In this document: positions 1 to 64,000 of the stretch, piece after piece | How positions within the stretch are numbered: the first letter of the stretch is position 1 | Layout: each line of letters starts with the position of its first letter | Assembly: GCA_039195745.1 (NCBI GenBank) | Contig: JBCCVD010000012.1 | Location: 39,100 to 103,099 of the forward strand | DNA from: Pseudomonadota bacterium | GTDB taxonomy: Bacteria; Pseudomonadota; Alphaproteobacteria; Rhodobacterales; Rhodobacteraceae | Direction of reading: 5' to 3' | Length of the DNA stretch: 64,000 nucleotides | The notes under the pieces: generated by a model | Databases searched by the model: none | What the model was told of the DNA's origin: nothing | The model's input: the letters and a program-made list of their open reading frames with translations, nothing else | Translations under genes and position numbers: made by a program

Positions 1-5
1 GCACC

Positions 6-788
6 ATGACACAGAGCACAGATATACCTGACGTCGAAGAGGTTTTGAAAATCTCTGACCCCGGCGAAGTGGGTCGAGAAACGCACGGATTTTTCGACCG
101 GCTGATGATCAATATCGGCAATGTCACGTCGTGGCTGTTCCCGATCCTGATGTTTGCCATTGTCAGCCAGGTTTTCCTGCGCGGTGCTGGCAATAACCAG
201 GCCTGGCTGGATGACTTTCAGTGGTGGCTCTACGGCTTCGCGATGCTGACCGCCTTTGGCTACGCAATCACCACAAACAGTCATGTGCGGGTCGATATCT
301 TTCACCAGAATTTCTCGGACCAGAAGAAGGCCAAGATCGAAGTTTTCGCCATCGGCTGGCTGCTTTTGCCTTTCATCGCGATCATGACAGATGTTCTGGT
401 GCATTACGCCTGGCAGTCCATCGTCTCGGGGGAGGGGTCAAGCTCCCCCAATGGCTTGCACCGGGTCTACCTGCTGAAAGCCACATTGCCGGTTTTGTTC
501 CTGCTGGCAGGTCTCGCGGCCTGGGCGCGTTTTAAACACAACATGCGCCAGTTCACGGATACAGGACTGGCCAGCCAGCTGATCTGGATGCTGCCCACTG
601 CGATATTTGTGGGCTGGCGGCTGGTTCATTACGCGGCCTATTGGGTGATTTTCTTCACCAATTCCGAGGTCAAGCCTCGCCGGATCACGCGGGAACCCTT
701 CTTTGACTACGCCCTAAGCGTCGCGGCTGTAAGTGTCGTTGCCCTGATTGTGTTGGGTCTTGTGATCCGCAAACGCAAGGACGCCTGA
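6..788 (+). CDS. dctQ: TRAP transporter small permease (DctQ-like) with C-terminal extra TM extension
   Basis: WxxDxxWWLYG...HVRVDIF motif typical of DctQ; 260 aa; directly upstream of a DctM-like gene; true start may lie upstream of the window. Confidence 0.85.
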   Translation: MTQSTDIPDVEEVLKISDPGEVGRETHGFFDRLMINIGNVTSWLFPILMFAIVSQVFLRGAGNNQAWLDDFQWWLYGFAMLTAFGYAITTNSHVRVDIFHQNFSDQKKAKIEVFAIGWLLLPFIAIMTDVLVHYAWQSIVSGEGSSSPNGLHRVYLLKATLPVLFLLAGLAAWARFKHNMRQFTDTGLASQLIWMLPTAIFVGWRLVHYAAYWVIFFTNSEVKPRRITREPFFDYALSVAAVSVVALIVLGLVIRKRKDA

Positions 789-792
789 TCCG

Positions 793-2238
793 ATGCAGCT
801 TCTCTCTCTGATTTCCTTCATGGACCTCAATCAATGGATGGTCCTGATGATGTTCATCGTCTTCATCGTAATGCTGTTTCGCGGCATTCCGGTGGCCTAT
901 GCGTTGGTGGGCGTTTCGCTGATCTTCATCGTGCTGGCAGAGTTCATTCTGGACCCCGCCGCCGATGCGATCCAGCAATATATCGAATATGACGAGACCC
1001 GGATCGCCTATCGCAAGATGTTCGCCAATGCGGGCCGCTTCTTCGGTGGCGTGATCCAGAACCCCGTTCTCGTAGCTTTGCCGATGTTTATCTATATGGG
1101 GTTGATGCTAGACCAGTCCGGTGTCGCGCAGCGGATGATGCAATCCATGCAGGTCCTCTTTGGTGCGCTGCGCGGCGGTCTGGCGCTGTCGGTCATGCTG
1201 ATCGGTATCATCCTTGCGGCCTCTACCGGGGTCGTCGGGGCTTCTGTTGTGCTTTTGGGCGTCATGGGCCTGCCCACGATGATGGCGCAGAATTACTCCA
1301 AAAACGTGGCGACGGGCACGATTGCGGCTTCCGGCACTTTGGGCATCTTGATCCCGCCTTCGATCATGTTGGTGATCATGTCAGACCAATTGGCGATCAG
1401 CCTTGGCGATCTGTTCATGGGTGCATTGTTCCCAGGCCTCTTGCTCGGTGGGCTTTACATTGCATTCATCATCGTCTGGGGGCTGCTGAACCCAAAATCC
1501 ATGCCCCTGCCGGAGAACCGCGAACCTGTAACCATGAAGGTCGTGGGCGATGTGTTGCTATCGGTCATTCCGCCGATGTTCCTGATCCTGTTGGTCCTTG
1601 GCTCCATCTTCTTCGGATATGCGACCCCGACAGAGGCCTCCGGCCTCGGCGCCTTGGGAGCTTTGCTGCTGGCCTTGGGAAACCGCAAGCTCAACAGCAA
1701 GGTCTTCAAGGATGTGATGCGCCAGACGCTGAACACGTCGGGTTACATCGTCGGTATCTTTATCGCCGCGAATTTCTTCGCCTATGTGATGCGGCTTTAT
1801 GGCGGGGATGAGATCATCAAGAACCTTGTGCTGGGCTCCTTCGAGAACCCCTATCTTGTCGTCATCTTCATCCTGACAATCATCTTCCTGCTGGGCTTCC
1901 TGCTCGATTGGATCGAGATAACGCTGATCATCATGCCTTTGATGCTGCCCGTGGTCCTTGGCCTTGATCTGGCCGTAGATGGCTACGGCGTGGTCGATAA
2001 TCCGGCGGTGGTCTGGTTCGCGATCCTCGTGGCCGTGACCTTGCAGACCTCTTTCCTGACGCCGCCCGTGGGCTTTGCGCTCTTCTATCTCAAAGGCGTT
2101 TGCCCGCCGGGCGTTACGCTGGCACATATCTACAAAGGCGTGATCCCCTTCGTGCTGTTGCAGTTGACCGGCCTGTTCATCGTGTTCGAATTTCCATGGC
2201 TCGTGACGTGGTTGCCTGCTATCGCTTACGGCAACTAA
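793..2238 (+). CDS. dctM: TRAP transporter large permease (DctM-like)
   Basis: Highly hydrophobic 481 aa; LVALPMFIYMG, GTLGILIPPS and TPPVG motifs. Confidence 0.93.
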   Translation: MQLLSLISFMDLNQWMVLMMFIVFIVMLFRGIPVAYALVGVSLIFIVLAEFILDPAADAIQQYIEYDETRIAYRKMFANAGRFFGGVIQNPVLVALPMFIYMGLMLDQSGVAQRMMQSMQVLFGALRGGLALSVMLIGIILAASTGVVGASVVLLGVMGLPTMMAQNYSKNVATGTIAASGTLGILIPPSIMLVIMSDQLAISLGDLFMGALFPGLLLGGLYIAFIIVWGLLNPKSMPLPENREPVTMKVVGDVLLSVIPPMFLILLVLGSIFFGYATPTEASGLGALGALLLALGNRKLNSKVFKDVMRQTLNTSGYIVGIFIAANFFAYVMRLYGGDEIIKNLVLGSFENPYLVVIFILTIIFLLGFLLDWIEITLIIMPLMLPVVLGLDLAVDGYGVVDNPAVVWFAILVAVTLQTSFLTPPVGFALFYLKGVCPPGVTLAHIYKGVIPFVLLQLTGLFIVFEFPWLVTWLPAIAYGN

Positions 2239-2261
2239 GCGATGTGATCACGGAGGGCGCA

Positions 2262-3716
2262 ATGTCCATCAAACCTCTCGGCCTGAACCCCGCACAATGT
2301 TTCATTGGCGGTGTTTGGTGTGACCCGGTCTCCGGTGAAACCCTGCCGCTGACCAACCCGTCTGATGGCAGCACCCTGTGCGACATTGCGCAGGGCGGGG
2401 CAGAGGATATCGACCGTGCCGTCGCCGCCGCTGAGGCCGCGATGGCGGGCGACTGGGGCCGCTCCACGGCCGTGGAGCGGTCACGCATCCTGTCAAAGCT
2501 GGGCCAGCTGGTTCTGGCAAATGCTGATGAGCTGGCCCGTCTTGAAGCGCTGGATGTCGGCAAACCGCTAAAGCAGGCGCATGCGGATGTCGTGGCTCTG
2601 GCGCGGTACATGGAGTTCTACGCAGGGGCCGCCGACAAAATCCACGGCAGCACCATTCCCTATATGGACGGCTACACGGTCTATACGTTGCGCCAGCCAC
2701 ATGGCGTGACAGGTCATATCGTGCCGTGGAATTACCCGATGCAGATCATTGGCCGCTCTGTTGGGGCCGCACTGACCATGGGCAATGCCTGTGTGTTGAA
2801 ACCTGCGGAAGAGGCGTGCCTGACAGCGCTGGCCTTCACCGAACTGGCGCGGCAAGCGGGCTTGCCTGCGGGCGCGCTCAACACTGTGCCGGGGCTAGGG
2901 CCTGTCGCGGGCGCGGCGCTGAGCGGTCATGAGGGCGTGCATCACCTTTCCTTCACAGGCTCTGTCGGCGTGGGCCGCCTGATCCAGCAAACCGCAGGCA
3001 CGAATGTCGTGCCGGTGACGCTTGAGCTGGGCGGCAAATCCCCGCAACTGGTGTTTGACGACGCTGATATCGACGCGGCACTGCCGTTCCTCGTCAATGC
3101 GGGCATCCAGAATGCAGGCCAGACCTGCTCTGCCTCCTCGCGCATCCTCGTGCAACGCGGCGTCTATGACCGCGTGGTGGAGGGGATGGCGGCGCGTTAC
3201 GGCAAGCTGGTCGCGGGGCCTGCGATGGACGATCTGGATGTCGGGCCGCTGGTTTCCGCCCGGCAGAAGACCATCGTAGAAGGGTTTCTGGATCAGGGCG
3301 CGGATTTGGAAATCGCGGCACGAGGCCAGATCACGCAGGGCGCGCCGGATGACGGTGCGTATGTTGCGCCGACGCTCTTTGCTGGAGTCGATCCAAATCA
3401 CAGCCTCGCACAGGACGAGATTTTCGGCCCCGTCCAGACGATCATCCCCTTTGAGGACGAGGCGGACGCATTGGCGATTGCGAATGGTACGAAATACGGC
3501 CTCGTTGCCTCCGTCTGGTCCGATAGCGGTGCGCGGCAGATGCGGCTGGCGAAGGCCTTGCGCGCGGGGCAAGTCTTCATCAACAATTATGGGGCAGGGG
3601 GCGGCGTGGAACTGCCCTTCGGGGGCACCGGCCTGTCAGGCCACGGCCGCGAAAAAGGGTTCGAGGCGCTTTACGGCTTCTCCACCCTCAAAACCGTTGC
3701 GGCCCTACACGGATAA
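2262..3716 (+). CDS. NAD(P)-dependent aldehyde dehydrogenase
   Basis: VPWNYP, FTGS, LELGGKSP, NAGQTCSA (catalytic Cys), EIFGPV; start moved to ATG 2262 after GGAGG at 2252-2256. Confidence 0.93.
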   Translation: MSIKPLGLNPAQCFIGGVWCDPVSGETLPLTNPSDGSTLCDIAQGGAEDIDRAVAAAEAAMAGDWGRSTAVERSRILSKLGQLVLANADELARLEALDVGKPLKQAHADVVALARYMEFYAGAADKIHGSTIPYMDGYTVYTLRQPHGVTGHIVPWNYPMQIIGRSVGAALTMGNACVLKPAEEACLTALAFTELARQAGLPAGALNTVPGLGPVAGAALSGHEGVHHLSFTGSVGVGRLIQQTAGTNVVPVTLELGGKSPQLVFDDADIDAALPFLVNAGIQNAGQTCSASSRILVQRGVYDRVVEGMAARYGKLVAGPAMDDLDVGPLVSARQKTIVEGFLDQGADLEIAARGQITQGAPDDGAYVAPTLFAGVDPNHSLAQDEIFGPVQTIIPFEDEADALAIANGTKYGLVASVWSDSGARQMRLAKALRAGQVFINNYGAGGGVELPFGGTGLSGHGREKGFEALYGFSTLKTVAALHG

Positions 3717-3727
3717 GGAGAACGCGC

Positions 3728-4456
3728 ATGCGTCTAGCGGGAAAAACAGCCATCGTCACCGGCGGCGCGTCGGGGTTTGGCGCAGGGATCACGCGCAAAT
3801 TCATCGCAGAGGGCGCAGAGGTGATGATCGCTGATCTCAACATCGAGGCCGCGGAAGAGCTGGGCGCACAAGCGGTGCAGACCAACGTTGCCGATGACGG
3901 GGATGTGCAAGCCATGATCGCGGCCACGCTGGAAGCATTCGGCAAGATCGACATCCTGATCAACAATGCAGGCACCACGCATTTGCCCACGGCGATGGAA
4001 GACGTGAGCGAGGCGGATTTCGACAAGGTCTTCGCCGTGAATTGCAAATCCGTCTATTTGACCGCCAAACATATCGTGCCCCTGATGAAGAAACAGGGCA
4101 GCGGCGCCATCCTGAACGTGGCCTCCACCGCAGGGGTCAGCCCGCGTCCGCGGTTGAACTGGTACAACGCATCGAAAGGCTGGATGAACACCGCGACCAA
4201 GGCGATGGCGGTGGAACTTGCGCCAGTAGGCATCCGCGTCAATGCAATCAACCCGGTGGCTGGTGAAACGCCGCTTCTCAAATCCTTCATGGGGGAAGAC
4301 ACGCCGGAGATACGCGCGAAATTCATCTCCACCATCCCCCTCGGGCGCTTCTCAACGGCGGAAGATATGGGCAACGCGGCCTGCTATCTGTGCTCGGACG
4401 AAGCCTCCATGGTCACGGGTGTCTGCATGGAGGTTGACGGAGGGCGTTGCATCTAG
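3728..4456 (+). CDS. Short-chain dehydrogenase/reductase (FabG-like)
   Basis: TGGASGFG, NNAG and YNASK (YxxxK) motifs. Confidence 0.92.
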   Translation: MRLAGKTAIVTGGASGFGAGITRKFIAEGAEVMIADLNIEAAEELGAQAVQTNVADDGDVQAMIAATLEAFGKIDILINNAGTTHLPTAMEDVSEADFDKVFAVNCKSVYLTAKHIVPLMKKQGSGAILNVASTAGVSPRPRLNWYNASKGWMNTATKAMAVELAPVGIRVNAINPVAGETPLLKSFMGEDTPEIRAKFISTIPLGRFSTAEDMGNAACYLCSDEASMVTGVCMEVDGGRCI

Positions 4457-4486
4457 TTCTGTTTCCCTTGGCAAGAGGGGACCATC

Positions 4487-5686
4487 ATGCAGCCACCATC
4501 CAAAACCAGCTATGACGTCGTCATCGTCGGCGGGGCGATCTATGGCTCTTCCGTCGCGTGGTGGCTGTCGCGTAACCCGGATTTCGACGGCTCGATTCTG
4601 GTTGTAGAGCGGGACCCGACTTATGAATTCGCCTCTACCTCCCACACCAATAGCTGCATCCGGCAGCAATTCTCCAATGCTGTAAACATCCAGATCTCTC
4701 AATTTGGGGCGGAATTCATCCACGGGTTCAAAGACTTCATGGGCGTCGAAGATGCGCCAGAGATCGCGCTGCACAGCTACGGCTACATGTATCTCGCGGA
4801 TAATGAGGCGTTTGCGGCCAACCTTCAGGCCCAGCAGAAAACCCAAGCGAGCCTCGGGGCCGGGACCAAATACATGACGCGGGCAGAGATCGCAGCGGCC
4901 TATCCGTTCTACAATCTCGAAGACATCATCGGCGGCAATCATAACCTGATCAACGAAGGCTACTTTGACGGTGGCACGATTTTCGACTGGTGGAAACGCA
5001 GGGCAAAAGCGCAAGGCGTGGAGTATATCCACAACGAAGTGATCGCGATGACGCGCAACGCAAGCGGCACGCGCGTCGAAAGCGTGACATTGTCGACCGG
5101 CGAGGTGATCGCATGCAGCACCTCCGTCAATTGCTCCGGCCCGCGCGCCGTACTGACCTCCCGCATGGTGGGCATCGAGGTGCCGATTGAGCCGCGCAAG
5201 CGCTACACGTTCATTTTTGATGCAGAGACCCCGCTGGACCGCGGCCTGCCGCTGACAATTGACCCCTCCGGCGTGCATATGCGCAGCGATGGGCAGTATT
5301 ACCTGGCTGGATGCCCGCCCGATGAAGACCCCGCCGTGGAGTACACCGATTTCGTCGAAGATCATACGATCTGGCAACAGAAAGCCTGGCCCGCCATTGC
5401 CACGCGCGTTCCGGCCTTCGAAGCGGTGAAGTTGATCAATTCCTGGGTCGGGCATTATGCTTATAACACGCTTGATCAGAACGCCGTCATCGGCCCGCAT
5501 ACGGAAGTAGAGAATTTCATCTTCGTTAACGGTTTTTCCGGCCACGGCCTGCAGCAATCGCCCGCCTTGGGACGCGGCGTCGCGGAATGGATCGCCTACG
5601 GGGAATACCGCTCCATCGACCTTACCGCGTTTGGCTTCGGGCGGATTGAAAGCCAAACCGCGTTTCTGGAAAAAGCGGTGATCTGA
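4487..5686 (+). CDS. FAD-dependent oxidoreductase (DAO/sarcosine oxidase, FOXRED1-like)
   Basis: N-terminal GGAIYG dinucleotide fold, RQQFS motif, C-terminal GFSGHGLQ. Confidence 0.85.
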   Translation: MQPPSKTSYDVVIVGGAIYGSSVAWWLSRNPDFDGSILVVERDPTYEFASTSHTNSCIRQQFSNAVNIQISQFGAEFIHGFKDFMGVEDAPEIALHSYGYMYLADNEAFAANLQAQQKTQASLGAGTKYMTRAEIAAAYPFYNLEDIIGGNHNLINEGYFDGGTIFDWWKRRAKAQGVEYIHNEVIAMTRNASGTRVESVTLSTGEVIACSTSVNCSGPRAVLTSRMVGIEVPIEPRKRYTFIFDAETPLDRGLPLTIDPSGVHMRSDGQYYLAGCPPDEDPAVEYTDFVEDHTIWQQKAWPAIATRVPAFEAVKLINSWVGHYAYNTLDQNAVIGPHTEVENFIFVNGFSGHGLQQSPALGRGVAEWIAYGEYRSIDLTAFGFGRIESQTAFLEKAVI

Positions 5687-5691
5687 CGCGG

Positions 5692-5712
5692 CTGTCACAT
5701 TTGCCATGACAG
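5692..5712. promoter_or_regulatory. Candidate operator, CTGTCA-N9-TGACAG inverted repeat
   Basis: Perfect 6-bp inverted repeat about 50 nt upstream of the MBL-fold gene; short, could be chance. Confidence 0.25.
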
Positions 5713-5761
5713 GTAAGGGCGCGCTAAGATCCGGTTACAAGCGCAGCAGGGAGGTCACGCC

Positions 5762-6643
5762 ATGTCATATCCGGTCACTATGAACGTCACGCCCAAGGTC
5801 ACGGGACATTTTGATGAGGCGACGAACACGATCACCTACATCGTGCGCGATCCGTCCAGCAACCACTGCGCCATCATCGACAGCGTCATGGATCTGGACT
5901 ACGCGGCAGGGCGCATCACCCATGACCATGCCGATCAGCTGATCGCGCAGATCACAGAAGAAGGTCTGACGCTCGACTGGATTATCGAGACCCATGTGCA
6001 TGCTGACCATTTAAGCGCCGCGCCATACCTGCAAGAACAGCTCGGCGGCAAAATCGGTGTCGGCGCGAAAATCATGATCATTCAGGAGACCTTCGGCAAA
6101 GTCTTTAACGAAGGCACGGAATTCCAAAGAGACGGCTCGCAGTTCGACGCGCTGTTTGAGGATGGCGACACCTACATGATCGGCAATATGCAGGCCTTCG
6201 CGATGGACACGCCGGGTCATACGCCTGCCTGCATGGTCCATGTTATCGGCAACGCAGCCTTCGCAGGCGACACATTGTTCATGCCTGATGGTGGCTCTGC
6301 GCGTTGCGATTTTCCCGGTGGCGATGCAGGCGAGCTTTTCGACAGCATTCAAAAGGTTCTGTCCCTGCCTGATGAAATGCGCCTGTATATGTGCCACGAT
6401 TACGGCCCCGGTGGCCGCGCGATCGAGTGGGAGACCTCTGTCGCTGAACAAAAAGCCGACAACATCCATGTCGGTGGCGGCAAAACCCGCGAGGAATTCA
6501 TCAAATTCCGCACGGAGCGCGACGCGCAACTCTCCATGCCGAAGCTGATCATTCCGTCCTTGCAAGTGAACATGCGTGCAGGCGAAGTGCCCACCGATGA
6601 GAAGGGCAACCCGATGTTGAAAGTGCCGGTCAACGGGCTTTGA
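5762..6643 (+). CDS. MBL-fold hydrolase, persulfide dioxygenase (ETHE1/Blh-like)
   Basis: THVHADHL (HxHxDH), TPGHT, GDTLF..RCDFPGG, HDY motifs; GGGAGG RBS. Confidence 0.85.
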   Translation: MSYPVTMNVTPKVTGHFDEATNTITYIVRDPSSNHCAIIDSVMDLDYAAGRITHDHADQLIAQITEEGLTLDWIIETHVHADHLSAAPYLQEQLGGKIGVGAKIMIIQETFGKVFNEGTEFQRDGSQFDALFEDGDTYMIGNMQAFAMDTPGHTPACMVHVIGNAAFAGDTLFMPDGGSARCDFPGGDAGELFDSIQKVLSLPDEMRLYMCHDYGPGGRAIEWETSVAEQKADNIHVGGGKTREEFIKFRTERDAQLSMPKLIIPSLQVNMRAGEVPTDEKGNPMLKVPVNGL

Positions 6644-6770
6644 GTTTCAAACATCAACCAAATGGTTGAATATTGAGATCGACCGAAACGACCTGCTGTT
6701 GTCTCAAATCAGACCGGTGGCTATCTTTAAAGTCGTTTTTTATCAATGGCTTGAAGTGCATGCATGGCAA

Positions 6771-6799
6771 TTGACTCTCGCTGTCTCAAAACCTATCAC
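6771..6799 (+). promoter_or_regulatory. Candidate sigma70 promoter of the atp F0 operon
   Basis: TTGACT (6771-6776), 17-nt spacer, TATCAC (6794-6799), about 40 nt upstream of atpI. Confidence 0.45.
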
Positions 6800-6838
6800 T
6801 CCCGCAGACGACCGCGCGCGCTTTCAGGGGGTATTTTC

Positions 6839-7198
6839 GTGGCGACAGAGCCGGACAAAGAGGGCCTTGATGCGCTCAATGACCGGATCAAGGCGCTGAA
6901 AAAGACCCAAGAACCGGAAGCGCGGGCGGACGAGCATTATTCACAAGCCCATCTGGGCTGGCGGATGGTGATAGAATTGGTGGCCGGTATCTTGATCGGC
7001 TTCGGTATCGGATACGGGCTCGATTGGGTCTTTGGCACATTGCCGCTGTTTCTGGTGCTGTTCATATTGTTGGGTCTCGCAGCCGGCATCAGGACGATGA
7101 TGCGCACCGCGAACGAGATCCAAGACGATCAGTTGGCCCATGCGGCCCGGACGAAGAAAGATGCGGCCCCTGTGGCCCGCGAAAAGAAGGACGAGTGA
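6839..7198 (+). CDS. atpI: ATP synthase protein I (AtpI/AtpZ)
   Basis: [22 protein letters not shown] motif; GTG 6839 in frame with the listed ORF; first gene of the F0 operon. Confidence 0.85.
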
Positions 7199-7199
7199 C

Positions 7200-7958
7200 G
7201 TGGCAGACGAAGCTAAAGGCGAAGAAGGCGGTCTCGTATTTCATCCCATGGACCAGTTTGAGGTCAAATCGCTCTTTGGCGATGGCCCGGTTGGCATGTT
7301 TACCATCACCAATGTGACGCTCTGGATGGCCCTGACGGTGCTCTGCATCATTGCGCTTCTCGTTCTGGGCACGCGCAAACGCGCGATTATCCCGTCCCGC
7401 ACGCAATCCGTGGCAGAGCTCGCCTACGGCTTCATCTTCAAAATGGTTGAGGATGTGGCTGGCAAAGAAGCGGTGAAATTCTTCCCGCTGGTCATGACGC
7501 TGTTTCTGTTCATCGTCTTTTCCAACTTCCTCGGTCTGATCCCGATGTCCTTCACAACGACCTCGCATATTGCGGTCACTGCGGTCATGGCGATGGGTGT
7601 GTTCCTGCTGGTCACATTCGTGGGCTTCTTCAAGCACGGCTTGGGCTTCCTCGGCATCTTCTGGATCAGTTCCGCACCTTTGGTTCTGCGGCCGATCCTG
7701 GCACTGATCGAAGTCATTTCTTACTTTGTGCGCCCGCTCAGCCACTCCATTCGTTTGGCGGGCAATATGATGGCGGGCCACGCGGTGATCAAAGTCTTCG
7801 CGGCCTTTGCGGCTGTGCTGGCGATCTCACCTTTTGCGATCGTGGCGATCACCGCCATCTACGCACTCGAAGTTCTCGTATCCTTCATTCAGGCATACGT
7901 GTTCGCAATTCTGACCTGCGTCTATCTGAAAGACGCGGTGAGCGATCCTCACCACTAA
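7200..7958 (+). CDS. atpB: F0F1 ATP synthase subunit a
   Basis: [13 protein letters not shown] (essential Arg), [13 protein letters not shown]; GTG start at 7200. Confidence 0.95.
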
Positions 7959-8004
7959 GGTCTGAACAACAATCACCGAAATTCCATCGTAAGGAGAAAA
8001 CACC

Positions 8005-8241
8005 ATGGAAGGCGATATCGTACAAATGGGCGCATATATCGGCGCAGGTCTGGCATGTACTGGCATGGGCGGCGCTGCTGTCGGTGTGGGTCACGTGGTA
8101 GGTAACTTCCTGTCCGGCGCATTGCGCAACCCATCTGCGGCTGCTGGTCAAACAGCGACCATGTTCATTGGTATTGCGTTCGCGGAAGCTCTGGGGATCT
8201 TCTCGTTCCTCGTCGCTCTGCTGCTGATGTTCGCAGTCTAA
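8005..8241 (+). CDS. atpE: F0F1 ATP synthase subunit c
   Basis: 78 aa, GxGxG repeats, RNP loop, FAEALGIF with proton-carrying Glu. Confidence 0.97.
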
Positions 8242-8264
8242 GACTTCAAAGCCATTCCTTACGC

Positions 8265-8296
8265 TTGGGCGAAACCGCTTATGCAGTTTCGCCCGA
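8265..8296 (+). other. Intercistronic stem-loop after atpE
   Basis: GGGCGAAAC (8267-8275) pairs with GTTTCGCCC (8286-8294); typical of mRNA stabilising or attenuating hairpins after high-stoichiometry cistrons. Confidence 0.6.
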
Positions 8297-8322
8297 AGTA
8301 AACCGGTTCTTTGGAGGCCATC

Positions 8323-8853
8323 ATGGCAAAAGAAACAACAGGAGAAGTGGTCGCGGACGCCCCAGGCATGCCGCAGCTCGACTTCTCGACATTTCCGAAC
8401 CAGATTTTCTGGCTCGTCGTCACGCTGATCGTGATCTACTTTGTGCTCTCGCGCATTGCACTGCCCCGCATCGGGTCGGTTCTTGCCGAGCGTTCAGGCA
8501 CGATCACCAATGACATCGCAGCGGCTGAAGAGCTGAAGCAAAAGGCGGTTGAGGCGGAAGAGGCCTATAACAAGGCCCTTGCGGATGCCCGTGTCGAGGC
8601 GGCCAAAATCGTGGCCGACACCAAGGCAGACATCCAAAAAGACCTGGACAAGGCCATTGCTGAAGCCGACGCAGAGATCGCAGCGCGCGCCGCAGAAGGT
8701 GAGAAAGTCATCGCTGGCATTCGCGAGAACGCTAAGGCCGATGCGGAGACGGTGGCCAAAGATATCGCCAAGGATATTGTCGCCCTCGTCGCACCCGGCA
8801 AGATTGATGCCAAATCAGTCACATCCGCTGTGACTGCGAAGATGAAGGGATGA
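8323..8853 (+). CDS. atpG: F0F1 ATP synthase subunit b'
   Basis: [17 protein letters not shown] motif, then TM and coiled coil; ATG 8323 after GGAGG (alphaproteobacterial atpG/atpF2 = b'). Confidence 0.92.
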
Positions 8854-9416
8854 GCGCGATGAAAAAGCTAATTGCCCTTTTGGCTTTGGTACCTGCGCCT
8901 GCACTGGCTGCTGGTGACAAGCCCTTCTTCTCACTGGCCAATACTGACTTTGTCGTCACCATTGCCTTCCTGCTGTTCATCGGCGTACTGGTCTATTTCA
9001 AAGTGCCCGCTCTGCTGATGGGGCTTCTGGACAAACGTGCAGAGACGATCAAGTCGGAACTGGATGAGGCCAAGGCCCTGCGTGAAGAAGCACAGACCAT
9101 TCTCGCCTCCTATGAGCGCAAGCATAAAGAGGTGACGGAACAATCCGAGCGCATCATCACGAACGCCAAAAAAGAGGCGCAGGCCGCGGCAGAACAAGCC
9201 AAGGAAGACCTGAAGCTGTCCATCGAACGGCGCCTTGCGGCTGCGGAAGAACAGATTTCTTCGGCTGAAGCGGCTGCAGTGAAGCAAGTCCGCGACCGGG
9301 CCGTAAGCGTTGCCATCGCTGCCGCAGCAGATGTAGTCGCTTCGAAAACTTCAGCGGCTGACCAGAATAAACTGGTCGATGACGCAATTGCCGAGGTGCA
9401 AACAAAGCTTCATTAA
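8850..9416 (+). CDS. atpF: F0F1 ATP synthase subunit b
   Basis: [25 protein letters not shown], Ala/Glu/Lys-rich coiled coil; ATGA overlap with b'. Confidence 0.92.
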
Positions 9417-9435
9417 ACTGCCTTGATCCAAATGC

Positions 9436-9479
9436 AAAAGCCCCGTTTGCCTGCCGGCCCTCGGGGCTTTTCTTCTTTT
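9436..9479 (+). terminator. Rho-independent terminator of the atp F0 operon
   Basis: AAAAGCCCCG (9436-9445) / CGGGGCTTTT (9462-9471) stem followed by TCTTCTTTT. Confidence 0.8.
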
Positions 9480-9541
9480 CTATGGGCGCTCTTGGATAGC
9501 TGAGCCCTCTTGCGGTTGCGGATTTTTGCTTTGTTGGCGAT

Positions 9542-9784
9542 GGGTTTGCATATTTTCAGCAGAAAGAAACGGCGCTACAGCGCCCTGTGTTCAGATGTAT
9601 CGACATCAGTCGCGGCGGAATGGATGCGCCCTGCCTCTCTCATCCTTGGGTAGGCGGAGTGGCAGGGCGACTTCTTCCTGCACGGCCATCGGCATGCCTG
9701 CCTGTACCGTGTCACAAAAATGCGCTGAGTCTGGTTAGAAAAATGTTACGTTCCGGCTTCTTTCTGCCTGAAATATGCAAATCC
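9542..9784. repeat. 243-nt element bounded by 27-nt imperfect inverted repeats (MITE-like or paired REP-like)
   Basis: 9542-9568 GGGTTTGCATATTTTCAGCAGAAAGAA versus 9758-9784 TTCTTTCTGCCTGAAATATGCAAATCC, 23/27 complementary; internal 9-bp stem 9627-9635/9661-9669. Confidence 0.6.
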
Positions 9785-9806
9785 GACCTCAGTCACATCC
9801 GCACCG

Positions 9807-11870
9807 TCAGCGGCTTTTGGCGAGGCTTTCTGCCAAGCGCATCAGCGTGATGGCCTCGGCACGGTAGCCAAACCGATCATCGCCTTTTGCGTCGGATGCA
9901 AGCGCAATCGCGTCTGAGTAGTTCCAGTCGCCAAGATAGTTCGACCCGCGCAGCAACTGGGCAAAACCCGCGATTGCACTTGCGAATTTGGCCTCTGTTG
10001 ACGTGCTGAGCGCAGCGGGGGAAATCACTGTCTCGATCAGCTGGCTTTGGTCTGCGCCGGGTTCCTTGTAGCGCAGCCGCAGGAAGCCCAGTTCATCGCT
10101 GTCAGAACTGGCCGCAGCCGCGCCGTAGCGCAGCGGGTCATTTAACACCGCAGGAGAGCCGACAGGCGTCACTTCATAAAGCGCCGTAACAGTATGGCCC
10201 GCGCCGATATCGCCCGCATCGACCTTGTCATTGTTGAAATCCTCGCGCTTCAAGGCACGAGTCTCATAGCCGATCAGGCGGTATTCGGCGATTTGAGCGG
10301 GATTGAATTCGACCTGCACTTTCACGTCCCCCGCTATAGGGAAAAGGACACCGGTGAGTTGATCGACCAGCACTTTGCGCGCCTCGCTCAGAGTGTCGAT
10401 ATAGGCGGCCTGACCATTGCCATTCTGCGCCAGCGTCTGCATCAGGCTGTCATTGAGGTTGCCTCGACCAAAACCCAAAACTGACAGGTAGGTGCCACTG
10501 TCACGTTTGGCTTCGATCAGGGTTTTCAACTGCTCGTCCGAGGATTGTCCGACATTGAAATCACCATCAGTCGCGAGAATGACGCGGCCGATCTCGCCCT
10601 CTTCAGACATTTGCTCGGCCACTTGATAGGCTTGCTGCAGGCCAGCTGCGCCAGCGGTTGAACCACCGGCAGACAGGTTAGTGAGGGCTGCGTTGATCTT
10701 GGCGGTCTCGCTGGCCGATGTGGGCTCAAGAACCAGTCCGGAGGAGCCAGCATAGGCCACAATCGCCACTTGATCCTCAGGGCGCAGTTCCGACAGCATC
10801 AGGCGGAAGCTCTGGATCAGCAGAGGCAGCTTGTCGGGGCTGTTCATTGACCCGGACGTGTCGATCAGGAAGACGAGGTTCAATGGCGGGCGATCCTCGA
10901 CCGCAGGCATTTCGCCTTGGATGCCGATATGAACCAGCTGTGTGTCGCTGTTCCATGGCGTTTCGCTGACAGAGACGGTGGTAGCGAAGGGCGCGTTGCC
11001 CTCAGGCGCGGCATAGGCATAGGGGAAATAATTCACCATCTCTTCGATCCGCACCGCCGCGGGATCCGGCAATTGGCCGTTTTGCAAAGACCGACGTACC
11101 CAAGTGTAACTGGCCGTGTCGACATCGGTGGAGAAGGTCGAAACCGGCTCTTCCGCTGCGATCTTCAGCGGGTTCGGGGCCTCATTGGTGAAGCGGTCAC
11201 TGCTGGCGCCCGGCTGTTGGATTACGTCAGCAGGAGTTGGTGCCGGCAGGATTGCAATTTCGGGCGACCCAGCAGCAAGCCCCGAGACCGAGCCAGCACG
11301 CGCCTGCTTCATGGCGTTGCGGTGGGCCGTGGATTGTGGTGCAGAGAATTGCAGCGGCTCTTCGGTGATCGCCTCTACAATGATCAATTGTCCATCGATG
11401 ATGTCCTGATCAGCGCCATCCTCTTTGATATCATCCGCAGAGACTGGATCGTCAGAGGGTATAACAACGATCAACTCTTCATCAAGCAGCCGACTTGTAG
11501 GAACATCTGATGTTTCGCCTATGCCATCTGTGGCTACGGTCTCGACCAGTTGTTCACTCGCCTTCCCTAGATCGGGTTGCAGGTTTGGCTGCACGAGCAC
11601 CACACCCACGCCAATGACGACAAGGGAAGATGTGGTGAGCAGCAGGGGTTTCATGGAAATGGGGGCAAACATGGATTTCAGTCCTTTCAAAAACGTGGGC
11701 CGCGAGGCCGGTGTTTCTTTGGGACGTGTCAGCTCCCCTCTTTCTTGGAGGGCTTTGAAATTTTCTTCGGCCACGATGAACGCGGCCTGTTTTGCAGGGC
11801 CATCAGCAGTGGGCGCGCCCTTTAGGGCGGCTTTCAATTTTGCGATATCGTCGTCGAATTCTTGCATCAC
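9807..11870 (-). CDS. Membrane-anchored vWA-domain protein (YfbK-like, vWA + DUF3520), probable anti-sigma/sensor
   Basis: STFSTDVDTASY, VRIEEMVNYF, FLIDTSGSM (MIDAS), LATDGDFNVG, EDFNNDKVDAGDIGAGH; single TM near aa 75-92; GTGA overlap with sigma gene. Confidence 0.88.
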   Translation of the reverse strand: MMQEFDDDIAKLKAALKGAPTADGPAKQAAFIVAEENFKALQERGELTRPKETPASRPTFLKGLKSMFAPISMKPLLLTTSSLVVIGVGVVLVQPNLQPDLGKASEQLVETVATDGIGETSDVPTSRLLDEELIVVIPSDDPVSADDIKEDGADQDIIDGQLIIVEAITEEPLQFSAPQSTAHRNAMKQARAGSVSGLAAGSPEIAILPAPTPADVIQQPGASSDRFTNEAPNPLKIAAEEPVSTFSTDVDTASYTWVRRSLQNGQLPDPAAVRIEEMVNYFPYAYAAPEGNAPFATTVSVSETPWNSDTQLVHIGIQGEMPAVEDRPPLNLVFLIDTSGSMNSPDKLPLLIQSFRLMLSELRPEDQVAIVAYAGSSGLVLEPTSASETAKINAALTNLSAGGSTAGAAGLQQAYQVAEQMSEEGEIGRVILATDGDFNVGQSSDEQLKTLIEAKRDSGTYLSVLGFGRGNLNDSLMQTLAQNGNGQAAYIDTLSEARKVLVDQLTGVLFPIAGDVKVQVEFNPAQIAEYRLIGYETRALKREDFNNDKVDAGDIGAGHTVTALYEVTPVGSPAVLNDPLRYGAAAASSDSDELGFLRLRYKEPGADQSQLIETVISPAALSTSTEAKFASAIAGFAQLLRGSNYLGDWNYSDAIALASDAKGDDRFGYRAEAITLMRLAESLAKSR

Positions 11871-12403
11871 ATGGCCTCCTTCTCGGCCAGGGCGCGGAGA
11901 TGTTTTTTGACCTCCGACATGCGCCAGGCGATGGTGCCTTCCGACAATCCCATCACCTCCGCCGCTTCCTTCTGGGTCATATCCTCTCCCAGAGTCAGCG
12001 CAACAGTTTCGCGCAATTCCTCGGGCAGGGAAGACATGGCCCGATGCAGCCAGTCATAGCTTTCGGCTGCTTCCGCATCGGCGGCTGCGCGCATTTTGTA
12101 GTCTTCGCCCCAGCCTTCCCGCGCCTTTAGCCGCCGTTGGTTTTTGCGGGCGCGGTCTGTGCCCGCATTCATTACCACGCGGTAAAGCCAGGTCGTGAAT
12201 TTGGCGTCCCCGCGAAAGTTGCGCAATTTCGCGGGCAGGGCGGCCATGACATCATGGGCCAGATCCTCGGCATCGGCCTGCGTCCCGCAAAGCCGCCACC
12301 CCATCCGGTAGATGCGGTCGTAATGGCGGCGGATCAACAGGCCGAAGGCCTCGCTGTCCCCATTGGCGGCGGCAAGCGCCAAAGCCTCATCACTGGTTTT
12401 CAT
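11867..12403 (-). CDS. ECF RNA polymerase sigma factor
   Basis: AEDLAHD, FTTWLYRV (region 2), LPEELRETV..EGTIAWRM (region 4); start at 12403 or 12409. Confidence 0.92.
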   Translation of the reverse strand: MKTSDEALALAAANGDSEAFGLLIRRHYDRIYRMGWRLCGTQADAEDLAHDVMAALPAKLRNFRGDAKFTTWLYRVVMNAGTDRARKNQRRLKAREGWGEDYKMRAAADAEAAESYDWLHRAMSSLPEELRETVALTLGEDMTQKEAAEVMGLSEGTIAWRMSEVKKHLRALAEKEAM

Positions 12404-12461
12404 ACGCATAGTGATGGTAGGACGGATGGGCTTGGTCAATCCTTGGAAAAAAGTTGAAAAA

Positions 12462-13256
12462 ATGTCTGATGCGCAGAAAGCCCTTGATGATGCTTATGAA
12501 AATGGCGGTTTCATTCCCCGCGCGGACACCTACCCGCCCAAATGGGAAGCGGATGCAGCGGCGTTTCGCGCTGCCGTGGCGTGCAAGTTAGACATTCCAT
12601 ATGGCGCTGGGGCACGCGCGCAATATGACCTGTTTTACCCCGCGCAGGAGGCCAAAGGTCTGTTCGTCTTTGTGCATGGCGGCTATTGGAAAGCGCGGTC
12701 GAAATCCGATTGGTCGCATTTCGCGGGTGGGGCAATCGAGCATGGCTTTGATGCGGCGCTGATCGGTTATCCGCTGGCACCTGAGGCGCGGATTTCCCAG
12801 ATCACACAATGCATCAGTGCAGGCATCACGGTGGCCGCAGCGCAGGTCGATGGGCCAATCCGACTGGCTGGTCATTCGGCGGGCGGACATCTTGTGGCGC
12901 GCATGGCAATGCCGGGCGTGCTGCCCGAGGTTGTCGCCCGGCGCGTGGACCGGATCATGCCAATCTCCCCTCTGTCGGATCTCAGGCCGCTGCTTGATCT
13001 TTCAATGAATGAGATATTGCAGTTGGACCCCGCAGAGGCTGTGGCAGAAAGCCCGGTTCTGGGAGGCAAACGCGACCATATCGCGATGAATACGATAGTG
13101 GGATCGCAGGAACGTCCGGCATTTTTGGATCAGAACCGCTGGCTGGCCGAGGCCTGGGGCATTGAAGAGATGATCCTGCCCGGACGACATCATTTCGATG
13201 TCATTGATGGGCTGGCGGCGGGCGATACGCCGGTGATGCGCTGGTTGATGGCTTAG
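12462..13256 (+). CDS. Alpha/beta hydrolase, kynurenine formamidase-like esterase
   Basis: HGGYW oxyanion motif, GHSAGGHL nucleophile elbow, HHF His; start placed at ATG 12462. Confidence 0.85.
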   Translation: MSDAQKALDDAYENGGFIPRADTYPPKWEADAAAFRAAVACKLDIPYGAGARAQYDLFYPAQEAKGLFVFVHGGYWKARSKSDWSHFAGGAIEHGFDAALIGYPLAPEARISQITQCISAGITVAAAQVDGPIRLAGHSAGGHLVARMAMPGVLPEVVARRVDRIMPISPLSDLRPLLDLSMNEILQLDPAEAVAESPVLGGKRDHIAMNTIVGSQERPAFLDQNRWLAEAWGIEEMILPGRHHFDVIDGLAAGDTPVMRWLMA

Positions 13257-13282
13257 GATATGCATATTTTTTGCAGAAAGAA
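13256..13282. repeat. Third copy of the 27-nt repeat seen at 9542 and 9784
   Basis: GGATATGCATATTTTTTGCAGAAAGAA, 23/27 identical to each arm; fills the gap between two convergent stop codons. Confidence 0.65.
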
Positions 13283-13285
13283 GAC

Positions 13286-14281
13286 CTAGCCGCCAAACCT
13301 GTCTTGCCATGTGGGCAATATGTCCTCTCGTGCCTGCGTCGCTTCGTAGACGGCGCGCGCGATGGCGCGGGCGAGGCAGACGGACGCGGCATGGCCGATA
13401 GTGAGCGGATCCATCACGGCATCTTGCAACTCCCGGGCTTGCGTTGAGACACCAAAGATCAGGTCGCCATCCATCGGTGTATGGCTGGGCCAAAGCGCGC
13501 GGGCCATGCCGTCTTGCGCTGCCGTTGCCATCCGTGTGCAGCCCGCTTTGTCGAGCGCCGCATCTGTGGCCACGATGGCAATTGTCGTGGCTTCGCCGGG
13601 GGTGAGCTTGATGCGTGGCGTCAGGGCGGCATTGTGGGTAATCTTGGGGCCGAGCCCGCCGAATTCTGCGTCAAGCTCGCAGGGCGCTGCATGGAAATGC
13701 GGGCTGTCTTCCACGGTCGCTGATCCCAGCGCATTGACCACCACCAAAGCGCCCACCGTGTAGCCCGAAGGCAAAACCAGTGAGGCAGAGCCGAGCCCGC
13801 CTTTCAGATTGACCGTTGTCGCGCCCGTGCCCGCGCCTTGGCTGCCGATTTCAAAATCAGGCACAGCAGCGTCTGCGGCCTTTGCGCCAAGTGCGGGGTA
13901 GGGATTGGCGTCCCAGGCCGTGTCGCCGCCGCTGGCCAGATCGAAGATGATGGCCGCTGGCACAATCGGAACAACATGCGGACCGACAGCAAAACCGATC
14001 CCCGTCTTGCGCAATGTCGCCGCCACCCCGTCGGCTGCTGCCAGCCCGAAAGCGGAGCCGCCAGACAGCACCAGTGCGTTGACCTGTTGCACGGTCTTGT
14101 CAGGCGCCAGCAAATCCGTTTCCCGCGTGCCGGGCGCACCACCCATCACGTTGATGCCAGCCGTAAACGGCGCGGCCCCGCGCAACACTGTGACACCGGA
14201 TTTCAGCGCACCGTCCTGCGCATTGCCGACCGTCAAGCCGGGCACATCGGTGATCAGATTGCGCGGCCCCGGACGCATCAT
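13286..14281 (-). CDS. P1-family peptidase (DmpA/ArgJ-like, S58)
   Basis: NLITDVPGLTVG, GGAPGTRET, LSGGSAFGL, TTIAIVATDA, DGDLIF motifs. Confidence 0.9.
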   Translation of the reverse strand: MMRPGPRNLITDVPGLTVGNAQDGALKSGVTVLRGAAPFTAGINVMGGAPGTRETDLLAPDKTVQQVNALVLSGGSAFGLAAADGVAATLRKTGIGFAVGPHVVPIVPAAIIFDLASGGDTAWDANPYPALGAKAADAAVPDFEIGSQGAGTGATTVNLKGGLGSASLVLPSGYTVGALVVVNALGSATVEDSPHFHAAPCELDAEFGGLGPKITHNAALTPRIKLTPGEATTIAIVATDAALDKAGCTRMATAAQDGMARALWPSHTPMDGDLIFGVSTQARELQDAVMDPLTIGHAASVCLARAIARAVYEATQAREDILPTWQDRFGG

Positions 14282-14628
14282 ATCCGCGGCTTTCCTGCAG
14301 CCGTTGCCGGATCCCCTGTGTTGGGCGTGCCTGCGGGCTCGATCAGCAGAACTTTCGCCTCGCGGCTGGCCCTTGGCCGATGCCGCACGCCCGCAGGTAC
14401 CACGCAGAGTTCTCCGGGTCCCAAAACATGGCTCTCCCCTTCGATGTCCAGCGTGACCTCCCCATCGAGCACCAGGAAGAAATCATCCGTGTCGGGATGG
14501 TCGTGAAAGGGAAATGTACCCTGAAATTTGACCACCATCACGTCGTTGCCATTGTAGTCGGCCACGACATGCGGGTCCCAATGGGAACTGAATTGCGCCA
14601 GCTTCTCGGCCAAATTCACAGGTTTCAT
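14278..14628 (-). CDS. Cupin-domain protein
   Basis: HDHPDTDDFF...VPAGVRHRP cupin motifs; ATG at 14628. Confidence 0.88.
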   Translation of the reverse strand: MKPVNLAEKLAQFSSHWDPHVVADYNGNDVMVVKFQGTFPFHDHPDTDDFFLVLDGEVTLDIEGESHVLGPGELCVVPAGVRHRPRASREAKVLLIEPAGTPNTGDPATAAGKPRI

Positions 14629-14734
14629 CGACAGCACTCCTTCCCGGCGCATCTTGCCAGATCGCGGCTGACCCGCAAGGGTCTGCGCGCTGTCATGGTT
14701 TCGTCATTTTGCTATGGTTTGCAGGCCATTCACA

Positions 14735-14787
14735 TGGCAAACTCTCGTAAATTGCCACATCATGCCCATGTTATAGGGCATAACATG
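14735..14787. promoter_or_regulatory. Two inverted repeats upstream of the coiled-coil/AAA operon
   Basis: TGGCAA-N11-TTGCCA (14735-14757) and perfect CATGTTAT-N5-ATAACATG (14767-14787), ending 20 nt before ATG 14808. Confidence 0.5.
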
Positions 14788-14807
14788 AACAAGAGGGATG
14801 GATTTAC

Positions 14808-15884
14808 ATGGCTGTTTTTGATGCACAGGTTCGGGAATCGCAGGCACAGGTCGAGGAAGCGCAGGCGAAGATTTCAGAGCTGACCAGCCGCATTGAAACG
14901 GCCCGTGCCAAGCTGAAAACCGGCGATGATATCTCCATCGACATCGAAAATGCCTCCCTTGAAGATGTGCATGCGCATACTGAGCTGATGAATGCCAATA
15001 TCGCTGAGTTGATCATGGGGCTCGATGATGTGACCTCCGGCTTTTCCGAAGATTTTAATGCGATGCGCGACAAGACCGGCTGGGAAAGCTTTGTGGGCAT
15101 TTTCTCCAAGGGCAAATCCGAATCCTTACGTCAGGAACGTATGCGCACGGCGTCTATCGACGATAAGCTGCAGGATTTGATCTCCAAATCCGACCAGATC
15201 GTGGCGCTGTTGCAAGGCCAGTTATCCGTGCTCAACGAACAGAAAACAAAGGTTGAAGGCAACCTGACAGAGACCTTGGACGAGCGCGAGATGACGGTCG
15301 GCGAGCTTGAAACCCTGCGCGCAGAGATCCTTGGCATGGACCCGAAGATGATCGAGCTGGAGAATAAAATTTCCGTCGAACAGGACGCCGCCGCACGTAC
15401 GAAGCTTGAGACCGAGCTGGCTGATCTCAACACGAAGTACAACGCGATGGTGCAGGACGAGCAGGTTAAGCTCGCCAAGTCCCAAACGCTGGAGCGCTAT
15501 ATCGAGAAAGGCAAAACCTGGATCGACTCCCTGCAGAACCAAGCCGCGACGCAGATGGTGCTGATCAACAAGCTGGAGACGGACACCAAGCAACGCGTCG
15601 TGCTCTATGATGCCCTGACCAAATCCTTGAAGACCGCCCAGCAGCAGGACGTGGCCCACCAGATCAACGAGATCGGCGTCAAGACGGATCAGGAAGCCCA
15701 AGCCGCCATGGCCGGGATCGGTTCAGCGACGAATGCCCGCATGGCCGAGATGATGGAAGCCCATGAAGACCAAATGGTCTTCGCCCGCAAGGTGTTGGAG
15801 CAGAAGGCCAAAGCCGACGAACGCTTCGCCCGCCGCTTCGAGAAGATTGTAGAGAAGCACGACAAGAACCTCTACGGGGCGTAA
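14808..15884 (+). CDS. Core gene A: 358-aa all-helical coiled-coil protein (TelA-like size and pattern, inferred)
   Basis: Heptad-rich, no TM; host-like codon usage; GAGGGA RBS; amphipathic WESFVGIFSK segment. Confidence 0.8.
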   Translation: MAVFDAQVRESQAQVEEAQAKISELTSRIETARAKLKTGDDISIDIENASLEDVHAHTELMNANIAELIMGLDDVTSGFSEDFNAMRDKTGWESFVGIFSKGKSESLRQERMRTASIDDKLQDLISKSDQIVALLQGQLSVLNEQKTKVEGNLTETLDEREMTVGELETLRAEILGMDPKMIELENKISVEQDAAARTKLETELADLNTKYNAMVQDEQVKLAKSQTLERYIEKGKTWIDSLQNQAATQMVLINKLETDTKQRVVLYDALTKSLKTAQQQDVAHQINEIGVKTDQEAQAAMAGIGSATNARMAEMMEAHEDQMVFARKVLEQKAKADERFARRFEKIVEKHDKNLYGA

Positions 15885-16145
15885 GTGCTTTCGAGGGAAG
15901 CGAAACAATGTCTGACCATCGGTTGTGTCCTTATTGCGATAAGCTTGCTTCCCGGTCTGATCCTTTATCTGTCGTTAACCCATGACATTTGGTTTCCGCC
16001 AGTCGTCGAACGAATTGCCGGTGCGGTGTTTTACTTCGCTTCATTTGTGTTAGGGCTCTTGGGCATCGTTTTTCTAGCAGTCGGAGTCGTGGCGCTTTGT
16101 GTTGCAAAGTTGAAAAAGAAAGAACCCGAGATTGCGGATTATTGA
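15885..16145 (+). CDS. Small 2-TM hypothetical protein (insert)
   Basis: GTG directly after the gene A stop; two hydrophobic stretches, basic tail; AT-richer than core. Confidence 0.6.
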   Translation: MLSREAKQCLTIGCVLIAISLLPGLILYLSLTHDIWFPPVVERIAGAVFYFASFVLGLLGIVFLAVGVVALCVAKLKKKEPEIADY

Positions 16146-16153
16146 AGTTCCAA

Positions 16154-16262
16154 AGCCCGACACTAGCACGCAAGCGCTGAGAGCAGCCCTCGACCGCAGG
16201 CGTCGGGCTGAAAGCCCCCGCCCATGGGGGCGGTCGGGGGCTACCCGGTGTTTCACACCGGG
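16154..16262. repeat. Composite REP-like palindrome cluster
   Basis: AGCCCGAC/GTCGGGCT (16154-16161/16202-16209), GGGCT-GAA-AGCCC, AGCCCCC/GGGGGCT (16213-16242), CCCGGTGT/ACACCGGG (16244-16262). Confidence 0.65.
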
Positions 16263-16277
16263 CGGGAGCGGATTGTC

Positions 16278-16496
16278 ATGAGCGGCACCACAAAACAAGT
16301 GAACCCATTTAGACTCTTCGTTTGCGTAGTCGTCGGAGCAATTAACATTCGACTGGGTTTCGAGCTCTACGATGGCGGATTTTGGTCCTTGCTATTGGGG
16401 GCAGTATTTACCACAGGCGGTGCCGCGTTGATTGCATCCGCGATTTTCATCGCGTTTCGGCGCTCCGTTCGATTGGATATGACGAAAAATGACTGA
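16278..16496 (+). CDS. Small 2-TM hypothetical protein (insert), 72 aa
   Basis: ATG 16278 after GGGAG; two hydrophobic segments; stop overlaps the duplicated gene B start. Confidence 0.55.
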   Translation: MSGTTKQVNPFRLFVCVVVGAINIRLGFELYDGGFWSLLLGAVFTTGGAALIASAIFIAFRRSVRLDMTKND

Positions 16497-16532
16497 AGAC
16501 CTCAACCTCACCGTCGATCACGCGGGCATCAC
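16489..16532 (+). repeat. 44-nt direct repeat, truncated copy of the 5' end of core gene B
   Basis: 42/44 identical to 16958-17001 (ATGACTGAAGACCTCAACCTCACC[G/A]TCGATCA[C/T]GCGGGCATCAC); reads MTEDLNLTVDHAGIT then diverges to a stop at 16588-16590. Confidence 0.92.
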
Positions 16533-16589
16533 TTTTGTAGTAGGGTCAGGATTTGAAGCCTGGCGCAATTGCCCTCTAAGGAGAAGTTA

Positions 16590-16961
16590 GTGCTGCGTTT
16601 TATAAGTGGGCTTGTATGTGCGCTTTTGGGGTGGATCGCAGTGTCTGCAATCTATTGTTTGACCATGCTTGTGGTCGCTCTGCCGTGGTTCGCATCTGCA
16701 ATTCTCGCGATGATACTGACCGACAATGACACCATCCGACTGTTCATTATGGCGCCCGCAACGCTATTTCTTTTCATCTTTTTCTTCTGGTTCGCGTCAC
16801 GCTTCGTGTTGGCGGGGTTCTTCGGAATATGGGGCATGGCGGGATTGGTGTTCCACAAGAGCGCTGACGTGACGCCCTCCCGCATCGCCAATTTTCTAGT
16901 CGAACGCGCACAGCTGATGCGAAGCGATTTAGTGTGGTACTTTTCGAAGGTTAAATCATGA
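16590..16961 (+). CDS. 3-TM hypothetical protein (insert), about 123 aa
   Basis: GTG 16590 with AAGGAG at 16578-16583 (track start 16569); strongly hydrophobic; ATGA overlap with gene B. Confidence 0.65.
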   Translation: MLRFISGLVCALLGWIAVSAIYCLTMLVVALPWFASAILAMILTDNDTIRLFIMAPATLFLFIFFFWFASRFVLAGFFGIWGMAGLVFHKSADVTPSRIANFLVERAQLMRSDLVWYFSKVKS

Positions 16962-18088
16962 CTGAAGACCTCAACCTCACCATCGATCATGCGGGCATCA
17001 CGGATGACCTCGCGGCCCGCCGTTACTTCGCGAAGTTCGAGCGGATCACAGGGCATCTCGCCCGGGTGGCGGCTGAGATGGAGATTGAGCGCACGTTCAG
17101 CAAGCGCGATGTGGATATCATCGCGGGCTATGTGGCACGGATCGCTTATACCTTCCGCGCGCTCAGCCATAAATATCTGCTGACGGGCCGTGACACGGGG
17201 CAGTTTTTCGGCTCGCTCACCATCGACAAGAAGGAAAGTGGTTTTCCCGTTTTCTCGGAACTCATGACCATGGCCAATGATGCGCAACAGGCCGAAAAGC
17301 ATCTGGGCGGCATGCGCAGCAAGGAAGATATCAAGGACGAGATGATCCGCCAGATTGTCGGCGATCTGACAATCCCGACCAAGCTGCAATTCGCACTGTC
17401 ACAACGGATGTATTACGAGCAATTGCAGCTTGGCGATTTGTTCTGGGCCACCAATGATGCGCAAGCGCTTTGGACTGGTAACCTTGATAATCGCCGCACC
17501 TATCTGCTGCATTGGGCTGTTTACGATTCGCGCCAGAATGTGCCGACCATCTATCTGATGGATATCGAGGATTCCGGCGACATCGCTCTGCCCAAAGACG
17601 CCCGACGCTGGCCCTCTGTGCAGGCGCATCTGACCGCACAAGGCTCGAACGGGCTGAAGCTGTTGACCATCGCGCAGGGTTTTGATCGCGACTTTGACGA
17701 TCTGCACCCCAAACGCCTGCGCCGTATCCATGTGGGCCCGATGTACAGCCACGCCTTCACACATCAGTCCGGTCCGATCCGCGACGTGCTGGCCGAGGCG
17801 CAAGGTGCGCAGGGCGAAGACTGGACGCTGGCTTGGACGGTCGAGACGCTGGAATCCGAGCGCGTCGAGATGGAGAAGAAAGGCTGGTTCGGCTCGGTCG
17901 AGCGCGAGATCTTCGCGCTCGATCCCTTTGCCGGGCGCGGCGCTGAGACAGGTGCGACCTCAACCGAGCGCTCCATCATCATGCCCACGCGCCCCTATCA
18001 GGTTCTGGCCGAGAAAAACCCGGCAGGTTTCGCCAATATCCGCAAATTCGTCGTCAGCCCGGCCGGCCGTGTCGTGAGCTACAGGTAG
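16958..18088 (+). CDS. Core gene B: 376-aa soluble protein of unknown function
   Basis: Long ORF with host-like GC3; no motif recognised. Confidence 0.8.
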   Translation: MTEDLNLTIDHAGITDDLAARRYFAKFERITGHLARVAAEMEIERTFSKRDVDIIAGYVARIAYTFRALSHKYLLTGRDTGQFFGSLTIDKKESGFPVFSELMTMANDAQQAEKHLGGMRSKEDIKDEMIRQIVGDLTIPTKLQFALSQRMYYEQLQLGDLFWATNDAQALWTGNLDNRRTYLLHWAVYDSRQNVPTIYLMDIEDSGDIALPKDARRWPSVQAHLTAQGSNGLKLLTIAQGFDRDFDDLHPKRLRRIHVGPMYSHAFTHQSGPIRDVLAEAQGAQGEDWTLAWTVETLESERVEMEKKGWFGSVEREIFALDPFAGRGAETGATSTERSIIMPTRPYQVLAEKNPAGFANIRKFVVSPAGRVVSYR

Positions 18089-18107
18089 GGTGGGCAATCT
18101 GCCCACC
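18085..18107 (+). repeat. GTAG-type REP element
   Basis: GTAG followed by GGTGGGCA-ATC-TGCCCACC (perfect 8-bp stem); its TAG is the stop of gene B. Confidence 0.7.
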
Positions 18108-18124
18108 GTTCAAAGGAAAAACAC

Positions 18125-20059
18125 ATGACCCAATCCGCCGATTTCATGGAATTGAAAGAAGACGACATCCGCGGCCATTACGCTGCCGCCACAGCCATGC
18201 TGGAAGGCGTCGATCACACGCCGCGTATTGCCAAGGCGAAGGAGGCGCCCGCGCAGGAGCGCTCCAGCGGGATCGGAACACGGCGCAGGTTTCGCTCTAC
18301 CACGCCGGGGCTGGTGACGCGCTCAACCGCGCGGCCCGAAGGCGTCAAGCTGATCGACCGGATCGAGGGGATTGGCGAGGACACGCTGCCCTCCGCTTTG
18401 CAAGCCACGACCCTGCAAGCCTTGCGCCGCGCGCTGGCCATCGCGCTGGAAACCGGCGCGCAATTTGCCGAGGCCACGGGATTGGCCGAACTGAAGCGAG
18501 AGAATCTCGAAGGTCGCCTCTCGGACGCCAAGAAGGCCGAATTCACCGATCTGCTCGCCGCCGAAGCGCTGGCCAGCCTGCACACATTCGCCAACGCCAC
18601 CTCCCTGTTGCTCAGCACCCAAGCCACAGAAACCACGGTGGAAATCGGTGCGGTCGAGGAAGTCCTGACTGACAATGCCCAACTCGCCCTGCACGGCGCT
18701 TTGTGGGAGCTTGATCAAGACCTGGCCCTTTTCGCAGATGACGATGCCAAGATGATCGCGACTGTTCTGTCCTTCACTGAACAGCTGATGGAGAAAGCCG
18801 CTTTGCGCGCTGCCAACACGCCCAGGCTAGAGCCGTTCAACACCGCCTCCTACCGCGTGGAGGCCGACGACCTGACGATCAACGGCTTCACCCCGGCGCG
18901 CGCCGCCAAGGGTTCCAAGCTGACCATGACCTTCAAGAAACCCAACGAGGTCGTCGGCAACCACATCGCCAAGTATCAAGCCATGAAGCTCGCCAAGATG
19001 CTGATGGCCTATGATTTCGACCGCAAGCTCAACCCCTTTGCCGAACTCGGTGGCTTCATCTTCACCTTCATGGGCGACGGTGCGCCGGGAACAGGGAAAA
19101 CCACGCTGATCCAAATGATGGCAGGCCTGATCTCCGGCTATTGCGAGACGGCTGGCTATGCTTTCCGCTACCAGAACCTGTCCACCGACAATATTGACAG
19201 CTATCAGGGCAAGTCCGGCCAGAACGCCAAGGCCTTCATCAACAATGTCATCGACCCGAACGTCATCGGGTTTGGGACGATTGACGATATCGACCAGCTT
19301 GCGGGCAAGCGCGGCGACCGGCAATCCTCGGCGGGTCAGTTGGAGATCACCGCTGTACTCATGGAAAGCTTCGCCGGTGCCAACACCGTTGTGCGCGGCA
19401 ATTGCACGTTCGGCATGTTCTCCAACTACCCCGAAAATGTCGATGACGCGCTGCGCCAACGGGCAGGCGCCCGCTTCCTGGTCGACGGGCCGCAAACCCG
19501 CGACGACTATGTCGATATTCTCAACCTGCTGATGGGCAAGAACCACGACATCCCCTTGGGCGATTTCGAGCCGTTTGCCGCGCAAGAGATCAAGAAAGCC
19601 GTCGCCGCCAGCTTTGAAAGCCATGGTAAACCGCATGAGGAAGGCCTGCTGAAAGTCTACGAAAAAGTCTCAAACGAGATCGGCGAGCTGAACACGATCA
19701 ACAAGCTCGGCACCTATCTCAAAGGCATCCAGGAGGCCGACCATCGCTTCACCGGCCGCGCCATCAAGAACATCACCGACGCCGTCAAAGTCCGCGCCAT
19801 GGATTTCGAGCTGCCCGATGAATGGATGGAAGAGCCCGACCTGTTTCTGTTCAAATCCTATGACGAGAAAAAGGGTATGATCGAGGAGCTGCGCCAGCCC
19901 ATCACGGTCGAGATGGTGATCCAGGAAATCAACCGCTACGCCGATTCAGAATTCCGCTACGCCGACAAAAGCGACGAAGTCGCGATTGCGAATATGGTGC
20001 GCGAATACGGGCTGACAGAGCAGGCGAAAAAGCGGTATCTGGAGAGTAAGGGTTCGTGA
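18125..20059 (+). CDS. Core gene C: AAA+ ATPase with a long unknown N-terminal domain
   Basis: Walker A GAPGTGKT, Walker B-like FGTIDDID, sensor-1/SRH FSNYPENVDDALRQRA. Confidence 0.9.
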   Translation: MTQSADFMELKEDDIRGHYAAATAMLEGVDHTPRIAKAKEAPAQERSSGIGTRRRFRSTTPGLVTRSTARPEGVKLIDRIEGIGEDTLPSALQATTLQALRRALAIALETGAQFAEATGLAELKRENLEGRLSDAKKAEFTDLLAAEALASLHTFANATSLLLSTQATETTVEIGAVEEVLTDNAQLALHGALWELDQDLALFADDDAKMIATVLSFTEQLMEKAALRAANTPRLEPFNTASYRVEADDLTINGFTPARAAKGSKLTMTFKKPNEVVGNHIAKYQAMKLAKMLMAYDFDRKLNPFAELGGFIFTFMGDGAPGTGKTTLIQMMAGLISGYCETAGYAFRYQNLSTDNIDSYQGKSGQNAKAFINNVIDPNVIGFGTIDDIDQLAGKRGDRQSSAGQLEITAVLMESFAGANTVVRGNCTFGMFSNYPENVDDALRQRAGARFLVDGPQTRDDYVDILNLLMGKNHDIPLGDFEPFAAQEIKKAVAASFESHGKPHEEGLLKVYEKVSNEIGELNTINKLGTYLKGIQEADHRFTGRAIKNITDAVKVRAMDFELPDEWMEEPDLFLFKSYDEKKGMIEELRQPITVEMVIQEINRYADSEFRYADKSDEVAIANMVREYGLTEQAKKRYLESKGS

Positions 20060-20340
20060 ACAGGTTCAACTTCGCGACGAGTTTCTATCCTCAAGCAGAT
20101 GAAAAACCCTTCCATTTTGCGGAGCGGTATCAGGGCGGCATAACTTACGATCCAATTCCCAAATGCGACGTCAATGTTGCCTGTATGTTTCCCGAAATGG
20201 CGTTTGCACCGCCCATGTTTCATCTCTTTATCAGCGCAGCGACCGTGCTCACTGTGTTGGGCTTGAGCGTCGTGCTATGGCTGCTAGCGCATGGCTTGCT
20301 CGGCGCAAAGCGGCTGCACATGAAGGTCGTGAGACAGTGA
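20056..20340 (+). CDS. Possible small protein with C-terminal TM (insert or relic)
   Basis: GTGA overlap with the ATPase stop; hydrophobic MFHLFISAATVLTVLGLSVVLWLLAHGLLG; N-terminal half looks atypical. Confidence 0.35.
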   Translation: MNRFNFATSFYPQADEKPFHFAERYQGGITYDPIPKCDVNVACMFPEMAFAPPMFHLFISAATVLTVLGLSVVLWLLAHGLLGAKRLHMKVVRQ

Positions 20341-20605
20341 CCTTCGATACCAAACATCTTTCCAACCCTGTGCGCTTCGCATCGGAAGACAGCGTCAGAC
20401 CGGGGGGCGGCGATCTGAGGGTGCTTCGATCACACAAATCGCCAGTCCTCTCGGGCGGTCTGCAATGCCCACGGTCTGAAAATCGGGCATGTACTGCTGG
20501 TTGATAGCTGACCAACCTGCCTTTGGCTCAACTGTCTTGAATGACCGCTATCATATAGCTCCACATTTTTTATACTGGATTGGGATGGGAAGTGGAGGAG
20601 CTCGT

Positions 20606-21424
20606 ATGACCAGTTGGCATCTAGACGAAACCCATCTGACATCGGCTGGATCGGTCGCTGCCGGTCGCACAGGTGCCGGACCAGACCTCGTGCTGGCGCA
20701 TGGCTGGCCTTGGTCGTCGTATTCCTGGCATCGCGTTATTCCTGAGTTGGCGAAGTCCTTTACCGTTTACTGGTACGACATGCCTGGCTACGGCAAATCG
20801 AGTAAATCAAAAAACCAACGGACGTCGCTGGATGTCCAAGGTAAGGTTTTCGCGGAGCTTCTAGCGCTTTGGGGTTTGTCGAAACCAAGAGTGGTCGCGC
20901 ATGATTTCGGCGGTGCAACGACGCTCAGGGCGCATCTTTTGCATGGATGCGAGTTCGAGCAACTGCTGCTAATGAACGTAGTGGCAATGCGTCCCTAGGG
21001 ATCGGATTTCTTTGATCATGTCGGGCGACATGTCGATGCCTTTCAGGGCTTGCCACCCCATATCCACAAGGCGGTGGTTGCGGCCTATATCCAAGGTGCA
21101 TTGGTCAATGACATTCCTGTTGAGGATTTTGATGCCTTGGTCGCTCCATGGCTCAATGAGGATGGCGCGACGAGCTTCTATCGCCAATTTGCTCAAGCAG
21201 ACGAAAGATATACAGAAGAGGTCGAGGCTCAGTTTGGCGATGTTCGCTGTCCGGTGAAAATCGTTTGGGGTGAAGATGATCCATGGATACCGCTCGACAG
21301 AGGCAAAGCATTGCATCAGCTCATGCCCAAAGCTCAGTTCGTCACCATCCCCGGTGCGGGCCACATGCCCCAACTCGAAACTTCGGAAACAGTCCTGAAG
21401 GAAGTGTTGAAGTTTTTTAAGTAA
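20606..21424 (+). pseudogene. Alpha/beta hydrolase (Asp-nucleophile, epoxide hydrolase/dehalogenase-like) interrupted by one in-frame TAG
   Basis: ATG 20606 after GGAGG; AHGWP, AHDFGG, WGEDD, GAGH motifs; TAG at 20996-20998 in MRP*GSDFF, same frame open to 21424. Confidence 0.85.
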
Positions 21425-21589
21425 ACCCAAATCACGGAAAGCAGACTTTTGGGGCACGGTGCAGCATCGATCAAAGTGGACCCAAAAGCCGACGTTAGCG
21501 AAAAACGGAAACGGCTTCGGTTTAAGCCACGTTCCTTGCGTAACACTTTCCGTTAAAGCTATGCTCGCGCCTGTAAGTATGGGGGGCGC

Positions 21590-22219
21590 ATGAGAGCATC
21601 GAAACACGTCTGGCGCATCGCTTTGATGGCGCTGGTAGGGCTTTTGGGCGGGGCTTTTGCAGCAGCCTTAACTCTGCAAAGCTCCGACCTTTTCAGCTTG
21701 ATACCGCCGCCGACGGAGCTCAATCCGAACCCAGCCGCTGACGTCACGCCTGACCGCATCCTCAGCCTTTATCAATCCGCCTTCACCGCTTGGGCCGCGC
21801 TTGTTCTGTTGGTTCCGGCCTATATCTTCGTGTGGTTGCGCACGCATGATGCCGCGTGGTTGGCGTTTTGGACGACGAGCTACATCGCCTATGTGATCCA
21901 CCTCTATGTCTCTGCCTTCTGGTTCTTCGAAGGGGATTTCGAGGCCATGACCACCTCCTCCCGCGTGTCAGCTTTCTTGCCGGGCATGGCCGTCCTGATT
22001 TGGTGGGGCGTCGATGTGGTGATTGGATTTGCCAAGATACATGCCACATGGGTCACCGTGCAGCGTGTCATTGTGCATCTGCTGGTCTTTGTCCTCTTCG
22101 TCGGCGGATCAGCGGTGAAGGGAGAGACAGGATTGATTCAGCTTATGGGCTGGGCGCTGTTTGGTGCCGGTGTGGGGGCGACGGGTGTCGCTTCCCTCAA
22201 CCTTCGCAGGGCCGCATGA
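21590..22219 (+). CDS. Multi-TM hypothetical membrane protein (insert), 209 aa
   Basis: About six hydrophobic segments; ends in an ATGA overlap. Confidence 0.75.
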   Translation: MRASKHVWRIALMALVGLLGGAFAAALTLQSSDLFSLIPPPTELNPNPAADVTPDRILSLYQSAFTAWAALVLLVPAYIFVWLRTHDAAWLAFWTTSYIAYVIHLYVSAFWFFEGDFEAMTTSSRVSAFLPGMAVLIWWGVDVVIGFAKIHATWVTVQRVIVHLLVFVLFVGGSAVKGETGLIQLMGWALFGAGVGATGVASLNLRRAA

Positions 22220-22599
22220 TGGCCGCTCTTTTCCTTGCATCCGGCTGGTGCCTTGCAGCATAAGGCGCGCTTTTGGGGCGTTGGCGCGTGGGACGACTGG
22301 CGTTTAGGCGCGAAGAGCAGTCTCCAATCTACTTTCAAATGTCGCTCTTGATCACCTGTGTCGTCTGTTTCGGCATTGAATTGCGACGATACAGCCCGAA
22401 CGCGTTGTCAGTACGAACAGCGGTAGTGGTCGAGATGCTGATCGGTGTGGGTCTTGCGCTATTTTTGGTACATCAGAAACTTGCGAATAACGACAAGTCT
22501 TTCGCGGGCGTTGCCAAGGCTATCTTGTATCGCGGTCTGGGCGCTGAGCAGAGGCTGCGCGAATTCCTGTCTTGCCTGCTTCACACGGGTCGCGCATAA
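22216..22599 (+). pseudogene. Decayed ORF whose first 29 codons match the 23562 gene
   Basis: From 22219 MAALFLASGWCLAA*GALLGRWRVGRLAF versus MAALFLIVWIIPAAWGAFSGYWRAARPAL: 15/29 ungapped, TAA at the Trp position; frame continues open to 22599. Confidence 0.6.
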
Positions 22600-22651
22600 A
22601 GCACGTTGCGTTATTGCGCTTTAAATTGACTATGAGTTATCTGAGAAAAAG

Positions 22652-22999
22652 ATGAGTTCAGAAAATTCGCTCGGATTACTGATTTTACTTCTGGGTTTTC
22701 CTACGTTCCTGAGTGTTGCGGGCATATTGAATTTGTACTTTCGACGCGGAACGGCAACTTTTCTCTATTTGGGAACCGTAGTTCTGGCATTGCCTCTGGT
22801 CCTTTCTATGCTGGCCAATCTGTTTGCTGGGCCAAATGGTTCGATGGGCTCAGCGATCGCTGGTATTCTTTCGATGCCATTGGCGTTGGGAAGCGTTTGT
22901 TGTTTCTTCATAGCCACATTTATTGGAAGCGCACGCATTCCGAAATCTGAGTTCATAGCCTTGGTCGTTGCTGTGGTTGCAGTCATGTTGATGATTTAA
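22652..22999 (+). CDS. 4-TM hypothetical protein (low-GC insert), 115 aa
   Basis: Nearly all hydrophobic; one sampled 60-nt line is 40% GC versus 60% for a sampled line of the ATPase gene. Confidence 0.65.
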   Translation: MSSENSLGLLILLLGFPTFLSVAGILNLYFRRGTATFLYLGTVVLALPLVLSMLANLFAGPNGSMGSAIAGILSMPLALGSVCCFFIATFIGSARIPKSEFIALVVAVVAVMLMI

Positions 23000-23561
23000 G
23001 CCTTTTTTGCAGCGGCTACTTCAAATAATGCGCTGTTGTTGGCTGTTACTGGGGTCTACAGATTGGCATGAGTGTTAACCTATTGCTGTGCAAGTCGCAG
23101 CTCTGCGCATCCTTGTCTTAATCGCGCGTGCCTTCTGAGGCGCGGTGTTTTTGCAAGACTGCAACACGCTATCACTTCATCCACCCCCGACAGGCGCTTA
23201 GCCGTCTTCCGCATCGGATGCGTCGCTGGACGCGGTCTTTTCATTTCAAACCTTCGGTGCCATCGTTTGGTCAGCGTGCATTTTGCTGATTTGTGCTCAA
23301 AGCACGGTTTGAGTGTCCGTTTTTCGGTCCTGCGAGTTCATCGCCCGTCGGAACAGTTCAGGGGGAGGGCGCGCTCGGCCTGGGAAAAGCACATGCCAAT
23401 GAGATCAGAGGGTTAACATGCACCTGCTCGGTTTGGACCCTTTGCTGGCAGTGGTCGCGAAGCGGAGGGCGGCATTGATGCGGATGGTGGAGTGGGCTTT
23501 ACTATGCGCGGGCATCGCTGCACGTGCTGTGTCTCCTCTCAACCGAAGGAAGCTTGTGTAA

Positions 23562-23885
23562 ATGGCTGCGTTATTTCTCATCGTCTGGATCATTCCCGCC
23601 GCCTGGGGTGCCTTTTCCGGCTACTGGCGCGCGGCGCGGCCGGCGTTGAACCTTGGGGATTTTTCCAAGGATATCGGCATTGCCTTGATGACGGCCGCAG
23701 CGCCGATTTTCATGTTTCACATGGTCTGGGTTGGCGCGTTCATGGAAATGACGGGGGGGCTTTCTGCGCTGGGCTCCTGGGCGTGGTATTGGTCCTGGCT
23801 GACCGCGCTGATCTGGTTCCCGCTGATGGTCATCGCCTATATCTGGCGGGCAATGAAGATCAAGCGGGGGGCGCGGGGTTTGTGA
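23562..23885 (+). CDS. Trp-rich 3-TM hypothetical protein, 107 aa
   Basis: Hydrophobic segments, host-like GC; GTGA overlap with the next ORF. Confidence 0.7.
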   Translation: MAALFLIVWIIPAAWGAFSGYWRAARPALNLGDFSKDIGIALMTAAAPIFMFHMVWVGAFMEMTGGLSALGSWAWYWSWLTALIWFPLMVIAYIWRAMKIKRGARGL

Positions 23886-24241
23886 CCCTGCATGTCGCCT
23901 TTTTTCTGATCACCTTGGTTGTCCAGTTTCTGCTGGTCCATGTCATGACGACCCGCGCGTGGTTCCCGCAGATCCCCGTTGTGCCAGCCGCCATCGGGCA
24001 GGGCGTGTTGACCTTGATCGCCGTGGCCATTGCGGGCGGGTTTGTGTCTGGGATGCTCTGGTTCTCTCTGATTGCTTATCCGATCCTGTATTCCTGGGCC
24101 TTTGCGCCGGACCCGGACATGACGCAAAACCTGCAAGCCATGCAGGAAAATCGGGGCATTGTCTTCTTGCTTGTGATGTCCCCATATTTGTACATGCTGA
24201 TCCAGCTTTATGCCCGCATGATCGAACAGCGCAGAGCATGA
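23882..24241 (+). CDS. 3-4 TM hypothetical protein, 119 aa
   Basis: GTG 23882 overlapping the previous TGA; C-terminal half of track ORF 23492..24241, whose upstream part is a shadow of the 23562 gene. Confidence 0.65.
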   Translation: MTLHVAFFLITLVVQFLLVHVMTTRAWFPQIPVVPAAIGQGVLTLIAVAIAGGFVSGMLWFSLIAYPILYSWAFAPDPDMTQNLQAMQENRGIVFLLVMSPYLYMLIQLYARMIEQRRA

Positions 24242-24377
24242 GGTTGGCAGTCCTTCAGGAATGGCGATACAGTGGCGGCAGGCAATGTTTCTTGGGTTAA
24301 CATCTGGTAAATGAAATTTTGAAACCTTATATATATCATATGGTTAGTAAAATCCCCGCATGCGGGGCGTCCCGCTG

Positions 24378-25718
24378 ATGATGCGGCTCATCCAAAAAGG
24401 GTTGATGTATGGCAACCTGTTTCATGTCAGCTCACCGGCTTTGGTGGAGCGCTATAATCGCGCGCTCAAGCACCTGACCGGCAAGACCACGGGCCTCACG
24501 GATTTTCACATTGATATCGCAGGCTACGCACCCGAGGTCGGCGAAGAACTGGGCGATCATCTCTATATCAACCCGCAGGGCTGCAACCGGCAGTTCATCT
24601 TGCTGTCGACCGAGCAAAAGACAGCGCCGCTTCTGGATGCGAAATTCTCCACCAGCCGCGGGATTTTGAGGCAGTTCATCGAAGAAAACGAGGCGCAGCT
24701 CTTCGCTTTGACGGCGCGCGATGCGGTTGCGGGCGAGCTCGTCAATTCGATCTATACGGTCACGAAAGCGGCGCATCTGTTTGATATTCGCAAAATCAGG
24801 ATCGAAGCTGACACCACGGGCGGCCATGTGCGGGAGGCGGAGAAACTGGGGGCGATGATCGATGAATTCCGTACCCGCGACGATGCCTGGTGGGACGACG
24901 TTCTGATCGCAGATATGATCACGCTGGCCAAGAAAACCGGCGATGTGACCCGCGTGCCGATTGGTCTTGATCAGACCGAATATGAGCAACAGAATTTCTG
25001 GACCTCCCATTTTGGCGGGCTCTACGCCTTCCGCGATGTGAAAACGCCCGCGACAATCTGTGTGGGCGAGAAAGAGGCCGTTGGCACTCTGCCCACGGGG
25101 GAGACCATCGGCTTTGATGAATCCAACAAGATCGCGGCGTTTCTTGAACAGAACGATCTGGTAGAACCGATCGTCAAAGCAAAGGGCGTCAACTCCATCG
25201 ATATCCTGCGTCAGAAGCTCGACTTCATCATCGTCGATGTCGCGGCCACGATGGATGCAGATCTGACAGGGCTGCGTCGTTCTGATCTGCGTGGCCTCGC
25301 GCGGCGCTACGCGAGCTTGCTGCCGCAGGAGTTTCACCAGCTCAACGATCTGCTTCGCTGGGCGGAAGGCGGTGGTGGCTGGCCGCGGATCACCTCGAAA
25401 GACCCGGCCTATTTCTACACCTTACGCGCCACGAACCACAAAGACCGTGACCTTGTGAACCAGCTGCTGGCAGAGCTTGCGCCCCTGGATGTGCGTCAGC
25501 TTTTCATCTGTCACAAACAGCTCTTCTATGACCGCTACGCCACGTGGCCGGAGGAAAAGAAGGAATTCGTGGCGAATTTTCTCGAACGCGAGTATCAGGT
25601 GGACAAGGCGGGCGCGCGCGAGGCGCTGTTTGGACATGAAGATGCAATGGAAGAACCGCAGCCGGTCGATATCGTGGATGTGGTTGGTCCTTGGGGCGCG
25701 GTGAGGAGAGGGCGATGA
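24378..25718 (+). CDS. Core gene D: DUF6638-like protein
   Basis: N-terminus MMRLIQKGLMYGNL..SPALVERYNRAL recalled as a Rhodobacteraceae DUF6638 start (from memory, not searched); 446 aa, soluble. Confidence 0.7.
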   Translation: MMRLIQKGLMYGNLFHVSSPALVERYNRALKHLTGKTTGLTDFHIDIAGYAPEVGEELGDHLYINPQGCNRQFILLSTEQKTAPLLDAKFSTSRGILRQFIEENEAQLFALTARDAVAGELVNSIYTVTKAAHLFDIRKIRIEADTTGGHVREAEKLGAMIDEFRTRDDAWWDDVLIADMITLAKKTGDVTRVPIGLDQTEYEQQNFWTSHFGGLYAFRDVKTPATICVGEKEAVGTLPTGETIGFDESNKIAAFLEQNDLVEPIVKAKGVNSIDILRQKLDFIIVDVAATMDADLTGLRRSDLRGLARRYASLLPQEFHQLNDLLRWAEGGGGWPRITSKDPAYFYTLRATNHKDRDLVNQLLAELAPLDVRQLFICHKQLFYDRYATWPEEKKEFVANFLEREYQVDKAGAREALFGHEDAMEEPQPVDIVDVVGPWGAVRRGR

Positions 25719-25984
25719 TCCTTGGCATAATCAGACTGTCGGTCGTGGCCTTCTTCGTCATGCTGTTAGTCTATTTCGTTTTGTCCTGGTGGTCGCGGTC
25801 CGTGCGCCGCAAGAAGCTAGGGATCGAGTGGGATGAAGAGATCAAGGCAGGCGACCGCGAGGCCTTCATCGAAGAGGGGCTGGAAGATTATGACGGCTCC
25901 CTCCGCCGCAAGCTGATCATGGGCGTGTTCATCGTGCCCTACATGGTGATTGGCGTTTTGGTCTACGTCGTGAATTTTCAATAG
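25715..25984 (+). CDS. Core gene E: 89-aa 2-TM protein with acidic loop
   Basis: ATGA overlap with gene D; GAGGAG RBS; host-like codon usage. Confidence 0.75.
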   Translation: MILGIIRLSVVAFFVMLLVYFVLSWWSRSVRRKKLGIEWDEEIKAGDREAFIEEGLEDYDGSLRRKLIMGVFIVPYMVIGVLVYVVNFQ

Positions 25985-25996
25985 GGGAGCAGACCC

Positions 25997-26686
25997 ATGC
26001 ATTACATCAAACGCGCCTTTTGGACCGTGTTCTGGGTCCTGCTGATCGTCTTCCTGCATTACACGCTGCCACAACGCGATATCGCGCGTATCGTCGAAAC
26101 CGAAGTCCGCCGCGTCGATTTCGGAGAGAACTCCATTTTTTGGGCCGGCGCCGATACGGGCCAAGATGGCACGGGCGTGAACCGCGACATTCGGTTTGTG
26201 AACACCGTCCGTAAGACCACTTATCTGTTCGGCCTGATCCAGACCGGTCGGGAACGCCCCATGGTCTACCGCAACGAGGACACGGGCTGGGGCTGGCCGC
26301 CATATTTCAAATTGGATTCATCAAATTTGCAGACGGAAATGGCGGATAACAAAAGCACTGCAAATGATCCGCAATGGGTTGTGTTGACCCATTACGGCTG
26401 GCGCAATGAATTCCTGTCGATCTTCCCGAATGCTGTAGGGGTCCGACCGATTGAAGATCCAAACACTCGGCTTATACCATATTTCAATATCCTCATTCTG
26501 ATCATACTTGCAGGCCTGATGCTTGGTTTCTACCGGCTCACCCAATGGTTCCGCCGCGAAAAGATTGACCCGATTGTGGATAGCGCATCAGAGAAATGGG
26601 ACGGCGTCGATGCCTATGCGGATGAGAAACGCGCGGGGTTCCGCGGCTGGCTGGATAGCTTCAAGGGTAAGAAAAAGCGCTATTAG
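25997..26686 (+). CDS. Core gene F: DUF1523-like membrane-anchored protein
   Basis: FLHYTLPQRDI, MVYRNEDTGWGWPPYFK.DS.NLQ, YGWR.EFLSIFPNA; N- and C-terminal TMs. Confidence 0.8.
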   Translation: MHYIKRAFWTVFWVLLIVFLHYTLPQRDIARIVETEVRRVDFGENSIFWAGADTGQDGTGVNRDIRFVNTVRKTTYLFGLIQTGRERPMVYRNEDTGWGWPPYFKLDSSNLQTEMADNKSTANDPQWVVLTHYGWRNEFLSIFPNAVGVRPIEDPNTRLIPYFNILILIILAGLMLGFYRLTQWFRREKIDPIVDSASEKWDGVDAYADEKRAGFRGWLDSFKGKKKRY

Positions 26687-26695
26687 GTCGCCCGC

Positions 26696-27472
26696 ATGAA
26701 ATGGGTCCTGCTCGCTCTTCTCGCGACTTACGTTGCCTATGCTTTGGTGATGATCTGGTTGCACCCGCGTTTCATCTACCCGTTTCAACCTGACGATGTT
26801 GTGCTTGATGGTTTCGAACGTGTGGAACTGGCAGGCGCAGATGGGACGCCGGTCTTCGTTCAGGAACGCAAAGGGTCGGGTCCGGCTGTGCTCTATTTCA
26901 TGGGCAATGCCGGAGCAGTTGCGTTTTTTGAAACGGCCTTTACGCCTCACCTTGCCGCTGATCGTCATGTCATCGCTTTGGAATATCGCGGCGGCGCGGG
27001 GCGGCCGGGTGTGCAAAGCGAAGCGGTTCTGAAATCCGACGCTCTTGTCGCTGCGGATTATGCACTTTCCAAATCAAAGCCGGTCGTGGCGCAGGGATAT
27101 TCGCTCGGCAGTGGGCTCGCGACATATGTGGCGGCGCGCCGCCTTTTGGACGGCGTGGTGCTCGTGGCCCCTTATGATCGGCTCTGCAGGCTTTTGAGCC
27201 AGCGCTCCTTTTTGCCAGCTTGCTATTTGCCTTTCGTTCAAAAATGGACATCCATTGATGAAGCGCGCCGCATCACGGTGCCAATTCACGTTTTGCACGG
27301 GTCGGACGACAATTTGATCCCACCACGCTACAGTGTGGCGTTCTCTGCGCTTCCAAACGTCACAAGACGCCTCATCGATGGGGCGGGCCACACCGATATC
27401 GGCCAGTTCGAAGACTATCAAACGGGCCTCGCAGGGGCGTTTGAAGATTTTTTGGCGCGGTCAGAGAGCTAA
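26696..27472 (+). CDS. Membrane-anchored alpha/beta hydrolase
   Basis: YFMGNAG, GYSLG nucleophile, HGSDD, GAGH; N-terminal TM. Confidence 0.88.
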   Translation: MKWVLLALLATYVAYALVMIWLHPRFIYPFQPDDVVLDGFERVELAGADGTPVFVQERKGSGPAVLYFMGNAGAVAFFETAFTPHLAADRHVIALEYRGGAGRPGVQSEAVLKSDALVAADYALSKSKPVVAQGYSLGSGLATYVAARRLLDGVVLVAPYDRLCRLLSQRSFLPACYLPFVQKWTSIDEARRITVPIHVLHGSDDNLIPPRYSVAFSALPNVTRRLIDGAGHTDIGQFEDYQTGLAGAFEDFLARSES

Positions 27473-27788
27473 ACCTGTCATTTAGTCAGAATTGCTGCCC
27501 TATCGTAATCCGACCCCAAAATTTAGGGGAAACCGAACCTTGTTCTCCCATTATATGGTAAAACCGTGGCTGCTAGGTTTTGGTTATGGAGCGCGGATCA
27601 TCATCCGCCTCCGTTGGGGAGTTATTCAGGCCAAGGACCCTTTGGAGAGCTGACAAAGCTTTCATGAAGGGCACGCTCGACCCCAAATCGAGCCTGTTGT
27701 CCACGGCCTACGCTGCCTAGTTACGAGTTCTGACGTGTGGGAGGGCGCCCGATCTCAATGGTCGGGTGTCTTCTTATGCGCAGCACCT

Positions 27789-30095
27789 TCACTCGCCATA
27801 CGGCACCCAAATGTTTTTCACCTCGGTGGATGCGGCCAGCATGTCTTTGTCTGACAGCAGGTCTGGTGCGATTAGAGTGCGCTTGAGATTGCTGGCCGAA
27901 GCACGCTCGATGACCTGTGCTAGCGATGTGGAAGAGAAGCTCCAGACCGCATCCACATCCATGTGCCGCGCCAGATGCGGTGCGAGCTCTGCATGCGACC
28001 CAGTCAGGATATTGACCACGCCTCCCGGCACATCCGAGGTTTCCAATACCTGAATGAAATCCGTAGCGGCCAATGGGAATGGCTCTGATGCGGTCAGAAC
28101 GATCCGGTTGCCCATGGCAATTGCAGGGGCCAGCGTGCCGACAAGGCCTGCCAGTGGCGCTGCATCCGGGCAAAACGCGCCGATGACACCAACTGGTTCC
28201 TTCATCGCCAAAGCCACGCCCCGGATCGGGACCCCGTGGACTTGCCCGTCATATTTGTCGGCCCAGGCCGCATAAGAGAAGAGCGTATTGATAGCAGTTT
28301 CCACCTCTGCCTTGCCGCCTTTGCCGGTCATGGCTTTGACACGGTCGGCGAATTCAGCCGCTCGCGCCGCAAGGTTCTCCGCCAGATAATAGAGAATTTG
28401 TGCGCGCAGATGGCCGGTTGTCTTCGACCACGCTTTCGCACTATGCGCGGCTTCAACAGCGTTGCGGATATCTTTGCGATTGGCGAGGCTGACCTCACCC
28501 AAAGCGGCACCTTTCGGCCCATAGACCATGCGTGAATAGCCACCATCGGGCCGGGCCTGTTTCCCGCCGATATAAAGCTTCGCTGTGCGGTCAATCGGAT
28601 CAGGCATCCCGCCTTTGCCCTCAAATGCGGCGACGGGTTTGACCGGTTTCGGCGCAGTTTTTGGCTTGGTATAGGCGCTCAGACTCTCCCAACCGCCTTC
28701 ACGCCCGAACCCGCTTTCGCGCACACCGCCAAAGCCCGCGGCTGCGTCAAACAGGTTGGTCGCATTCACCCAGACAATCCCGCTTACGAGCTTCGGCGCG
28801 ATGTCCAGCGCGAGGTTGATATTCTCTGTCCAGACCGTCGCGGCCAGCCCGTAGCGTGTGTCGTTGGCTATCGCGACGGCCTCCACAGGCGTGCGGAAGG
28901 TGGTGGAGACGAGAACAGGCCCGAAAATCTCTTCCTGCATCAAGGTTGAAGAGGTGCTAAGCCCCGTGATCAGGGTCGGTGGATAGAAGCAGCCCGCAGG
29001 GGCGGGACCGGCTTGAAAGGTCTCGCCCTCGGAATTTGCCTCTACCATGCCTTTGATCGTTGCCAATTGCGCCGGATCTACGACCGCGCCCACATCAATG
29101 CATTTGTCGAGCGGATCGCCGATACGCAGCCCTTCCATGCGGGTTTTCAGTTTGGCGTAGAACCGCTCTGCGACGCCTTCCTGCACCAACAAGCGCGAGC
29201 CTGCGCAGCAGACCTGACCCTGATTGAACCAGATCGCATCGACGAGCCCTTCAACGGCGCTGTCCAAATCCGCGTCGTCAAAGACGATGTAAGGCGACTT
29301 GCCGCCCAGCTCCAAGGTCAGCGCTTTGCCCGATCCTGCTGTCGCTTCGCGTATCTTGCGGCCCACGGAGGTCGAGCCGGTGAAAGCGATCTTGTCGACA
29401 TCGCTCGCAACAATCATCTCACCCACGGCGCCGTCGCCTGTGACGATGTTGATCACGCCCGGCGGCACGCCTGCCGCATCGCAAATCTCCGCAAACACCA
29501 TGGCCGAAAGCGAGGTGTATTCCGCGGGTTTCAGCACCACCGTGTTGCCCATCGCCAAGGCTGGCGCAATTTTCCATGAGAGCATCAGCAGCGGGAAATT
29601 CCACGGGATGATCTGCCCGCACACGCCCAGTGCCTCGCGGTCGGGCAGCTCGCTTTCCATCAGCTGCGCAAAGCCCGCGTGATGGTAGAAATGCCGGATC
29701 GCCAAGGGCACATCGATATCACGCGCTTCCCGGATCGGTTTGCCATTGTCGAGGCTCTCAATCACCGCCAGCAAGCGGCTATGTTTCTGCAGCCCCCGCG
29801 CAATCGCATAGAGCGCGCGCGCGCGCTTTTGAGGGTCCTTGCCCCAAGCCGTCTGCGCCTTGCGCGCGGCTTTCACTGCGCTTGTCACTTCCTCCGCCGT
29901 GGCTTGGGTCACCCCCGCCAAATTCTCCCCCGTTGCCGGATTCTTGCTCGCGAAATCATCGCGCAAAGGCCCCCATTTGCCACCAATAAAGTGCCCGGCA
30001 ATCCCGCCGCGGTCTCTTAGCCAAGCCAATGCCTCAGACGCGCTTTCAGGCGCAGGGCCGTACTCCATCGTCTCGAATATTTTTTTTACGGTCAT
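27789..30095 (-). CDS. ALDH16-type aldehyde dehydrogenase (full ALDH plus extra Rossmann-like module)
   Basis: IPWNFP, ELGGKSP, NQGQVCC, EEIFGPV in the first ~480 aa; second ALDH-like N-domain without catalytic domain in the last ~270 aa. Confidence 0.88.
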   Translation of the reverse strand: MTVKKIFETMEYGPAPESASEALAWLRDRGGIAGHFIGGKWGPLRDDFASKNPATGENLAGVTQATAEEVTSAVKAARKAQTAWGKDPQKRARALYAIARGLQKHSRLLAVIESLDNGKPIREARDIDVPLAIRHFYHHAGFAQLMESELPDREALGVCGQIIPWNFPLLMLSWKIAPALAMGNTVVLKPAEYTSLSAMVFAEICDAAGVPPGVINIVTGDGAVGEMIVASDVDKIAFTGSTSVGRKIREATAGSGKALTLELGGKSPYIVFDDADLDSAVEGLVDAIWFNQGQVCCAGSRLLVQEGVAERFYAKLKTRMEGLRIGDPLDKCIDVGAVVDPAQLATIKGMVEANSEGETFQAGPAPAGCFYPPTLITGLSTSSTLMQEEIFGPVLVSTTFRTPVEAVAIANDTRYGLAATVWTENINLALDIAPKLVSGIVWVNATNLFDAAAGFGGVRESGFGREGGWESLSAYTKPKTAPKPVKPVAAFEGKGGMPDPIDRTAKLYIGGKQARPDGGYSRMVYGPKGAALGEVSLANRKDIRNAVEAAHSAKAWSKTTGHLRAQILYYLAENLAARAAEFADRVKAMTGKGGKAEVETAINTLFSYAAWADKYDGQVHGVPIRGVALAMKEPVGVIGAFCPDAAPLAGLVGTLAPAIAMGNRIVLTASEPFPLAATDFIQVLETSDVPGGVVNILTGSHAELAPHLARHMDVDAVWSFSSTSLAQVIERASASNLKRTLIAPDLLSDKDMLAASTEVKNIWVPYGE

Positions 30096-30301
30096 GACGA
30101 GGTCCCTGGCGCAGTAAGTGTAAGAAACGCTATCAAAATTGCTAACGCAGCAATCAATGTAGAAGCTGTGCGAATTCGCCTTTTGCGTTTCGCTGGTGGA
30201 AAACTTTCATCCCACTTCATTGGGGCAAAGAAAGACCAAACGAAGAAGCCGACATAAGAAAACGCTAAGATCCCAAATAGGTATGTCAGCAAAATTGTCA
30301 T
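30092..30301 (-). CDS. 69-aa 2-TM hypothetical protein inserted between deoC and the ALDH gene
   Basis: Starts 4 nt after the deoC stop; ATGA overlap with the ALDH start; sampled line 42% GC. Confidence 0.6.
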   Translation of the reverse strand: MTILLTYLFGILAFSYVGFFVWSFFAPMKWDESFPPAKRKRRIRTASTLIAALAILIAFLTLTAPGTSS

Positions 30302-30305
30302 AGCC

Positions 30306-31298
30306 TTATCCCATCGGATGGCGGTAGGAGGCGGAATAAGCGCCGGTGACGTGATGCTCTAGCTGGCGTTCGATGTCATTGAGCAAAGACGAGGCCCCAA
30401 AGCGGAACAAATCGGGCTGCAGCCAGCGATTGCCCAGCTCGTCTTTCATCAGGGCCAGATAGGTCACAGCGTCCTTGGCTTTGGAAATGCCACCCGCCGG
30501 TTTGTAGCCCACATGGATGCCCGTGGCGTCAAAATAGTCGCGGATCGCACGGATCATCACCAAGGACACTGGCAGCGTCGCATTCACGCTTTCTTTGCCC
30601 GTCGATGTCTTGATGAAATCGGCGCCCGCCATCATGCAAATCAGCGAGGCGCGGGCCACGTTGCGCAAGGACCCCAGTTCCCCCGTCGCAAGGATTGCCT
30701 TCACATGCGCATCGCCGCAGGCCGCGCGGAAGGCGCGCATCTCGTCATAGAGCGCCTGCCAGTTCTGCGTCAGCACATGGCGTCGGGAAATGACAATGTC
30801 GATCTCTCTCGCGCCCGCTTTGACGCTTTCCTCGATCTCCGAGACGCGCAGATGGAACGGGGACAGACCCGCCGGAAAACCGGTTGAGACAGCAGCCACA
30901 GGGATGCCGGACCCTTCCAGCGCATCGACAGCCGTGGAAATCATATCGTGATAGACGCAGATCGCGCCGGTTGTGATGCCACTCACCCCGAGTTGATCCA
31001 GAATGTCCGCGCGCACCGGTTGGCGTGCTTTGGCGCAAAGCCGCTTCACACGGCTCGCTGTATCATCGCCTGACAGTGTTGTCAGATCAATGCAGGTCAC
31101 TGCCTTCAACAACCACGCGGCCTGATGGTCTTTCTTCACACTGCGGCGTCCGGGCAAGCTCGCCGCGCGGCGTTCTATGGCGGATGTATTGGCCTGCACC
31201 CGCGCGACCCAGTCAAGGTCCAGCGCAATGCCTTCATTGCGGGGCAGGTGAACTTGCGGCAATTGCGCGGTTGCGATGTCGGTGGCTGTCTCGGCCAT
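30306..31298 (-). CDS. deoC: Deoxyribose-phosphate aldolase
   Basis: IDLTTLSGDD, VAAVSTGFP, ADFIKTSTGK (Schiff-base Lys), KPAGGI, FRFGASSLL. Confidence 0.95.
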   Translation of the reverse strand: MAETATDIATAQLPQVHLPRNEGIALDLDWVARVQANTSAIERRAASLPGRRSVKKDHQAAWLLKAVTCIDLTTLSGDDTASRVKRLCAKARQPVRADILDQLGVSGITTGAICVYHDMISTAVDALEGSGIPVAAVSTGFPAGLSPFHLRVSEIEESVKAGAREIDIVISRRHVLTQNWQALYDEMRAFRAACGDAHVKAILATGELGSLRNVARASLICMMAGADFIKTSTGKESVNATLPVSLVMIRAIRDYFDATGIHVGYKPAGGISKAKDAVTYLALMKDELGNRWLQPDLFRFGASSLLNDIERQLEHHVTGAYSASYRHPMG

Positions 31299-31432
31299 GA
31301 TCACACCTTTGGGTTATGAGAGGTCAGAACCTCTCATGCTGCGTCCTCAAGCGCAAGATAATCACGGCGGAAACTGGTTTCCAAATCTCATTGCGCCCGT
31401 TAGGAACGCGAGCAAACACAAGGAGACCCGCC

Positions 31433-32110
31433 ATGGCTTTCGACCGCTCCATCAAGATCGCACCGTCCATTCTGTCAGCTGATTTCGCGAATTTCGGGTT
31501 GGAATGTGAGGCCATCGAAGCGGAAGGTGCGGATTGGATCCATGTCGACGTGATGGACGGGCATTTCGTGCCCAATATCACCTTTGGACCTGCGACTTGC
31601 AAAGCGATCCGGCCCCATATCAAGACCGTCATGGATGTGCATCTGATGATGGCGCCGGTCGATCCTTACATTGAGGCCTTTGCCGAGGCTGGAGCGGACG
31701 TGATCACCGCCCATGTCGAGGCGGGACCGCATATCCACCGCACGGTGCAAGCCATTCGTGGGGCAGGGGCCAAGGCAGGTGTCGCGCTGAACCCAGGAAC
31801 AGATTTGGGTGACATTTATTATCTGCTGGATATGGTCGATCTGGTTTGCATCATGACGGTGAACCCCGGGTTTGGAGGGCAGAAATTCATTCACTCCCAG
31901 ATCGAAAAGGTGCGTCAGTTGCGCGCGATGATCGGAGATCGGCCAATTCATATCGAAATTGACGGCGGCGTGACACCAGAGACCGCACCATTGGTTGCTG
32001 AGGCTGGGGCAGATGTGCTGGTCGCCGGTTCTGCCGTGTTCAAAGGAGGCAGCGTGTCGAACCCTGCGCCCTACGGCGAGAATATGGCGGCCATTCGCGC
32101 CGCGATTTAG
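31433..32110 (+). CDS. rpe: Ribulose-phosphate 3-epimerase
   Basis: IAPSILSADF, HVDVMDGHFVPN, MTVNPGFGGQ, IEIDGG; AAGGAG RBS before ATG 31433. Confidence 0.96.
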   Translation: MAFDRSIKIAPSILSADFANFGLECEAIEAEGADWIHVDVMDGHFVPNITFGPATCKAIRPHIKTVMDVHLMMAPVDPYIEAFAEAGADVITAHVEAGPHIHRTVQAIRGAGAKAGVALNPGTDLGDIYYLLDMVDLVCIMTVNPGFGGQKFIHSQIEKVRQLRAMIGDRPIHIEIDGGVTPETAPLVAEAGADVLVAGSAVFKGGSVSNPAPYGENMAAIRAAI

Positions 32111-32244
32111 CGTGTCATAAGTCGTCAGACGCATTCCTGAAAGTCTGATGCAAATCGCACAAAGGCTCTGCGGATTTGCAGTGAAAACACATCTTTCCCT
32201 CGCTTGAGCCGCAGCTTACTGTGCAGTCATGTAGGAGGAACGCA

Positions 32245-33171
32245 ATGGCTGCGATCGTCTCAGTTCATCAGATTAACAAAACATATGAAGGCGGATTTGA
32301 GGCACTCAAATCCGTGTCGCTGGACATCGAAGAAGGCGAAATCCTGGCTTTGCTCGGACCGAACGGAGCCGGAAAAACAACCTTGATTTCAACGATTTGC
32401 GGCATGGTGAGCCCAACCAGCGGCCGCGTGACAGTGGGCGGGTTTGATATCATTGAAGAGTATCGTGCCTCTCGTCGCCTGATCGGCTTGGTTCCGCAGG
32501 AAATTAATCTCGAGCCGTTCGAGCGCGTCTTGAACACAGTGCGTTTCTCACGTGGATTGTTTGGCAAGCCGCGTGATGACGCAAGGCTGGAGCAAATCCT
32601 GCGGCAACTCTCGCTTTGGGATAAGAAAGACGCGCGCATCATGGAGCTTTCGGGCGGTATGAAACGCCGCGTTTTGATCGCCAAAGCGCTGAGCCATGAT
32701 CCGCGCGTGCTGTTTCTGGATGAGCCGACAGCGGGTGTCGATGTCGAGTTACGCAAAGATATGTGGGAGATCGTGCGCGGTCTAAAAGCGGATGGCGTGA
32801 CGATTATCCTGACCACGCATTACATCGAAGAGGCGGAAGCGATTGCAGACCGTGTCGGTGTTATCTCCAACGGTGAAATCCTGCTGGTCAAAGAGAAGGC
32901 TGCGCTGATGGCGCAGATGGGCCGCAAGGAGTTGTCCATTGAGTTGCAGTCGCCCGTCACGTCGATCCCAGAGGCTTTGGGATCGTATCACCTTCACCTC
33001 GCAGATGACGGAAAAAGCGTCACCTACAGTTACGATACAAGCGCAGAGCGTACCGGCATCACGCAGCTTCTGGGTGATTTGGCGAAGGCAGGTTTGGTGT
33101 TGAAGGACGTCTCTACCAGCCAGTCTTCGCTCGAAGATATTTTCGTTGGTCTGGTGGAGGACGCGCGATGA
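32245..33171 (+). CDS. ABC-2 exporter ATP-binding protein (YadG-like)
   Basis: [23 protein letters not shown]; ATG 32245 after AGGAGG. Confidence 0.92.
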
Positions 33172-33929
33172 ACTATCAGGCCGTCAAGGCGATCTACTTG
33201 TTCGAAATGGCGCGTTTTTTCCGCACTTTGATGCAGAGCTTCATTTCTCCTGTGATCTCGACCTCTCTGTATTTCGTTGTCTTTGGGACTGCGATTGGCA
33301 GCCGGATCGAAAGCGTGGAAGGGATCAGCTATGGTGCCTTTATCGTGCCGGGTCTGGTGATGCTGTCTGTGATGACGCAAGCCACGGCAAACGCGTCCTT
33401 CGGAATTTACTTCCCCAAATTTCTCGGAACGATTTACGAGATGCTCTCTGCGCCGGTGTCGTTTTTCGAGATCGTCATCGGCTATGTAGGTGCCGCGGCC
33501 ACCAAGGCGCTGTTCATCGGCTGTGTGATCCTCGGCACCGCATGGTTTTTCGTGGACATCTCATTCGCCCATCCCGGCGCAATGATGGCGTTTTTGCTGA
33601 TGACGTGTGTGAGTTTCTCGTTGCTTGGGTTTATCATCGGCATCTGGGCGCAGAATTTCGAGCAGCTACAGCTGATACCGTTGCTCGTCATCACGCCGCT
33701 GGTGTTTCTTGGCGGGGCGTTCTACGGCATTTCGATGTTGCCACCTGTCTGGCAATCCATCTCGATGTTCAATCCGGTTGTCTACTTGATCTCCGGATTT
33801 CGGTGGTCATTCTTCGGAACGGCGGATGTGCCCATTGGCATCAGTCTGATAGCAATCATGTTTTTCATGGCCGCCTGCCTTGGTGTCATCTGGTGGATCT
33901 TCAAAACCGGATACCGGCTCAAGAACTGA
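33168..33929 (+). CDS. ABC-2 exporter permease (YadH-like)
   Basis: [35 protein letters not shown]; ATGA overlap. Confidence 0.9.
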
Positions 33930-34733
33930 TTACGATGGAGCTGCGGCCAGAAGCTCGTCCAACTGGGTGGCGAACCAACCGCGAGGGATGAAATGGCCGC
34001 GGGGGTGCTGGTCGAATACGACTTTGCCGGATGTGCAATCCTCCCAAATCGTGCGTGTGAAAACGTCCTTGCTCGTGGTCGAATAGGTCGTGGTACCCGT
34101 CGGCTGGTCGCACCCCAGCCTGTCGCGCCACAGGGCCACGGGATAAAGCTCATCCCCATCTGGGCCAAAAGGGTAGTCCAGCACAGTGTCACGAAGCCCA
34201 TGGACGTGGCGGACCTCCTGTGGGGCTGTTGCGCAATCTTCGTTTTGGTTCAGCGTGCCAGAGACGGCCAGCAAAGCGCGCACCTGAGAGCCATTTTCAC
34301 AGGCATAACGCCATGCCATTGCGGAACCATAGGAATATCCAGAGACAAAAATTTGCGAACGATCTATCGGATAGCGCGTTGCAGCATCCTCGATCACAGC
34401 TGCGGCGAATTCCGTGTCGGGGGAGCCGTCATGCCAGAAATCCCATGTCTTGTTCACACCGTTTGGCGCAAGCAACAGCACGCCGCGTTTGCGGGTTGCG
34501 CCGGAGATGCGGCCGTGCTTCACGATCAACGTGCCCTGTCTGGCCCAACCGTGAAAATGCAGCATAACGGGCAAGGGGGTCACACCGTCCCAGTCATCAG
34601 GGGGTTTGACATGATATGACCTGTCGCCAAGAACACAGGGCGTCTGCTCAATGCAAGGCGCAACACTGTCATCAGCAGCAAGTGAAATGCTGGGTAAAAC
34701 AGCGGCCAAGCAGGCCAATGCGAAGCTTTTCAT
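33930..34733 (-). CDS. Secreted esterase (PHB depolymerase/LpqC-like)
   Basis: Signal peptide from ATG 34733; HFHGW, IDRSQIFVSGYSYG (GxSxG), HGLRD, C-terminal GH. Confidence 0.75.
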   Translation of the reverse strand: MKSFALACLAAVLPSISLAADDSVAPCIEQTPCVLGDRSYHVKPPDDWDGVTPLPVMLHFHGWARQGTLIVKHGRISGATRKRGVLLLAPNGVNKTWDFWHDGSPDTEFAAAVIEDAATRYPIDRSQIFVSGYSYGSAMAWRYACENGSQVRALLAVSGTLNQNEDCATAPQEVRHVHGLRDTVLDYPFGPDGDELYPVALWRDRLGCDQPTGTTTYSTTSKDVFTRTIWEDCTSGKVVFDQHPRGHFIPRGWFATQLDELLAAAPS

Positions 34734-34801
34734 GCAGGCATTTCCTTCAAAGATGTACCACATGTAACGTCTGATCTGATCAAACGGCAGTCAAAACTCC
34801 G

Positions 34802-37800
34802 TCATGTATCCTTGCTGTCATTTACGGTCAGTGTCCCGTAGTAATCTGTGACCTGGCCATCGTCCCTTTTGGTTGCGGACATGTTGATCGTGATTACGGC
34901 TTTGTCCCCGTTTCCAAGGGTGGCCTTGAAGTCTTCCACGAATGGCGTGCCGTTTTCCACAGTGTCTTGCCGCGCGGCGGCGAAGCGATCCTGATCAGCA
35001 GGGTCGACCATTTTGTGCACGAGTTCGAATGATCCCGGCGTCTGCGTATCCACCCGCAAAACCCGATAGGTGCTCGCGCTCCAATACGCATCACCCGTCA
35101 GCACATCGAAGGAGAAGAACCCGATATCCCCTTCATTGATAATGGCTTCGACCTCATGCAGGTGCTTTTGCGTAGAAAATTCCGCGCTGATATCTCGGAA
35201 CGATCCGACAAGCGCGCCCACCTTTCCACTGTTGTCAATGGTTGGGGCACCCATCGAACGTACCCAAATGACATCGCCATCTTCGCGCAGCAATCGACAT
35301 CTGAACTCGAACGGTTTCAGGTCTTCAATTGAGGTCTCCAATGCCTGACGCACAGTGTCGCGATCATCTTCATGATAGTGGTTGATCCCGTCCTCTAGGG
35401 TCGGCTGATAATCTGCAGAATTTCTACCGTGGATCTCATACACTCTTTCGGACCAGTGCACGGAGTTGGATTTCAGGTCCACGCGCCAATATCCAGTGTC
35501 GGACATTTCCTGCATCATTTCCAGTGACTTGGTCCGCTGATCGGCGTCTTTCGTGGCTTCGATGATCTCTGTGACGTCATTCCCGACGATGACAACGATG
35601 ACGCGTCCCGTGGCAGGGTCAGTATAGGCATGGCGCATCGCAGCGAGCCAAACCGTGCCGCCATTTGGATGTTGTAACTGGATCGCGCCATCGGTTGGCT
35701 CGCCATCAAGCAATTGGCGTAACCCGTTTTCATCACCCACTTTCGCTTGCGACAGCACTTTGCTGACCGGTGTCCCGATCGCCTCGCCCTGATTGATCCC
35801 GAGCAGCTCTGCCATGCGTTTGCTGACACGCGTGACATCCCCGGTCTCGTCATGCTGAAGCATGTAGATCGGCGCATTGTTCAAAAGTTGATGAAGTTCA
35901 TTCGCAAGTGACTGCGTCGCCGGAGATTGCAGGAACACCAGGGTTGTCCCGATGATCTGACCGCCATTTCCGGTAAAGGGCGCACATTGCAGCGTGAACG
36001 GCCCGCCCGAGGTCTCGAAATCGCGGGTCACAGGGCTGCCAAGCTGCAGCGCTTCGTTGCTGATTTCCACCAGTTTGGGGAAGCCTTCCGGCAAATGAAT
36101 TTGGCTGAGATGCGGATTGCGCAATGGGGGCGCGATATTGAACAGTTGCATCGCAGCATTTGACGCTCGGGCAACCTGCAGCGCATTGTCGAGCACCAAT
36201 AGCGGAATTGGCACGTTGCCAAGCAAAGAGCCGAGCTCTGCGTTGAGCCCCATCAATTCGGAAGAGTTCACCTGCAACTCTTCATTGACTGTGATCAGTT
36301 CCTCATTGGTGGATTGCAGCTCTTCGTTCGAGGTCTCCAACTCTTCGTTGGTGGCTTGCAACTCCTCGTTGGTCGACTGCAATTCCTCGCTAAGTGCCTG
36401 TAGTTCCTCGTTTGAAGTCTCAAGCTGTTGGATCGTCTGTTGCAACGCCTCGCGTGCATTCGCAAGCTCTTGGTCAAGATCGCGCAGCTGGTCATCTGGC
36501 ATGTTCAGGCGCAGATCGGACGGTTCGATCCCCAGCTTTTCATACTCCTCTTTCGACCAGGAATTGATGACGACGAGCGCCAGCTGGTCGTCAATCGCAG
36601 GCGCCTGGATCGGCAATGCTTCCAGCCGCACCATCCGACCGTTATCCTCGATCATCCGATGCTTTGAGCCCATGCGCCGCTCATCATGTTTGAGCGCAAG
36701 CGTCACAAGGCTCCGAGCTTCTTCGCGGAAGGGCGGTTTCAATAGGCTCAATTGCAAAGACAGCGTGCTGTCTTCGGTCAGGTTCACATAGGGTGTGATG
36801 TCGCCATAGACCCGCAGGAAGTTGTACTCTGACGAGACGAGGATCGAGTTTTCGCCAAGAGAGCGCGCCAAAGCATCGAACATAATCCGCTCCGACGGTG
36901 ACCCTTGCGGCTCCCGGCTTTGGGCCGGCGCGGTTTGGCGAGGCGGGGCGGGGACCCATTTGCTGGGGAATGCTTTCTGGGTCACACGGTCTTTGCGACG
37001 TAACTCCCGCTTGCGGAAGATATGCGGATTGCCAGCGACTTCTACGAACAGCTGATCAGACCCGGTGACACTCTCGGCCGTGCCCAGAAACAGATAGCTG
37101 CCTTGTTTCATCGCATAATGAAGCCGGGCAAAGACCTTCACCTGAAGCTTGGCAGAGAAGTAGATCAACAGGTTCCGGCAGCAGATCAGATCCATGTTTA
37201 GGAAAGGCGGGTCCTGACAGAGGTTGTGATCGGAAAACTGAATGACCGAACGCAAGGCCTCGATTACGCGGACGCGTTCAGCTTGTTGGATAAAATACTT
37301 GTCCGCCAAGTCTTTGGGCACATCCAGCAAGGAACCTTGGGAATAGGTGCCACGCCGCGCATAATCCAGTGCAGCCCGGTCGATATCGGTGGCAAAGATC
37401 TGCGTCTTGGAGCGCACCAACTCCGCCGCGCCACCCATGGCTTCTGCCAGCATGATGGCGATTGAGTAGACTTCTTCCCCCGTTGCGCAGCCCGCGACCC
37501 AAATGCGCAGCGGCCTGTTGTTGCTGTGATCCACAAGCTCCTGAATTTGCGGCTCTAACTTCTCAAACTCTTCCCGGTCGCGGAAGAACCGCGTCACGGA
37601 GATCAGCAAGTCCTTGAATAGCGCGTCGACTTCCGGTGGTTCGTTGCGGCAATAGACGACGTAATCCTCAACGGTCGACAGGCCCAAAACCGTCATCCGC
37701 CGGTCAATTCGGCGCAACACTGTAGATTGCTTGTATTCGCGGAAATCCACGCGCGTGCGGGCGAGAACGATCCGCAAAACATCCGAGATCGGAGATACTT

Positions 37801-38425
37801 CCCCCTGCGCCGTGCGAAACTGATCCAGATTGCGGGGCGATGACAGGATTTTGTTGAGATGGGTCGCAATCTCTGCGGGGCCAAGGACAAGGTCGATGCA
37901 GCCCGTCTCGATCGCCGCATTTGGCATGCCGTCATATTTGGCCGATTCTTCATCCTGCGCGATCGTGATGCCGCCAACTTCGCGCAAGGCCTGAATGCCG
38001 TAAGCACCGTCTGACCCGGTGCCAGAGAGGATGATCCCCATGGACCTGTCGCCGCGGTCACGCGCAAGCGAGATCAAAAACCTGTCGACCGATGGTTTGG
38101 GTTTTCCGATATCCTCGCTCGGCGCGACCAGCCGCAGTTTGCCATTCTCCATTATGACGTCTGCGCGTGGTGGCGTGACGTAAATCACGTCGCGCTCCGG
38201 CACCGTTTCGTCTGTGATGTCTTGCACGCGCAGCTTCGTTTCACTGGCAATCAGGCTTGTCATCAGACTTTTGTGCTGAGGCGACATGTGCTGGACGATC
38301 ACATATGCGCAGCCATTGTTCATGGGCAGGCTTGACGCCAATTCCCTGATTGCTTCCAGCCCCCCGGCTGAAGACCCAATTCCCACAACCAGCGGCAATG
38401 CCGCTGCCCCTTTATCTTTTGGCAT
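34802..38425 (-). CDS. CheB methylesterase-CheR methyltransferase-coiled coil-multi-PAS fusion, 1207 aa
   Basis: GSSAGG, IVQHM, GTGSDG (CheB triad); [21 protein letters not shown] (CheR); SNEELQ heptads; PAS repeats such as TGYWRVD..VHWSE. Confidence 0.92.
36273..36420 (-). repeat. Degenerate 21-nt tandem repeat encoding the (S/T)NEELQ heptads of the CheBR coiled coil
   Basis: [48 protein letters not shown]; standard in CheBR fusions. Confidence 0.8.
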
Positions 38426-38649
38426 AGAAAACCTTTTCGGACACCTCAGACCAAATCACTTGGCGGAAAAAATGCATTCGTAAACAAAATTACACGCATA
38501 TAAACATACGCTAGTTAACTATGTTCTACAAACCAGACATTTCGTCGAAAAGTAGAATTACACGGCTAACCGTAAACGTTTTGTTAACGAAGTTTTCCTA
38601 ATCGTAAATGGGCGATGCAGTATCGCATTCTTAAAGGTGGTGTATCCAG

Positions 38650-39330
38650 ATGTCTTCAATCGAAGCGTTCGATTCGGCTGATACTGACAGATTCGTCGTG
38701 CATCTGGTGCGGGGACGGGATGAGAGCGTGACCGTCACTCATGTCGAACTCACGCACGCTGATATCCGCAACCGCTACACGTTCAAACAGGGCCGCAGCC
38801 TTTCTGAAGTGTTCAGCGATTCTCTGGCGGCAGCGCTGACAAAAGCACTGAATAAAATGGGGCCCGGCAAAGGGATTGTCTCTATTCCAGATTTTAATCT
38901 GACGCTGCCCGGTCTGGTGCTCGGCGGCCTGCGCATCTTGTGCAAACGGGCTGCCGATGGCGTGAATGACCTCATTATGGTCCGGGTGCGCGAATATGTG
39001 GGCTCAATCAAATCAGCTTTCAGGTTTGATCCTTCCCTTGCCGTTGATAGCGCGAGTATGCGCGAACGTGTCGCGGTTGAGGTGTTGCGAGACATTGTGA
39101 ATCCGCTCCTCGATATCTTGTCGATCTCCCGTGATGCACCGGCTGATGTGATAGACAACAACACGGCCGCGATTCGGCGGCAGTTGGAACGGATGTCCGT
39201 TCGGCAAGATGAAATCAACTTCTACATCAGCCTGCTGCATCGATACATTGCAGGCTGCCGCAGCGACGCAGAGAAACAGGTGTCGAACGGCGCGGATCGC
39301 AGCAACGTCACCACGATGTCGCCGCTCTAA
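38650..39330 (+). CDS. Hypothetical 226-aa protein with a His-less DHp-like C-terminus
   Basis: Divergent from CheBR; LRDIVNPLLDIL resembles the HisKA H-box SHEIRTPLNGIL. Confidence 0.65.
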   Translation: MSSIEAFDSADTDRFVVHLVRGRDESVTVTHVELTHADIRNRYTFKQGRSLSEVFSDSLAAALTKALNKMGPGKGIVSIPDFNLTLPGLVLGGLRILCKRAADGVNDLIMVRVREYVGSIKSAFRFDPSLAVDSASMRERVAVEVLRDIVNPLLDILSISRDAPADVIDNNTAAIRRQLERMSVRQDEINFYISLLHRYIAGCRSDAEKQVSNGADRSNVTTMSPL

Positions 39331-41744
39331 GCTTTCACACGTGCATTTTCGGGGTCATACAACGCCCGGTCCACGACCCTGGCAGGGCAGGGCTGACCAA
39401 TCACATCGACAGTGAGAGCGGTGCCCGTGTTTTCAAATCTCGGGGAGATATAGGCAAAGGCGAGGTTTTTGTCCGTCCTGTGCCCCCAGTCGGCAGAGGT
39501 CACAGTGCCCATGATATTTCCATTTGCGCGCACGGAGGCACCACCATGGCTTGGCGCATGGGTCGCGTCAATCTCCAGCATAACCAGTTGTTTGCGCGGC
39601 CCGGCGTTCAGCATCTCTTGCAGCGCCGGTTTGCCGATAAATTCCTTTTCCAGATGCACAAACCGCTCCAGCCCGGCTTCGAACGGATTGAACTCAGTGA
39701 TCAGCTCGGCTTTCCAGTGCATATAGCCTTTTTCCAGGCGCATCGACTCCACTGCATGCGATCCGAACAACACCATGTCATATTCTGCCCCCGCTTTACG
39801 CAAGGCGAGATAGGCCGCGTAAAGCTGCGCATTCGGGACGTGAATTTCATAAGCCAACTCGCCTGAGAAACTGACCGACATCACGACAGCGGGCGCGATC
39901 CCAATGAATGCCTCTCTGACGGATAGCCAAGGAAATGCCTCTGCCGACCAATCTGCCCGACTGACCTGAGACAAGACCTGTCGGGCCCTGGGGCCTGCGA
40001 GAACGAGGATCGTCATATCATCGGTCCGCGAACGTATCTGCACATCGGCGCCGTGTGGAATATGCGTGCTTAGCCAATCCATATCATGCCACTCCGCCGC
40101 CGCGGCGGAGCCGTACCAGATGCGGTCATCGGGCAAGTTCGCAACAGTAGCCTCTGCTTTGATATTGCCGTGGTGGTTCAGCAAGTAACCCAACCCCACA
40201 CGCCCCTCCTTGCGCGACACCCGCCCGCAGAACATGCCATCAAGCCAATCACGCGCATCCGCGCCGGTGATTTCGAACCGATTGAACCCGTTCACCTCAC
40301 ACAAGCCTACACCCGATTGCACAGCTGCGACTTCGGCTTTCACCACCTCGAATGTCTCATTGAACCGGAAGCTATGCGTCTCCGTGAATTCGTCGGTGGG
40401 CCGGATATACGCCACCCGCTCCCAGCCATTGACCACGCCAAACTCCGCGCCTTCCGCTGCCAGCACCGCTGTTAACGGCGTCGTTTTCGCAGGCCGCCCT
40501 GCAGGCCGGTGCTCATGCGGGAAGTGGAAGCGGAATTCGTTCTGATAATCTTCGATGGCCTTCAGGGAGGTTAGCTCAACCGTGCCATGCGCTGTGAACC
40601 TGCGCGGGTCGAGACACCACATGTCGTAGCAGGCCTCCCCATGCACGATCTGTTGCGCCAACAGCCAGCCATGCCCACCGCCTTCGCCAACACCCGCCCG
40701 CAACCCGATGATGCAATAGGCATTGCGTTTATGGGGGATCGGCCCCACCAGCGGAGCCCCGTCAATCGTGTAGGTGATCGGCCCATTGACGACCCGTTTG
40801 ATCCCGGCTTCCATCAGCACAGGCATGCGCGCAAATGCGCCTTCCAGAACGTCCATTACGCGGTCCAGATCGTCGGGACACAGGTCATTGGCAAAAGCCG
40901 GATCAATTCCGTCCATCCCCCAAGGCCTGCAATCCTGCTCATAAAAGCCAACGAGCAAACCGTTCTTTTCCTGCCGCGAATAGTAATCTGATATCGGACA
41001 TCTGAGCAGTGGCATCCGGTGGCTGGCCTGTGCAATCGCGGGGATGTCCTCCGTGACAAAATACTGATGCTCCATGGAGGCCACAGGATGCTGCACGCCC
41101 ATCATCGCGGCCACCTCATTCACACGGTAGCCGCCCGCATTGACGACAATATCGGCGTCAATGCTGCCTTTCGTGGTCTCCACTGTCCAAGTGTCATCCT
41201 TGTGCTGCACCAGCCCTGTCACGGCCGTATGCCGATAGACCTCAGCGCCCGCGCGGCGTGCATGAAAAGCCAAAGCCTGACACAGCTGCGCAGGGTCAAT
41301 ATCACCGTCTTCGCCGTCCCATAGCCCGCCAATCAGGTTCTCGGTGGAGATCAAGGGATGGCGCCGCGCGCATTCCTCTGCGTCGAGGATATCATAGGTC
41401 ACGCCCATCCCCGCCGCCATGGAGGCGAAATGGCGATACCCCTCCATCACGGCCTCTGTATTGGCCAATCTGATCCCGCCATCCCCGTGATGATATCCCA
41501 CTGGATAATCAGGGTCATCGCGCAGTTTTTTGTACAATGAGATGGAGTGCGATTTCAGCCCGACCATCGTCTGGTTCATGCCGAAATTCGTCACTTGCGC
41601 CGCCGAATGCCACGTTGTGCCGGAGGTCAGCTCATCCCGCTCGATCAACACGACATCCGACCAGCCTTCTTCGGTCAGATGATAAAGCGTCGAGCAGCCC
41701 GCAATGCCGCCACCGATCACTGCCACTTTCGTTCGGGATTTCAT
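39327..41744 (-). CDS. GcvT-family FAD-dependent amine dehydrogenase (dimethylglycine/sarcosine dehydrogenase-like)
   Basis: GGGIAG, ELTSGTTWHSAA, VVNGPITYTIDG, C-terminal aminomethyltransferase domain (SMRLEKGY). Confidence 0.92.
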   Translation of the reverse strand: MKSRTKVAVIGGGIAGCSTLYHLTEEGWSDVVLIERDELTSGTTWHSAAQVTNFGMNQTMVGLKSHSISLYKKLRDDPDYPVGYHHGDGGIRLANTEAVMEGYRHFASMAAGMGVTYDILDAEECARRHPLISTENLIGGLWDGEDGDIDPAQLCQALAFHARRAGAEVYRHTAVTGLVQHKDDTWTVETTKGSIDADIVVNAGGYRVNEVAAMMGVQHPVASMEHQYFVTEDIPAIAQASHRMPLLRCPISDYYSRQEKNGLLVGFYEQDCRPWGMDGIDPAFANDLCPDDLDRVMDVLEGAFARMPVLMEAGIKRVVNGPITYTIDGAPLVGPIPHKRNAYCIIGLRAGVGEGGGHGWLLAQQIVHGEACYDMWCLDPRRFTAHGTVELTSLKAIEDYQNEFRFHFPHEHRPAGRPAKTTPLTAVLAAEGAEFGVVNGWERVAYIRPTDEFTETHSFRFNETFEVVKAEVAAVQSGVGLCEVNGFNRFEITGADARDWLDGMFCGRVSRKEGRVGLGYLLNHHGNIKAEATVANLPDDRIWYGSAAAAEWHDMDWLSTHIPHGADVQIRSRTDDMTILVLAGPRARQVLSQVSRADWSAEAFPWLSVREAFIGIAPAVVMSVSFSGELAYEIHVPNAQLYAAYLALRKAGAEYDMVLFGSHAVESMRLEKGYMHWKAELITEFNPFEAGLERFVHLEKEFIGKPALQEMLNAGPRKQLVMLEIDATHAPSHGGASVRANGNIMGTVTSADWGHRTDKNLAFAYISPRFENTGTALTVDVIGQPCPARVVDRALYDPENARVKA

Positions 41745-41904
41745 CTGCGCGCTCCTTTATGCTTGGCGTCATCCACGTCGAAATTGCAAAAAGGGTCAAT
41801 CCCCCAAGCCTCTCATTTCACTCTATCAAAACCCAATTTCAGCCATCCCGAAGCCCATGCAGATTTTTCTTGCCACTGCGCATTATCAGCGCTCACCTCT
41901 TTTC

Positions 41905-43419
41905 ATGAGCAGACGATCCACAGGGGGCCGCAGCGCCCGACTGGCCCAACGCGCCGCGCCGCCAAAGGTGAACCCCGCCCCGCCGGGCCAGATGGGCGGC
42001 GCCTACCGTCCGTTGAGCGAGGCGGACCTGCGTGCCATCTACGAAACCGCCCTGAAACTCCTCTCCGATCTCGGCATGGGGGAGGTGCCCGCCCGCCTCG
42101 AAACCCTGTTTCTCAGCAAAGGCGCGACCCTCAACGACAACGGCCGCACCTGCTTCCCCCGCACAATGGTCGAGGACGCAATTGATGCCGCTGCCAAACG
42201 CTTCCCGCTGCATGGCCGCGACCCGGCCCGCAGCATCGAAGTGGGTGGCGACACCGTTCATTTCGGCACCGGCGGCGCAGCCGTGCAAACACTGGATCTT
42301 GCAACCGCCAGCTACCGCCCCTCGACGCTCAAAGACCTCTACGACTTCACCCGATTGCAAGATACGCTGCCCAATGTGAGCTGGTTCACCCGCTGCTGTG
42401 TCGCGACTGATGTGCCCGATAATTTCGATCTCGACGTCAATACCGTCTACGCGCTGATGCGCGGCACCACGAAACCTGTGGCCACGTCGTTCACGCTTGC
42501 GCAATACGTCGACCCCATCGTCCAACTGCTCGACATCGTGGCGGGCGGGGAGGGGGCGTTCTCAAAACGCCCCTTTGTCAAAGCCCATATCTCCCCGGTC
42601 ATCTCACCCATGCGCTACGGTGAAGACGCGGTCGATGTGACGTATGCCTGTATCGAACACAACATCCCCATTTCCGCTATAACCGCTGCCCAATCGGGCG
42701 CCACAGCGCCTGCGACGCTTGCAGGCTTCCTGGCGCAGTCCCTTGCTGAGACGCTCGGCAGTTTGCTGATGGTCCATTGCATCAAACCCGGCCACCCGAT
42801 GGTCTTCTCCAACTGGCCGCTCGTCATTGATCTGAGAACCGGCGCCTTTTGCGGCGGTGGCGGCGAGATCACGGTGCTGAACGCCGCCTCTGCACAGCTG
42901 TCGAACTGGCTGGGTCTGCCGTCCGGCGTGGCCTCCTGCATGACCGACGCCAAAGCCATCGACGCGCAATATGGTGCGGAAAAGGGCCTCACAGCCCTCG
43001 CGGCTGGCCTTGCTGGTGGGAACCTGATCTACGAGTCCTCCGGCATGACCGCCTCCCTTCTGGGGTCATCATTCGAAGGATTTATCCTCGACAATGACAT
43101 GATAGGCCAAATCTACCGCGCTCTCCGCGGTATCGAGGTCTCAGAGGACACATTGGGCTATGACGCCATTTGCGACGCGATCCTTGGCGAAGGTCATTTC
43201 CTTGGCCATGATCAAACCCTTCAAGCAATGGAACGTGATTATCTTTATCCTGAGCTTGCGGACCGTGACGCGCCATCAAAATGGGAAGAAGAGGGCAAGC
43301 AAGACGCATGGGGTCGTGCAAATCAAGCGGCAAAAGACATTCTGGCCCGACCTGACCCCGGTTATCTGAACGAGGATCAAGAGGCCGCGATCCGCGCTAA
43401 GTTCAAGATCCTGCTGTAG
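41905..43419 (+). CDS. Trimethylamine methyltransferase family protein (non-pyrrolysine MttB-like)
   Basis: [11 protein letters not shown]-terminus, [32 protein letters not shown]; ATG 41905; no in-frame TAG. Confidence 0.9.
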
Positions 43420-44218
43420 ACCGCGTTGGGTTTCCCTGAGCCATCGGCTGACCAGTGAAAGGCATGTCTTCATAGGAAACACCCGCAAGGTAGAGGCCTT
43501 GCGGCGGGCAAACGGGCCCGCATGCCGCACGATCCCGGGCGTCCAAAGCCCGCTGCATCTGGAGAGGCTCCCAAGTGCCGCTGCCGACCTGTACCAAGGA
43601 TCCGACAAAGCTGCGGATTTGGTTGTGCAGGAACGACCGCGCGCGGAAATGGAACTGGTATTCCATGCCGTAAGGGACTTCGAAAGACTCAACCCGCGCT
43701 TCATCCAGTGTTTTGACGGGCGACGCCGCCTGACAAAGCGTTGACCGGAACGTCGTGAAATCATGGTTGCCGATCAGGACGTTTGCGGCCTCTTGCATGG
43801 CGTGCACGTTCACGGGGTAATTGATCTGCCAAACCTGTCCGCGCTCATGTGTCAATGGCGCACGACGATAGACAAGGCGAAACAGATAGCGCCGCTCCCG
43901 TGCTGAGAACCTTGCGTGCCAATCATCAGGCACCTTAGCGACCTCAAGAATAGACACCGGCAGGGGTTTCAGATGGTAGTTCAACGCCTCTGACAAGCGA
44001 AACGGCTGCCAGTCACGGTCCAGATCACAATGCGCGACCTGACAAGTCGCATGCACACCCGTATCTGTGCGCCCGGCCGCTGCAAGCGTTTGAAATCCCG
44101 GTTGCAATTTACGCAACGCGTCTTCGATTGCGCCCTGCACCGTCGGCTGGCCTTGCTGACGTTGCCAGCCGTTGAACGGCCCGCCATCATATTCAATTTT
44201 CAACGCATATCTCGGCAT
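43403..44218 (-). CDS. truA: tRNA pseudouridine(38-40) synthase
   Basis: [37 protein letters not shown]. Confidence 0.96.
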
Positions 44219-44314
44219 GGGTTTCCTCTACAGCGGGGAAAGCCGCAAACCAAGCCCCCTACACAGCCGCTTCGTGCGCGCCTATGTAAGGGAGCGGTTA
44301 AGGAAAGTGACGTT

Positions 44315-45730
44315 TTGATTATCAACGACATCGTCGATGGGGTGACCCGCAGTATTGAAGACGCGACAAGCTCGATAACGGGCGTGTTTGAACCCACGAT
44401 CCGGCTGGGCGTGACGGGGCTGAGTCGCGCGGGCAAGACTGTGTTCATCACTTCGCTGATCGCCAATCTGATGGATCGGGGTCGCATGCCGCAGCTCCGT
44501 GCCGCGGCCCATGGCGGCATCAAGTCAGCCTATTTGCGCCCTCAGCCCGACGACACGATCGCACGGTTTGACTACGAGACCCATCTGGCCGCCATGACGG
44601 GCCCCGCGCCACATTGGCCAGAGTCGACCCGCACGATCTCAGAGCTGCGCCTGTCGCTGAAAGTCCAGCCGGGCGGGGTGATCGGCGCATTCTCCGGGCC
44701 GCGTACGGTTCATCTAGATATCGTCGACTATCCCGGAGAGTGGTTGCTGGATCTGGGCCTTTTGGACAAGTCTTTCGCCCAGTGGTCCGAAGACAGCCTT
44801 GCGCGGGCTGCAATGCGCGCGCCGGCGCAGGACTACCTCGAACTTGTGGCCCAGACCGACAGTACGGCAAAACTGCACGAGCCTACCGCGCAAAATCTTG
44901 CGGCGACCTATACCAGCTATCTCCATGCGATCAGAGAGGCGGGGTTCTCCGATGCGACGCCAGGGCGTTTTTTGTTGCCGGGCGATCTTGAAGGCTCTCC
45001 CGTCCTGACCTTTGCACCGTTGCCCAAGCCGGATCGTCAGCCGCGCAATGCGCTCTACCGCGAGTTCGAACGACGCTACGAATCCTATAAATCCAATGTC
45101 ATCAAGCCCTTCTTCCGTGACCATTTCAGCCGTATCGACCGCCAAGTGGTTTTGGTAGATGCTTTGGATGCCATTCATTCCGGTCCACAAGCGCTGGATG
45201 CGCTCAGGCAATCCATGGTCGATATTCTCGGCGCGTTCCGGCCCGGTCGCAGTGCGTGGCTCAGTTCCATCCTCTTTGGCAAACGGGTTGAAAAGATACT
45301 CTTCGCCGCAACCAAGGCGGATCACTTGCATCACGCCCAACATAGCCGACTGACTGCGATTATGGAGGCGCTCTTGCGAGAGGCAAAGGACCGCGCGGAC
45401 TTTGCCGGGGCCAAGACGAGCGCCATGTCCATCGCCTCCTTGCGCGCCACGGTGGAGCAGCAGATGGAGCATCAGGGCGACACGCTCGATGTCGTGCGCG
45501 GCACGCTTCTGAAAACCGGAAAACAGGCCGCGTTTTATCCCGGCGATCTGCCCGCTGACCCAGCGAAACTGCTTGGCCCGGCCCGTGACGGTGACGAAAA
45601 GTGGCTGGATGCGGATTACTCGGTCATGGCTTTCGCCCCAGCGGAAATTGAACTGAAGCCAGGCGATGGGCCGCCTCATATCCGCCTCGATAAAGCTGCC
45701 GAATTCCTGATCGGAGATCGTCTGTCATGA
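44315..45730 (+). CDS. ycjX: YcjX-family P-loop NTPase
   Basis: GVTGLSRAGKTVF, DYPGEWLLD, FAATKADH, HIRLD; probable TTG start at 44315. Confidence 0.92.
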   Translation: MIINDIVDGVTRSIEDATSSITGVFEPTIRLGVTGLSRAGKTVFITSLIANLMDRGRMPQLRAAAHGGIKSAYLRPQPDDTIARFDYETHLAAMTGPAPHWPESTRTISELRLSLKVQPGGVIGAFSGPRTVHLDIVDYPGEWLLDLGLLDKSFAQWSEDSLARAAMRAPAQDYLELVAQTDSTAKLHEPTAQNLAATYTSYLHAIREAGFSDATPGRFLLPGDLEGSPVLTFAPLPKPDRQPRNALYREFERRYESYKSNVIKPFFRDHFSRIDRQVVLVDALDAIHSGPQALDALRQSMVDILGAFRPGRSAWLSSILFGKRVEKILFAATKADHLHHAQHSRLTAIMEALLREAKDRADFAGAKTSAMSIASLRATVEQQMEHQGDTLDVVRGTLLKTGKQAAFYPGDLPADPAKLLGPARDGDEKWLDADYSVMAFAPAEIELKPGDGPPHIRLDKAAEFLIGDRLS

Positions 45731-46755
45731 GCAAATCCAAAGGTCCGGTGTTGATCGACCTCGACGCGCCCGCCAAACCAGTTAAATCGGATGCTGAACC
45801 GCTGACACCGGCCACAGCGCCGCCGGTGCCCGATACGCAGGAACCGCTGCCCACCGGACAGGCCATGCAGACACTGGCGCAACTGGCGGCCCGCCGCCCC
45901 TCCAGGCTGACGCGTTTTTTTTGGTCCGCCCTGATTGCGCTTCTGGGGTTTATGGCCTCTGTCGCGGCTTGGGAGTTCGTCGCAAACCTTGTCACCTCCA
46001 ACCCGATCCTGGGCTACGTGGCGCTGGCATTACTGGGGCTCTTCTGTGTCGCACTTTTGCTGGTGGCTGGGCGCGAGTGGCTCGCACTGGTTCGGCTCAA
46101 AAGCATCGACGGGCTGCGAATGGACGCAGAAGCGGCCCTCTCGACCGGAGACTTGAAAGCCGCCCGGCGCGCCCGCGACAAGATCGTCGCGCTCTACAAA
46201 TCCCGCCCAGAACTGGACGCAGCGCGCGCTGTGGTCATGCAACGTGATGGAGACAGTTTCGATGCGGATGCCCTGTTCGAAGTGGTGGAGCAGACCCTGC
46301 TCGCGCCCCTCGATGATGCCGCCCGCCGGGAGGTCGAGGCCGCAGCCCGCCAAGTGGCGACGGTCACCGCGATTGTGCCCTTGGCCTTGGCGGATCTGAT
46401 CGCGGCACTGACCGCGAACCTGCGTATGATCCGGCGGATTGCAGACCTTTACGGGGGCCGCTCCGGCGCGCTGGGCAACTGGCGATTGACCAAAGCTGTG
46501 ATGACGCATCTTGTTGCGACTGGTGCAGTGGCCATTGGCGATGATCTGATCGGCTCTATCGCGGGTGGCGGCATGCTCAGCCGCATTTCTCGCCGCTTCG
46601 GGGAGGGGGTGGTGAATGGTGCGCTCACCGCCCGCGTCGGTATCGCCGCCATGGAGGTTTGCCGCCCGCTGCCATTTTCTGCCGCACAAAAACCCTCTGT
46701 CACCCGACTTGTAAAGCGCGCGCTTACGGGCCTGTTTTCAACGGGCAAGGATTAG
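45727..46755 (+). CDS. ycjF: YcjF-family membrane protein (TIGR01620-like)
   Basis: Two N-terminal TMs, VTAIVPLALAD, GEGVVNGALTARVG..CRPLPF; ATGA overlap with ycjX. Confidence 0.9.
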   Translation: MSKSKGPVLIDLDAPAKPVKSDAEPLTPATAPPVPDTQEPLPTGQAMQTLAQLAARRPSRLTRFFWSALIALLGFMASVAAWEFVANLVTSNPILGYVALALLGLFCVALLLVAGREWLALVRLKSIDGLRMDAEAALSTGDLKAARRARDKIVALYKSRPELDAARAVVMQRDGDSFDADALFEVVEQTLLAPLDDAARREVEAAARQVATVTAIVPLALADLIAALTANLRMIRRIADLYGGRSGALGNWRLTKAVMTHLVATGAVAIGDDLIGSIAGGGMLSRISRRFGEGVVNGALTARVGIAAMEVCRPLPFSAAQKPSVTRLVKRALTGLFSTGKD

Positions 46756-47942
46756 CGGGGCGTCAGCGATCCGAGAGGCGGGATCATGTTACCGCACACC
46801 AGACGCGTCAGTACACGTGGCAAAGGCTGAATTTGGCTCACAGGAAACAGTACGCGGTCGCGTAGCACCGGCAGCCATTTCGAATCTGACTGGTATTGCG
46901 GTGTGAATGCCCATGACATCGCCTGATAGATCCAAACATGCCAGCGGCGCGCCCGCGCGTAATGCAGCAGCGCGGTCGGGATGTCGGGCTCAAACCGCAA
47001 GGCTTCTGAAAGCGCCATTGCATCCAATAGCGCCATATTCGCGCCTTGGCCCAGTTGAGGGCTTGCCTTATGCGCGCTGTCGCCGATGATCGCCAGATGG
47101 TCCCCGAATGGCTTGCGCAAAGTACCGTGGCTGTAGCGCGCCATTGTCATTTGGTCATGCTGTGTGATCGTCTCCAGAAACGGTGCGAAGTCTGGCCAAA
47201 GAGCTGTTGCTTCCGCTTTCCAATCCTCCAGCGGATTTCGTCTCCAATCTCGATGCCCGCCACGCGGCATGGACCAGAAGATCGCCGCCTGCGGCACATC
47301 AGAGCCCGGCAAGGTGCCGCAAGGCAGAACACCTATCATACGGTCTGCGCGCCTGTAGCTTTGCGTCAGGCGGTCCTGTGGTAACTCTGTGGCGGGCCAA
47401 GGCACAGTCCCCCAGATCGCCCCATAGGGCAGGGCGCGCGCTTTCATCGGAGAAAGACCACCGCCTGCACCTGAGGCATCAACGATAAGATCAAATGGGC
47501 CGCGACGCTCCTGGTTTTCAAAGGTGATATGCCGTCGCGCTAGCCCGGCCGCCTTATGAGCTGCTATGAGATGTGCGCCTGCGGCAACAGCCGCTTCTGA
47601 CACTGCTTCGAAAAGCGCCGAACGATGGATGCCCAGACCAAAGCTCTCGCCTGTCCCGTCACGGTCGTACCAGACGTCAAGCACCGGTGCCTTTGTGTCG
47701 CTTTCATGGCCGAGCATGCGCCGGATGCGGTTGCCACTATTGCGGGCCTGATTGCCTGCGCCGATCCGATCCAGAACCGCCAATCCTACCGGCTGAATGA
47801 CCAAACCTGATCCGACTGGTTGCGGCATCTTGAACTGGTCGAATACAGTGACGTTATGTCCTTCTTGCGCCAAAAAGGCCCCTGCAGCCAAGCCCCCGAT
47901 CCCGGCCCCGACGATACCGATTCTGATACTCATGTGCTGCAT
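46752..47942 (-). CDS. FAD-dependent monooxygenase
   Basis: GAGIGG, IVDASG, IGDSAHKASPQLGQGANMAL; start 47942 or 47933. Confidence 0.88.
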   Translation of the reverse strand: MQHMSIRIGIVGAGIGGLAAGAFLAQEGHNVTVFDQFKMPQPVGSGLVIQPVGLAVLDRIGAGNQARNSGNRIRRMLGHESDTKAPVLDVWYDRDGTGESFGLGIHRSALFEAVSEAAVAAGAHLIAAHKAAGLARRHITFENQERRGPFDLIVDASGAGGGLSPMKARALPYGAIWGTVPWPATELPQDRLTQSYRRADRMIGVLPCGTLPGSDVPQAAIFWSMPRGGHRDWRRNPLEDWKAEATALWPDFAPFLETITQHDQMTMARYSHGTLRKPFGDHLAIIGDSAHKASPQLGQGANMALLDAMALSEALRFEPDIPTALLHYARARRWHVWIYQAMSWAFTPQYQSDSKWLPVLRDRVLFPVSQIQPLPRVLTRLVCGNMIPPLGSLTPR

Positions 47943-48835
47943 TGGACCTGGTCAGCCCCTGCCGTGCAATGCGACACTGATGGCATAATACATTGGCTTG
48001 GTTCCCTCGTTAAGTTATCCGCGCTATGCTATGCACAATTGTATATGTGTGAGCCTTTTCTTACGAATCCCTTCGTGTGCTTCGATCCGTCGGTGTGCCC
48101 AAGTTAACAGCCTTTGTTGCTACCGTCAGCCTGACCGACATTCGTGTTCAACCCGTCGCGACCAAAGAGCCAGATTCCTACCCCTGCAGTGAATTCCTGG
48201 TTCCAAGTCTAGCAGCCCTGCCGCTTACCGTGAATATAGGCATAAGAGCGGTGGCTCCCAAACTGCAATAAACATTCAAAAGGCCATTAAATTCGACCTT
48301 GCGTCCTGTTGGCCTACACAGTTCACGATGTTTAAAACCGTGCAGTGCCGTTAGGCCAGTTCTCAGGCAGTTGTCGCTGAGGCAGTGGGTACAATTGTCA
48401 AAAACCCGAGCCGCGATCGCATAACAGCATAGAAAGACAAATTCCAACTGCTCGATGACGGGAACACTGCCTGGCGCTAGCCGACATTTCTCAAGTCTTT
48501 GCGTGGCAGACTTGTTGAGGTTGGCTCTGTGACCGACGCGTCCACACGGGAGTTTGGCCTAGAGTTTGTCAAAGCTTTCAAGGAGTATTGGCCAAGCAAG
48601 GGATCACGCCTTGCGGTTTGCCGGACGTGCGCAACATGATTCTGCTGCTGAATTAAGCAGGCTGGACCCTTCTGATGTTCACGGCTATACACCGCGCTAT
48701 GACGCATATGCCTCGTATCATACGAATTATTTCCCCGGCGCTCTAAGCAGATGAGACGCCGGGCCAAGGTGTTTGAGCTACGCGCACCGCCCTCTTTCGA
48801 TATACACAGACACGACCGCAAAAAGGACGCCCGAA

Positions 48836-51775
48836 ATGTGCGCCGACACACCTGACGTAAATTATAAAGACACGCTGAACCTGCCAAAGACCGACTTTCC
48901 AATGCGCGCCGGTTTGCCCAACCGCGAGCCCGGCTGGCTGGAGCGTTGGGCGCAGATCGGTGTCTATAACAAGCTGCGCGAAAATGCCGAAGGGCGCAAA
49001 CCCTTCACTCTGCATGACGGCCCGCCCTATGCGAACGGGCATCTTCATATTGGTCACGCGCTGAACAAGACGATCAAGGACATCATCGTCCGCTCCCATC
49101 AGATGATGGGTTATGACAGCCGCTACATCCCCGGTTGGGACTGTCACGGTCTTCCCATCGAGTGGAAGATCGAAGAGAAATACCGCCAGAAAGGCCGTGA
49201 CAAGGACGCGGTTGATCTGGTCGAGTTCCGTCAGGAATGTCGCGATTTTGCAAGCGGCTGGGTCGATATCCAGCGCGAAGAATTCAAGCGTCTGGGCGTC
49301 ACCGGCAATTGGGACGATCCCTATCTGACGATGGCCTTCCATGCAGAACGCGTCATCGCTGAAGAGTTCCAGAAGTTCCTGATGACAGGGACTTTGTATC
49401 AAGGCTCCAAACCCGTCATGTGGTCTCCGGTCGAGAAAACCGCTCTGGCCGAGGCGGAGGTCGAGTACCACGACCGCCAGACAGAAGCGATCTGGGTCCG
49501 CTTCCCTGTCACCAAAGCGCCTGAAGCTCTGGCAACCGGCGACAACGCGGTGCTGTCGGTTTTGGGCCAGACTGCGCTGTCAGTCGTCATCTTTACAACA
49601 ACCCCTTGGACCATTCCGCAAAACCGGGCGGTGTGCTTTGGGCCGAACATCTCCTACGGTCTTTATGAGGTTACAGGTCGGCCAGAGGAATGCTGGGCCA
49701 AGATCGGCGAACGCTTGATCATCGCGGATAGCATGGCCTCCGAAGTGCTGGGCCTCGCACGCTTGGACGAGAAGATGTACCGCCGTTTGGGCGATGTATC
49801 GGCCGATGCACTAGCTGATCTCACCTGCGCCCATCCATTACGCGACGCTGCAGGTGCAGATGGCGAATGGGACTATGACATCCCCCTACTTCCCGGCGAT
49901 CACGTCACGGATGACGCAGGGACGGGCCTTGTCCATACCGCGCCAAGCCATGGTGATGACGACTATGCGATCGGCGTCAAGCACGGGCTGGAGATGACCT
50001 ATAACATCCTCGATGACAGCTCTTACCGCGCGGATCTGCCTTTCTTTGGGGGGGAGGTGATCATCAAGCCCAACGGCAAGCCCGGCAATGCCAACAAGGT
50101 GGTCAATGCCAAGCTGATCGAATTGGGCGCGATGCTGGCGTCGCGCCGTATTACCCTGTCTGACGCCCATTCCTGGCGCTCCAAAGCGCCAGTGATCCGC
50201 CTGAACCGTCCGCAATGGTTTGCCGCCATCGATAAGGCTGTTGGCGACGGGCAGGACCAGTTCGGCACCACGATCCGGCAGCGCGCTTTGACCGAGATCG
50301 ACAATGTGAAATGGACGCCTCAGTCCGGTCGCAACCGCCTCTATTCCATGATGGAAGCGCGCCCCGACTGGGTGCTCTCGCGCCAACGCGCATGGGGCGT
50401 GCCGCTGACGGTGTTCACCAAGAACGGCGCGGGGTTCAACGATGATGATTACCTCTTGCGCAACGAAGAGGTGAATGCGCGTATTCTTGAGGCCTTCGAG
50501 GCCGAGGGCGCGGATGCGTGGTACAAGGACGGCGCGAAGGAGCGGTTCCTGAGCGGTATCGTCAACCCGGATGACTACACGCAGGTCATGGACATCCTCG
50601 ACGTCTGGTTCGATAGCGGATCGACCCATGCTTTCACCCTGCGCGACCGCGAGGACGGCACGGAGGACGGCATCGCTGACGTCTATATGGAGGGCACCGA
50701 CCAGCACCGCGGCTGGTTCCATTCCTCCCTTTTGCAATCGGTGGGCACCACCGGCCGCGCACCTTATCGCAATGTAGTGACGCACGGGTTCACGCTGGAT
50801 GAGAAGGGCATGAAGATGTCCAAATCTATCGGCAATACGGTTGTTCCAGAGAAAGTCATCAAGCAATACGGCGCCGATATCCTGCGCCTGTGGGTGGCGC
50901 AGACGGATTTCACCGTGGATCAACGGATCGGCGATGAGATCCTGAAAGGCGTGGCTGACAGCTACCGCCGTTTGCGCAACACGATGCGGTTCATGCTGGG
51001 CTCGCTGAATGATTTCACCGAAGCCGACCGCGTGGAGCCTGCAGATATGCCCGAACTGGAACGCTGGGTGTTGCATCGCCTGTCTGAGCTGGACGAACAG
51101 GTCCGCGACGGATATGCACGGTTCGACTTCCAGGGCGTCTTCCAAGCGGTCTTCACCTTCGCCACAGTCGACCTGTCCGCCTTCTATTTCGACATCCGCA
51201 AGGACGCATTGTACTGTGATGGCGATACAGACCGCCGCCGCGCTGCGCGCACGGTTTTGGACATCCTCTATCATCGCCTGACCACGTGGCTCGCCCCAAT
51301 CCTCGTGTTCACTTGCGAGGAAATCTGGCTCGAACGCTTCCCCGGCGAGGACAGCTCTGTGCATTTGCAAGACATACCAGAGACACCCAAAGCATGGCGT
51401 GATGACGCGCTGGCTGCAAAATGGGCCACCGTGCGCAAAGCCCGCCGCGTTGTGACCGGCGCGTTGGAGGTCGAGCGCACGAACAAAGTGATCGGCTCTT
51501 CGCTTGAGGCAGGCCCTACTGTCTATGTCGATGCCGCAGCTCAGGACGTGCTGAACACCGTCAGCTTTGACGACATGTGTATCACCTCTGCGATCACGGT
51601 CACGACCGATGCCGCGCCTGCGGAAGCGTTCAAACTGGACGATATCGCGGATGTGGCAGTGACCTTCGCCAAAGCCGAAGGCGAAAAGTGCCAACGCTGC
51701 TGGAAAATCCTGCCCGATGTCGGCAGCCACAAACATCCGGGCACATGTGCCCGGTGCAATGCGGCTGTTGGTTAA
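48836..51775 (+). CDS. ileS: Isoleucine--tRNA ligase (type 1)
   Basis: HDGPPYANGHLHIGH, KMSKS, C-terminal CQRC..CARC zinc motif; ATG 48836. Confidence 0.97.
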   Translation: MCADTPDVNYKDTLNLPKTDFPMRAGLPNREPGWLERWAQIGVYNKLRENAEGRKPFTLHDGPPYANGHLHIGHALNKTIKDIIVRSHQMMGYDSRYIPGWDCHGLPIEWKIEEKYRQKGRDKDAVDLVEFRQECRDFASGWVDIQREEFKRLGVTGNWDDPYLTMAFHAERVIAEEFQKFLMTGTLYQGSKPVMWSPVEKTALAEAEVEYHDRQTEAIWVRFPVTKAPEALATGDNAVLSVLGQTALSVVIFTTTPWTIPQNRAVCFGPNISYGLYEVTGRPEECWAKIGERLIIADSMASEVLGLARLDEKMYRRLGDVSADALADLTCAHPLRDAAGADGEWDYDIPLLPGDHVTDDAGTGLVHTAPSHGDDDYAIGVKHGLEMTYNILDDSSYRADLPFFGGEVIIKPNGKPGNANKVVNAKLIELGAMLASRRITLSDAHSWRSKAPVIRLNRPQWFAAIDKAVGDGQDQFGTTIRQRALTEIDNVKWTPQSGRNRLYSMMEARPDWVLSRQRAWGVPLTVFTKNGAGFNDDDYLLRNEEVNARILEAFEAEGADAWYKDGAKERFLSGIVNPDDYTQVMDILDVWFDSGSTHAFTLRDREDGTEDGIADVYMEGTDQHRGWFHSSLLQSVGTTGRAPYRNVVTHGFTLDEKGMKMSKSIGNTVVPEKVIKQYGADILRLWVAQTDFTVDQRIGDEILKGVADSYRRLRNTMRFMLGSLNDFTEADRVEPADMPELERWVLHRLSELDEQVRDGYARFDFQGVFQAVFTFATVDLSAFYFDIRKDALYCDGDTDRRRAARTVLDILYHRLTTWLAPILVFTCEEIWLERFPGEDSSVHLQDIPETPKAWRDDALAAKWATVRKARRVVTGALEVERTNKVIGSSLEAGPTVYVDAAAQDVLNTVSFDDMCITSAITVTTDAAPAEAFKLDDIADVAVTFAKAEGEKCQRCWKILPDVGSHKHPGTCARCNAAVG

Positions 51776-52001
51776 GGACACAGATATCGCCGGGGCGATC
51801 CTCGCTCTGGCGCTTGAGCGGGGGCGGGAGAAGAGCCTTTGTCCCTCAGAAGTTGCGCGCGGGCTGGCTGAGGACTGGCGCCCGCTGATGCCGGAGGTCC
51901 GTCGTGTCGCGGCGGGTATGACAGAGGTCGAAGCACGCCAGAAAGGCGCACCCGTTGATCCACTGGTCGCCAAGGGCCCAATCCGGCTGGCTCTGAAATG
52001 A
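51768..52001 (+). CDS. DUF3253-like small winged-helix protein
   Basis: KSLCPSEVAR..WRPLMPEVRRVA..Q.G..VDP..KGPIRL; probable TTG start overlapping the ileS end. Confidence 0.75.
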   Translation: MVKDTDIAGAILALALERGREKSLCPSEVARGLAEDWRPLMPEVRRVAAGMTEVEARQKGAPVDPLVAKGPIRLALK

Positions 52002-52450
52002 AGGCGGGATTTGCCTCTCCGCTCGGGCCTTTGACCATCTGGCAGAAGGGGGACGCGCTTACGCGGCTCGACTGGACCGATGCGGGCGGCATGCCGGATA
52101 CGAAACTGCTGAAGGAGGCTGTAGATCAGCTTGCAGCCTATTTCGACGGGACGCGTGAGCAATTCGATCTGCCCTTTGACATACAGGGCACCCAGTTTCA
52201 GAAAGACGTCTGTGCTGCGATGAGTGCGATCCCATTTGGCTACACCCGCACCTATGGCGAGATCGCAAAGGAGCTTGGCGTGCCCGCGCAAGCCATCGGA
52301 AAAGCCTGTGGCGCCAACCCAATCCCAATCATGATCCCCTGTCACCGGGTCATGGGCGCGAAGGGGCTCACCGGTTTCTCTGGCAGAGGCGGGGTAGAGA
52401 CGAAAGTCGCGCTACTGCGCCACGAAGGTGCAGCAGGGCTATTGATTTGA
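51998..52450 (+). CDS. ogt: Methylated-DNA--protein-cysteine methyltransferase
   Basis: IPFGYTRTYGEIA, NPIPIMIPCHRV active site. Confidence 0.93.
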   Translation: MKAGFASPLGPLTIWQKGDALTRLDWTDAGGMPDTKLLKEAVDQLAAYFDGTREQFDLPFDIQGTQFQKDVCAAMSAIPFGYTRTYGEIAKELGVPAQAIGKACGANPIPIMIPCHRVMGAKGLTGFSGRGGVETKVALLRHEGAAGLLI

Positions 52451-53283
52451 GCGTCTTTGTCTTCTTCGCCGTTTTGGGCGCGGCTTTTCTCCACGCGCTC
52501 TGGAACGCGCTGATCAAGACCGGCGCCGACAAGATGACTGGCCTGTTTGTCATGACGCTGGTGCAAGGCGTCTTTGGCTTGTGCATCGCGGCCACCCGTC
52601 CCTTTCCCGAGGGGGCGGTCTGGTGGTGGCTGCTGGCCTCTGGGGTCTTTCATTCCGCTTACAAATTGGTCCTCGCCTATGCTTATGAGCATGGCGATCT
52701 CAGTCGCGTCTATCCGATTGCACGCGGGGCGGCGCCGATGATGGTGCTGGGGCTGAGCTTCTGGCTGCTCTCTGATCCGATTGCAGGCATGGAATATGTC
52801 GGCATCGTGGTGCTTGGCTGCGGCATTTTGATGATGGCGCGTGGTGTTTTTGCCAATTCCGAGTCCGCGCGTTTGGTGCCTTTTGCTCTCGGCTCTGCTA
52901 TGGCCACGGCAGGCTATTCCATCGTGGACGGGCTGGGTGCGCGGGTCCTGGGTGATGCAGTGAGTTATGTGGCTTGGCTCTTCGTGATGGATGCAGTCTT
53001 TTTCAGCCCGATTTGCCTGGCGCTGAAGGGCCGCGGGGTCTTGACGACTGACCCGCGCGTTTGGGGTTTGAATTCAGTTGCGGCAGCGGCCTCTTATGGT
53101 GCCTATGCGGTGGCTGTTTGGGCTATGACACTAACGCCCATCGCATTGGTGACGGCCCTGCGTGAAACATCCATCCTGTTCGCCGTATTGATCGGCTGGT
53201 TGATCTTTGGGGACCGTATGGACCGTCAGAAAGCGATCGCTGCCACATTGATCGTCACTGGTGTTGTGTTGACGCGGATTTAG
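52447..53283 (+). CDS. EamA/DMT-family transporter
   Basis: AFLHALWN, DLSRVYPIARG, VTALRETSILFA; about ten TMs. Confidence 0.9.
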   Translation: MSVFVFFAVLGAAFLHALWNALIKTGADKMTGLFVMTLVQGVFGLCIAATRPFPEGAVWWWLLASGVFHSAYKLVLAYAYEHGDLSRVYPIARGAAPMMVLGLSFWLLSDPIAGMEYVGIVVLGCGILMMARGVFANSESARLVPFALGSAMATAGYSIVDGLGARVLGDAVSYVAWLFVMDAVFFSPICLALKGRGVLTTDPRVWGLNSVAAAASYGAYAVAVWAMTLTPIALVTALRETSILFAVLIGWLIFGDRMDRQKAIAATLIVTGVVLTRI

Positions 53284-53978
53284 ACCGCTTTACGCTCATA
53301 GATGACCTGCTGGGCGATGCCTGCAAAGAGCAGATAAACAGAGGTGATCACCAAGCCCCAATGCGCCCAGCTTTGCGGATGAAAATCGACCCAAGCGGCC
53401 CAGCCTGCAAAGAATGTCCAACCCAACGCCATCGGCAGCGTGACTGCCCGCCAGCGTTCTGTCCGGACAGGATGGACAAATTTCAGCGGCACAAACATCG
53501 CAACGGCAAGGACCGCGACGAGCACCAGAATCACCCAGAAATTTGGCTCCAGCGCAAAGACCACGACGGCCACCATGTTCCAGCATCCTGGAAATCCCGA
53601 AAAGGAATTGTCTTTCGTTTTCATGCGCGTATCGCAGAAATACATGGCAGAGGCGAAGGTGATGACGATGATCACGAACCAGCCGGTCCAGCCCTCAAAC
53701 AGGCCAGATTTGAAAAGCGCAAAGGCCGGAATGAACACATATGTCAGATAGTCGATGATCAGATCGAGAAGCACCCCGTCGAATTGCGGCGCGTGGTCTT
53801 TTACGTTGTATTTTCTGGCCAGTGGCCCGTCGATCCCATCCACACCGAAGGCCACGACGAGCCAGACAAACATGAGCGCCCATTTCTCATCTACCGCCGC
53901 AAGCATCGCCAACATGGCGAAAACGGCTCCGGTGGCGGTGAGCAGATGGACGGAAAGGGCTTTGAGTTGCGCAGTCAT
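53280..53978 (-). CDS. pcs: Phosphatidylcholine synthase
   Basis: VHLLTATG, VDGIDGPLAR..FDGVLLDLIIDYLTYVFIPA (CDP-alcohol phosphotransferase motif); ATG 53978. Confidence 0.9.
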   Translation of the reverse strand: MTAQLKALSVHLLTATGAVFAMLAMLAAVDEKWALMFVWLVVAFGVDGIDGPLARKYNVKDHAPQFDGVLLDLIIDYLTYVFIPAFALFKSGLFEGWTGWFVIIVITFASAMYFCDTRMKTKDNSFSGFPGCWNMVAVVVFALEPNFWVILVLVAVLAVAMFVPLKFVHPVRTERWRAVTLPMALGWTFFAGWAAWVDFHPQSWAHWGLVITSVYLLFAGIAQQVIYERKAV

Positions 53979-54067
53979 TTCCGTGTCATGGCGCAATATG
54001 GAGGGTGATGCAATGAAAACGCCCCCGTTGATCAGGCAACAGGGGCGTGACATGCCGGTAATTCTGA

Positions 54068-54652
54068 TCAGTTGGTGATCCGAACCTCTTCCAGCGGGTA
54101 ACCCAGATCGCCTTGGTCCGCATAGGCTTCATGACAATTGTGGCAGAAGCTCTGTTTTATCTTCATGGGTTTGCCATTTGGCTGCACGGCTGAATAGATC
54201 CAGTCATTCGCATCCGGCGCAGCCCCCGCGTCGCCCTTCGTCATGATAAAGAGCGGGCCAACCACGGCTTTGCCTTTCTTCGTGTTGATCTTGATGCTCT
54301 CCTTGGCAAGCACGGAACCTGCAGGCATCACGACGCCCTCATCTTCGAACTTCAGATACTGCTCGGCGGCAATGTCATTGGCGAATGTGTTGAGCAGACG
54401 ATTGCCATGCGGACCCGCGACTGCCGGGCGGGTCGCGGTCGGCGACCAGTCCCGATAGGCAGCAGCAATCTCATTGCCTCCTTTCGTGTAGCCCTCCAGC
54501 ATCTTTGCTGAGATGCAGGCATAGATGTCATTGATTTCAGCAGCTTCGAGATCGAATGCATCTTCGACATCGGTCTTGCACTCAGCAGCAAAAGCGCCAG
54601 AACTCAACGCGAGAACGGCGAAAGCAACTGTGAGAATTTTGGGGGATTTCAT
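54068..54652 (-). CDS. Periplasmic cytochrome P460-family protein
   Basis: Signal peptide; YRDW, MPAGSVLAKE, DWIYSAV, C-terminal CHNCH heme motif. Confidence 0.8.
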   Translation of the reverse strand: MKSPKILTVAFAVLALSSGAFAAECKTDVEDAFDLEAAEINDIYACISAKMLEGYTKGGNEIAAAYRDWSPTATRPAVAGPHGNRLLNTFANDIAAEQYLKFEDEGVVMPAGSVLAKESIKINTKKGKAVVGPLFIMTKGDAGAAPDANDWIYSAVQPNGKPMKIKQSFCHNCHEAYADQGDLGYPLEEVRITN

Positions 54653-54774
54653 TGTTTTGGCTCCAGTATTGTGGCTGAGCCAATCTGTCGCAGCTTCCTG
54701 CGCACAGGTCTATGAAACTGAGATCACCAATCGCACACAAGAGCGTGAAGCGGGCCTTCTGGTCGCCGATTAAG

Positions 54775-55704
54775 TTAGCCGCGCCCCCGTGGATGGGCAT
54801 CGGCGTAGATCTCCATCAACCGGGCTGTGTCGACAGCCGTATAGGCTTGTGTCGTGCTGAGCGACGCATGACCCAGCAACTCTTGAATAGCGCGCAAATC
54901 GCCTCCCGCTTCGAGCAGATGGGTCGCGAAGGAGTGGCGCATCGCATGAGGCGTGGCAGTGGCAGGCAGACCAAGCTGGTGTCGTGCATTTTCCATCACT
55001 TTTGCAATCATGCGGCTGTTCAGTGGCCCGCCGCGCGCGCCCCGAAAGAGCAGATCGTCAGGCTCAAGCTCAAAAGGCAGGGCGCGTGCATATCGCGCAA
55101 CGGCGTTTCGCGCAGCCTCAAGAACCGGTATGATCCGTTCTTTGCCGCCTTTCCCCGTGATCCGCAGAACGTCGGGCAGGGGGGCGTCTTTTGCCTTCAG
55201 GCCCAATGCTTCAGAGATCCGTAATCCGCAGCCATAAAGCAGCGTGACAACAGCCACGTCGCGCGCTGCAATCCAGCCGGTGCGCGATTGTATCTCCACG
55301 GTTTCCAGCACGGCAATCGCGGCATCTTTCGCCAATGGTCGCGGCAATTTCTTTTGAAATTTAGGGGAGCGCGTGGCCAGGACTGCTGTCGGATCAAACC
55401 CGTCACGTTCAGAAAACCAGCGGTAGAAAGATTTCACGGCGGACAATTCCCGCGCCAAAGACCGGGCAGAGATACGACGCCCGCGCTCATGCGCCATCCA
55501 CGCCCGCATATCCATCGGCTTGAGCCGCTTTAACGGGCCAAGCCCCGTCGCCTCCCCAAAATGCTGTGTCATGAAGGCCAGAAAGCCGAACACATCATGG
55601 CGATAGGCCTCAATCGTGTTCTCAGCCACCCCGCCCAGTGCAGAGAGATGTTTTAACCAAAGTTCTGTGAGGTCCCGGGCAGCAGGTGAGATCAGCCCAA
55701 CCAT
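54775..55704 (-). CDS. xerC: Tyrosine recombinase XerC
   Basis: LLYGCGLRISE, GKGGKERIIP, TPHAMRHSFATHLL, LGHASLSTTQAY; follows DUF484. Confidence 0.9.
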   Translation of the reverse strand: MVGLISPAARDLTELWLKHLSALGGVAENTIEAYRHDVFGFLAFMTQHFGEATGLGPLKRLKPMDMRAWMAHERGRRISARSLARELSAVKSFYRWFSERDGFDPTAVLATRSPKFQKKLPRPLAKDAAIAVLETVEIQSRTGWIAARDVAVVTLLYGCGLRISEALGLKAKDAPLPDVLRITGKGGKERIIPVLEAARNAVARYARALPFELEPDDLLFRGARGGPLNSRMIAKVMENARHQLGLPATATPHAMRHSFATHLLEAGGDLRAIQELLGHASLSTTQAYTAVDTARLMEIYADAHPRGRG

Positions 55705-56393
55705 CGGCGCATGGCGCGCTCAAACACGCCACCGAAGAAGATCAGAAGGTCCGTGCCCTGATTGGGGCGGAACTGATGTGGGTCTTCCGAGCCCATGATC
55801 AACAGGCCTGGTAAACGGCCACGTCCGAGGTCAAGTTTCAGAAGCGCTTCGGATTTTATATAGGCGGCGTTGTCACCATAGACATCTGTTGACGCAGGCG
55901 AAACCTGTCGCAGGGTAACAGGGCGTACGGTCATGTTGCGGCCGCCAGTGATGTAATAATCAACCACGCTAGGCTCAACGATGGACAGAACATCCTCGAA
56001 CCCGATGGAGGGGCCATCTGCTTCCCGGCTCTCAAGGATCAACCGCATGCGCGACACGCGCATCGCTTCCACCAATTCGCCTGACAGCAGTTTCAGGAAC
56101 GCGGGGAAATCCGTGGGTTCAAGCACTTTCAAAATCGCATTGTGGATCAGGTTGGTGCCGGCCAAATTCTCGTAGGCTGCCGCGATCACGGAGCGGTGCG
56201 TGTCTTCCAGCCGGTCCAGACGGCTCTCCAGCCGTTCCATCGCAATCCCGCGCAAATCCACGATATTGCCACCCAGCGTCCGCTCGTTTGCGTCGATCAA
56301 TGCTTTCATAAGGCTTTGATCTTCAAGGATAACCTCTGGTTCATCCAAGATCTTCTGACGGAGTGCATCCAGCACTGCGGCCTGCTCGCTCAT
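55692..56393 (-). CDS. DUF484-family protein
   Basis: GNIVDLRGIAMERLE, F.PNQGTDLL.FFGGVFER; conserved position upstream of xerC. Confidence 0.85.
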   Translation of the reverse strand: MSEQAAVLDALRQKILDEPEVILEDQSLMKALIDANERTLGGNIVDLRGIAMERLESRLDRLEDTHRSVIAAAYENLAGTNLIHNAILKVLEPTDFPAFLKLLSGELVEAMRVSRMRLILESREADGPSIGFEDVLSIVEPSVVDYYITGGRNMTVRPVTLRQVSPASTDVYGDNAAYIKSEALLKLDLGRGRLPGLLIMGSEDPHQFRPNQGTDLLIFFGGVFERAMRRWLG

Positions 56394-56619
56394 GTTCTGT
56401 CCTCGTTAAGTCGGGGCATTTCCGGCAACTATAGCGAGGCAATTAGGCAAGATCACCTAGGAAATTCAGCGATTTTCAAATGGCCAGAAAACCGTGTGGT
56501 TTCTGTCAGGATGCCGTTCCTTTCTTCCGTGCTCGAATGGCGCCCATGCTGCTCTTTCTAAAGCGTTGACTGCACTGCGAAACCGTGACCTGTTAGGGCG
56601 ATCACTATGGGGGTTGATT

Positions 56620-57609
56620 ATGAACGTATTCAAGACAACACGTCGCGCGCTGCTTGCGGCCATCGTGGCCGGTGCGGCCTTCGGACCTGTCGCAGCGGCT
56701 GCTGCGGAGAAGGTCAAAGTCGCCGCGATCTATACGCTGCCAGTAGAGCAGCAATGGATCAGCCGCATTCACAAAGCGCTCAACACCGCTGCAGAGCGCG
56801 GCGATATAGATTACAGCTTCTCTGAGAATGTCGCGAACACCGATTACGAACGCGTCATGCGCGAATATGCCGAACAAGGCGCGCAGTTGATCGTGGGAGA
56901 GGTCTTCGGTCTGGAACGTGCGGCCCGGAAAGTCGCAGGTGATTATCCTGACACCGCTTTCCTGATGGGCTCGTCCTTCGGGGCGGTCGCGCCGAATTTC
57001 TCCGTCTTTGACAATTGGATCCATGAGCCATCTTACCTCTCGGGCATGATCGCAGGGGCAGCCAGCGAGTCGAACCTGATCGGCATGGTTGGCGGCTACG
57101 CAATCCCGGAAGTGAACCGTCTGATGCACGCGTTCATGGACGGTGCGCGGGAAACCAATCCTGATGTGAAGTTCATGGTGAACTTCATCGACAGCTGGTA
57201 CGATCCGCCAAAAGCCAAGGAAAGCGCTTTTGCAATGATGGATGCGGGTGCAGACATCATGTACGCGGAACGCTTCGGTGTCTCTGACGCCGCCGTTGAG
57301 CGTGGCGTCAAAGCCATTGGCAACGTCATTGATACATCCGGCGACTACCCCGGCACCATCCTTGCCTCCGCACTATGGCACATGGAAGCCACGATCGACC
57401 GTGCCATCAAAAACGTCGCCGACGGCACGTTTGAAGCGGCTGATTACGGCCAGTACAGCTTCATGGCTTATGGCGGCGGATCGCTGGTGATGGACGAAAC
57501 GCTTGTACCTGCAGAAGTGGCCGAGGCGGTCAAAGCGAAAGAGGCGGATATTCTGGGAGGGCTGTTCCGGGTCAACGTCAATGACGCGCGCCCGGTCTCC
57601 GACAATTGA
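56620..57609 (+). CDS. BMP-family nucleoside/purine ABC substrate-binding protein
   Basis: Tat-like TRRALL leader from ATG 56620; IGMVGGYAIPEV, FIDSWYDP.KAKE. Confidence 0.9.
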   Translation: MNVFKTTRRALLAAIVAGAAFGPVAAAAAEKVKVAAIYTLPVEQQWISRIHKALNTAAERGDIDYSFSENVANTDYERVMREYAEQGAQLIVGEVFGLERAARKVAGDYPDTAFLMGSSFGAVAPNFSVFDNWIHEPSYLSGMIAGAASESNLIGMVGGYAIPEVNRLMHAFMDGARETNPDVKFMVNFIDSWYDPPKAKESAFAMMDAGADIMYAERFGVSDAAVERGVKAIGNVIDTSGDYPGTILASALWHMEATIDRAIKNVADGTFEAADYGQYSFMAYGGGSLVMDETLVPAEVAEAVKAKEADILGGLFRVNVNDARPVSDN

Positions 57610-57615
57610 TCCTGT

Positions 57616-57639
57616 TGGGCTGGCCGCAAGGCTGGCCCA
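57616..57639 (+). other. Intercistronic GNRA hairpin after the binding-protein gene
   Basis: TGGGCTGGCC-GCAA-GGCTGGCCCA: 10-bp stem with two G-U pairs. Confidence 0.55.
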
Positions 57640-57648
57640 CGGCAAACT

Positions 57649-59163
57649 ATGTCAGACATCGTCCTCCGCCTGAACGGGCTTAGCAAGCAATTCGGCACCG
57701 TCATCGCCAACAGGAATGTCAGCCTCACCCTCAAGCGGGGTGAGGTCTTGGCGCTGCTGGGAGAGAACGGTGCGGGCAAGACCACGCTGATGAACATGCT
57801 CTTCGGGCACTATCTGCCGGATGCGGGCAGCATCGAAGTGGCAGGCCCGGATGGCACACTGCGCCCGCTCACCTTGGGGCATCCGCAAGCAGCACTTTCT
57901 GCGGGCGTCGGCATGGTCCACCAGCATTTCACGCTGGCGGAGAATATCAACGCGCTGGACAATATCACATTGGGGTCTGAGCCGCTCTTCTCGCTGCGCC
58001 GCAATCGCAAGGCCGCGCAAGCGAAGGTTGACGCAATCATCGCAACATCTGGTCTGGCCGCGCCCATGACCACCCCTGTGGGACGGCTGTCTGTCGGGGA
58101 GCGGCAGCGGGTGGAGATCCTCAAAGCACTCTACCGCGATGCGCGCATCTTGGTGCTGGATGAACCCACCGCCGTTTTGACCCCGCAAGAGGCCGACACG
58201 CTCTTTGCCAATATCAAAGCTATGACGCAGGACGGGCTGTCGGTGATTTTCATCTCCCACAAATTGCGCGAAGTTCTAGCCTTTTCCGACCGTATCGCAG
58301 TGTTGCGCCATGGTGAGAAAGTCGGTGAAATCCCCACGGATCAAGCAGATGAAGCCACAATTGCGCGAATGATGGTGGGGGCTGATACGCCAAAACCGCA
58401 ACGCGCCGCAATGACGCCCGGCGCGCCAGTTTTGCGTCTGTCACAACTCTCTGTCGCGGGTCGGTCAAAGCGCGACAGCTTGCACAAGGTTGATCTCAAC
58501 CTGCGCGCGCATGAAATTCTGGGCGTTGCTGGCATCTCCGGCAATGGTCAAAGCGCGCTTGCCAGTGTCGTTTCTGGCCTTGCGCAGCCCAGCGCCGGGC
58601 AGATCGACGTAGATGGCATGCCGCTGAGCAACCCGACACCTGCGGGAATGGTTGCGGCCGGTGTCGGGCGTATCCCAGAAGATCGTCACCACGAGGGCAT
58701 TGTGGGCGCGATGAGTGTGGCCGAAAACCTTGTCATCGAAAGGCTGGATGATCCTGCCATTCAGGCGCGCGGCCTGCTGCGGCGCGACGCGATCAGCGCC
58801 CATGCAGATCAACTGGCGCAAGACTATGACGTGCGTGGGCCTGGCGTCACGGCTCCCGCACGGCTGCTTTCTGGCGGCAATATCCAGAAGCTGATCCTCG
58901 CCCGCGTGTTTGAGCGTGGCCCCCGCCTGATCCTCGCCAATCAGCCGACGCGTGGCCTTGATATGGGAGCGGCTGCTGAGGTCGGGCGCAGGCTGCTTGA
59001 AGCGCGTGCGCGGGGCGCGGGCGTTCTGCTGATATCAGAAGATCTGGACGAAATTCTGAGCCTTGCCGACCGCATCGTCGTGATCCGTGACGGCCACCTG
59101 ATCGACGCGGGCGACCCCGACCGCGCCCGCATCGGCCTGATGATGGCAGGGGAGGCCGCATGA
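57649..59163 (+). CDS. Sugar/nucleoside ABC transporter ATP-binding protein (two NBDs)
   Basis: [24 protein letters not shown]; second NBD LSGGNIQKL, QPTRGLD. Confidence 0.93.
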   Translation: MSDIVLRLNGLSKQFGTVIANRNVSLTLKRGEVLALLGENGAGKTTLMNMLFGHYLPDAGSIEVAGPDGTLRPLTLGHPQAALSAGVGMVHQHFTLAENINALDNITLGSEPLFSLRRNRKAAQAKVDAIIATSGLAAPMTTPVGRLSVGERQRVEILKALYRDARILVLDEPTAVLTPQEADTLFANIKAMTQDGLSVIFISHKLREVLAFSDRIAVLRHGEKVGEIPTDQADEATIARMMVGADTPKPQRAAMTPGAPVLRLSQLSVAGRSKRDSLHKVDLNLRAHEILGVAGISGNGQSALASVVSGLAQPSAGQIDVDGMPLSNPTPAGMVAAGVGRIPEDRHHEGIVGAMSVAENLVIERLDDPAIQARGLLRRDAISAHADQLAQDYDVRGPGVTAPARLLSGGNIQKLILARVFERGPRLILANQPTRGLDMGAAAEVGRRLLEARARGAGVLLISEDLDEILSLADRIVVIRDGHLIDAGDPDRARIGLMMAGEAA

Positions 59164-60233
59164 TCCGAATAGAGCCCCGAAACACATCCTCACGTGCGTA
59201 CGCTGTCGGTATTCCTGTCCTCTCCGCCTGTCTCGCCTTGGCATTAGCCGCGATCCCGCTGCTCTTGGCGGGGGCCAACCCGATCACCGCCTATGGCGAG
59301 ATGATCAAAGGCGTTTTCGGCTCTGTCTTCGCGATTTCCGAGATGCTCACACGGGCGACACCGCTGATCTTCACGGGCCTCGCCGCCGCCTTAGCTTTCC
59401 GCGCAAAGCTCTGGAATATCGGGGCGGAGGGGCAGCTTTATCTGGGCGCGATGGCCGCCGTTGCCATCGGTTCGGGCGTGCTTGATCTTCCTGGCTTGGC
59501 GCTGATCCCGCTGATCATCATCCTCGGTGCTGCGGCGGGCGCAGCGGGCATGGCCGTGCCCACATTTCTGAAGACCCGCTTCGGCGCAGACGAGGTCGTC
59601 ACGACGCTTCTGCTGAACTTCGTCATCCTGATCTTCCTGCAGATGATGCTCGAAGGGCCGCTGCAAGACCCAATGGGCCTTGGTTGGCCGCAATCGGCGC
59701 CGGTGCTGGATCAGGGCATGCTGCCGCCGCTGATGGAGCGGATGCGCGTGCATTCCGGGCTGATCATCGCGCTGATCGCGGCTGGCATTGCGCAATTCAT
59801 GTTGGCGCGGTCGGTCTGGGGCTTCAAACTGCGCGCCGTTGGTGAAAACGCGGCGGCCGCGCGTCATGCGGGGATCAACGTGAAACGTTCGCTCTTTGGG
59901 GTTGCAATCATCTCTGGTGGGTTGGCGGGGCTTGCAGGTGTCAGCGAGGTTGCGGGGCTCAAGGGCTACCTGACCGCTGATCTTTCACCGGGGTTTGGCT
60001 ATACTGGCATCGTCGTGGCAATGCTCGCAGGCTTGTCACCTGCAGGCGTGGTGATCGCCGCGCTCTTCATCGCCTCGGTTTTTGTCGGCGCGGATAGTAT
60101 GAGCCGCGCCATGGGCGTCTCCTCATTCCTCGCGGATCTCGTCGTTTCCATGTCGCTCCTATGCGTGCTGGTCGGCGGCTTCGTCGCCAAATACCGGATC
60201 ATCCGCACCAATCGGGGCCAAGCGACCTCATGA
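59160..60233 (+). CDS. ABC permease (CUT2 nucleoside type)
   Basis: ATPLIFTGLA, WNIGAEGQ, GYTGIVVAML; ATGA overlap. Confidence 0.92.
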   Translation: MIRIEPRNTSSRAYAVGIPVLSACLALALAAIPLLLAGANPITAYGEMIKGVFGSVFAISEMLTRATPLIFTGLAAALAFRAKLWNIGAEGQLYLGAMAAVAIGSGVLDLPGLALIPLIIILGAAAGAAGMAVPTFLKTRFGADEVVTTLLLNFVILIFLQMMLEGPLQDPMGLGWPQSAPVLDQGMLPPLMERMRVHSGLIIALIAAGIAQFMLARSVWGFKLRAVGENAAAARHAGINVKRSLFGVAIISGGLAGLAGVSEVAGLKGYLTADLSPGFGYTGIVVAMLAGLSPAGVVIAALFIASVFVGADSMSRAMGVSSFLADLVVSMSLLCVLVGGFVAKYRIIRTNRGQATS

Positions 60234-61174
60234 TGGATATCCTCAATATCCTCTTGTCAGAGAGCTTCTGGGCTGCATCGCTACGCATCGCCACACCGCT
60301 GATCTTTGGCGTGCTGGGCGCGCTGATCTGCGAGCGGGCGGGCGTGTTGAACCTTGGCATCGAAGGGATTTTCGTCGTCGGGGCCATGTGCGGCTGGATG
60401 GCGGTCTGGCTGGGCGCGGGGCTCTGGGGTGGCGTACTCATCGCGGCTCTGGCGGGCGCGTTTTTCGGCCTGCTACACGCGATCCTCACCGTTCCGCTTG
60501 GCCTGTCGCAACATGTCTCCGGGCTCGGCATCACACTTTTTGCCACCTCGGTCAGCTACTTTTCCTACCGGACGGCTTTGCCCAACGTCTCTTCTCCTCC
60601 AAGGATCGAACCGTTTCAGCCGCTTGATGTTCCGATCCTGTCAGACTTGCCCTTCTTCGGGCCAGTCCTGTTCCAGCAAACTGCGCTGACATGGCTGGCG
60701 CTCGCGATGGTGGCGCTGGTCTGGTACGTGATGAACCGCTCCAGCCTCGGCGTCGCGCTGAAAGCAGTGGGCGACAACCCGGACAGCGTCGATGCGCAGG
60801 GCCTGTCGGTCTATGCGTTGCGCATGGGCGCCATCGTTGCAGGCTCTGCCCTGATGGCATTGGGCGGTGCCTTTTTGACAATGAGCGCCTTTGACGCCTT
60901 CTTCTTCGGCATGGTCAATGGGCGCGGTTGGGTCTGCATCGCGCTGGTGATCTTTGCAAGTTGGCGGCCCGGCAAAGCGCTTCTGGGCGCTCTGCTCTTT
61001 GGTGCGTTTGATGCGTTGCAAGTGCGCTTGCAAACGGAGATGGGCGCGCTTGTCCCGGGTCAGATTTTCCTGATGGCGCCATATATCCTCTCCATCATCG
61101 CGCTGGTCATTGCCGCGCGCAGCGCCGACTACCCCCGCGCCTTGCTCACCCCATGGTTCAAAGGCCAACGCTAG
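60230..61174 (+). CDS. ABC permease (CUT2 nucleoside type)
   Basis: ERAGVLNLGIEG, NGRGWVCIALV; ATG 60230 overlapping the previous TGA. Confidence 0.92.
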   Translation: MMDILNILLSESFWAASLRIATPLIFGVLGALICERAGVLNLGIEGIFVVGAMCGWMAVWLGAGLWGGVLIAALAGAFFGLLHAILTVPLGLSQHVSGLGITLFATSVSYFSYRTALPNVSSPPRIEPFQPLDVPILSDLPFFGPVLFQQTALTWLALAMVALVWYVMNRSSLGVALKAVGDNPDSVDAQGLSVYALRMGAIVAGSALMALGGAFLTMSAFDAFFFGMVNGRGWVCIALVIFASWRPGKALLGALLFGAFDALQVRLQTEMGALVPGQIFLMAPYILSIIALVIAARSADYPRALLTPWFKGQR

Positions 61175-61185
61175 GAGCTGCCGAT

Positions 61186-62475
61186 ATGTTCGACCTTCTG
61201 ATCAAGAATGCCACTCTGACAACGGGCCAAACTGGCATGGATGTCGCATGCAAAGGAGGGACTATCGCCGCTGTTGAAGCGGGTATCAGCGCTGAAGCTG
61301 GCGAGGTCATTGACGCGGATGGCAACCTCCTTTCGCCGCCCTTTGTCGATCCGCATTTCCATATGGATGCGACGCTGTCTCTGGGTACGCCGCGCATGAA
61401 TGTGTCGGGCACGCTTCTTGAAGGGATCGCGCTCTGGGGGGAGCTGAAACCGATCCAATCTGTCGATGACATCGTGGCCCGCGCATTGCGCTACTGCGAT
61501 CTTGCGGCGGCCAAAGGCATCGGCGCGATCCGCAGCCATGTCGATACTTGCGATGACGCGCTGACCGGCGTGCAAGCCCTGTTGCAGGTCCGCGAAACGG
61601 TGAAAGACTACATCGACCTGCAACTCGTAGCTTTCCCGCAAGACGGTGTGCTGCGAGACCCGACCGCGATGCAGAACACCCTGCGCGCACTCGATATGGG
61701 CGTCGATGTGGTGGGTGGTATCCCGCATTTTGAACGCAGCATGGCCGATGGCGCGGAAAGCGTGCGCCTGCTCTGTGAACTCGCGACAGAGCGCGGCCTC
61801 ATGGTCGATATGCATTGCGACGAAAGCGATGACCCGCTGAGCCGTCACATCGAAACGCTTGCCTTTGAAACCCGCAGGCTGGGGCTCGAAGGCCGTGTCG
61901 CAGGCTCGCATCTGACCTCCATGCACTCGATGGACAATTACTACGTCTCCAAGCTGATACCGCTGATCGCGGAGGCGGGCGTCCATGCGATCCCTAATCC
62001 GCTCATCAACATCATGCTGCAGGGCCGCCACGACAGCTATCCCAAGCGCCGCGGTCAGACCCGCGTGCGCGAGCTGCGCGATGCTGGGATCACCGTGGGC
62101 TTCGGCTCGGATTGCGTTATGGACCCGTGGTATTCACTGGGCAAGGCGGACATGCTGGACGTGGCCTTCATGGGGCTGCATGTGGGCCAGCTATCCAGTC
62201 GGGAGGATATGGCGTGGTGCTTCGACGCTGTGACCGAAACCTCCGCTCGCATCATGGGGCTTGATGGCTACGGGATCGCAAAAGGTTGCGCAGCCAATCT
62301 GGTTTTGCTGCAGGCCAAGGACAAGATCGAAGCCATCCGGCTGCGCGCGCAGAGGCTCGCGGTGATCCGCAAAGGCGTTGTGATCGCCAGATCCGCCCCG
62401 GTGCTGCATGAGTTGCACTTGCCCGGCCGCGATACAAGCACGCTCAATGAAGCGCGCCTGACGGACAGCACCTAG
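61186..62475 (+). CDS. codA: Cytosine deaminase-like amidohydrolase
   Basis: DPHFHMD (HxH), IRSHVD, FPQDG, MHCDESDD, DCVMDPWY; ATG 61186. Confidence 0.85.
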   Translation: MFDLLIKNATLTTGQTGMDVACKGGTIAAVEAGISAEAGEVIDADGNLLSPPFVDPHFHMDATLSLGTPRMNVSGTLLEGIALWGELKPIQSVDDIVARALRYCDLAAAKGIGAIRSHVDTCDDALTGVQALLQVRETVKDYIDLQLVAFPQDGVLRDPTAMQNTLRALDMGVDVVGGIPHFERSMADGAESVRLLCELATERGLMVDMHCDESDDPLSRHIETLAFETRRLGLEGRVAGSHLTSMHSMDNYYVSKLIPLIAEAGVHAIPNPLINIMLQGRHDSYPKRRGQTRVRELRDAGITVGFGSDCVMDPWYSLGKADMLDVAFMGLHVGQLSSREDMAWCFDAVTETSARIMGLDGYGIAKGCAANLVLLQAKDKIEAIRLRAQRLAVIRKGVVIARSAPVLHELHLPGRDTSTLNEARLTDST

Positions 62476-63425
62476 CCGCGAAAGCTGCGCCAAAGCGGCA
62501 GAATGCCCTTGCTCACCACTGGGATCAGCGCCAAGCCCAAAGCCAATCCGAACAGGCCGTCAAATGTCGCTGTCACGGCCCATTTGACAAATCCTTGCGC
62601 GGTGTCGAGACCATGCGCAACGCCCTCGGCAATGTGGTGGATCGTATCGTAGAGCCAAGGCGCGCCCAGAACATCGAGCCCGTGAATGACGATCGAGCCT
62701 CCGACCCAGAGCATCGCCGCAGTGCCAACAACCATCAGCGCTTTCAGGAACCCGGGCATGGCTTTCACAATGCCGCGCCCGAAGGCGCGCGTCGCGGCGA
62801 GCCTGCCACTGCGCGACAAAAACAGCCCGACATCATCTGCTTTCACGATCAGCGCGACTGAGCCATAGACCGCGACCGTGATCCCGACTGCAACAGCTGC
62901 CAGGGTCGCGGCTTCCATGTAAATGTTGCTGTCGGGAATCTCGGCCAAGGCGATAGTCATGATCTCTGCCGAAAGGATGAAATCCGTCTTGATCGCACCC
63001 TGCACTTTTTGTTCTTCCAGATGCGCCGGGTCCTTGACTAAATCCTCCGGCTCATCCGCATCGTGATGATGCGGTTTGTAGAGGTGATAGACCTTCTCCG
63101 CCCCTTCAAAACAAAGATACCCGCCGCCCAGCATCAGCAAAGGCGTGATGATCCAAGGCGCGAAATTCGCCAGCAACAGCCCCACCGGGAGCAGGAAAAT
63201 CAGCTTGTTTTTGATAGAACCGCGCGCGATGCGCCAGACAATCGGCAATTCGCGGGCTGGGGCGAAGCCTTGGACATATTTTGGCGTGACTGCTGCGTCA
63301 TCAATCACGGCGCCTGCGGCTTTCGCACCGGCTTTCGCGGCCTGACCAATCACATCATCGACGGAGGCCGCCGCCACTTTCGCAATGCCGGCCACATCAT
63401 CCAACAGAGCAAGAAGTCCGCTCAT
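62472..63425 (-). CDS. DUF808-family inner membrane protein (YedI-like)
   Basis: GLLALLDD, AVIDDAAVTPKY, RELPIVWRIARGS, TDFILSAEIM. Confidence 0.88.
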   Translation of the reverse strand: MSGLLALLDDVAGIAKVAAASVDDVIGQAAKAGAKAAGAVIDDAAVTPKYVQGFAPARELPIVWRIARGSIKNKLIFLLPVGLLLANFAPWIITPLLMLGGGYLCFEGAEKVYHLYKPHHHDADEPEDLVKDPAHLEEQKVQGAIKTDFILSAEIMTIALAEIPDSNIYMEAATLAAVAVGITVAVYGSVALIVKADDVGLFLSRSGRLAATRAFGRGIVKAMPGFLKALMVVGTAAMLWVGGSIVIHGLDVLGAPWLYDTIHHIAEGVAHGLDTAQGFVKWAVTATFDGLFGLALGLALIPVVSKGILPLWRSFRG

Positions 63426-63488
63426 ATCACTGTCCTCTTCGTTGCGCCCTTCAGCCTAGCTCAACTGCGCGCGAAGACAATCCCGGCC

Positions 63489-63989
63489 TTAACGCCGGTT
63501 GTAGCGTGCGACATGGTCTTCAAAGATCGGCTGCAACTGATCGCGACTTTGCGGCCCTTGCACCACGCGCCGCATCTCGCCTGAGCCGTCAAAAAGCAGC
63601 AAGGTTACATGCGGCACTCCGTAATCGGCCGCAAAGGTCGAGCCTTCCAAGGTCTTGATATTGGCCACCAGAAACTCCGGTGCCTCCTCGCCCATCGCTT
63701 TGAGTGCCTTGCGCGTTTCTCGCTGCAAACTGTTGCAGATAGCACATTGCGGGTCGTGGATCTGCACGATTGTAGCTGTGCCCTTGCCGATCTTGGTCAA
63801 ATCCGCCTCGCAGATGGAAGCTTGAACGGACCTCACGCCAAAATAGCCGCCGCCCAGCAACATTGCCGCGCCGATTACGCCATATTGCAAAATCGCGCGC
63901 CGCGATTGCGCCTTCTCTACGTTGGATAGCTGCGGCGATGCCGATTTAACCCGTTTCGATTTCTGAGATTTGCGTTGCTTCTTGGCCAT
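63489..63989 (-). CDS. Membrane-anchored thioredoxin-like protein
   Basis: Basic N-terminus, single TM, HDPQCAIC (CxxC), YGVPHVTLLLFD (cis-Pro region). Confidence 0.65.
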   Translation of the reverse strand: MAKKQRKSQKSKRVKSASPQLSNVEKAQSRRAILQYGVIGAAMLLGGGYFGVRSVQASICEADLTKIGKGTATIVQIHDPQCAICNSLQRETRKALKAMGEEAPEFLVANIKTLEGSTFAADYGVPHVTLLLFDGSGEMRRVVQGPQSRDQLQPIFEDHVARYNRR

Positions 63990-64000
63990 GTCGCCCCCGT

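Follow-up and report, generated by a model that had tools for sequence, protein, structure and literature searches.

A conserved gene cluster of Rhodobacteraceae with an AAA ATPase and a long helical protein that may encode a stress-induced machine of the inner membrane

Several described systems offer points of comparison for the gene cluster reported here. Vps4/ESCRT-III of eukaryotes and archaeal CdvB/CdvC pair an AAA ATPase of the classical clade, which has an aromatic pore loop, with a soluble helical-hairpin protein; there is a link to membranes, and the motor recycles the helical assembly. PspA/Vipp1 (IM30), with PspBC or LiaI, joins a stress-controlled helical protein to small inner-membrane proteins that have 1-3 transmembrane (TM) segments. 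Membrane-associated AAA remodellers include the FtsH/Yme1 ATPase module, Msp1, and the fidgetin/katanin group, and ftsH, like lon, is under heat-shock-type control. TelA proteins are all-helical and about 360-400 aa long. The cluster resembles each of these systems in part, and a literature search found no paper describing it or its function.

The cluster lies in a 64,000-nucleotide stretch of DNA from a member of the Rhodobacteraceae (the window), and consists of genes A (14808..15884), B (16958..18088), C (18125..20059), D (24378..25718), E (25715..25984), and F (25997..26686). Together with an alpha/beta-hydrolase gene (26696..27472), these form seven open reading frames (ORFs), all on the + strand, as an earlier note on this DNA had described them. 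The start of E overlaps the stop of D (ATGA), and gaps of 12 nt and 9 nt separate E from F and F from the hydrolase gene, so that the tight spacing claimed for this end of the cluster was reproduced. An alternative upstream ATG at 24360 is possible for D, although alignments of homologues begin at 24378. The GC3 of A-F (0.66-0.79) matches that of the adjoining genes (0.67-0.71), in agreement with the host-like codon usage claimed.

Conservation of the A-F synteny is far beyond chance. A, B, C, and D were jointly present or jointly absent in 61 relatives, and the order and strand A-B-C-D-E-F were kept in 20/20 of the relatives' regions and in 65/65 loci flanked by enough sequence, covering dozens of Rhodobacteraceae genera; the D/E overlap and tight D-E-F spacing occur in every Rhodobacteraceae locus examined. 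The proposal of the earlier note that these genes form one multi-gene system, which it tied to their co-occurrence and adjacency in other genomes, thus passed strongly. Across genera the chromosomal neighbourhood is constant (an aldehyde dehydrogenase and an S58 peptidase) and divergence of the cluster sequence follows relatedness. We propose that A-F are vertically inherited. Presence within the family is patchy (12/19 complete genomes in one sample).

Two variable slots, between A and B and between C and D, split the cluster. Slot 1 (15885..16961, +) carries variable cargo, here three small ORFs predicted to encode membrane proteins, s1 (15885-16145; GC3 0.49), s2 (16224-16496), and s3 (16569-16961); s2 and s3 are matched by homologues at this slot in other genomes, and A and B lie between 4 and 913 bp apart, depending on the locus. 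Slot 2 (20060..24377, +) is a lineage-specific insert of 4.3 kb, against C-D gaps of 100-2946 bp in other genomes. It holds an alpha/beta-hydrolase pseudogene (20606-21424) with an in-frame nonsense codon at 20996-20998, two genes for predicted membrane proteins, m1 (21590-22219) and m4b (23562-23885), and a doubtful ORF, m3 (22652-22999). Of the 63 C-D gaps that reach 200 bp or more, 52 contain same-strand TM ORFs, among them recurrent families, and the C/D interval is a permissive slot. The hydrolase gene 3' of F encodes a membrane-anchored protein with a Pfam match and has a GC3 of 0.60; among about 100 loci, just 3, those of the closest relatives, have it after F, and it is a neighbour, not a part of the system. 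The gene group described in the earlier note stands for A-F, interrupted by the two slots, and falls for the hydrolase.

C encodes a classical AAA ATPase of 644 aa and, as had been claimed, is the only member of A-F with a recognisable activity. Its PF00004 domain (residues 319-452; 2.4e-11, 44.6 bits against a curated cut-off of 21.2) contains Walker A (GAPGTGKTT, 319-327), an aromatic pore loop 1 of the form Ar-x-G (SYQG; S359-Y360-Q361-G362), sensor-1 N434, and the Arg fingers R444/R446 in the second region of homology. The Walker B motif (IDDID, 386-390) departs from the hhhhDE pattern, reading D387-D388 with an Asp at the position of the catalytic Glu, in all sequences including those of Sinorhizobium and Vibrio. 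None of these motifs varies among 16 genomes, and all are retained in Vibrio. With Asp-Asp instead of Asp-Glu, C may hydrolyse ATP slowly or serve as a switch. The AAA domain is flanked by an N-domain of about 290 aa and a C-terminal helical tail, both unassigned. Pfam searches gave PF00004 alone, with neither MIT nor the Vps4 C-terminal helix, and in the PDB the sequence is matched best by fidgetin-like 1 (1e-5), followed by the i-AAA ATPase domain (2e-4).

A encodes a soluble, all-helical protein of 358 aa that belongs to no Pfam family and is the most conserved member of the cluster (75-97% identity across genera). The AF2 model, poor overall (pLDDT 61), shows five helices and, at about residues 130-250, a long hairpin modelled with confidence. 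TM segments were predicted in none of A, B, C, and D, nor any hydrophobic segment in A, and an informal look at A revealed no obvious amphipathic membrane-binding helix. Searches of A and 41 diverse homologues against Pfam gave no Snf7/ESCRT-III match; A likewise lacks a match to the PspA/IM30 family PF04012 (hhalign probability 2%), and a separate true PspA (7.6e-19) is encoded elsewhere in the same genome. Foldseek with the low-confidence model returned non-specific long helices and nothing at E<=1e-3, with Vipp1 only at ranks 24 and 50 (TM 0.24-0.30). The top Foldseek matches were the ClyA-type alpha pore-forming toxins XaxB and AhlC (E 0.009-0.06, TM 0.25-0.34), values too weak for a fold match, and A, lacking a hydrophobic segment, has no counterpart of the hydrophobic head of that type. 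The suggestion of the earlier note that A polymerises is an inference only, in view of the model and of a membership in the PspA, ESCRT-III, or TelA families that could not be demonstrated.

The remaining core genes are orphans. B encodes a soluble protein of 376 aa and always lies directly upstream of C; neither Pfam nor the PDB yielded a match, even with a diverse profile. D encodes a soluble protein of 446 aa that matches DUF6638 (PF20343) over its full length (2.8e-226, profile positions 1-439). Its AF2 model, a confident one (pLDDT 81.7, pTM 0.76), found no fold match with Foldseek (best E-values 0.36 in the PDB and 0.24 among the viral predicted structures of BFVD), and no paper on DUF6638 was found. 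B and D showed no relatedness to each other, and when the PDB was searched with the sequences and profiles of A, B, C, and D, only generic coiled coils and AAA domains turned up. Scans of Pfam, NCBIfam, PHROGs, and PADLOC left A, B, and E unassigned, and no library match or paper was found that assigns the cluster to a pathway, as the earlier note had supposed.

The membrane genes follow D. E encodes a protein of 89 aa with two predicted TM segments, and F, always 3' of D-E in Rhodobacteraceae loci, encodes a DUF1523 protein of 229 aa (PF07509, 6.1e-61) with TM segments at residues 7-25 and 156-184, a loop of about 130 aa between them, and a basic C-terminal tail. The D/E overlap, E and F themselves, and the recurrent small TM genes of the slots bear out the claimed membrane association, in that they link the Rhodobacteraceae cluster to the inner membrane. 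A machine spanning the envelope, as also claimed, is rejected: nothing reaches beyond the periplasmic loop of F, and Vibrio has no adjacent membrane gene.

Beyond this family, the conserved core is the soluble four-gene module A-B-C-D, which also occurs in two other alphaproteobacterial families, whose cluster versions lack E, as well as in a single genome from another class. Sinorhizobium meliloti, a model symbiont, carries the core at SMc02735-SMc02733. In Sinorhizobium the slots hold foreign genes (a DUF559 endonuclease and an IS), and a DUF2333 gene lies directly 3' of the D homologue (D'). A reduced Rhizobium-type locus retains A as its sole member, with a DUF2333 gene directly 3' of the A-like gene. 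Giant Vibrio plasmids of about 0.9 Mb carry the module at 27-43% identity as A-B-C-D alone. Membrane partners thus vary by lineage, with E and DUF1523 in Rhodobacteraceae, DUF2333 in rhizobia, and no membrane gene next to the module in Vibrio, and the Vibrio arrangement suggests that the membrane link may be secondary. DUF1523 and DUF2333 have no detectable relationship, and papers mentioning either were uninformative. In the literature found, SMc02733 is mentioned only in an in-vitro screen, as a fragment bound by ChvI.

A conserved motif upstream of A forms a candidate sigma-32-type promoter (14745..14771, +), with -35 TCGTAA (14745-14750), a 13-nt spacer, and -10 GCCCATGT (14764-14771), 43 nt before the ATG. 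The element conserved at a fixed distance upstream of A fits the sigma-32 promoter TTGAAA-N13-15-CCCCATNT; the -35 of the window itself is a weak match (4/6). The form conserved across loci is TTGAAA/ATGTAA-N14-CCCATAT; it is perfect in several genera, and CCCATAT with at most one mismatch stands at -38..-47 from the ATG of A in 51/88 non-redundant loci, compared with 13% of shuffles. The motif was recovered by unbiased upstream alignment and missed by the strict RpoH pattern TTG-N16-20-CYTATNT. It was not found upstream of B, C, or D, and promoters of this type also lie ahead of lon, hsp20, dnaK, clpB, and an M48 peptidase gene in this genome. A conserved non-coding element upstream of D (24242..24377, +), aligned in seven close Litoreibacter loci including that of the window, comprises GGTTAACATCTGGTAAA...TTGAAACC-TATATATATCATATGG and the hairpin CCCCGCATGCGGGG. 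With promoter-like sites at 24244-24273 and 24311-24339, it is a candidate internal promoter and leader of D-E-F. Rfam gave no RNA family in 14000-28000, this element included, and a simple sigma-70 and terminator scan was uninformative. The RpoD and RpoH consensus sequences of Alphaproteobacteria overlap. In S. meliloti, transcription start sites and an RNA-seq operon, tdk-SMc02735-SMc02732, are mapped in the supplement of PMC3616915, and the promoter mapped for SMc02735 is classed there among the RpoD-type motifs (PMC3616915).

We consider it quite possible, if somewhat short of an even chance, that the cluster encodes an AAA machine, induced by stress, which acts at the inner membrane to remodel the helical protein A. 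A heat-shock sigma factor would turn the operon on, A would form a long helical assembly or scaffold on the cytoplasmic face of the inner membrane, and C, threading polypeptide through its central pore, would take A as its client and recycle or remodel it, as Vps4 does ESCRT-III. B and D might act as dedicated adaptors or cofactors, with D docking the machine onto its lineage-specific membrane partners, E and F here and DUF2333 proteins in rhizobia, and during stress the inner membrane or its proteins could be what the machine protects, repairs, or clears. The joint presence of A-D, the synteny, the recurrence of the module, the motifs of C, the promoter, and the S. meliloti operon argue for this reading. 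A central place for A is suggested by its conservation, its sole retention in the reduced locus, and its all-helical long hairpin, and a membrane link by the D-E-F coupling, the adjacency of D' and DUF2333, and the TM ORFs in C-D gaps. Against it count sequence and fold tests that tie A to no polymerising or membrane-remodelling family, the poor model of A and its lack of an obvious amphipathic helix, the Vibrio module, the Asp-Asp Walker B, the RpoD-type listing of SMc02735 together with the overlap of the RpoD and RpoH consensus sequences, and the weak -35 of the window.

The Vibrio module, the lack of TM segments in A-D, the substrate-threading pore loop of C, and a heat-shock-type promoter like those of lon, clpB, and dnaK would also suit cytoplasmic protein quality control, in which C with B and D unfolds or disaggregates damaged proteins during heat stress, A is a co-chaperone or scaffold, and the membrane genes are lineage-specific neighbours. 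This explanation, which we hold to be unlikely, is countered by the D/E overlap and fixed D-E-F adjacency in every Rhodobacteraceae locus, the DUF2333 genes directly 3' of D' and of the reduced-locus A-like gene, and the recurrence of TM genes in the slots. It is more improbable still that A is a very distant TelA relative in a module for tellurite-type or membrane-active chemical stress of the envelope. The two proteins have a similar size and all-helical architecture, and hhalign pairs their profiles over 94 columns around a conserved T..EK.VGFFSK motif (pairwise P = 0.009), but with a probability of just 4.5%; 0/41 sequences of the A alignment match PF05816 at E<=1, and a separate bona fide TelA (5e-109) is encoded in the genome.

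A defence role, also raised by the earlier note, would make the cluster an anti-phage or conflict system with an AAA-driven effector and with slots that supply a variable part for sensing or targeting, and we judge this very unlikely. Patchy presence within the family, carriage on Vibrio plasmids, slots that acquire foreign genes, and the low GC3 of slot cargo in the window are consistent with such a role, as is a weak PADLOC TRIP13 match on the AAA domain (1.8e-5). However, that match reflects generic AAA similarity, PADLOC 2.0 giving only generic AAA models for C (IetA at 0.005 besides), nothing for B, D, E, and F, and a chance-level REase_II match for A (E 0.002). No homologue of A was found in a phage collection, and the fixed chromosomal position, divergence that follows relatedness, very high sequence conservation in contrast with fast-evolving defence genes, and the sigma-32-type promoter all count against defence.

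Returning to remodelling of A at the inner membrane, we regard a bolder version of it as rather doubtful: a widely distributed, unrecognised heat-shock machine in which an Asp-Asp AAA unfoldase and two orphan cofactors, one apparently of new fold, assemble and disassemble at the inner membrane a long helical protein of a new class, as an independently arisen functional analogue of ESCRT-III/Vps4 or PspA. The cluster occurs in hundreds of species of a highly abundant marine bacterial group, and its core also in S. meliloti and on the Vibrio plasmids. Of the four core proteins, three are annotated with at most a DUF number as their family, and for one the PDB offers no structural relative. Should the cluster prove to be a stress-induced remodeller of membranes or proteins, it would be an unstudied addition to the few bacterial heat-shock ATPase systems (ClpB, Lon, FtsH, and HslUV). 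The question is open to direct test, since S. meliloti and several roseobacters can be manipulated genetically.

The likeness to Vps4/ESCRT-III or PspA is by analogy only, because the tests of family membership failed. A resembles TelA in length and helical content, and the signal between their profiles is below significance as a database search, with no Pfam match for A and a true TelA paralogue elsewhere in the genome. With PspA/Vipp1 the cluster has in common a helical protein under apparent stress control and small inner-membrane proteins; it differs in that A is not recognised by PF04012, the genome encodes its own PspA, and C is a pore-loop AAA remodeller rather than a sigma-54 activator such as PspF. 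The AAA domain of C finds its best sequence matches among the membrane-associated remodellers; unlike them, C lacks a TM segment and a protease domain, has unique N- and C-terminal domains, and is always accompanied by A, B, and D. Vps4/ESCRT-III shares with the cluster a classical AAA with an aromatic pore loop, encoded here beside a soluble helical-hairpin protein, a membrane link, and, in the logic proposed, a motor that recycles a helical assembly. In contrast, A has no Snf7/ESCRT-III match and C neither an MIT nor a Vps4 C-terminal domain match, A is longer (358 aa, with hairpin arms of about 90 residues), the Walker B of C is Asp-Asp, and the cluster adds the obligatory orphans B and D. 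If the proposed reading is true, A would be a new helical scaffold protein to set beside PspA and ESCRT-III.

In the window, an ORF listing recovered all of the genes that the earlier note had grouped together, each on the + strand: A (14808-15884, 358 aa), B (16958-18088, 376 aa), C (18125-20059, 644 aa), D (24378-25718, 446 aa), E (25715-25984, 89 aa), F (25997-26686, 229 aa), and an alpha/beta hydrolase (26696-27472, 258 aa). The tight coupling from D to the hydrolase was verified as well, with an ATGA overlap at D/E followed by gaps of 12 nt and 9 nt, and the core genes are host-like in composition, their GC3 of 0.66-0.79 being like that of neighbouring genes. Pfam assigned C to AAA (PF00004), D to DUF6638 (E = 2.8e-226), F to DUF1523 (6.1e-61), and the last gene to hydrolase families, and gave no family for A, B, or E; scans against NCBIfam, PADLOC, and PHROGs added nothing specific to these assignments. 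Hydrophobic segments are predicted in E (two) and F (residues 7-25 and 156-184, with a loop of ~130 aa between them), and none in A, B, C, or D.

A to F behave as one conserved multi-gene system, which bears out the grouping as far as F. Among 60 relatives searched, A, B, C, and D co-occur in the same 27 of 49 good-quality genomes, all 27 from the window's own family, and all four were unfound in the same genomes, including one that is 100% and one that is 95% complete. The order A-B-C-D-E-F on a single strand was seen in the excised regions of 20/20 relatives and in every one of the 65 loci, out of 80 fetched, that had sufficient flank. Identity to the window across genera is 75-97% for A, 67-93% for C, 47-96% for D, 48-90% for B, and 31-94% for E and F. 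With one genome scanned per species, the DUF6638 profile matches at least 590 species genomes, and the matches listed include Litoreibacter (the nearest), Shimia, Ruegeria, Marivita, Sulfitobacter, Pseudorhodobacter, Rhodobacter, Gemmobacter, Defluviimonas, Planktotalea, and Roseisalinus. The hydrolase, by comparison, is placed outside the system because beyond the three closest relatives it is not found 3' of F.

By its motifs, C is a classical AAA ATPase, with Walker A, the pore loop SYQG, sensor-1 N434, and the arginine fingers R444/R446 all invariant. In Walker B, which reads IDDID in every sequence including that from Vibrio, Asp takes the usual place of the catalytic Glu; among solved structures, C is closest in sequence to fidgetin-like 1 and the i-AAA ATPase domain. 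Residues 50-65 of C hold a short motif, RRRFRSTTPGL, that is invariant in Rhodobacteraceae, is not kept in the Vibrio homologue, and lies within a low-complexity N-terminal stretch that is probably disordered. The family of A comprises 4694 clusters at 90% identity, every one unnamed, and 354 representatives at 50% identity; searches of Pfam and PDB, also with a 41-sequence profile of A, gave no match beyond generic coiled coils. The AF2 model of A (pLDDT 61) consists of five helices and includes a long hairpin predicted with confidence, and Foldseek returned non-specific long-helix matches only (XaxB, AhlC, SMC, chemoreceptors, and Vipp1; TM 0.2-0.4). Profile-profile comparison of A with the TelA family of the same genome was marginal (probability 4.5%, P 0.009, 94 columns), and with its PspA family negative. 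No match to B was found in the searches. D is modelled with confidence (pLDDT 81.7, pTM 0.76), neither PDB (best E 0.36) nor BFVD contains a relative of its fold, and a literature search for DUF6638 found no mention of it.

Comparison of gene content across lineages indicates that A-B-C-D make up a soluble core of four genes whose membrane partners are exchangeable. Two other alphaproteobacterial families carry A-B-C-D-F without E, and one genome of another class carries A-B-C-D-E-F. Sinorhizobium has counterparts A' (41%), B' (30%), and C' (52%), then a DUF559 endonuclease gene, sometimes with an IS, then D' (28-31%; DUF6638, 1.6e-69) and DUF2333, which has no detectable relationship to DUF1523. 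In a sister genus of Sinorhizobium, the same site beside thymidine kinase holds only an A-like gene (23%) and DUF2333. In S. meliloti 1021, A', B', and C' are named SMc02735, SMc02734, and SMc02733; the supplement to PMC3616915 supports an operon SMc02736-SMc02732 by RNA-seq, maps four TSSs upstream of SMc02735, and places the SMc02735 promoter, CTTGTC-N19-TTATAT, in its RpoD table. On plasmids of ~0.9 Mb in V. vulnificus and V. parahaemolyticus, A-B-C-D alone (39, 29, 43, and 27% identity) is followed by mfd. These very large replicons are deposited as plasmids (925 kb for the 'plasmid unnamed' of V. vulnificus FORC_036; 0.88-0.94 Mb for three V. parahaemolyticus records), and there the module adjoins an extra mfd gene, an RNase H family gene, and an A24 peptidase gene.

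When the upstream regions of A from 88 non-redundant loci were aligned at its ATG, CCCATAT with at most one mismatch was found at -38 to -47 in 51, perfect in 23 of these, against 13% (at most one mismatch) and 0.9% (perfect) in shuffled controls. TTGAAA, or more often ATGTAA, stands 14 nt upstream of it, and a perfect TTGAAA-N14-CCCCATAT occurs in several genera. B, C, and D lack the motif in their upstream regions (1/42, 6/84, and 13/94, respectively, those of D being scattered). The site in the window, TCGTAA (14745-14750)-N13-GCCCATGT (14764-14771), has a weaker -35, which in the closest relative is TTCAAA. Promoters of like build precede lon, an hsp20 gene, an M48 (HtpX-type) peptidase gene, a BMFP gene, dnaK, and clpB in the window's genome; in alphaproteobacteria the consensus sequences for RpoD and RpoH overlap. 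The BMFP gene, of the BMFP/UbiK family (PF04380; contig C6 of genome G000, near 40600, - strand), has a near-consensus sigma-32-type promoter, TTGAGA-N14-CCCCATAT, and may belong to the organism's heat-shock regulon. In most A promoters the spacer between the sigma-32-like hexamers also conserves GTAACAT (e.g. loci L048, L016, and L056; about -65 to -45 from the ATG; 14745-14771 in the window), which forms with the -35 ATGTAAA an imperfect inverted repeat that is perfect in some genomes (ATGTAAA-N5-TTTACAT). A dedicated regulator could use this repeat as its operator, and lon, clpB, and dnaK in this genome have promoters without it.

Two junctions within the cluster are variable: across loci, 4 to 913 bp separate A from B and about 100 to 2946 bp separate C from D, the C|D gap being 4.3 kb in the window. 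Here the first holds three small TM ORFs and the second holds a broken alpha/beta-hydrolase gene, the membrane genes m1 and m4b (both kept in Litoreibacter), and doubtful ORFs. The broken gene (20489-21424) has a single in-frame stop at 20996-20998 (...VVAMRP*GSDFF...) and is probably a nonsense pseudogene. GC3 of this cargo lies below that of the core (0.49 for ORF s1 of the first slot, 0.47 for ORF m3, and 0.56 for the pseudogene). Same-strand ORFs with predicted TM segments occupy 52/63 C-D gaps that measure 200 bp or more across genera, single ORFs being uncertain given crude TM prediction and GC-rich genomes; recurrent families are of ~125 aa with 3 TM (16 loci), ~280 aa with 2 TM (12 loci), m4b (8 loci), and m1 (7 loci). 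Sinorhizobium carries a DUF559 endonuclease-domain gene between C and D, joined in strain Ak57 by an ISRm16 transposase (7060-8805 of locus L125, from S. meliloti Ak57; 8437-8904 of locus L120), so the junction accepts unrelated foreign genes in rhizobia and membrane genes in Rhodobacteraceae. Immediately upstream of D, a non-coding element (24242-24377) is shared by the window and six other close Litoreibacter loci; it reads GGTTAACATCTGGTAAA...TTGAAACC(T/C)TATATATATCATATGG, followed by the hairpin CCCCGCATGCGGGG, and matches no Rfam family. The element may serve D-E-F as an internal promoter and leader, and its conservation suggests that D-E-F have a promoter of their own where slot 2 is large.

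The best-supported reading, which we hold tentatively, is that A-F form a stress-induced AAA machine acting on A at the inner membrane. C would thread its substrate via the pore loop, and A would be the client, as no other member is so conserved or is kept with a membrane partner in the reduced locus. A link to the inner membrane is suggested by the translational coupling of D to E and F and by DUF2333 directly after D in rhizobia, and stress induction by the promoter class of A, which is that of heat-shock proteases and chaperones. A purely cytoplasmic quality-control system is a less likely competitor, favoured by the Vibrio module, which is without membrane genes.

A TelA-like chemical-stress module is improbable. 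The earlier note had imagined a trans-envelope machine, for membrane repair or remodelling or for defence. The trans-envelope architecture found no support, and a defence role is even less probable than the TelA-like module, as PADLOC gave no system matches, the cluster keeps a fixed position and is inherited vertically, and a phage collection held no homologue of A.

The features that define the Vps4/ESCRT-III and PspA systems (Snf7 or PspA domains, the MIT domain) were looked for and not found. The set matches no known kind of system, the motor itself being of a known kind, and its resemblance to these two systems is one of logic only.

Follow-up and report, generated by a model that had tools for sequence, protein, structure and literature searches.

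The locus raises the question of what a crowd of small membrane-protein ORFs, interleaved with the larger genes of an operon and read from the same strand, represents. We refer to positions in the window, which is the whole 64,000-nt stretch of DNA analyzed. The locus was compared with those of 20 congeneric species, 80 other roseobacter genomes and 80 metagenome contigs (~180 loci).

Two variable slots in a conserved operon

Two junctions in an uncharacterized, conserved roseobacter operon are hypervariable slots for small membrane-protein genes. The six core genes encode a coiled-coil protein, p376, an AAA ATPase, DUF6638, a 2-TM protein and DUF1523, and share 45-95% amino acid identity over ~180 loci (Table 1). 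For instance, cc358 is 72-96% identical in 75 of 80 roseobacter loci, the single-copy ATPase is 65-85% identical in 134 of the 300 genera sampled, and the DUF6638/DUF1523 block matches PF20343 and PF07509. The core lies among ordinary chromosomal genes, and the operon would have been inherited vertically in roseobacters. We designate as slot 1 the interval between the coiled-coil gene and p376, and as slot 2 that between the AAA ATPase and DUF6638. Slot 1 measures from -13 to 1203 bp across loci, and slot 2 from 19 to 2361 bp in other loci and 4300 bp in this genome, the largest slot pile-up among the ~180 loci compared. Unlike the slots, the p376-to-AAA spacing is constant across loci, and the DUF6638-to-DUF1523 spacing (~270-290 bp) is constant in nearly all of them.

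Similarity to relatives is lost at, or only a few bases from, the ends of the core genes (at 15877-15890 for cc358). Slot genes differ between sister species, and slot 1 is alignable in only four species pairs of the genus. Altogether, 226 slot ORFs were grouped into 143 clusters, with 115 singletons, and the ORF families were restricted to one slot. Of 45 loci, 39 place the start of the slot-1 ORF at -4 to +8 nt from the cc358 stop and 36 place its end on the p376 start; 95% of slot-1 ORFs have a higher AT content than the core. Relatives' slots also hold defence or conflict genes, co-oriented and directly after a core gene: a TIR protein in the same genus (L024), Mrr (L059, L120), DUF2971 (L064, L103) and the toxin-antitoxin genes ParDE (L040) and Phd (L066, L076). 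The polymorphic cargo between fixed core genes proposed in the initial annotation is borne out by the slot lengths, contents and breakpoints of these relatives. Since none of the collections searched holds a strain-level relative (the closest ATPase is 92% identical among genomes and 80% among metagenomes), events in the window are not datable and donors cannot be named.

Table 1. Core genes, slot genes and relics of the operon in the window
Feature	Position	Strand	Remark
cc358, core, coiled-coil protein, 358 aa	14808-15884	+	stop is left border of slot 1
tm86, 86 aa, ~3 TM, ORFan	15885-16145	+	GTG start abuts cc358 TAA
GC-rich palindromic spacer between tm86 and tm72	16176-16266		nested hairpins
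tm72, 72 aa, 2 TM	16278-16496	+	stop overlaps ATG of p376-start relic
Insertion scar	16489-16590	+	p376-start copy, read on as 33-codon relic
tm123, 123 aa, 3 TM	16590-16961	+	AAGGAG ribosome-binding site; ATGA coupling to p376
p376, core	16958-18088	+	with ATPase, fixed block between slots (16958-20059)
AAA ATPase, core	18125-20059	+	PF00004; with p376, fixed block between slots
tm94, 94 aa, one C-terminal TM, ORFan	20056-20340	+	GTGA overlap with ATPase stop
Alpha/beta-hydrolase pseudogene, non-membrane cargo	20606-21424	+	one nonsense codon
tm209, 209 aa, 4-5 TM	21590-22219	+	vertically inherited slot 2 resident in clade
tm107-start relic and ORF o108	22219-22599	+	o108 (22273-22599) continues relic frame
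tm115, 115 aa, 4 TM, ORFan	22652-22999	+	most AT-rich insert
tm209-type pseudogene, degraded second copy	23091-23552	+	ends TAAATG onto tm107
tm107, 107 aa, 3 TM	23562-23885	+	present in 12 of 20 congeners
tm119, 119 aa, 3-4 TM, ORFan	23882-24241	+	GTGA overlap with tm107 stop
DUF6638, core	24360-25718	+	right border of slot 2
tm97, core	25691-25984	+	block 24360-26686
DUF1523, core	25997-26686	+	block 24360-26686

Slot contents in the window

The seven small multi-TM ORFs listed earlier are all present on the + strand at the starts given, each with two to four hydrophobic spans in a Kyte-Doolittle scan (19-residue window, threshold 1.6). Their stop/start overlaps also read as described: TAAGTG at cc358/tm86, ATGA at tm123/p376 and tm209/relic, GTGA at AAA gene/tm94 and tm107/tm119, and TAGTG where the TAG of the 33-codon relic, whose ATG is overlapped by the tm72 stop, meets the GTG of tm123. 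The inserts had been said to resemble each other little, and at BLASTP E<1e-4 they form separate clusters or singletons. Some had also been called AT-rich; their GC content is indeed lower (tm115 46%, tm86 47.5% and tm123 51% versus 59% in the ATPase), but the quoted 40% is not reached over a whole ORF. Their density is not equal throughout the genome: small ORFs with at least two TM occur at 0.031 per kb per strand in this 4.3-Mb genome, and the seven within 7.7 kb here are its densest cluster, the next containing five.

In slot 1, searches of 5.8 billion proteins and 180 related loci gave no relative of tm86 (codon score 0.16), which with its start at 15885 is also absent from the public protein collection. 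tm72 (codon score 0.13) is found there with the same start as a singleton cluster and has no match in related loci. The spacer between these two ORFs has a 91% copy on contig C5 and an 88% copy in slot 1 of L039. The first 44 nt of the insertion scar match the p376 start (16958-17001) at 42 of 44 positions. tm123, also called in the public collection, is 51% identical in amino acids to a slot-1 gene found in L025 and L027 only (dN 0.41, dS saturated).

Slot 2 begins with tm94, for which no true relative was found among 1.8 billion representatives. Its positions 20073-20104 are ~88% identical to 21166-21206 of the hydrolase pseudogene, with the frame shared, and on sequence grounds tm94 is a chimera derived in part from a hydrolase gene fragment. 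The pseudogene matches Pfam Abhydrolase_1/6 on each half and, in one frame, is 69% identical over 271 aa to an intact L074 gene located elsewhere; a TGG-to-TAG change at 20996-20998 falls where the homologue has Trp. tm209 is 75-76% identical in amino acids in L038, L040 and L041 and 31-54% in others, with a dN/dS of 0.15-0.17 and a dS equal to that of cc358. The relic at 22219 opens with 35 codons of a decayed tm107 start (16 of 35 identical, stop at codon 15); DNA homology to L038 spans tm209 into this relic and ends at 22268, and the codon score of relic and o108 is 0.10. tm115 (GC3 47%, codon score 0.05) has no relative among 5.8 billion proteins. The tm209-type pseudogene is 26% identical over 199 columns, with four in-frame stops and a ~45-residue deletion, and its last 21 nt match the 3' end of L038 tm209. 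The relics noted earlier are real; four lie among the intact genes, namely the p376-start copy, the tm107 5' relic, the tm209-type pseudogene and the hydrolase.

tm107 is present at 42-90% amino acid identity in 12 of 20 congeners (dN/dS 0.07-0.17). In profile-profile comparison it aligns co-linearly with family F0 (48-70% probability, E 2e-4 to 4e-5), the invariant P and WxP lining up, and 28 of the 29 genomes having both encode F0 directly downstream of the ATPase. tm107 is probably the genus's form of the widespread F0 family, a companion of tm97 and DUF1523, and hence probably an ancestral, fast-evolving part of the operon's membrane module and not a cassette. The view of all inserts as cassettes therefore probably does not extend to tm107. 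tm119, without a relative among 5.8 billion proteins, has native-like codon usage (score 0.38, GC3 0.75), and it is missing from the corresponding site in L022, L038, L040 and L041. It was also compared with the 79-aa family F1, of which it is not a member.

Taken together, tm123, tm209 and tm107 are proven genes, and purifying selection has been demonstrated for the three. tm86, tm72, tm115 and tm119 are lineage-specific, probably dispensable membrane peptides, and tm94, which has just one TM and is the eighth ORF, belongs with them. The ORFans are presumably expressed.

Recombination traces and competing explanations

The non-sister species L025 and L027 are 84% identical at the nucleotide level in the core and 97% in the slot-1 cassette, which lies inside a ~2-kb recombination tract of 88-98% identity. 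Gene ends are duplicated in this genome and in three others. In the window, the tm209/tm107 junction is duplicated and its two copies have decayed reciprocally; no recombination tract is visible around the 5' end of p376. L040 differs from L041 by a 430-bp insert, a replaced ATPase 3' end and a ~24-nt flanking imperfect direct repeat, and L089 holds a displaced 100-nt relic of the ATPase 3' end. The duplicated ends and the 2-kb tract suggest that cassettes are swapped through homologous recombination and stacked through homology-facilitated illegitimate recombination. Transformation or a gene transfer agent may be the vehicle; a GTA_TIM protein (E 1e-146) is encoded in the genome, and RcGTA moves ~4.5 kb fragments that are integrated by allelic replacement (PMC9690577).

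We consider it reasonably probable that the slots of this conserved operon turn over by swapping and one-sided stacking, with this genome as the extreme case. In most genomes a slot would contain no more than two small genes, promoterless and in the orientation of the operon, whose translation would be coupled to that of the core genes; most of their products would be 65-135 aa proteins with 2-4 TM. In swapping, crossovers in the conserved flanking genes would replace the cassette by two-sided homologous recombination. In stacking, recombination would be one-sided, homologous only where it is anchored in a core gene and illegitimate at the opposite end, so that a donor cassette is added beside the resident and the end of the neighbouring gene is left behind as a short extra copy. 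Other bacteria's copies of the same operon would serve as donors. In this genome, slot 1 would have gained cassettes at least twice and slot 2 several times, and redundant copies would then have decayed. The lack of homologues for tm86, tm94, tm115 and tm119 is awkward for import from other operons, yet half of the slot ORFs are singletons.

The strongest competitor would have the slot genes serve as swappable functional modules of the core machine: they would supply a conserved defence or conflict system with effectors, immunity proteins or specificity subunits, and diversifying selection, not neutral turnover, would keep them variable. The initial annotation had likewise suggested that the membrane proteins could be specificity or receptor modules of that machine. 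It draws on the defence-type genes of relatives' slots, on the tight two-sided coupling in most loci and on the slot-specific families; moreover, TM proteins, TIR proteins, nucleases and hydrolases together recall the effector repertoires of modular defence systems. We regard it as unlikely, because the single-copy core, with its wide distribution and ordinary surroundings, is unlike patchy defence systems, both slots are empty in some genomes (L067, L074 and L075), several inserts here are pseudogenes or chimeras, an immunity role finds no toxin partner, and PADLOC returned only a generic AAA match on the window proteins.

Less probable still, and in our view doubtful, is the birth of the ORFans in place, whereby whatever lands in the operon would be transcribed and, through coupling, translated, T-rich stretches would readily give hydrophobic ORFs, and the slots would thus generate de novo or extremely diverged membrane peptides with no gene import. 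TM proteins are known to emerge from T-rich non-genic sequence in yeast (PMC7005711), and the coding strand here is T-rich (AT skew -0.2 to -0.4 across the slots). In addition, four ORFs lack a homologue in billions of proteins, tm94 visibly joins a hydrolase fragment to unknown sequence, and tm86, tm72 and tm115 have marginal codon scores. However, multi-TM ORFs of such length almost never arise by chance: in 300 dinucleotide-preserving shuffles, counting ORFs of >=70 aa with >=2 TM, slot 1 averaged 0.03 against three observed and slot 2 averaged 0.19 against five, and 0 of 300 shuffles reached the observed number in either slot. T also accumulates at the second codon position of the predicted frames, the codon usage of tm119 is fully native, and the scars and the L025/L027 tract document the movement of ready-made cassettes.

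The shuffles also weigh against the proposal that the unconserved tm86, tm72, tm94, tm115 and tm119 are chance or decaying frames in junk DNA. Missing homologues, low codon scores for some and the decay proven nearby by the relics would fit it, but every ORF has a better codon score in its predicted frame than in the other five, the overlapping junctions have been retained, and independent gene calls in the public collection include six of the ORFs, which makes it very improbable. Insertion by an integron-like or other site-specific system at defined attachment sites, as the initial annotation had entertained, is highly improbable: the array of promoterless, co-oriented cassettes and the repeat around the L040 insert recall one, but window cassette borders show no recurring inverted or direct repeat except copies of neighbouring gene ends, the repeats vary from event to event as pieces of local genes, the nearest tyrosine recombinase is ~30 kb away, and neither an integrase nor an Rfam or attC-like match was found at the locus.

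Relation to known systems

The likeness to orphan immunity arrays that had been suggested earlier is upheld for the process, by the duplicated or displaced neighbour ends here and in L040 and L089, but not for content, as the locus has no toxin gene. In the Vibrio cholerae T6SS orphan immunity and Rhs/CDI C-terminal displacement arrays, small co-oriented genes likewise lie beside conserved machine genes; for the T6SS arrays, a model of homology-facilitated illegitimate recombination predicts such duplicated or displaced ends (PMC5361080). A homologous anchor in a conserved gene with an illegitimate other end, relics of old gene ends, and clean replacement by ordinary homologous recombination are shared as well (PMC5361080). 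In contrast to those arrays, no effector gene or evidence of an immunity role accompanies the small proteins here, two separate slots occur in one operon with inserts translationally coupled to the core, and the inserts are mostly ORFans and not copies of modules intact elsewhere.

Integration and defence hotspots similarly place variable, often AT-rich accessory genes between conserved flanks, and relatives' slots carry defence-type cargo of that sort. However, the cargo in the window consists mostly of tiny coupled membrane ORFs without a match to a known defence family, and its flanks are genes of one uncharacterized machine instead of unrelated housekeeping genes. Integron arrays share the promoterless co-oriented cassettes, upstream promoter and high turnover but have IntI, attI and attC, all missing here. 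Small membrane partners also accompany coiled-coil stress proteins, as PspB/PspC do PspA and LiaI does LiaH. Here too, a long coiled-coil protein shares its operon with small TM proteins, but the slot proteins are hypervariable whereas the Psp and Lia partners are conserved, and cc358 gave no PspA/IM30 Pfam match, only generic coiled-coil fold matches.

For the operon itself, the tight coupling seen almost everywhere, and slot-1 products of much the same size and topology, could instead point to one functional, very fast-evolving subunit. Since both slots are empty in some relatives, the small proteins are not required for the core as such.

Conserved core genes and variable junctions

The window covers C12:39100-103099 of a 4.3-Mb roseobacter-type genome. 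Few roseobacter gene sets are better conserved than the six core genes of its operon. The entire core was found in 20 congeneric species, mostly with 70-95% amino acid identity (down to 57% for DUF1523), as well as in 80 metagenome contigs and 80 other genomes spread over many roseobacter genera, where the lowest median identities, ~45%, belong to DUF1523 and the 2-TM protein tm97. The AAA ATPase occurs as a single copy with 65-85% identity in 134 of 300 sampled genera of the family. The gap between p376 and the ATPase mostly measures 10-140 bp, while that between DUF6638 and DUF1523 is constant near 280 bp. Translation of tm97 most likely begins at 25715, where an ATG shares bases with the stop codon of DUF6638 (ATGA), the TTG at 25691 being the less probable choice. 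An aldehyde dehydrogenase gene, oriented against the operon, lies two genes beyond DUF1523 in the window. Structural comparisons of the core proteins were little informative: the predicted model of cc358 is poor (pLDDT 62) and matches generic coiled coils only, that of DUF6638 (pLDDT 74, pTM 0.71) has no PDB match at E<0.4, and PDB sequence searches for the ATPase module returned nothing but fidgetin-like and i-AAA matches.

Core genes, slots, relics and other annotated elements of the window
Feature	Position	Strand	Remarks
cc358, coiled-coil protein	14808-15884	+	core gene
Slot 1	15885-16957		cc358 to p376
Hairpin element	16176-16266		between tm86 and tm72
p376-start copy, 44 nt	between tm72 and tm123		42/44 identical
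p376	16958-18088	+	core gene
Classical AAA ATPase	18125-20059	+	core gene; PF00004
Slot 2	20060-24359		AAA ATPase to DUF6638
Alpha/beta hydrolase	20606-21424		one frame; single TGG-to-TAG nonsense codon at 20996-20998
Decayed tm107 start			coupled to tm209 via ATGA
o108	22273-22599		ORF in which the frame of the decayed tm107 start continues
Degraded second tm209-type gene	23091-23552		ends TAAATG onto tm107
DUF6638	24360-25718	+	core gene
tm97, 2-TM protein	25691-25984	+	core gene
DUF1523	25997-26686	+	core gene
Tyrosine recombinase	54826-55278	-	PF00589, 123 bits

The initial annotation had proposed that cassettes accumulate between fixed core genes, and alignment with relatives (loci designated by L-numbers) bears this out: the inserts turn over at two junctions, with variable slot lengths, sharp breakpoints, differing sister species and scars. 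In relatives, slot 1 measures between -13 and 1203 bp and slot 2 between 19 and 2361 bp, as compared with 4300 bp in the window, the largest slot 2 seen. DNA homology to relatives breaks off only a few bases from where the core genes end, and both slots are practically empty in three genomes (L067, L074 and L075). Altogether 226 slot ORFs fell into 143 BLASTP clusters, 115 of them singletons, and families are restricted to one slot with one exception. Within the genus, sister species on the core-gene tree carry different slot-1 genes, and slot-1 DNA could be aligned in just four species pairs. In Ruegeria atlantica, too, slot contents differ, at 86-89% nucleotide identity. When all loci are taken together, 95% of slot-1 TM ORFs have a higher AT content than the core genes beside them (GC 50.1% versus 57.7%). 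Of 45 loci, 39 have the ORF starting -4 to +8 nt from the stop codon of cc358, and in 36 it ends on the start of p376. As to closer relatives, the clusters at 90% identity were all singletons except that of tm107, metagenome contigs reached at most 80% ATPase identity, and no strain-level relative was found in the collections. In three loci (L032, L034 and L038) slot 1 measures 386 bp, with no ORF longer than 43 aa. Its identity in the comparison of L032 with L038, two distant species, is 83% and exceeds that of their core genes (74%), and it may represent a conserved non-coding element or RNA.

Small membrane-protein ORFs and relics

All seven small multi-TM ORFs named in the initial annotation are present in the window with the junctions described there: tm86, tm72 and tm123 in slot 1, and tm209, tm115, tm107 and tm119 in slot 2 (numbers give length in aa). 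A Kyte-Doolittle scan found 2-4 hydrophobic spans in each, and gene calls in public collections use the same start for six of the seven and for tm94, a 94-aa single-TM ORF following the ATPase; tm86 alone lacks a record of its GTG start. When dinucleotide-preserving shuffles were scored for ORFs that reach 70 aa and have a minimum of two TM segments, slot 1 held 3 against 0.03 expected and slot 2 held 5 against 0.19. The predicted frame of every ORF has the top codon score of all six frames, with T enriched at codon position 2. The locus is also the densest cluster of such ORFs in the genome, with 7 in 7.7 kb compared with 0.031 per kb per strand genome-wide, so that their density is far from equal throughout the genome. 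The second densest cluster of the same genome, at C13:112988-117810 (-), has five on one strand. As had been noted, some of the ORFs are AT-richer, with GC contents of 46% (tm115), 47.5% (tm86) and 51% (tm123) versus 59% in the ATPase. By codon score, tm119, tm107, tm209 and tm94 are native-like; tm86, tm72 and tm123 score marginally, and both tm115 and o108 are atypical.

The ORFs differ widely in their distribution. tm209 and tm107 are 75-90% identical to orthologues in four relatives (L022, L038, L040 and L041), with dN/dS of 0.07-0.17 and the same dS as cc358; both are residents that this clade has inherited vertically. Homologues of tm123 (51%) are confined to slot 1 of L025 and L027. The genes tm123, tm209 and tm107 match only genes of the same slot, none of which adjoins a toxin. 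Searches of tm86, tm115 and tm119 against 5.8 billion proteins, and of tm94 against 1.8 billion representatives, returned the query alone, and tm72 had no match among the related loci. None of the small ORFs scored above cut-off in Pfam, NCBIfam or PADLOC scans, and all-against-all hhalign comparison of slot families and window singletons found no pair at or above 40% in the order run. An iterated HMM search had placed tm119 in the 79-aa family F1; this assignment was rejected as an artefact of an alternative frame of tm107, direct profile comparison giving 0.25% probability. An Rfam scan of 14-28 kb was without matches, and promoter and terminator scans did not find clear internal signals.

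Probably not every member of the array is a cassette. F0, a family of ~110-aa proteins with 3-4 TM segments, is the most frequent slot-2 gene of other genera; of 29 sampled genomes with F0 and the ATPase, 28 have F0 directly 3' of the ATPase. F0 also occurs in ~17 sampled genera without the ATPase; DUF6638 is absent as well in the five checked. Two such genomes were inspected (L202:3820-5097 (-) and L204:4880-6223 (+)), and both have the order YkuD (transpeptidase), F0, small ORF, DUF1523 and aldehyde dehydrogenase. Since F0, the small ORF and DUF1523 are kept without the ATPase and DUF6638, the operon of the window looks as if a soluble module had been joined to a membrane module of greater age. 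In hhalign, the tm107 family matched F0 with 70% (E 4e-5) and 48% (E 1.8e-4) probability, falling below 40% in the reverse-order run. The match is co-linear over ~100 columns and aligns an invariant Pro and a Trp-x-Pro of both families, and the position of tm107 downstream of the ATPase agrees with F0. With moderate confidence, tm107 is probably the genus's form of the old membrane module F0-tm97-DUF1523 rather than a cassette. In a genome of another genus (G138), a partial second F0 copy (44 aa, C-terminal; C36:89596-89727 (-)) lies just past the full slot-2 copy and is probably another displacement relic.

Four relics are interspersed among the intact slot genes. Apart from its nonsense codon, the hydrolase gene is 69% identical to an intact homologue in another genus, located elsewhere in that genome (L074); either it became a pseudogene very recently or the stop is a sequencing error. 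Because tm94 includes ~41 nt copied from inside this hydrolase with the frame kept, it is a chimeric frame. We correct the annotation of tm94, o108, the degraded tm209-type gene and the hydrolase to relics. Cassettes do accumulate in this locus, but at least one member, tm107, is probably an old operon gene and several others are relics. Between tm86 and tm72 there is a GC-rich element of ~90 nt with nested hairpins, which recurs with 91% identity on another contig of the genome (C5:9158-9226) and with 88% in slot 1 of a congener (L039:3129-3219); it may be a small palindromic repeat that moves along with inserts.

Proposed swapping and stacking by recombination

Two modes of change can be read from the alignments. 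The non-sister species L025 and L027 have core genes that are 84% identical, yet their slot-1 cassette is 97% identical in nucleotide sequence, within a raised-identity tract of ~2 kb that extends into cc358 and p376; such a tract points to clean swapping of the cassette. The second mode is additive. The duplicate of the p376 start would be expected if a donor fragment carrying tm123 and the start of p376 had entered one-sidedly: the fragment would recombine homologously within p376, and its other end would form an illegitimate junction 44 nt inside the resident p376. Around the 5' end of p376 in the window no donor tract was found, identity to all congeners being flat at 71-82%. In slot 2, the tm209/tm107 junction is duplicated and the two copies have decayed reciprocally, which fits the same course of stacking.

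Comparable scars occur in relatives. Relative to its close relative L041 (94% nucleotide identity), L040 has a 430-bp insert directly after the ATPase, whose final ~17 nt are replaced, with an imperfect ~24-nt repeat of local intergenic sequence at both insert ends. In L089, a 100-nt relic of the ATPase 3' end is displaced behind two newer cassettes. The junction repeats are always pieces of neighbouring genes. Taken as sequence features, the scars in the window, L040 and L089 bear the signatures of homology-facilitated illegitimate recombination, namely one-sided homology and a short duplication or relic at the join. This process has been proposed for the orphan immunity arrays of the V. cholerae T6SS and for Rhs C-terminal displacement (PMC5361080). 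A GTA_TIM protein is encoded in the genome, and one published account (PMC9690577) describes RcGTA-type particles as carrying ~4.5 kb fragments that are integrated by allelic replacement; a GTA may have been the delivery vehicle of the cassettes. The best explanation, which we hold with somewhat better than even confidence, is that recombination swaps and stacks small genes for membrane proteins, translationally coupled and for the most part dispensable, at two junctions that tolerate them.

Slot cargo in relatives and the possible role of the operon

Slots of relatives contain several recognizable genes. A TIR-domain protein in slot 2 of the congeneric L024 (L024:6929-7561 (+)) starts at the ATPase stop, as does one of the Mrr nucleases found in slots of L059 and L120 (L120:11931-12848 (+), slot 2). 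DUF2971 proteins occupy slots of L064 and L103, a ParDE toxin-antitoxin pair lies in slot 1 of L040 (L040:3249-3824 (+)), Phd antitoxins occur in L066 and L076, and a GNAT and a thioredoxin-like protein were also found. All of these are co-oriented with the operon; L077 has a Hint-domain protein on the opposite strand. The slots therefore behave like small-scale hotspots where accessory and selfish genes settle.

The main rival to swapping and stacking of dispensable genes sees the slot genes as exchangeable modules with a function in a conflict-related machine. The cargo menu resembles the swappable effectors of modular defence systems, but against a defence role of the whole operon the core is highly conserved and single-copy, lies in ordinary chromosomal surroundings and has empty slots in some genomes, and we regard this alternative as unlikely. 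In its most elaborate form, to which we give slightly less credence still, the operon would be a chromosomally fixed conflict or membrane-surveillance machine with a conserved AAA motor and partners, and the two slots would be exchangeable output or specificity positions in which TM proteins, TIR, Mrr, hydrolases and toxin-antitoxin genes serve as alternative modules via translational coupling. If so, the stacked array would be a record of successive module changes.

Among known systems, a core-flanked defence or integration hotspot shares with this locus an interior that varies among related genomes between conserved, syntenic flanks, and known defence or selfish genes in the slot of some relatives; it differs in that the window cargo falls outside known defence families, PADLOC matching none of the small ORFs. 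The suggested likeness to orphan immunity arrays of polymorphic toxin loci stands for the process only: displaced gene-end relics mark successive additive insertions in both, whereas the window members match no immunity genes of complete modules, and Pfam, NCBIfam and PADLOC scans of the locus found no toxin domains. Integron-like accumulation, also suggested initially, was not upheld, because unlike an integron the array has neither an adjoining IntI-type recombinase (none among ORFs scanned from 9.8 to 30 kb) nor a recurrent attC-like palindrome at each cassette border. The nearest tyrosine recombinase, ~30 kb downstream of the array, is probably of the XerC/D type, and inverted and direct repeat scans for attC-like sites found only a palindromic element at 16185-16242, without an Rfam match, and copies of neighbouring gene ends.

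On our preferred reading of swapping and stacking, the locus shows through readable scars how promoterless genes are exchanged and accumulated within a conserved operon without an integrase. It offers a natural system for operon reshaping by homologous and one-sided illegitimate recombination, perhaps GTA-delivered, and for the origin and persistence of putative ORFan membrane peptides whose translation comes free by coupling. It is equally a natural system for asking what the AAA/DUF6638/DUF1523 machine does; slots that draw TIR, Mrr and toxin-antitoxin genes in relatives hint that this machine is linked to conflict or membrane stress.

Follow-up and report, generated by a model that had tools for sequence, protein, structure and literature searches.

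The locus described here lies in a window of 64,000 nt (the whole stretch of DNA that was analysed) and consists of a gap of variable content bordered by two genes, all of its features being read on the + strand. The left border is cc358 (14808-15884), a coiled-coil gene corresponding to a 358-aa ORF for which no Pfam, NCBIfam or PADLOC family was found and which adjoins the right border, gene B, in every Rhodobacteraceae locus examined. B (16958-18088) is a conserved gene of unknown function with a 376-aa product and widespread homologues: it was found in 21 of the 24 other genomes of the genus that were searched first, in 132 of the 300 genera by which the family was represented, that of the present genome included, and in 463 clusters of a representative library. 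Its AlphaFold model has a mean pLDDT of 93.5; comparison of B with the PDB gave no Foldseek match at E <= 0.001 and a profile search of the PDB sequences nothing significant. Immediately 3' of B lies an AAA ATPase gene (18125-20059; Pfam AAA PF00004, E = 2.4e-11). Two genes located further along the operon belong to the Pfam families DUF6638 and DUF1523, and a literature search on these two families returned no paper about this system. Three stretches of the same operon (22190-22300, 23070-23180 and 23540-23650) were considered as a possible further case of gene-start relics, but have no DNA-level similarity among them and were set aside.

The gap opens with mem86 (15885-16145), the first of its small membrane-protein genes, which encodes 86 aa including three hydrophobic segments and whose GTG start abuts the TAA stop of cc358 (TAAGTG). 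It is followed by 132 nt of non-coding DNA carrying a GC-rich, REP-like hairpin element (16176-16248), a second copy of which occurs at G000:C5:9158-9220. The folding energy of the 135-nt stretch around this element is -67.2 kcal/mol (z = -2.95); an Rfam search of the element and of positions 14000 to 21000 gave no match, and promoter and terminator scans of the locus were not informative. Next comes up72 (16278-16496), a second, resident small membrane-protein gene of 72 aa with two hydrophobic segments. In exact-protein look-ups neither cc358 nor mem86 was on record elsewhere, and no slot gene in the window matched a toxin, immunity or defence family.

Downstream of up72, the start of B occurs twice. 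The upstream copy (16489-16532) and the downstream copy (16958-17001) form a direct repeat of 44 nt with 42/44 identical positions and a start-to-start spacing of 469 nt. They differ at repeat positions 25 (G/A) and 33 (C/T), the longest exact run common to both being 24 nt, and both open with an ATG and read MTEDLNLT(V/I)DHAGIT. In the whole 4.3-Mb genome the 44-mer is found at these two places only (E = 3e-14 for the second copy). The duplication, with both copies starting from the ATG, had been noted in a preliminary description of this DNA and is borne out by alignment and translation. The chain of overlapping stops and starts that had been read from the same region is also present in full. 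The TGA of up72 (16494-16496) falls within ATGACTGA of the upstream copy, i.e. inside its first 8 nt. This copy, which represents codons 1-14 of B plus two bases, opens a relic ORF of 33 codons (16489-16590) made of B codons 1-14, one joint codon and 18 codons of the sequence that follows; its TAG (16588-16590) shares a G with the GTG start (16590-16592) of the next gene, ins123. Finally, the TGA of ins123 overlaps the ATG of B (ATGA, 16958-16961).

Between the two copies, the 425-nt insert contains a single membrane-protein gene, ins123 (16590-16961), encoding a product of 123 aa with no family match. Described earlier as having three transmembrane segments, this product indeed displays three hydrophobic segments in a Kyte-Doolittle scan, a fourth being possible. 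It is preceded by a leader of 57 nt (16533-16589) that starts at the novel joint and carries an AAGGAG motif (16578-16583) six bases 5' of the ins123 GTG. The leader contains no hairpin and matches nothing else in the genome or among the loci of relatives that were compared with it; leader and insert together have no second copy in the genome. A decayed cc358 3' end, as found in the locus G171 (see below), was considered as a source for the leader and rejected, its local alignment score being that of shuffled sequences (p = 0.7).

The nearest relative examined, as judged from the cc358 and B proteins, is the genome G044, in which the order is cc358, a small diverged ORF at the place of mem86, the REP-like element, an up72 homologue and B. 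As had been anticipated for a relative devoid of the insert, G044 carries a single 44-mer and its up72 homologue is joined directly to B, overlapping the real gene in the same way as up72 overlaps the relic. Once aligned, the two loci present only one large difference, a gap of ca. 469 nt corresponding to the absence of 16533-17001 from G044, which upholds the proposal that an insertion took place in the 5' end of B. The single 44-mer of G044 is 43/44 identical to the upstream copy, including both variable positions, and 41/44 identical to the downstream copy; relative to G044, both differences between the copies thus sit in the working gene and none in the unconstrained relic. The REP-like element is 93% identical over 73 nt to that found at the same place in G044. 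The architecture mem-REP-up72 common to both genomes may nonetheless not reflect simple vertical descent, because mem86 and up72 are only ca. 37-40% identical to their counterparts while the flanks are 90-98% identical.

Homologues of ins123 with 50-52% identity were found in Litoreibacter ascidiaceicola (G001) and in a Litoreibacter MAG (G015), where ins123 is the sole gene of the cc358-B gap and no flanking repeat is present. In both, its junction with B (WYFSKVKS*, ATGA) is conserved at the DNA level. Together with the resemblance of the upstream copy to G044, this agrees with the earlier suggestion that the insert had brought in a replacement start for B: the downstream copy is the working start that arrived with ins123, and the upstream one looks like the resident B start. 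The remaining 28 genomes of the genus yielded no copy of the gene; its relatives were absent from JGI metagenome contigs and, among species genomes, from those outside Litoreibacter, and a search of 5.8 billion proteins returned only ins123 itself. No allele of the donor type (something-leader-ins123-B) was found in the genome, in the fetched relatives' loci or in the metagenome and protein searches. Since up72-B occurs naturally in G044 and ins123-B in G001 and G015, the region has a single novel joint, at 16532/16533, and this joint has no homology to any known flank.

Across ca. 110 Rhodobacteraceae genera, the cc358-B gap ranges from -10 to ca. 1650 nt and contains from 0 to three unrelated small membrane-protein genes. 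Within the genus it measures 54-1076 nt and is occupied by unrelated ORFs with hydrophobic segments, in 88 further genera of the family it spans -10 to 1014 nt, and in one species it harbours a ParE-type toxin pair. These fillers are alleles of one slot, starting at or near the cc358 stop and ending on the B ATG, and the left edge of the repeat is the point at which homology between gap alleles begins, at that same ATG. The distribution of slot alleles on the B tree is patchy: the genome under study groups with G009 and G044 (support 97/95), and the only other carriers of ins123 found belong to a separate clade (100/99). A second scar of the same build, with other stub lengths, has arisen independently in G171, where 127 nt of a B start (85% identity; about 150 nt for the stub) are joined to 153 nt of a cc358 end (84%), a membrane-protein gene and then B. 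Self-searches of 108 other loci revealed no further scar, i.e. two scars in ca. 110 loci, which indicates that such events are rare, in keeping with an illegitimate mode of joining.

These observations are probably best explained by a single recombination event that left its scar at a hotspot of gene swapping, in a marine Litoreibacter bacterium. The ancestral locus would have comprised cc358, mem86, the REP-like element, up72 and B, an order still seen in G044. A fragment from a fairly close relative would have arrived with another allele of the slot, composed of the 57-nt leader, ins123 and a B start; that the newcomer included B sequence is suggested by the natural ins123-B junction. On the right side the fragment would have paired with resident B by homology, and its left end would have been fused to resident B, behind base 44, by a joint lacking homology. 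The first 44 bases of the resident gene would then persist as a stub (16489-16532), followed by the newcomer with its own intact B start. This outcome would correspond to an "insertion with long target duplication", for which the simplest route would be homology-facilitated illegitimate recombination (HFIR); a circularised fragment and a single crossover would give the same product. What we infer from that product is in which order the events took place, that the fragment was linear and where it came from. The genome contains ComEC and DprA, as well as an open frame of 1344 aa in which a Phage-tail_3 domain is present and which we liken to the large gene-transfer-agent tail proteins that carry this domain; uptake of linear DNA is thereby plausible, but no more than that. 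Neither sliding identity to G044 nor a best-relative scan revealed a crossover breakpoint in B, the available relatives being too distant for one to be placed (ca. 80-84% DNA identity for the nearest). The relic being stop-free and 43/44 identical to G044, the event could be recent or the relic could be under selection, for instance as a re-initiation site.

A history of opposite polarity, in which X-leader-ins123-B was resident and a G044-like donor supplied mem86-REP-up72-B', with homologous pairing in cc358 at the left end and an illegitimate joint at the right, would end in an identical structure but is unlikely. It would account for the 43/44 match of the relic to G044 and for the higher identity to G044 of the last third of cc358 (ca. 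90-93% in 60-nt windows) when compared to the first two thirds (ca. 73-88%). The 3' end of cc358 is, however, conserved in all relatives, so this gradient need not reflect transfer, and mem86 and up72 are too dissimilar to the G044 proteins for G044 to stand close to a donor of this kind. On the B tree, parsimony further places mem-REP-up72 in the clade formed by this genome, G009 and G044, with ins123 otherwise restricted to a distant clade.

The preliminary description had likened the insertion to integrative elements that restore their target, a comparison that was not supported. According to this scheme, leader, ins123 and 44-mer would form a site-specific cassette using the first 44 nt of B as attachment site, restoring it upon integration and leaving as a 469-nt circle. 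The direct repeats do bracket the insert exactly, B is intact and an empty-site relative exists, but neither the insert nor its surroundings contain a recombinase, and ca. 38 kb separate the insert from the nearest tyrosine recombinase gene (Phage_integrase match, window ca. 54826-55278). The joints fold no better than shuffled sequence (z of -0.8, -0.2 and -0.7), giving no hairpin site, and no inverted repeat was reported there. Boundaries do not recur either: ins123 lies in G001 and G015 without a repeat, the G171 stubs measure ca. 150 and 153 nt rather than 44, none of the 108 other loci has a scar and the insert is single-copy in the genome. A cassette of this kind is therefore very unlikely.

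An equally poor account is given by an intragenomic tandem duplication extending to nt 44 of B, after which one copy of the cassette would have been replaced by, or have diverged into, ins123. Such duplications are common and the B'-cc358' structure of G171 resembles a duplication joint. Against this, there is no residual similarity between 16064-16488 and 16533-16957, and ins123 has true homologues at the slot in other species and is thus not a diverged up72. Two events would be needed, and the differences between the copies, located in the working copy relative to G044, are not in the unconstrained relic.

Finally, the tandem order was compared with a Logan contig of run SRR22824306 (2766 nt), which corresponds to window positions 16213-18978 (99.93% identity) and in which neither copy of the repeat nor the joint is disrupted. 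Logan assembles from 31-mers, and the 24-nt exact run shared by the copies is shorter, so a graph assembler could not have created this order by collapsing or threading the repeat. An assembly artefact joining two strain alleles is accordingly extremely unlikely: the genome is a 66-contig draft, but the same order is kept in the Logan contig (whose run may share reads with the assembly), no repeated 31-mer is available for mis-threading and a mixture of two strains would offer no shared word linking nt 44 of B to the leader. The two SNPs of this contig relative to the window, at 17002 and 17014, are a hint that the donor tract in B may vary.

Under the preferred reading of a homology-anchored recombination scar, the overlapping chain of up72, relic ORF, ins123 and B may pass ribosomes along. 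The preliminary description had seen here an unbroken ribosome relay that was kept upon insertion; the geometry of the overlaps stands, but selection is not required to explain it. The donor DNA probably already contained the TAG/GTG overlap, and only one of the three frames of the 57-nt leader is open throughout, so that an in-frame joint had a chance of about 1 in 3; for these two reasons a by-product is a likelier explanation of the chain than selection. Precise excision via the repeats, also proposed earlier, would be possible in principle and would have no more than 24 nt of uninterrupted identity to act on.

The scar would date and orient one gene-gain event at a slot that is turning over in many Rhodobacteraceae, and illustrates how small membrane-protein genes can be gained without mobile-element machinery, leaving a conserved downstream gene unbroken. 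It may also help in reading "duplicated gene start" patterns elsewhere. The bigger question concerns the role of the cc358-B-AAA ATPase system and what makes its small membrane partners differ so much. A more speculative scheme, which we hold to be rather improbable, would make the cc358-B junction a recombinase-free capture site in which the B start serves as homology anchor for gene-transfer-agent fragments, the small membrane genes being specificity or immunity modules of an AAA+ envelope system and in-frame relic ORFs being kept to hand ribosomes on.

Several known systems share part of these features. Integron cassettes and some islands integrate into gene ends and restore them. As in these, gene-sized cargo lies here at a fixed place, bracketed by direct repeats and with the target intact, but an integrase and an attC-like hairpin are lacking and the boundary does not recur. 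A different likeness is found with displacement arrays carrying orphan modules, as described for T6SS effector-immunity, Rhs and CDI loci (Kirchberger et al. 2017, PMC5361080). In both situations variable modules lie beside a conserved gene, the newcomer enters beside a retained old module, stubs of the conserved gene are kept (a B stub here, B and cc358 stubs in G171) and alleles are distributed patchily among relatives. The slot genes of the window, however, have no recognisable toxin or immunity function, stacking occurs at the 5' end of the downstream gene instead of the 3' end of an effector, and only two scars were found in ca. 110 loci.

HFIR, which has been proposed for the orphan immunity arrays of Vibrio cholerae (PMC5361080), is attributed to de Vries and Wackernagel 2002, Prudhomme et al. 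2002 and Meier and Wackernagel 2003, as cited in PMC5361080, with PMC3240628 for E. coli. In HFIR, linear DNA entering by transformation, conjugation or a gene-transfer agent is anchored by homology at one end, and its other end is attached at a site without homology, most often across a few bases of microhomology. The newcomer described here would likewise have one end in B homology and the other at a joint without homology (16532/16533), but HFIR has been defined experimentally in naturally transformable species whereas here the product alone is seen. Insertion with long target duplication (Nobusato et al. 2000, as cited in Furuta et al. 2010, PMC2853133) offers a further parallel: in the survey of such events, direct repeats of >30 bp flank inserts and are single-copy in the relative without the insert, and inserts of Haemophilus influenzae without mobility genes have 46-bp repeats that are 44/46 identical (PMC2853133). 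The 44-nt repeat of the present locus is similarly close to identity (42/44), unique in the genome and single-copy in G044; it is not a multicopy element, and no mobility gene lies in or next to the insert. Differences concern the cargo, described as several-kb restriction-modification genes and here reduced to one 123-aa membrane-protein gene, and the position of the repeat, whose left edge coincides exactly with a start codon, as the insert is one allele of a slot to which B is the native neighbour. The scar is real but ordinary and adds no new mechanism: its class of cargo does not fit long target duplication, its mode of insertion does.

The duplicated start of B, a conserved gene that belongs to no family (16958-18088; 376 aa), lies at the right border of a run of small membrane-protein genes whose left border is cc358 (14808-15884), which encodes a coiled coil and is likewise without a family. 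This run comprises mem86 (15885-16145; three hydrophobic segments), a 132-nt spacer carrying a REP-like element of GC-rich hairpins (16176-16248), up72 (16278-16496; 72 aa, two hydrophobic segments), the relic B start (16489-16532), a 57-nt leader (16533-16589) and ins123 (16590-16961; 123 aa, three hydrophobic segments); B itself is followed by a gene encoding a 644-aa AAA ATPase (18125-20059). The 44-nt direct repeat noticed in the preliminary description (16489-16532 and 16958-17001, 469 nt from start to start) is borne out by the window sequence and its translation, with 42/44 identity and both copies opening with ATG and encoding MTEDLNLT(V/I)DHAGIT. The 44-mer matches the 4.3-Mb assembly at two places only (E = 3e-14 for the second copy), and the 425 nt between the copies, as well as the leader, are single-copy in this genome. 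All stop/start overlaps that had been claimed are present: the terminal TGA of up72 lies within ATGACTGA of the upstream copy, the relic ORF runs for 33 codons from the upstream ATG to a TAG (16588-16590) having one base in common with the ins123 GTG, itself preceded at six bases by AAGGAG, and the ins123 TGA overlaps the B ATG in ATGA (16958-16961).

cc358 and B were neighbours in every locus read in ca. 110 Rhodobacteraceae genomes (window 15885-16957 and L002-L020, L026, L030-L057 and L061-L120), but not at a constant distance: this ranges from 54 to 1076 nt within the genus (19 loci), from -10 to 931 nt across 28 other genera and from -3 to 1014 nt across another 60. Between them lie no to three ORFs, which have one to three hydrophobic segments and in most cases run from the cc358 stop, or its vicinity, onto the B ATG. 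Because the distance varies and the ORFs are mostly unrelated between species, the gap is a slot that has many alleles across the family, that of the window being the fullest among those seen in its genus. Homologous alleles are scattered patchily over the B tree, where two types besides ins123 each require no fewer than two changes across the starred branches. The slot of one Litoreibacter genome (G024; L007, ca. 929-1504) also has a ParE-type toxin gene (PF05016; 27.1 bits, cut-off 23) paired with a weak ribbon-helix-helix (RHH) partner, the toxin stop overlapping the B ATG. Downstream of the ATPase gene of the window, the two parts of an alpha/beta-hydrolase gene lie in different frames, the N-terminal one as ORF 20489-20998 and the C-terminal one as ORF 21050-21424, and this region (20489-21424) is probably a pseudogene within a second variable stretch.

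The nearest relative examined, G044 (protein identity of 97.6% for cc358 and 90.4% for B), clusters with the genome of the window and with that of another relative, G009, in the B tree (support 97/95). Its cc358-B distance is 659 nt and its gene order is cc358, a small ORF, a REP-like element, an up72 homologue (37-40% identical) and B, with the same stop/start overlap between the last two as in the window. An insert-lacking relative with a single 44-mer, which the preliminary description had proposed to look for, is thus found in G044, whose alignment to the window has one gap of ca. 469 nt. Its 44-mer is identical to the upstream copy at 43/44 positions, including both positions that distinguish the copies, and to the downstream copy at 41/44. 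The REP-like elements of the two slots share 93% over 73 nt (L026 in G044), whereas the flanking small genes reach only ca. 37-40% in protein; one further copy occurs in the genome of the window (G000:C5:9158-9220), no Rfam match was found for the element, and the 132-nt spacer folds at -67 kcal/mol (z = -2.95). A third genome of the genus (G007; L004) probably has a REP-like element in its slot as well, judging by eye from a similar translated stretch.

Of the 30 other genomes of the genus, only G001 and G015 have an ins123 homologue (50-52% identity). Both fall into a separate, well supported clade (100/99) of the B tree, and in both ins123 is the sole slot gene, from the cc358 stop to the B ATG. 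The DNA at the ins123-B junction is nearly the same in the window and in these two genomes (TGGTACTTTTC.AAGGT.AA.TCATGACTGAAGACCT). Since the up72-B and ins123-B junctions are both natural in relatives, the sole new joint is at 16532/16533. On its left side the repeat simply begins where slot alleles become homologous, at the B ATG.

The empty site of G044 and the natural ins123-B junction indicate that the original reading of the scar as an insertion was largely right; the mechanism it named, that of an integrative element, is not supported. We propose that the resident locus would have been cc358-mem86-REP-up72-B and that the newcomer would have been a fragment from a related strain, comprising the leader, ins123 and the start of B. 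On the right, this fragment would have recombined with the resident through B homology while, on the left, an illegitimate joint would have formed after base 44 of the resident B; the same product would result from a single crossover that integrated a circularised fragment. No crossover position in B emerged from the comparison with relatives because these are only ca. 80-84% identical. The genome encodes ComEC, DprA and, in an open frame of 1344 aa, a Phage-tail_3 domain, which also occurs in the large tail proteins of gene-transfer agents; a linear-DNA route is thereby made plausible, but no more than that.

The leader has no match elsewhere in its own genome or in the relatives' loci compared, and its resemblance to the 3' end of cc358 is not significant (p = 0.7). 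The only open frame through it is the one continued from the relic, and the TAG/GTG overlap at its end is similar to the TAAGTG overlap that joins mem86 to cc358. The leader may represent the 3' end of a gene that preceded ins123 in the donor. In that case, the right-hand half of the predicted 'ribosome relay' would be inherited and only the in-frame joint would be new, an outcome expected by chance about one time in three. In any case, the 132-nt REP-like spacer breaks a relay coming from cc358.

An event of reverse polarity, in which the block mem86-REP-up72-B' would have entered a resident ins123 locus, seems rather improbable. An assembly artefact is also unlikely to account for the repeat, judging from a 2766-nt Logan contig of run SRR22824306 (L060) found via the exact B and ins123 proteins, a run that may or may not be independent of the reads behind the assembly. 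This contig differs from window 16213-18978 by two mismatches only, the repeat copies and the joint being identical, and as the longest exact run common to both copies (24 nt) is shorter than the 31-mers used as assembly word by Logan, no repeat was available to mis-thread. The mismatches (17002 and 17014) are synonymous, affect B codons 15 and 19 directly 3' of the downstream copy, and could represent strain variation or the trace of a recombination tract. Finally, several results speak against a site-specific integrative element: the insert has no coding content besides ins123, the nearest of the genome's seven tyrosine recombinase genes is ca. 38 kb away, the joints are without inverted repeats and their folding is not better than that of shuffled sequence (z = -0.8, -0.2 and -0.7), and no repeat accompanies ins123 in G001 and G015. 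Recombination between the 44-nt copies could in principle cause excision, with no more than 24 nt of perfect identity to rely on.

One clear parallel to the proposed insertion was detected in a genome of another genus, G171 (L058, G171:C4:514000-522000, minus strand, ca. 4329-4640), in which cc358 and B are 1647 nt apart and separated by ca. 1 kb of other sequence, a B stub, a cc358 stub and a gene for a 119-aa membrane protein. The B stub has its own ATG and is 85% identical to B over 127 nt, while the cc358 stub, 8 nt beyond, corresponds to the last 153 nt of cc358 (84%). This arrangement is a second allele of the slot, joined together with its two flanks. The stub lengths differ from the 44 nt of the window, a variability that suits illegitimate joints but no attachment site. 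In 108 further loci, no other scar was revealed by self-searches, one 20-nt match being probably due to chance; double homologous recombination, with clean replacement, therefore seems to be the usual course, and a scar a rare exception. Within the window, the MAALF... gene starts at 22190-22300, 23070-23180 and 23540-23650 were considered as a second scar and rejected, local alignments giving no DNA-level similarity.

B is present in 21 of 24 other genomes of the genus (first search) and, its own genus counted, in 132 of 300 genera sampled across the family; the B family has at least 463 clusters at 50% identity. Its very confident AlphaFold model (mean pLDDT 93.5, pTM 0.92) found no counterpart in the PDB by Foldseek (E <= 0.001), nor did a profile search of PDB sequences return any; B may have a new fold. 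The slot, together with the uncharacterised system of cc358, B and the AAA ATPase, is a more promising subject than the scar, itself of modest interest.

Insertions with long target duplication have been defined by repeats of more than 30 bp that are unique in the genome, a single-copy empty site and no mobility genes, and among them are Haemophilus influenzae insertions whose 46-bp repeats have 44/46 identity (PMC2853133). The scar of the window shares these structural features, although no restriction-modification system is carried here, unlike in the published cases. Homology-facilitated illegitimate recombination was put forward as the mechanism by which orphan immunity genes stack up in T6SS clusters of Vibrio cholerae, and likewise for Rhs and CDI displacement (PMC5361080); the stacking in the slot of the window is similar to that of the T6SS orphan immunity genes, and the scar belongs to an already known kind.
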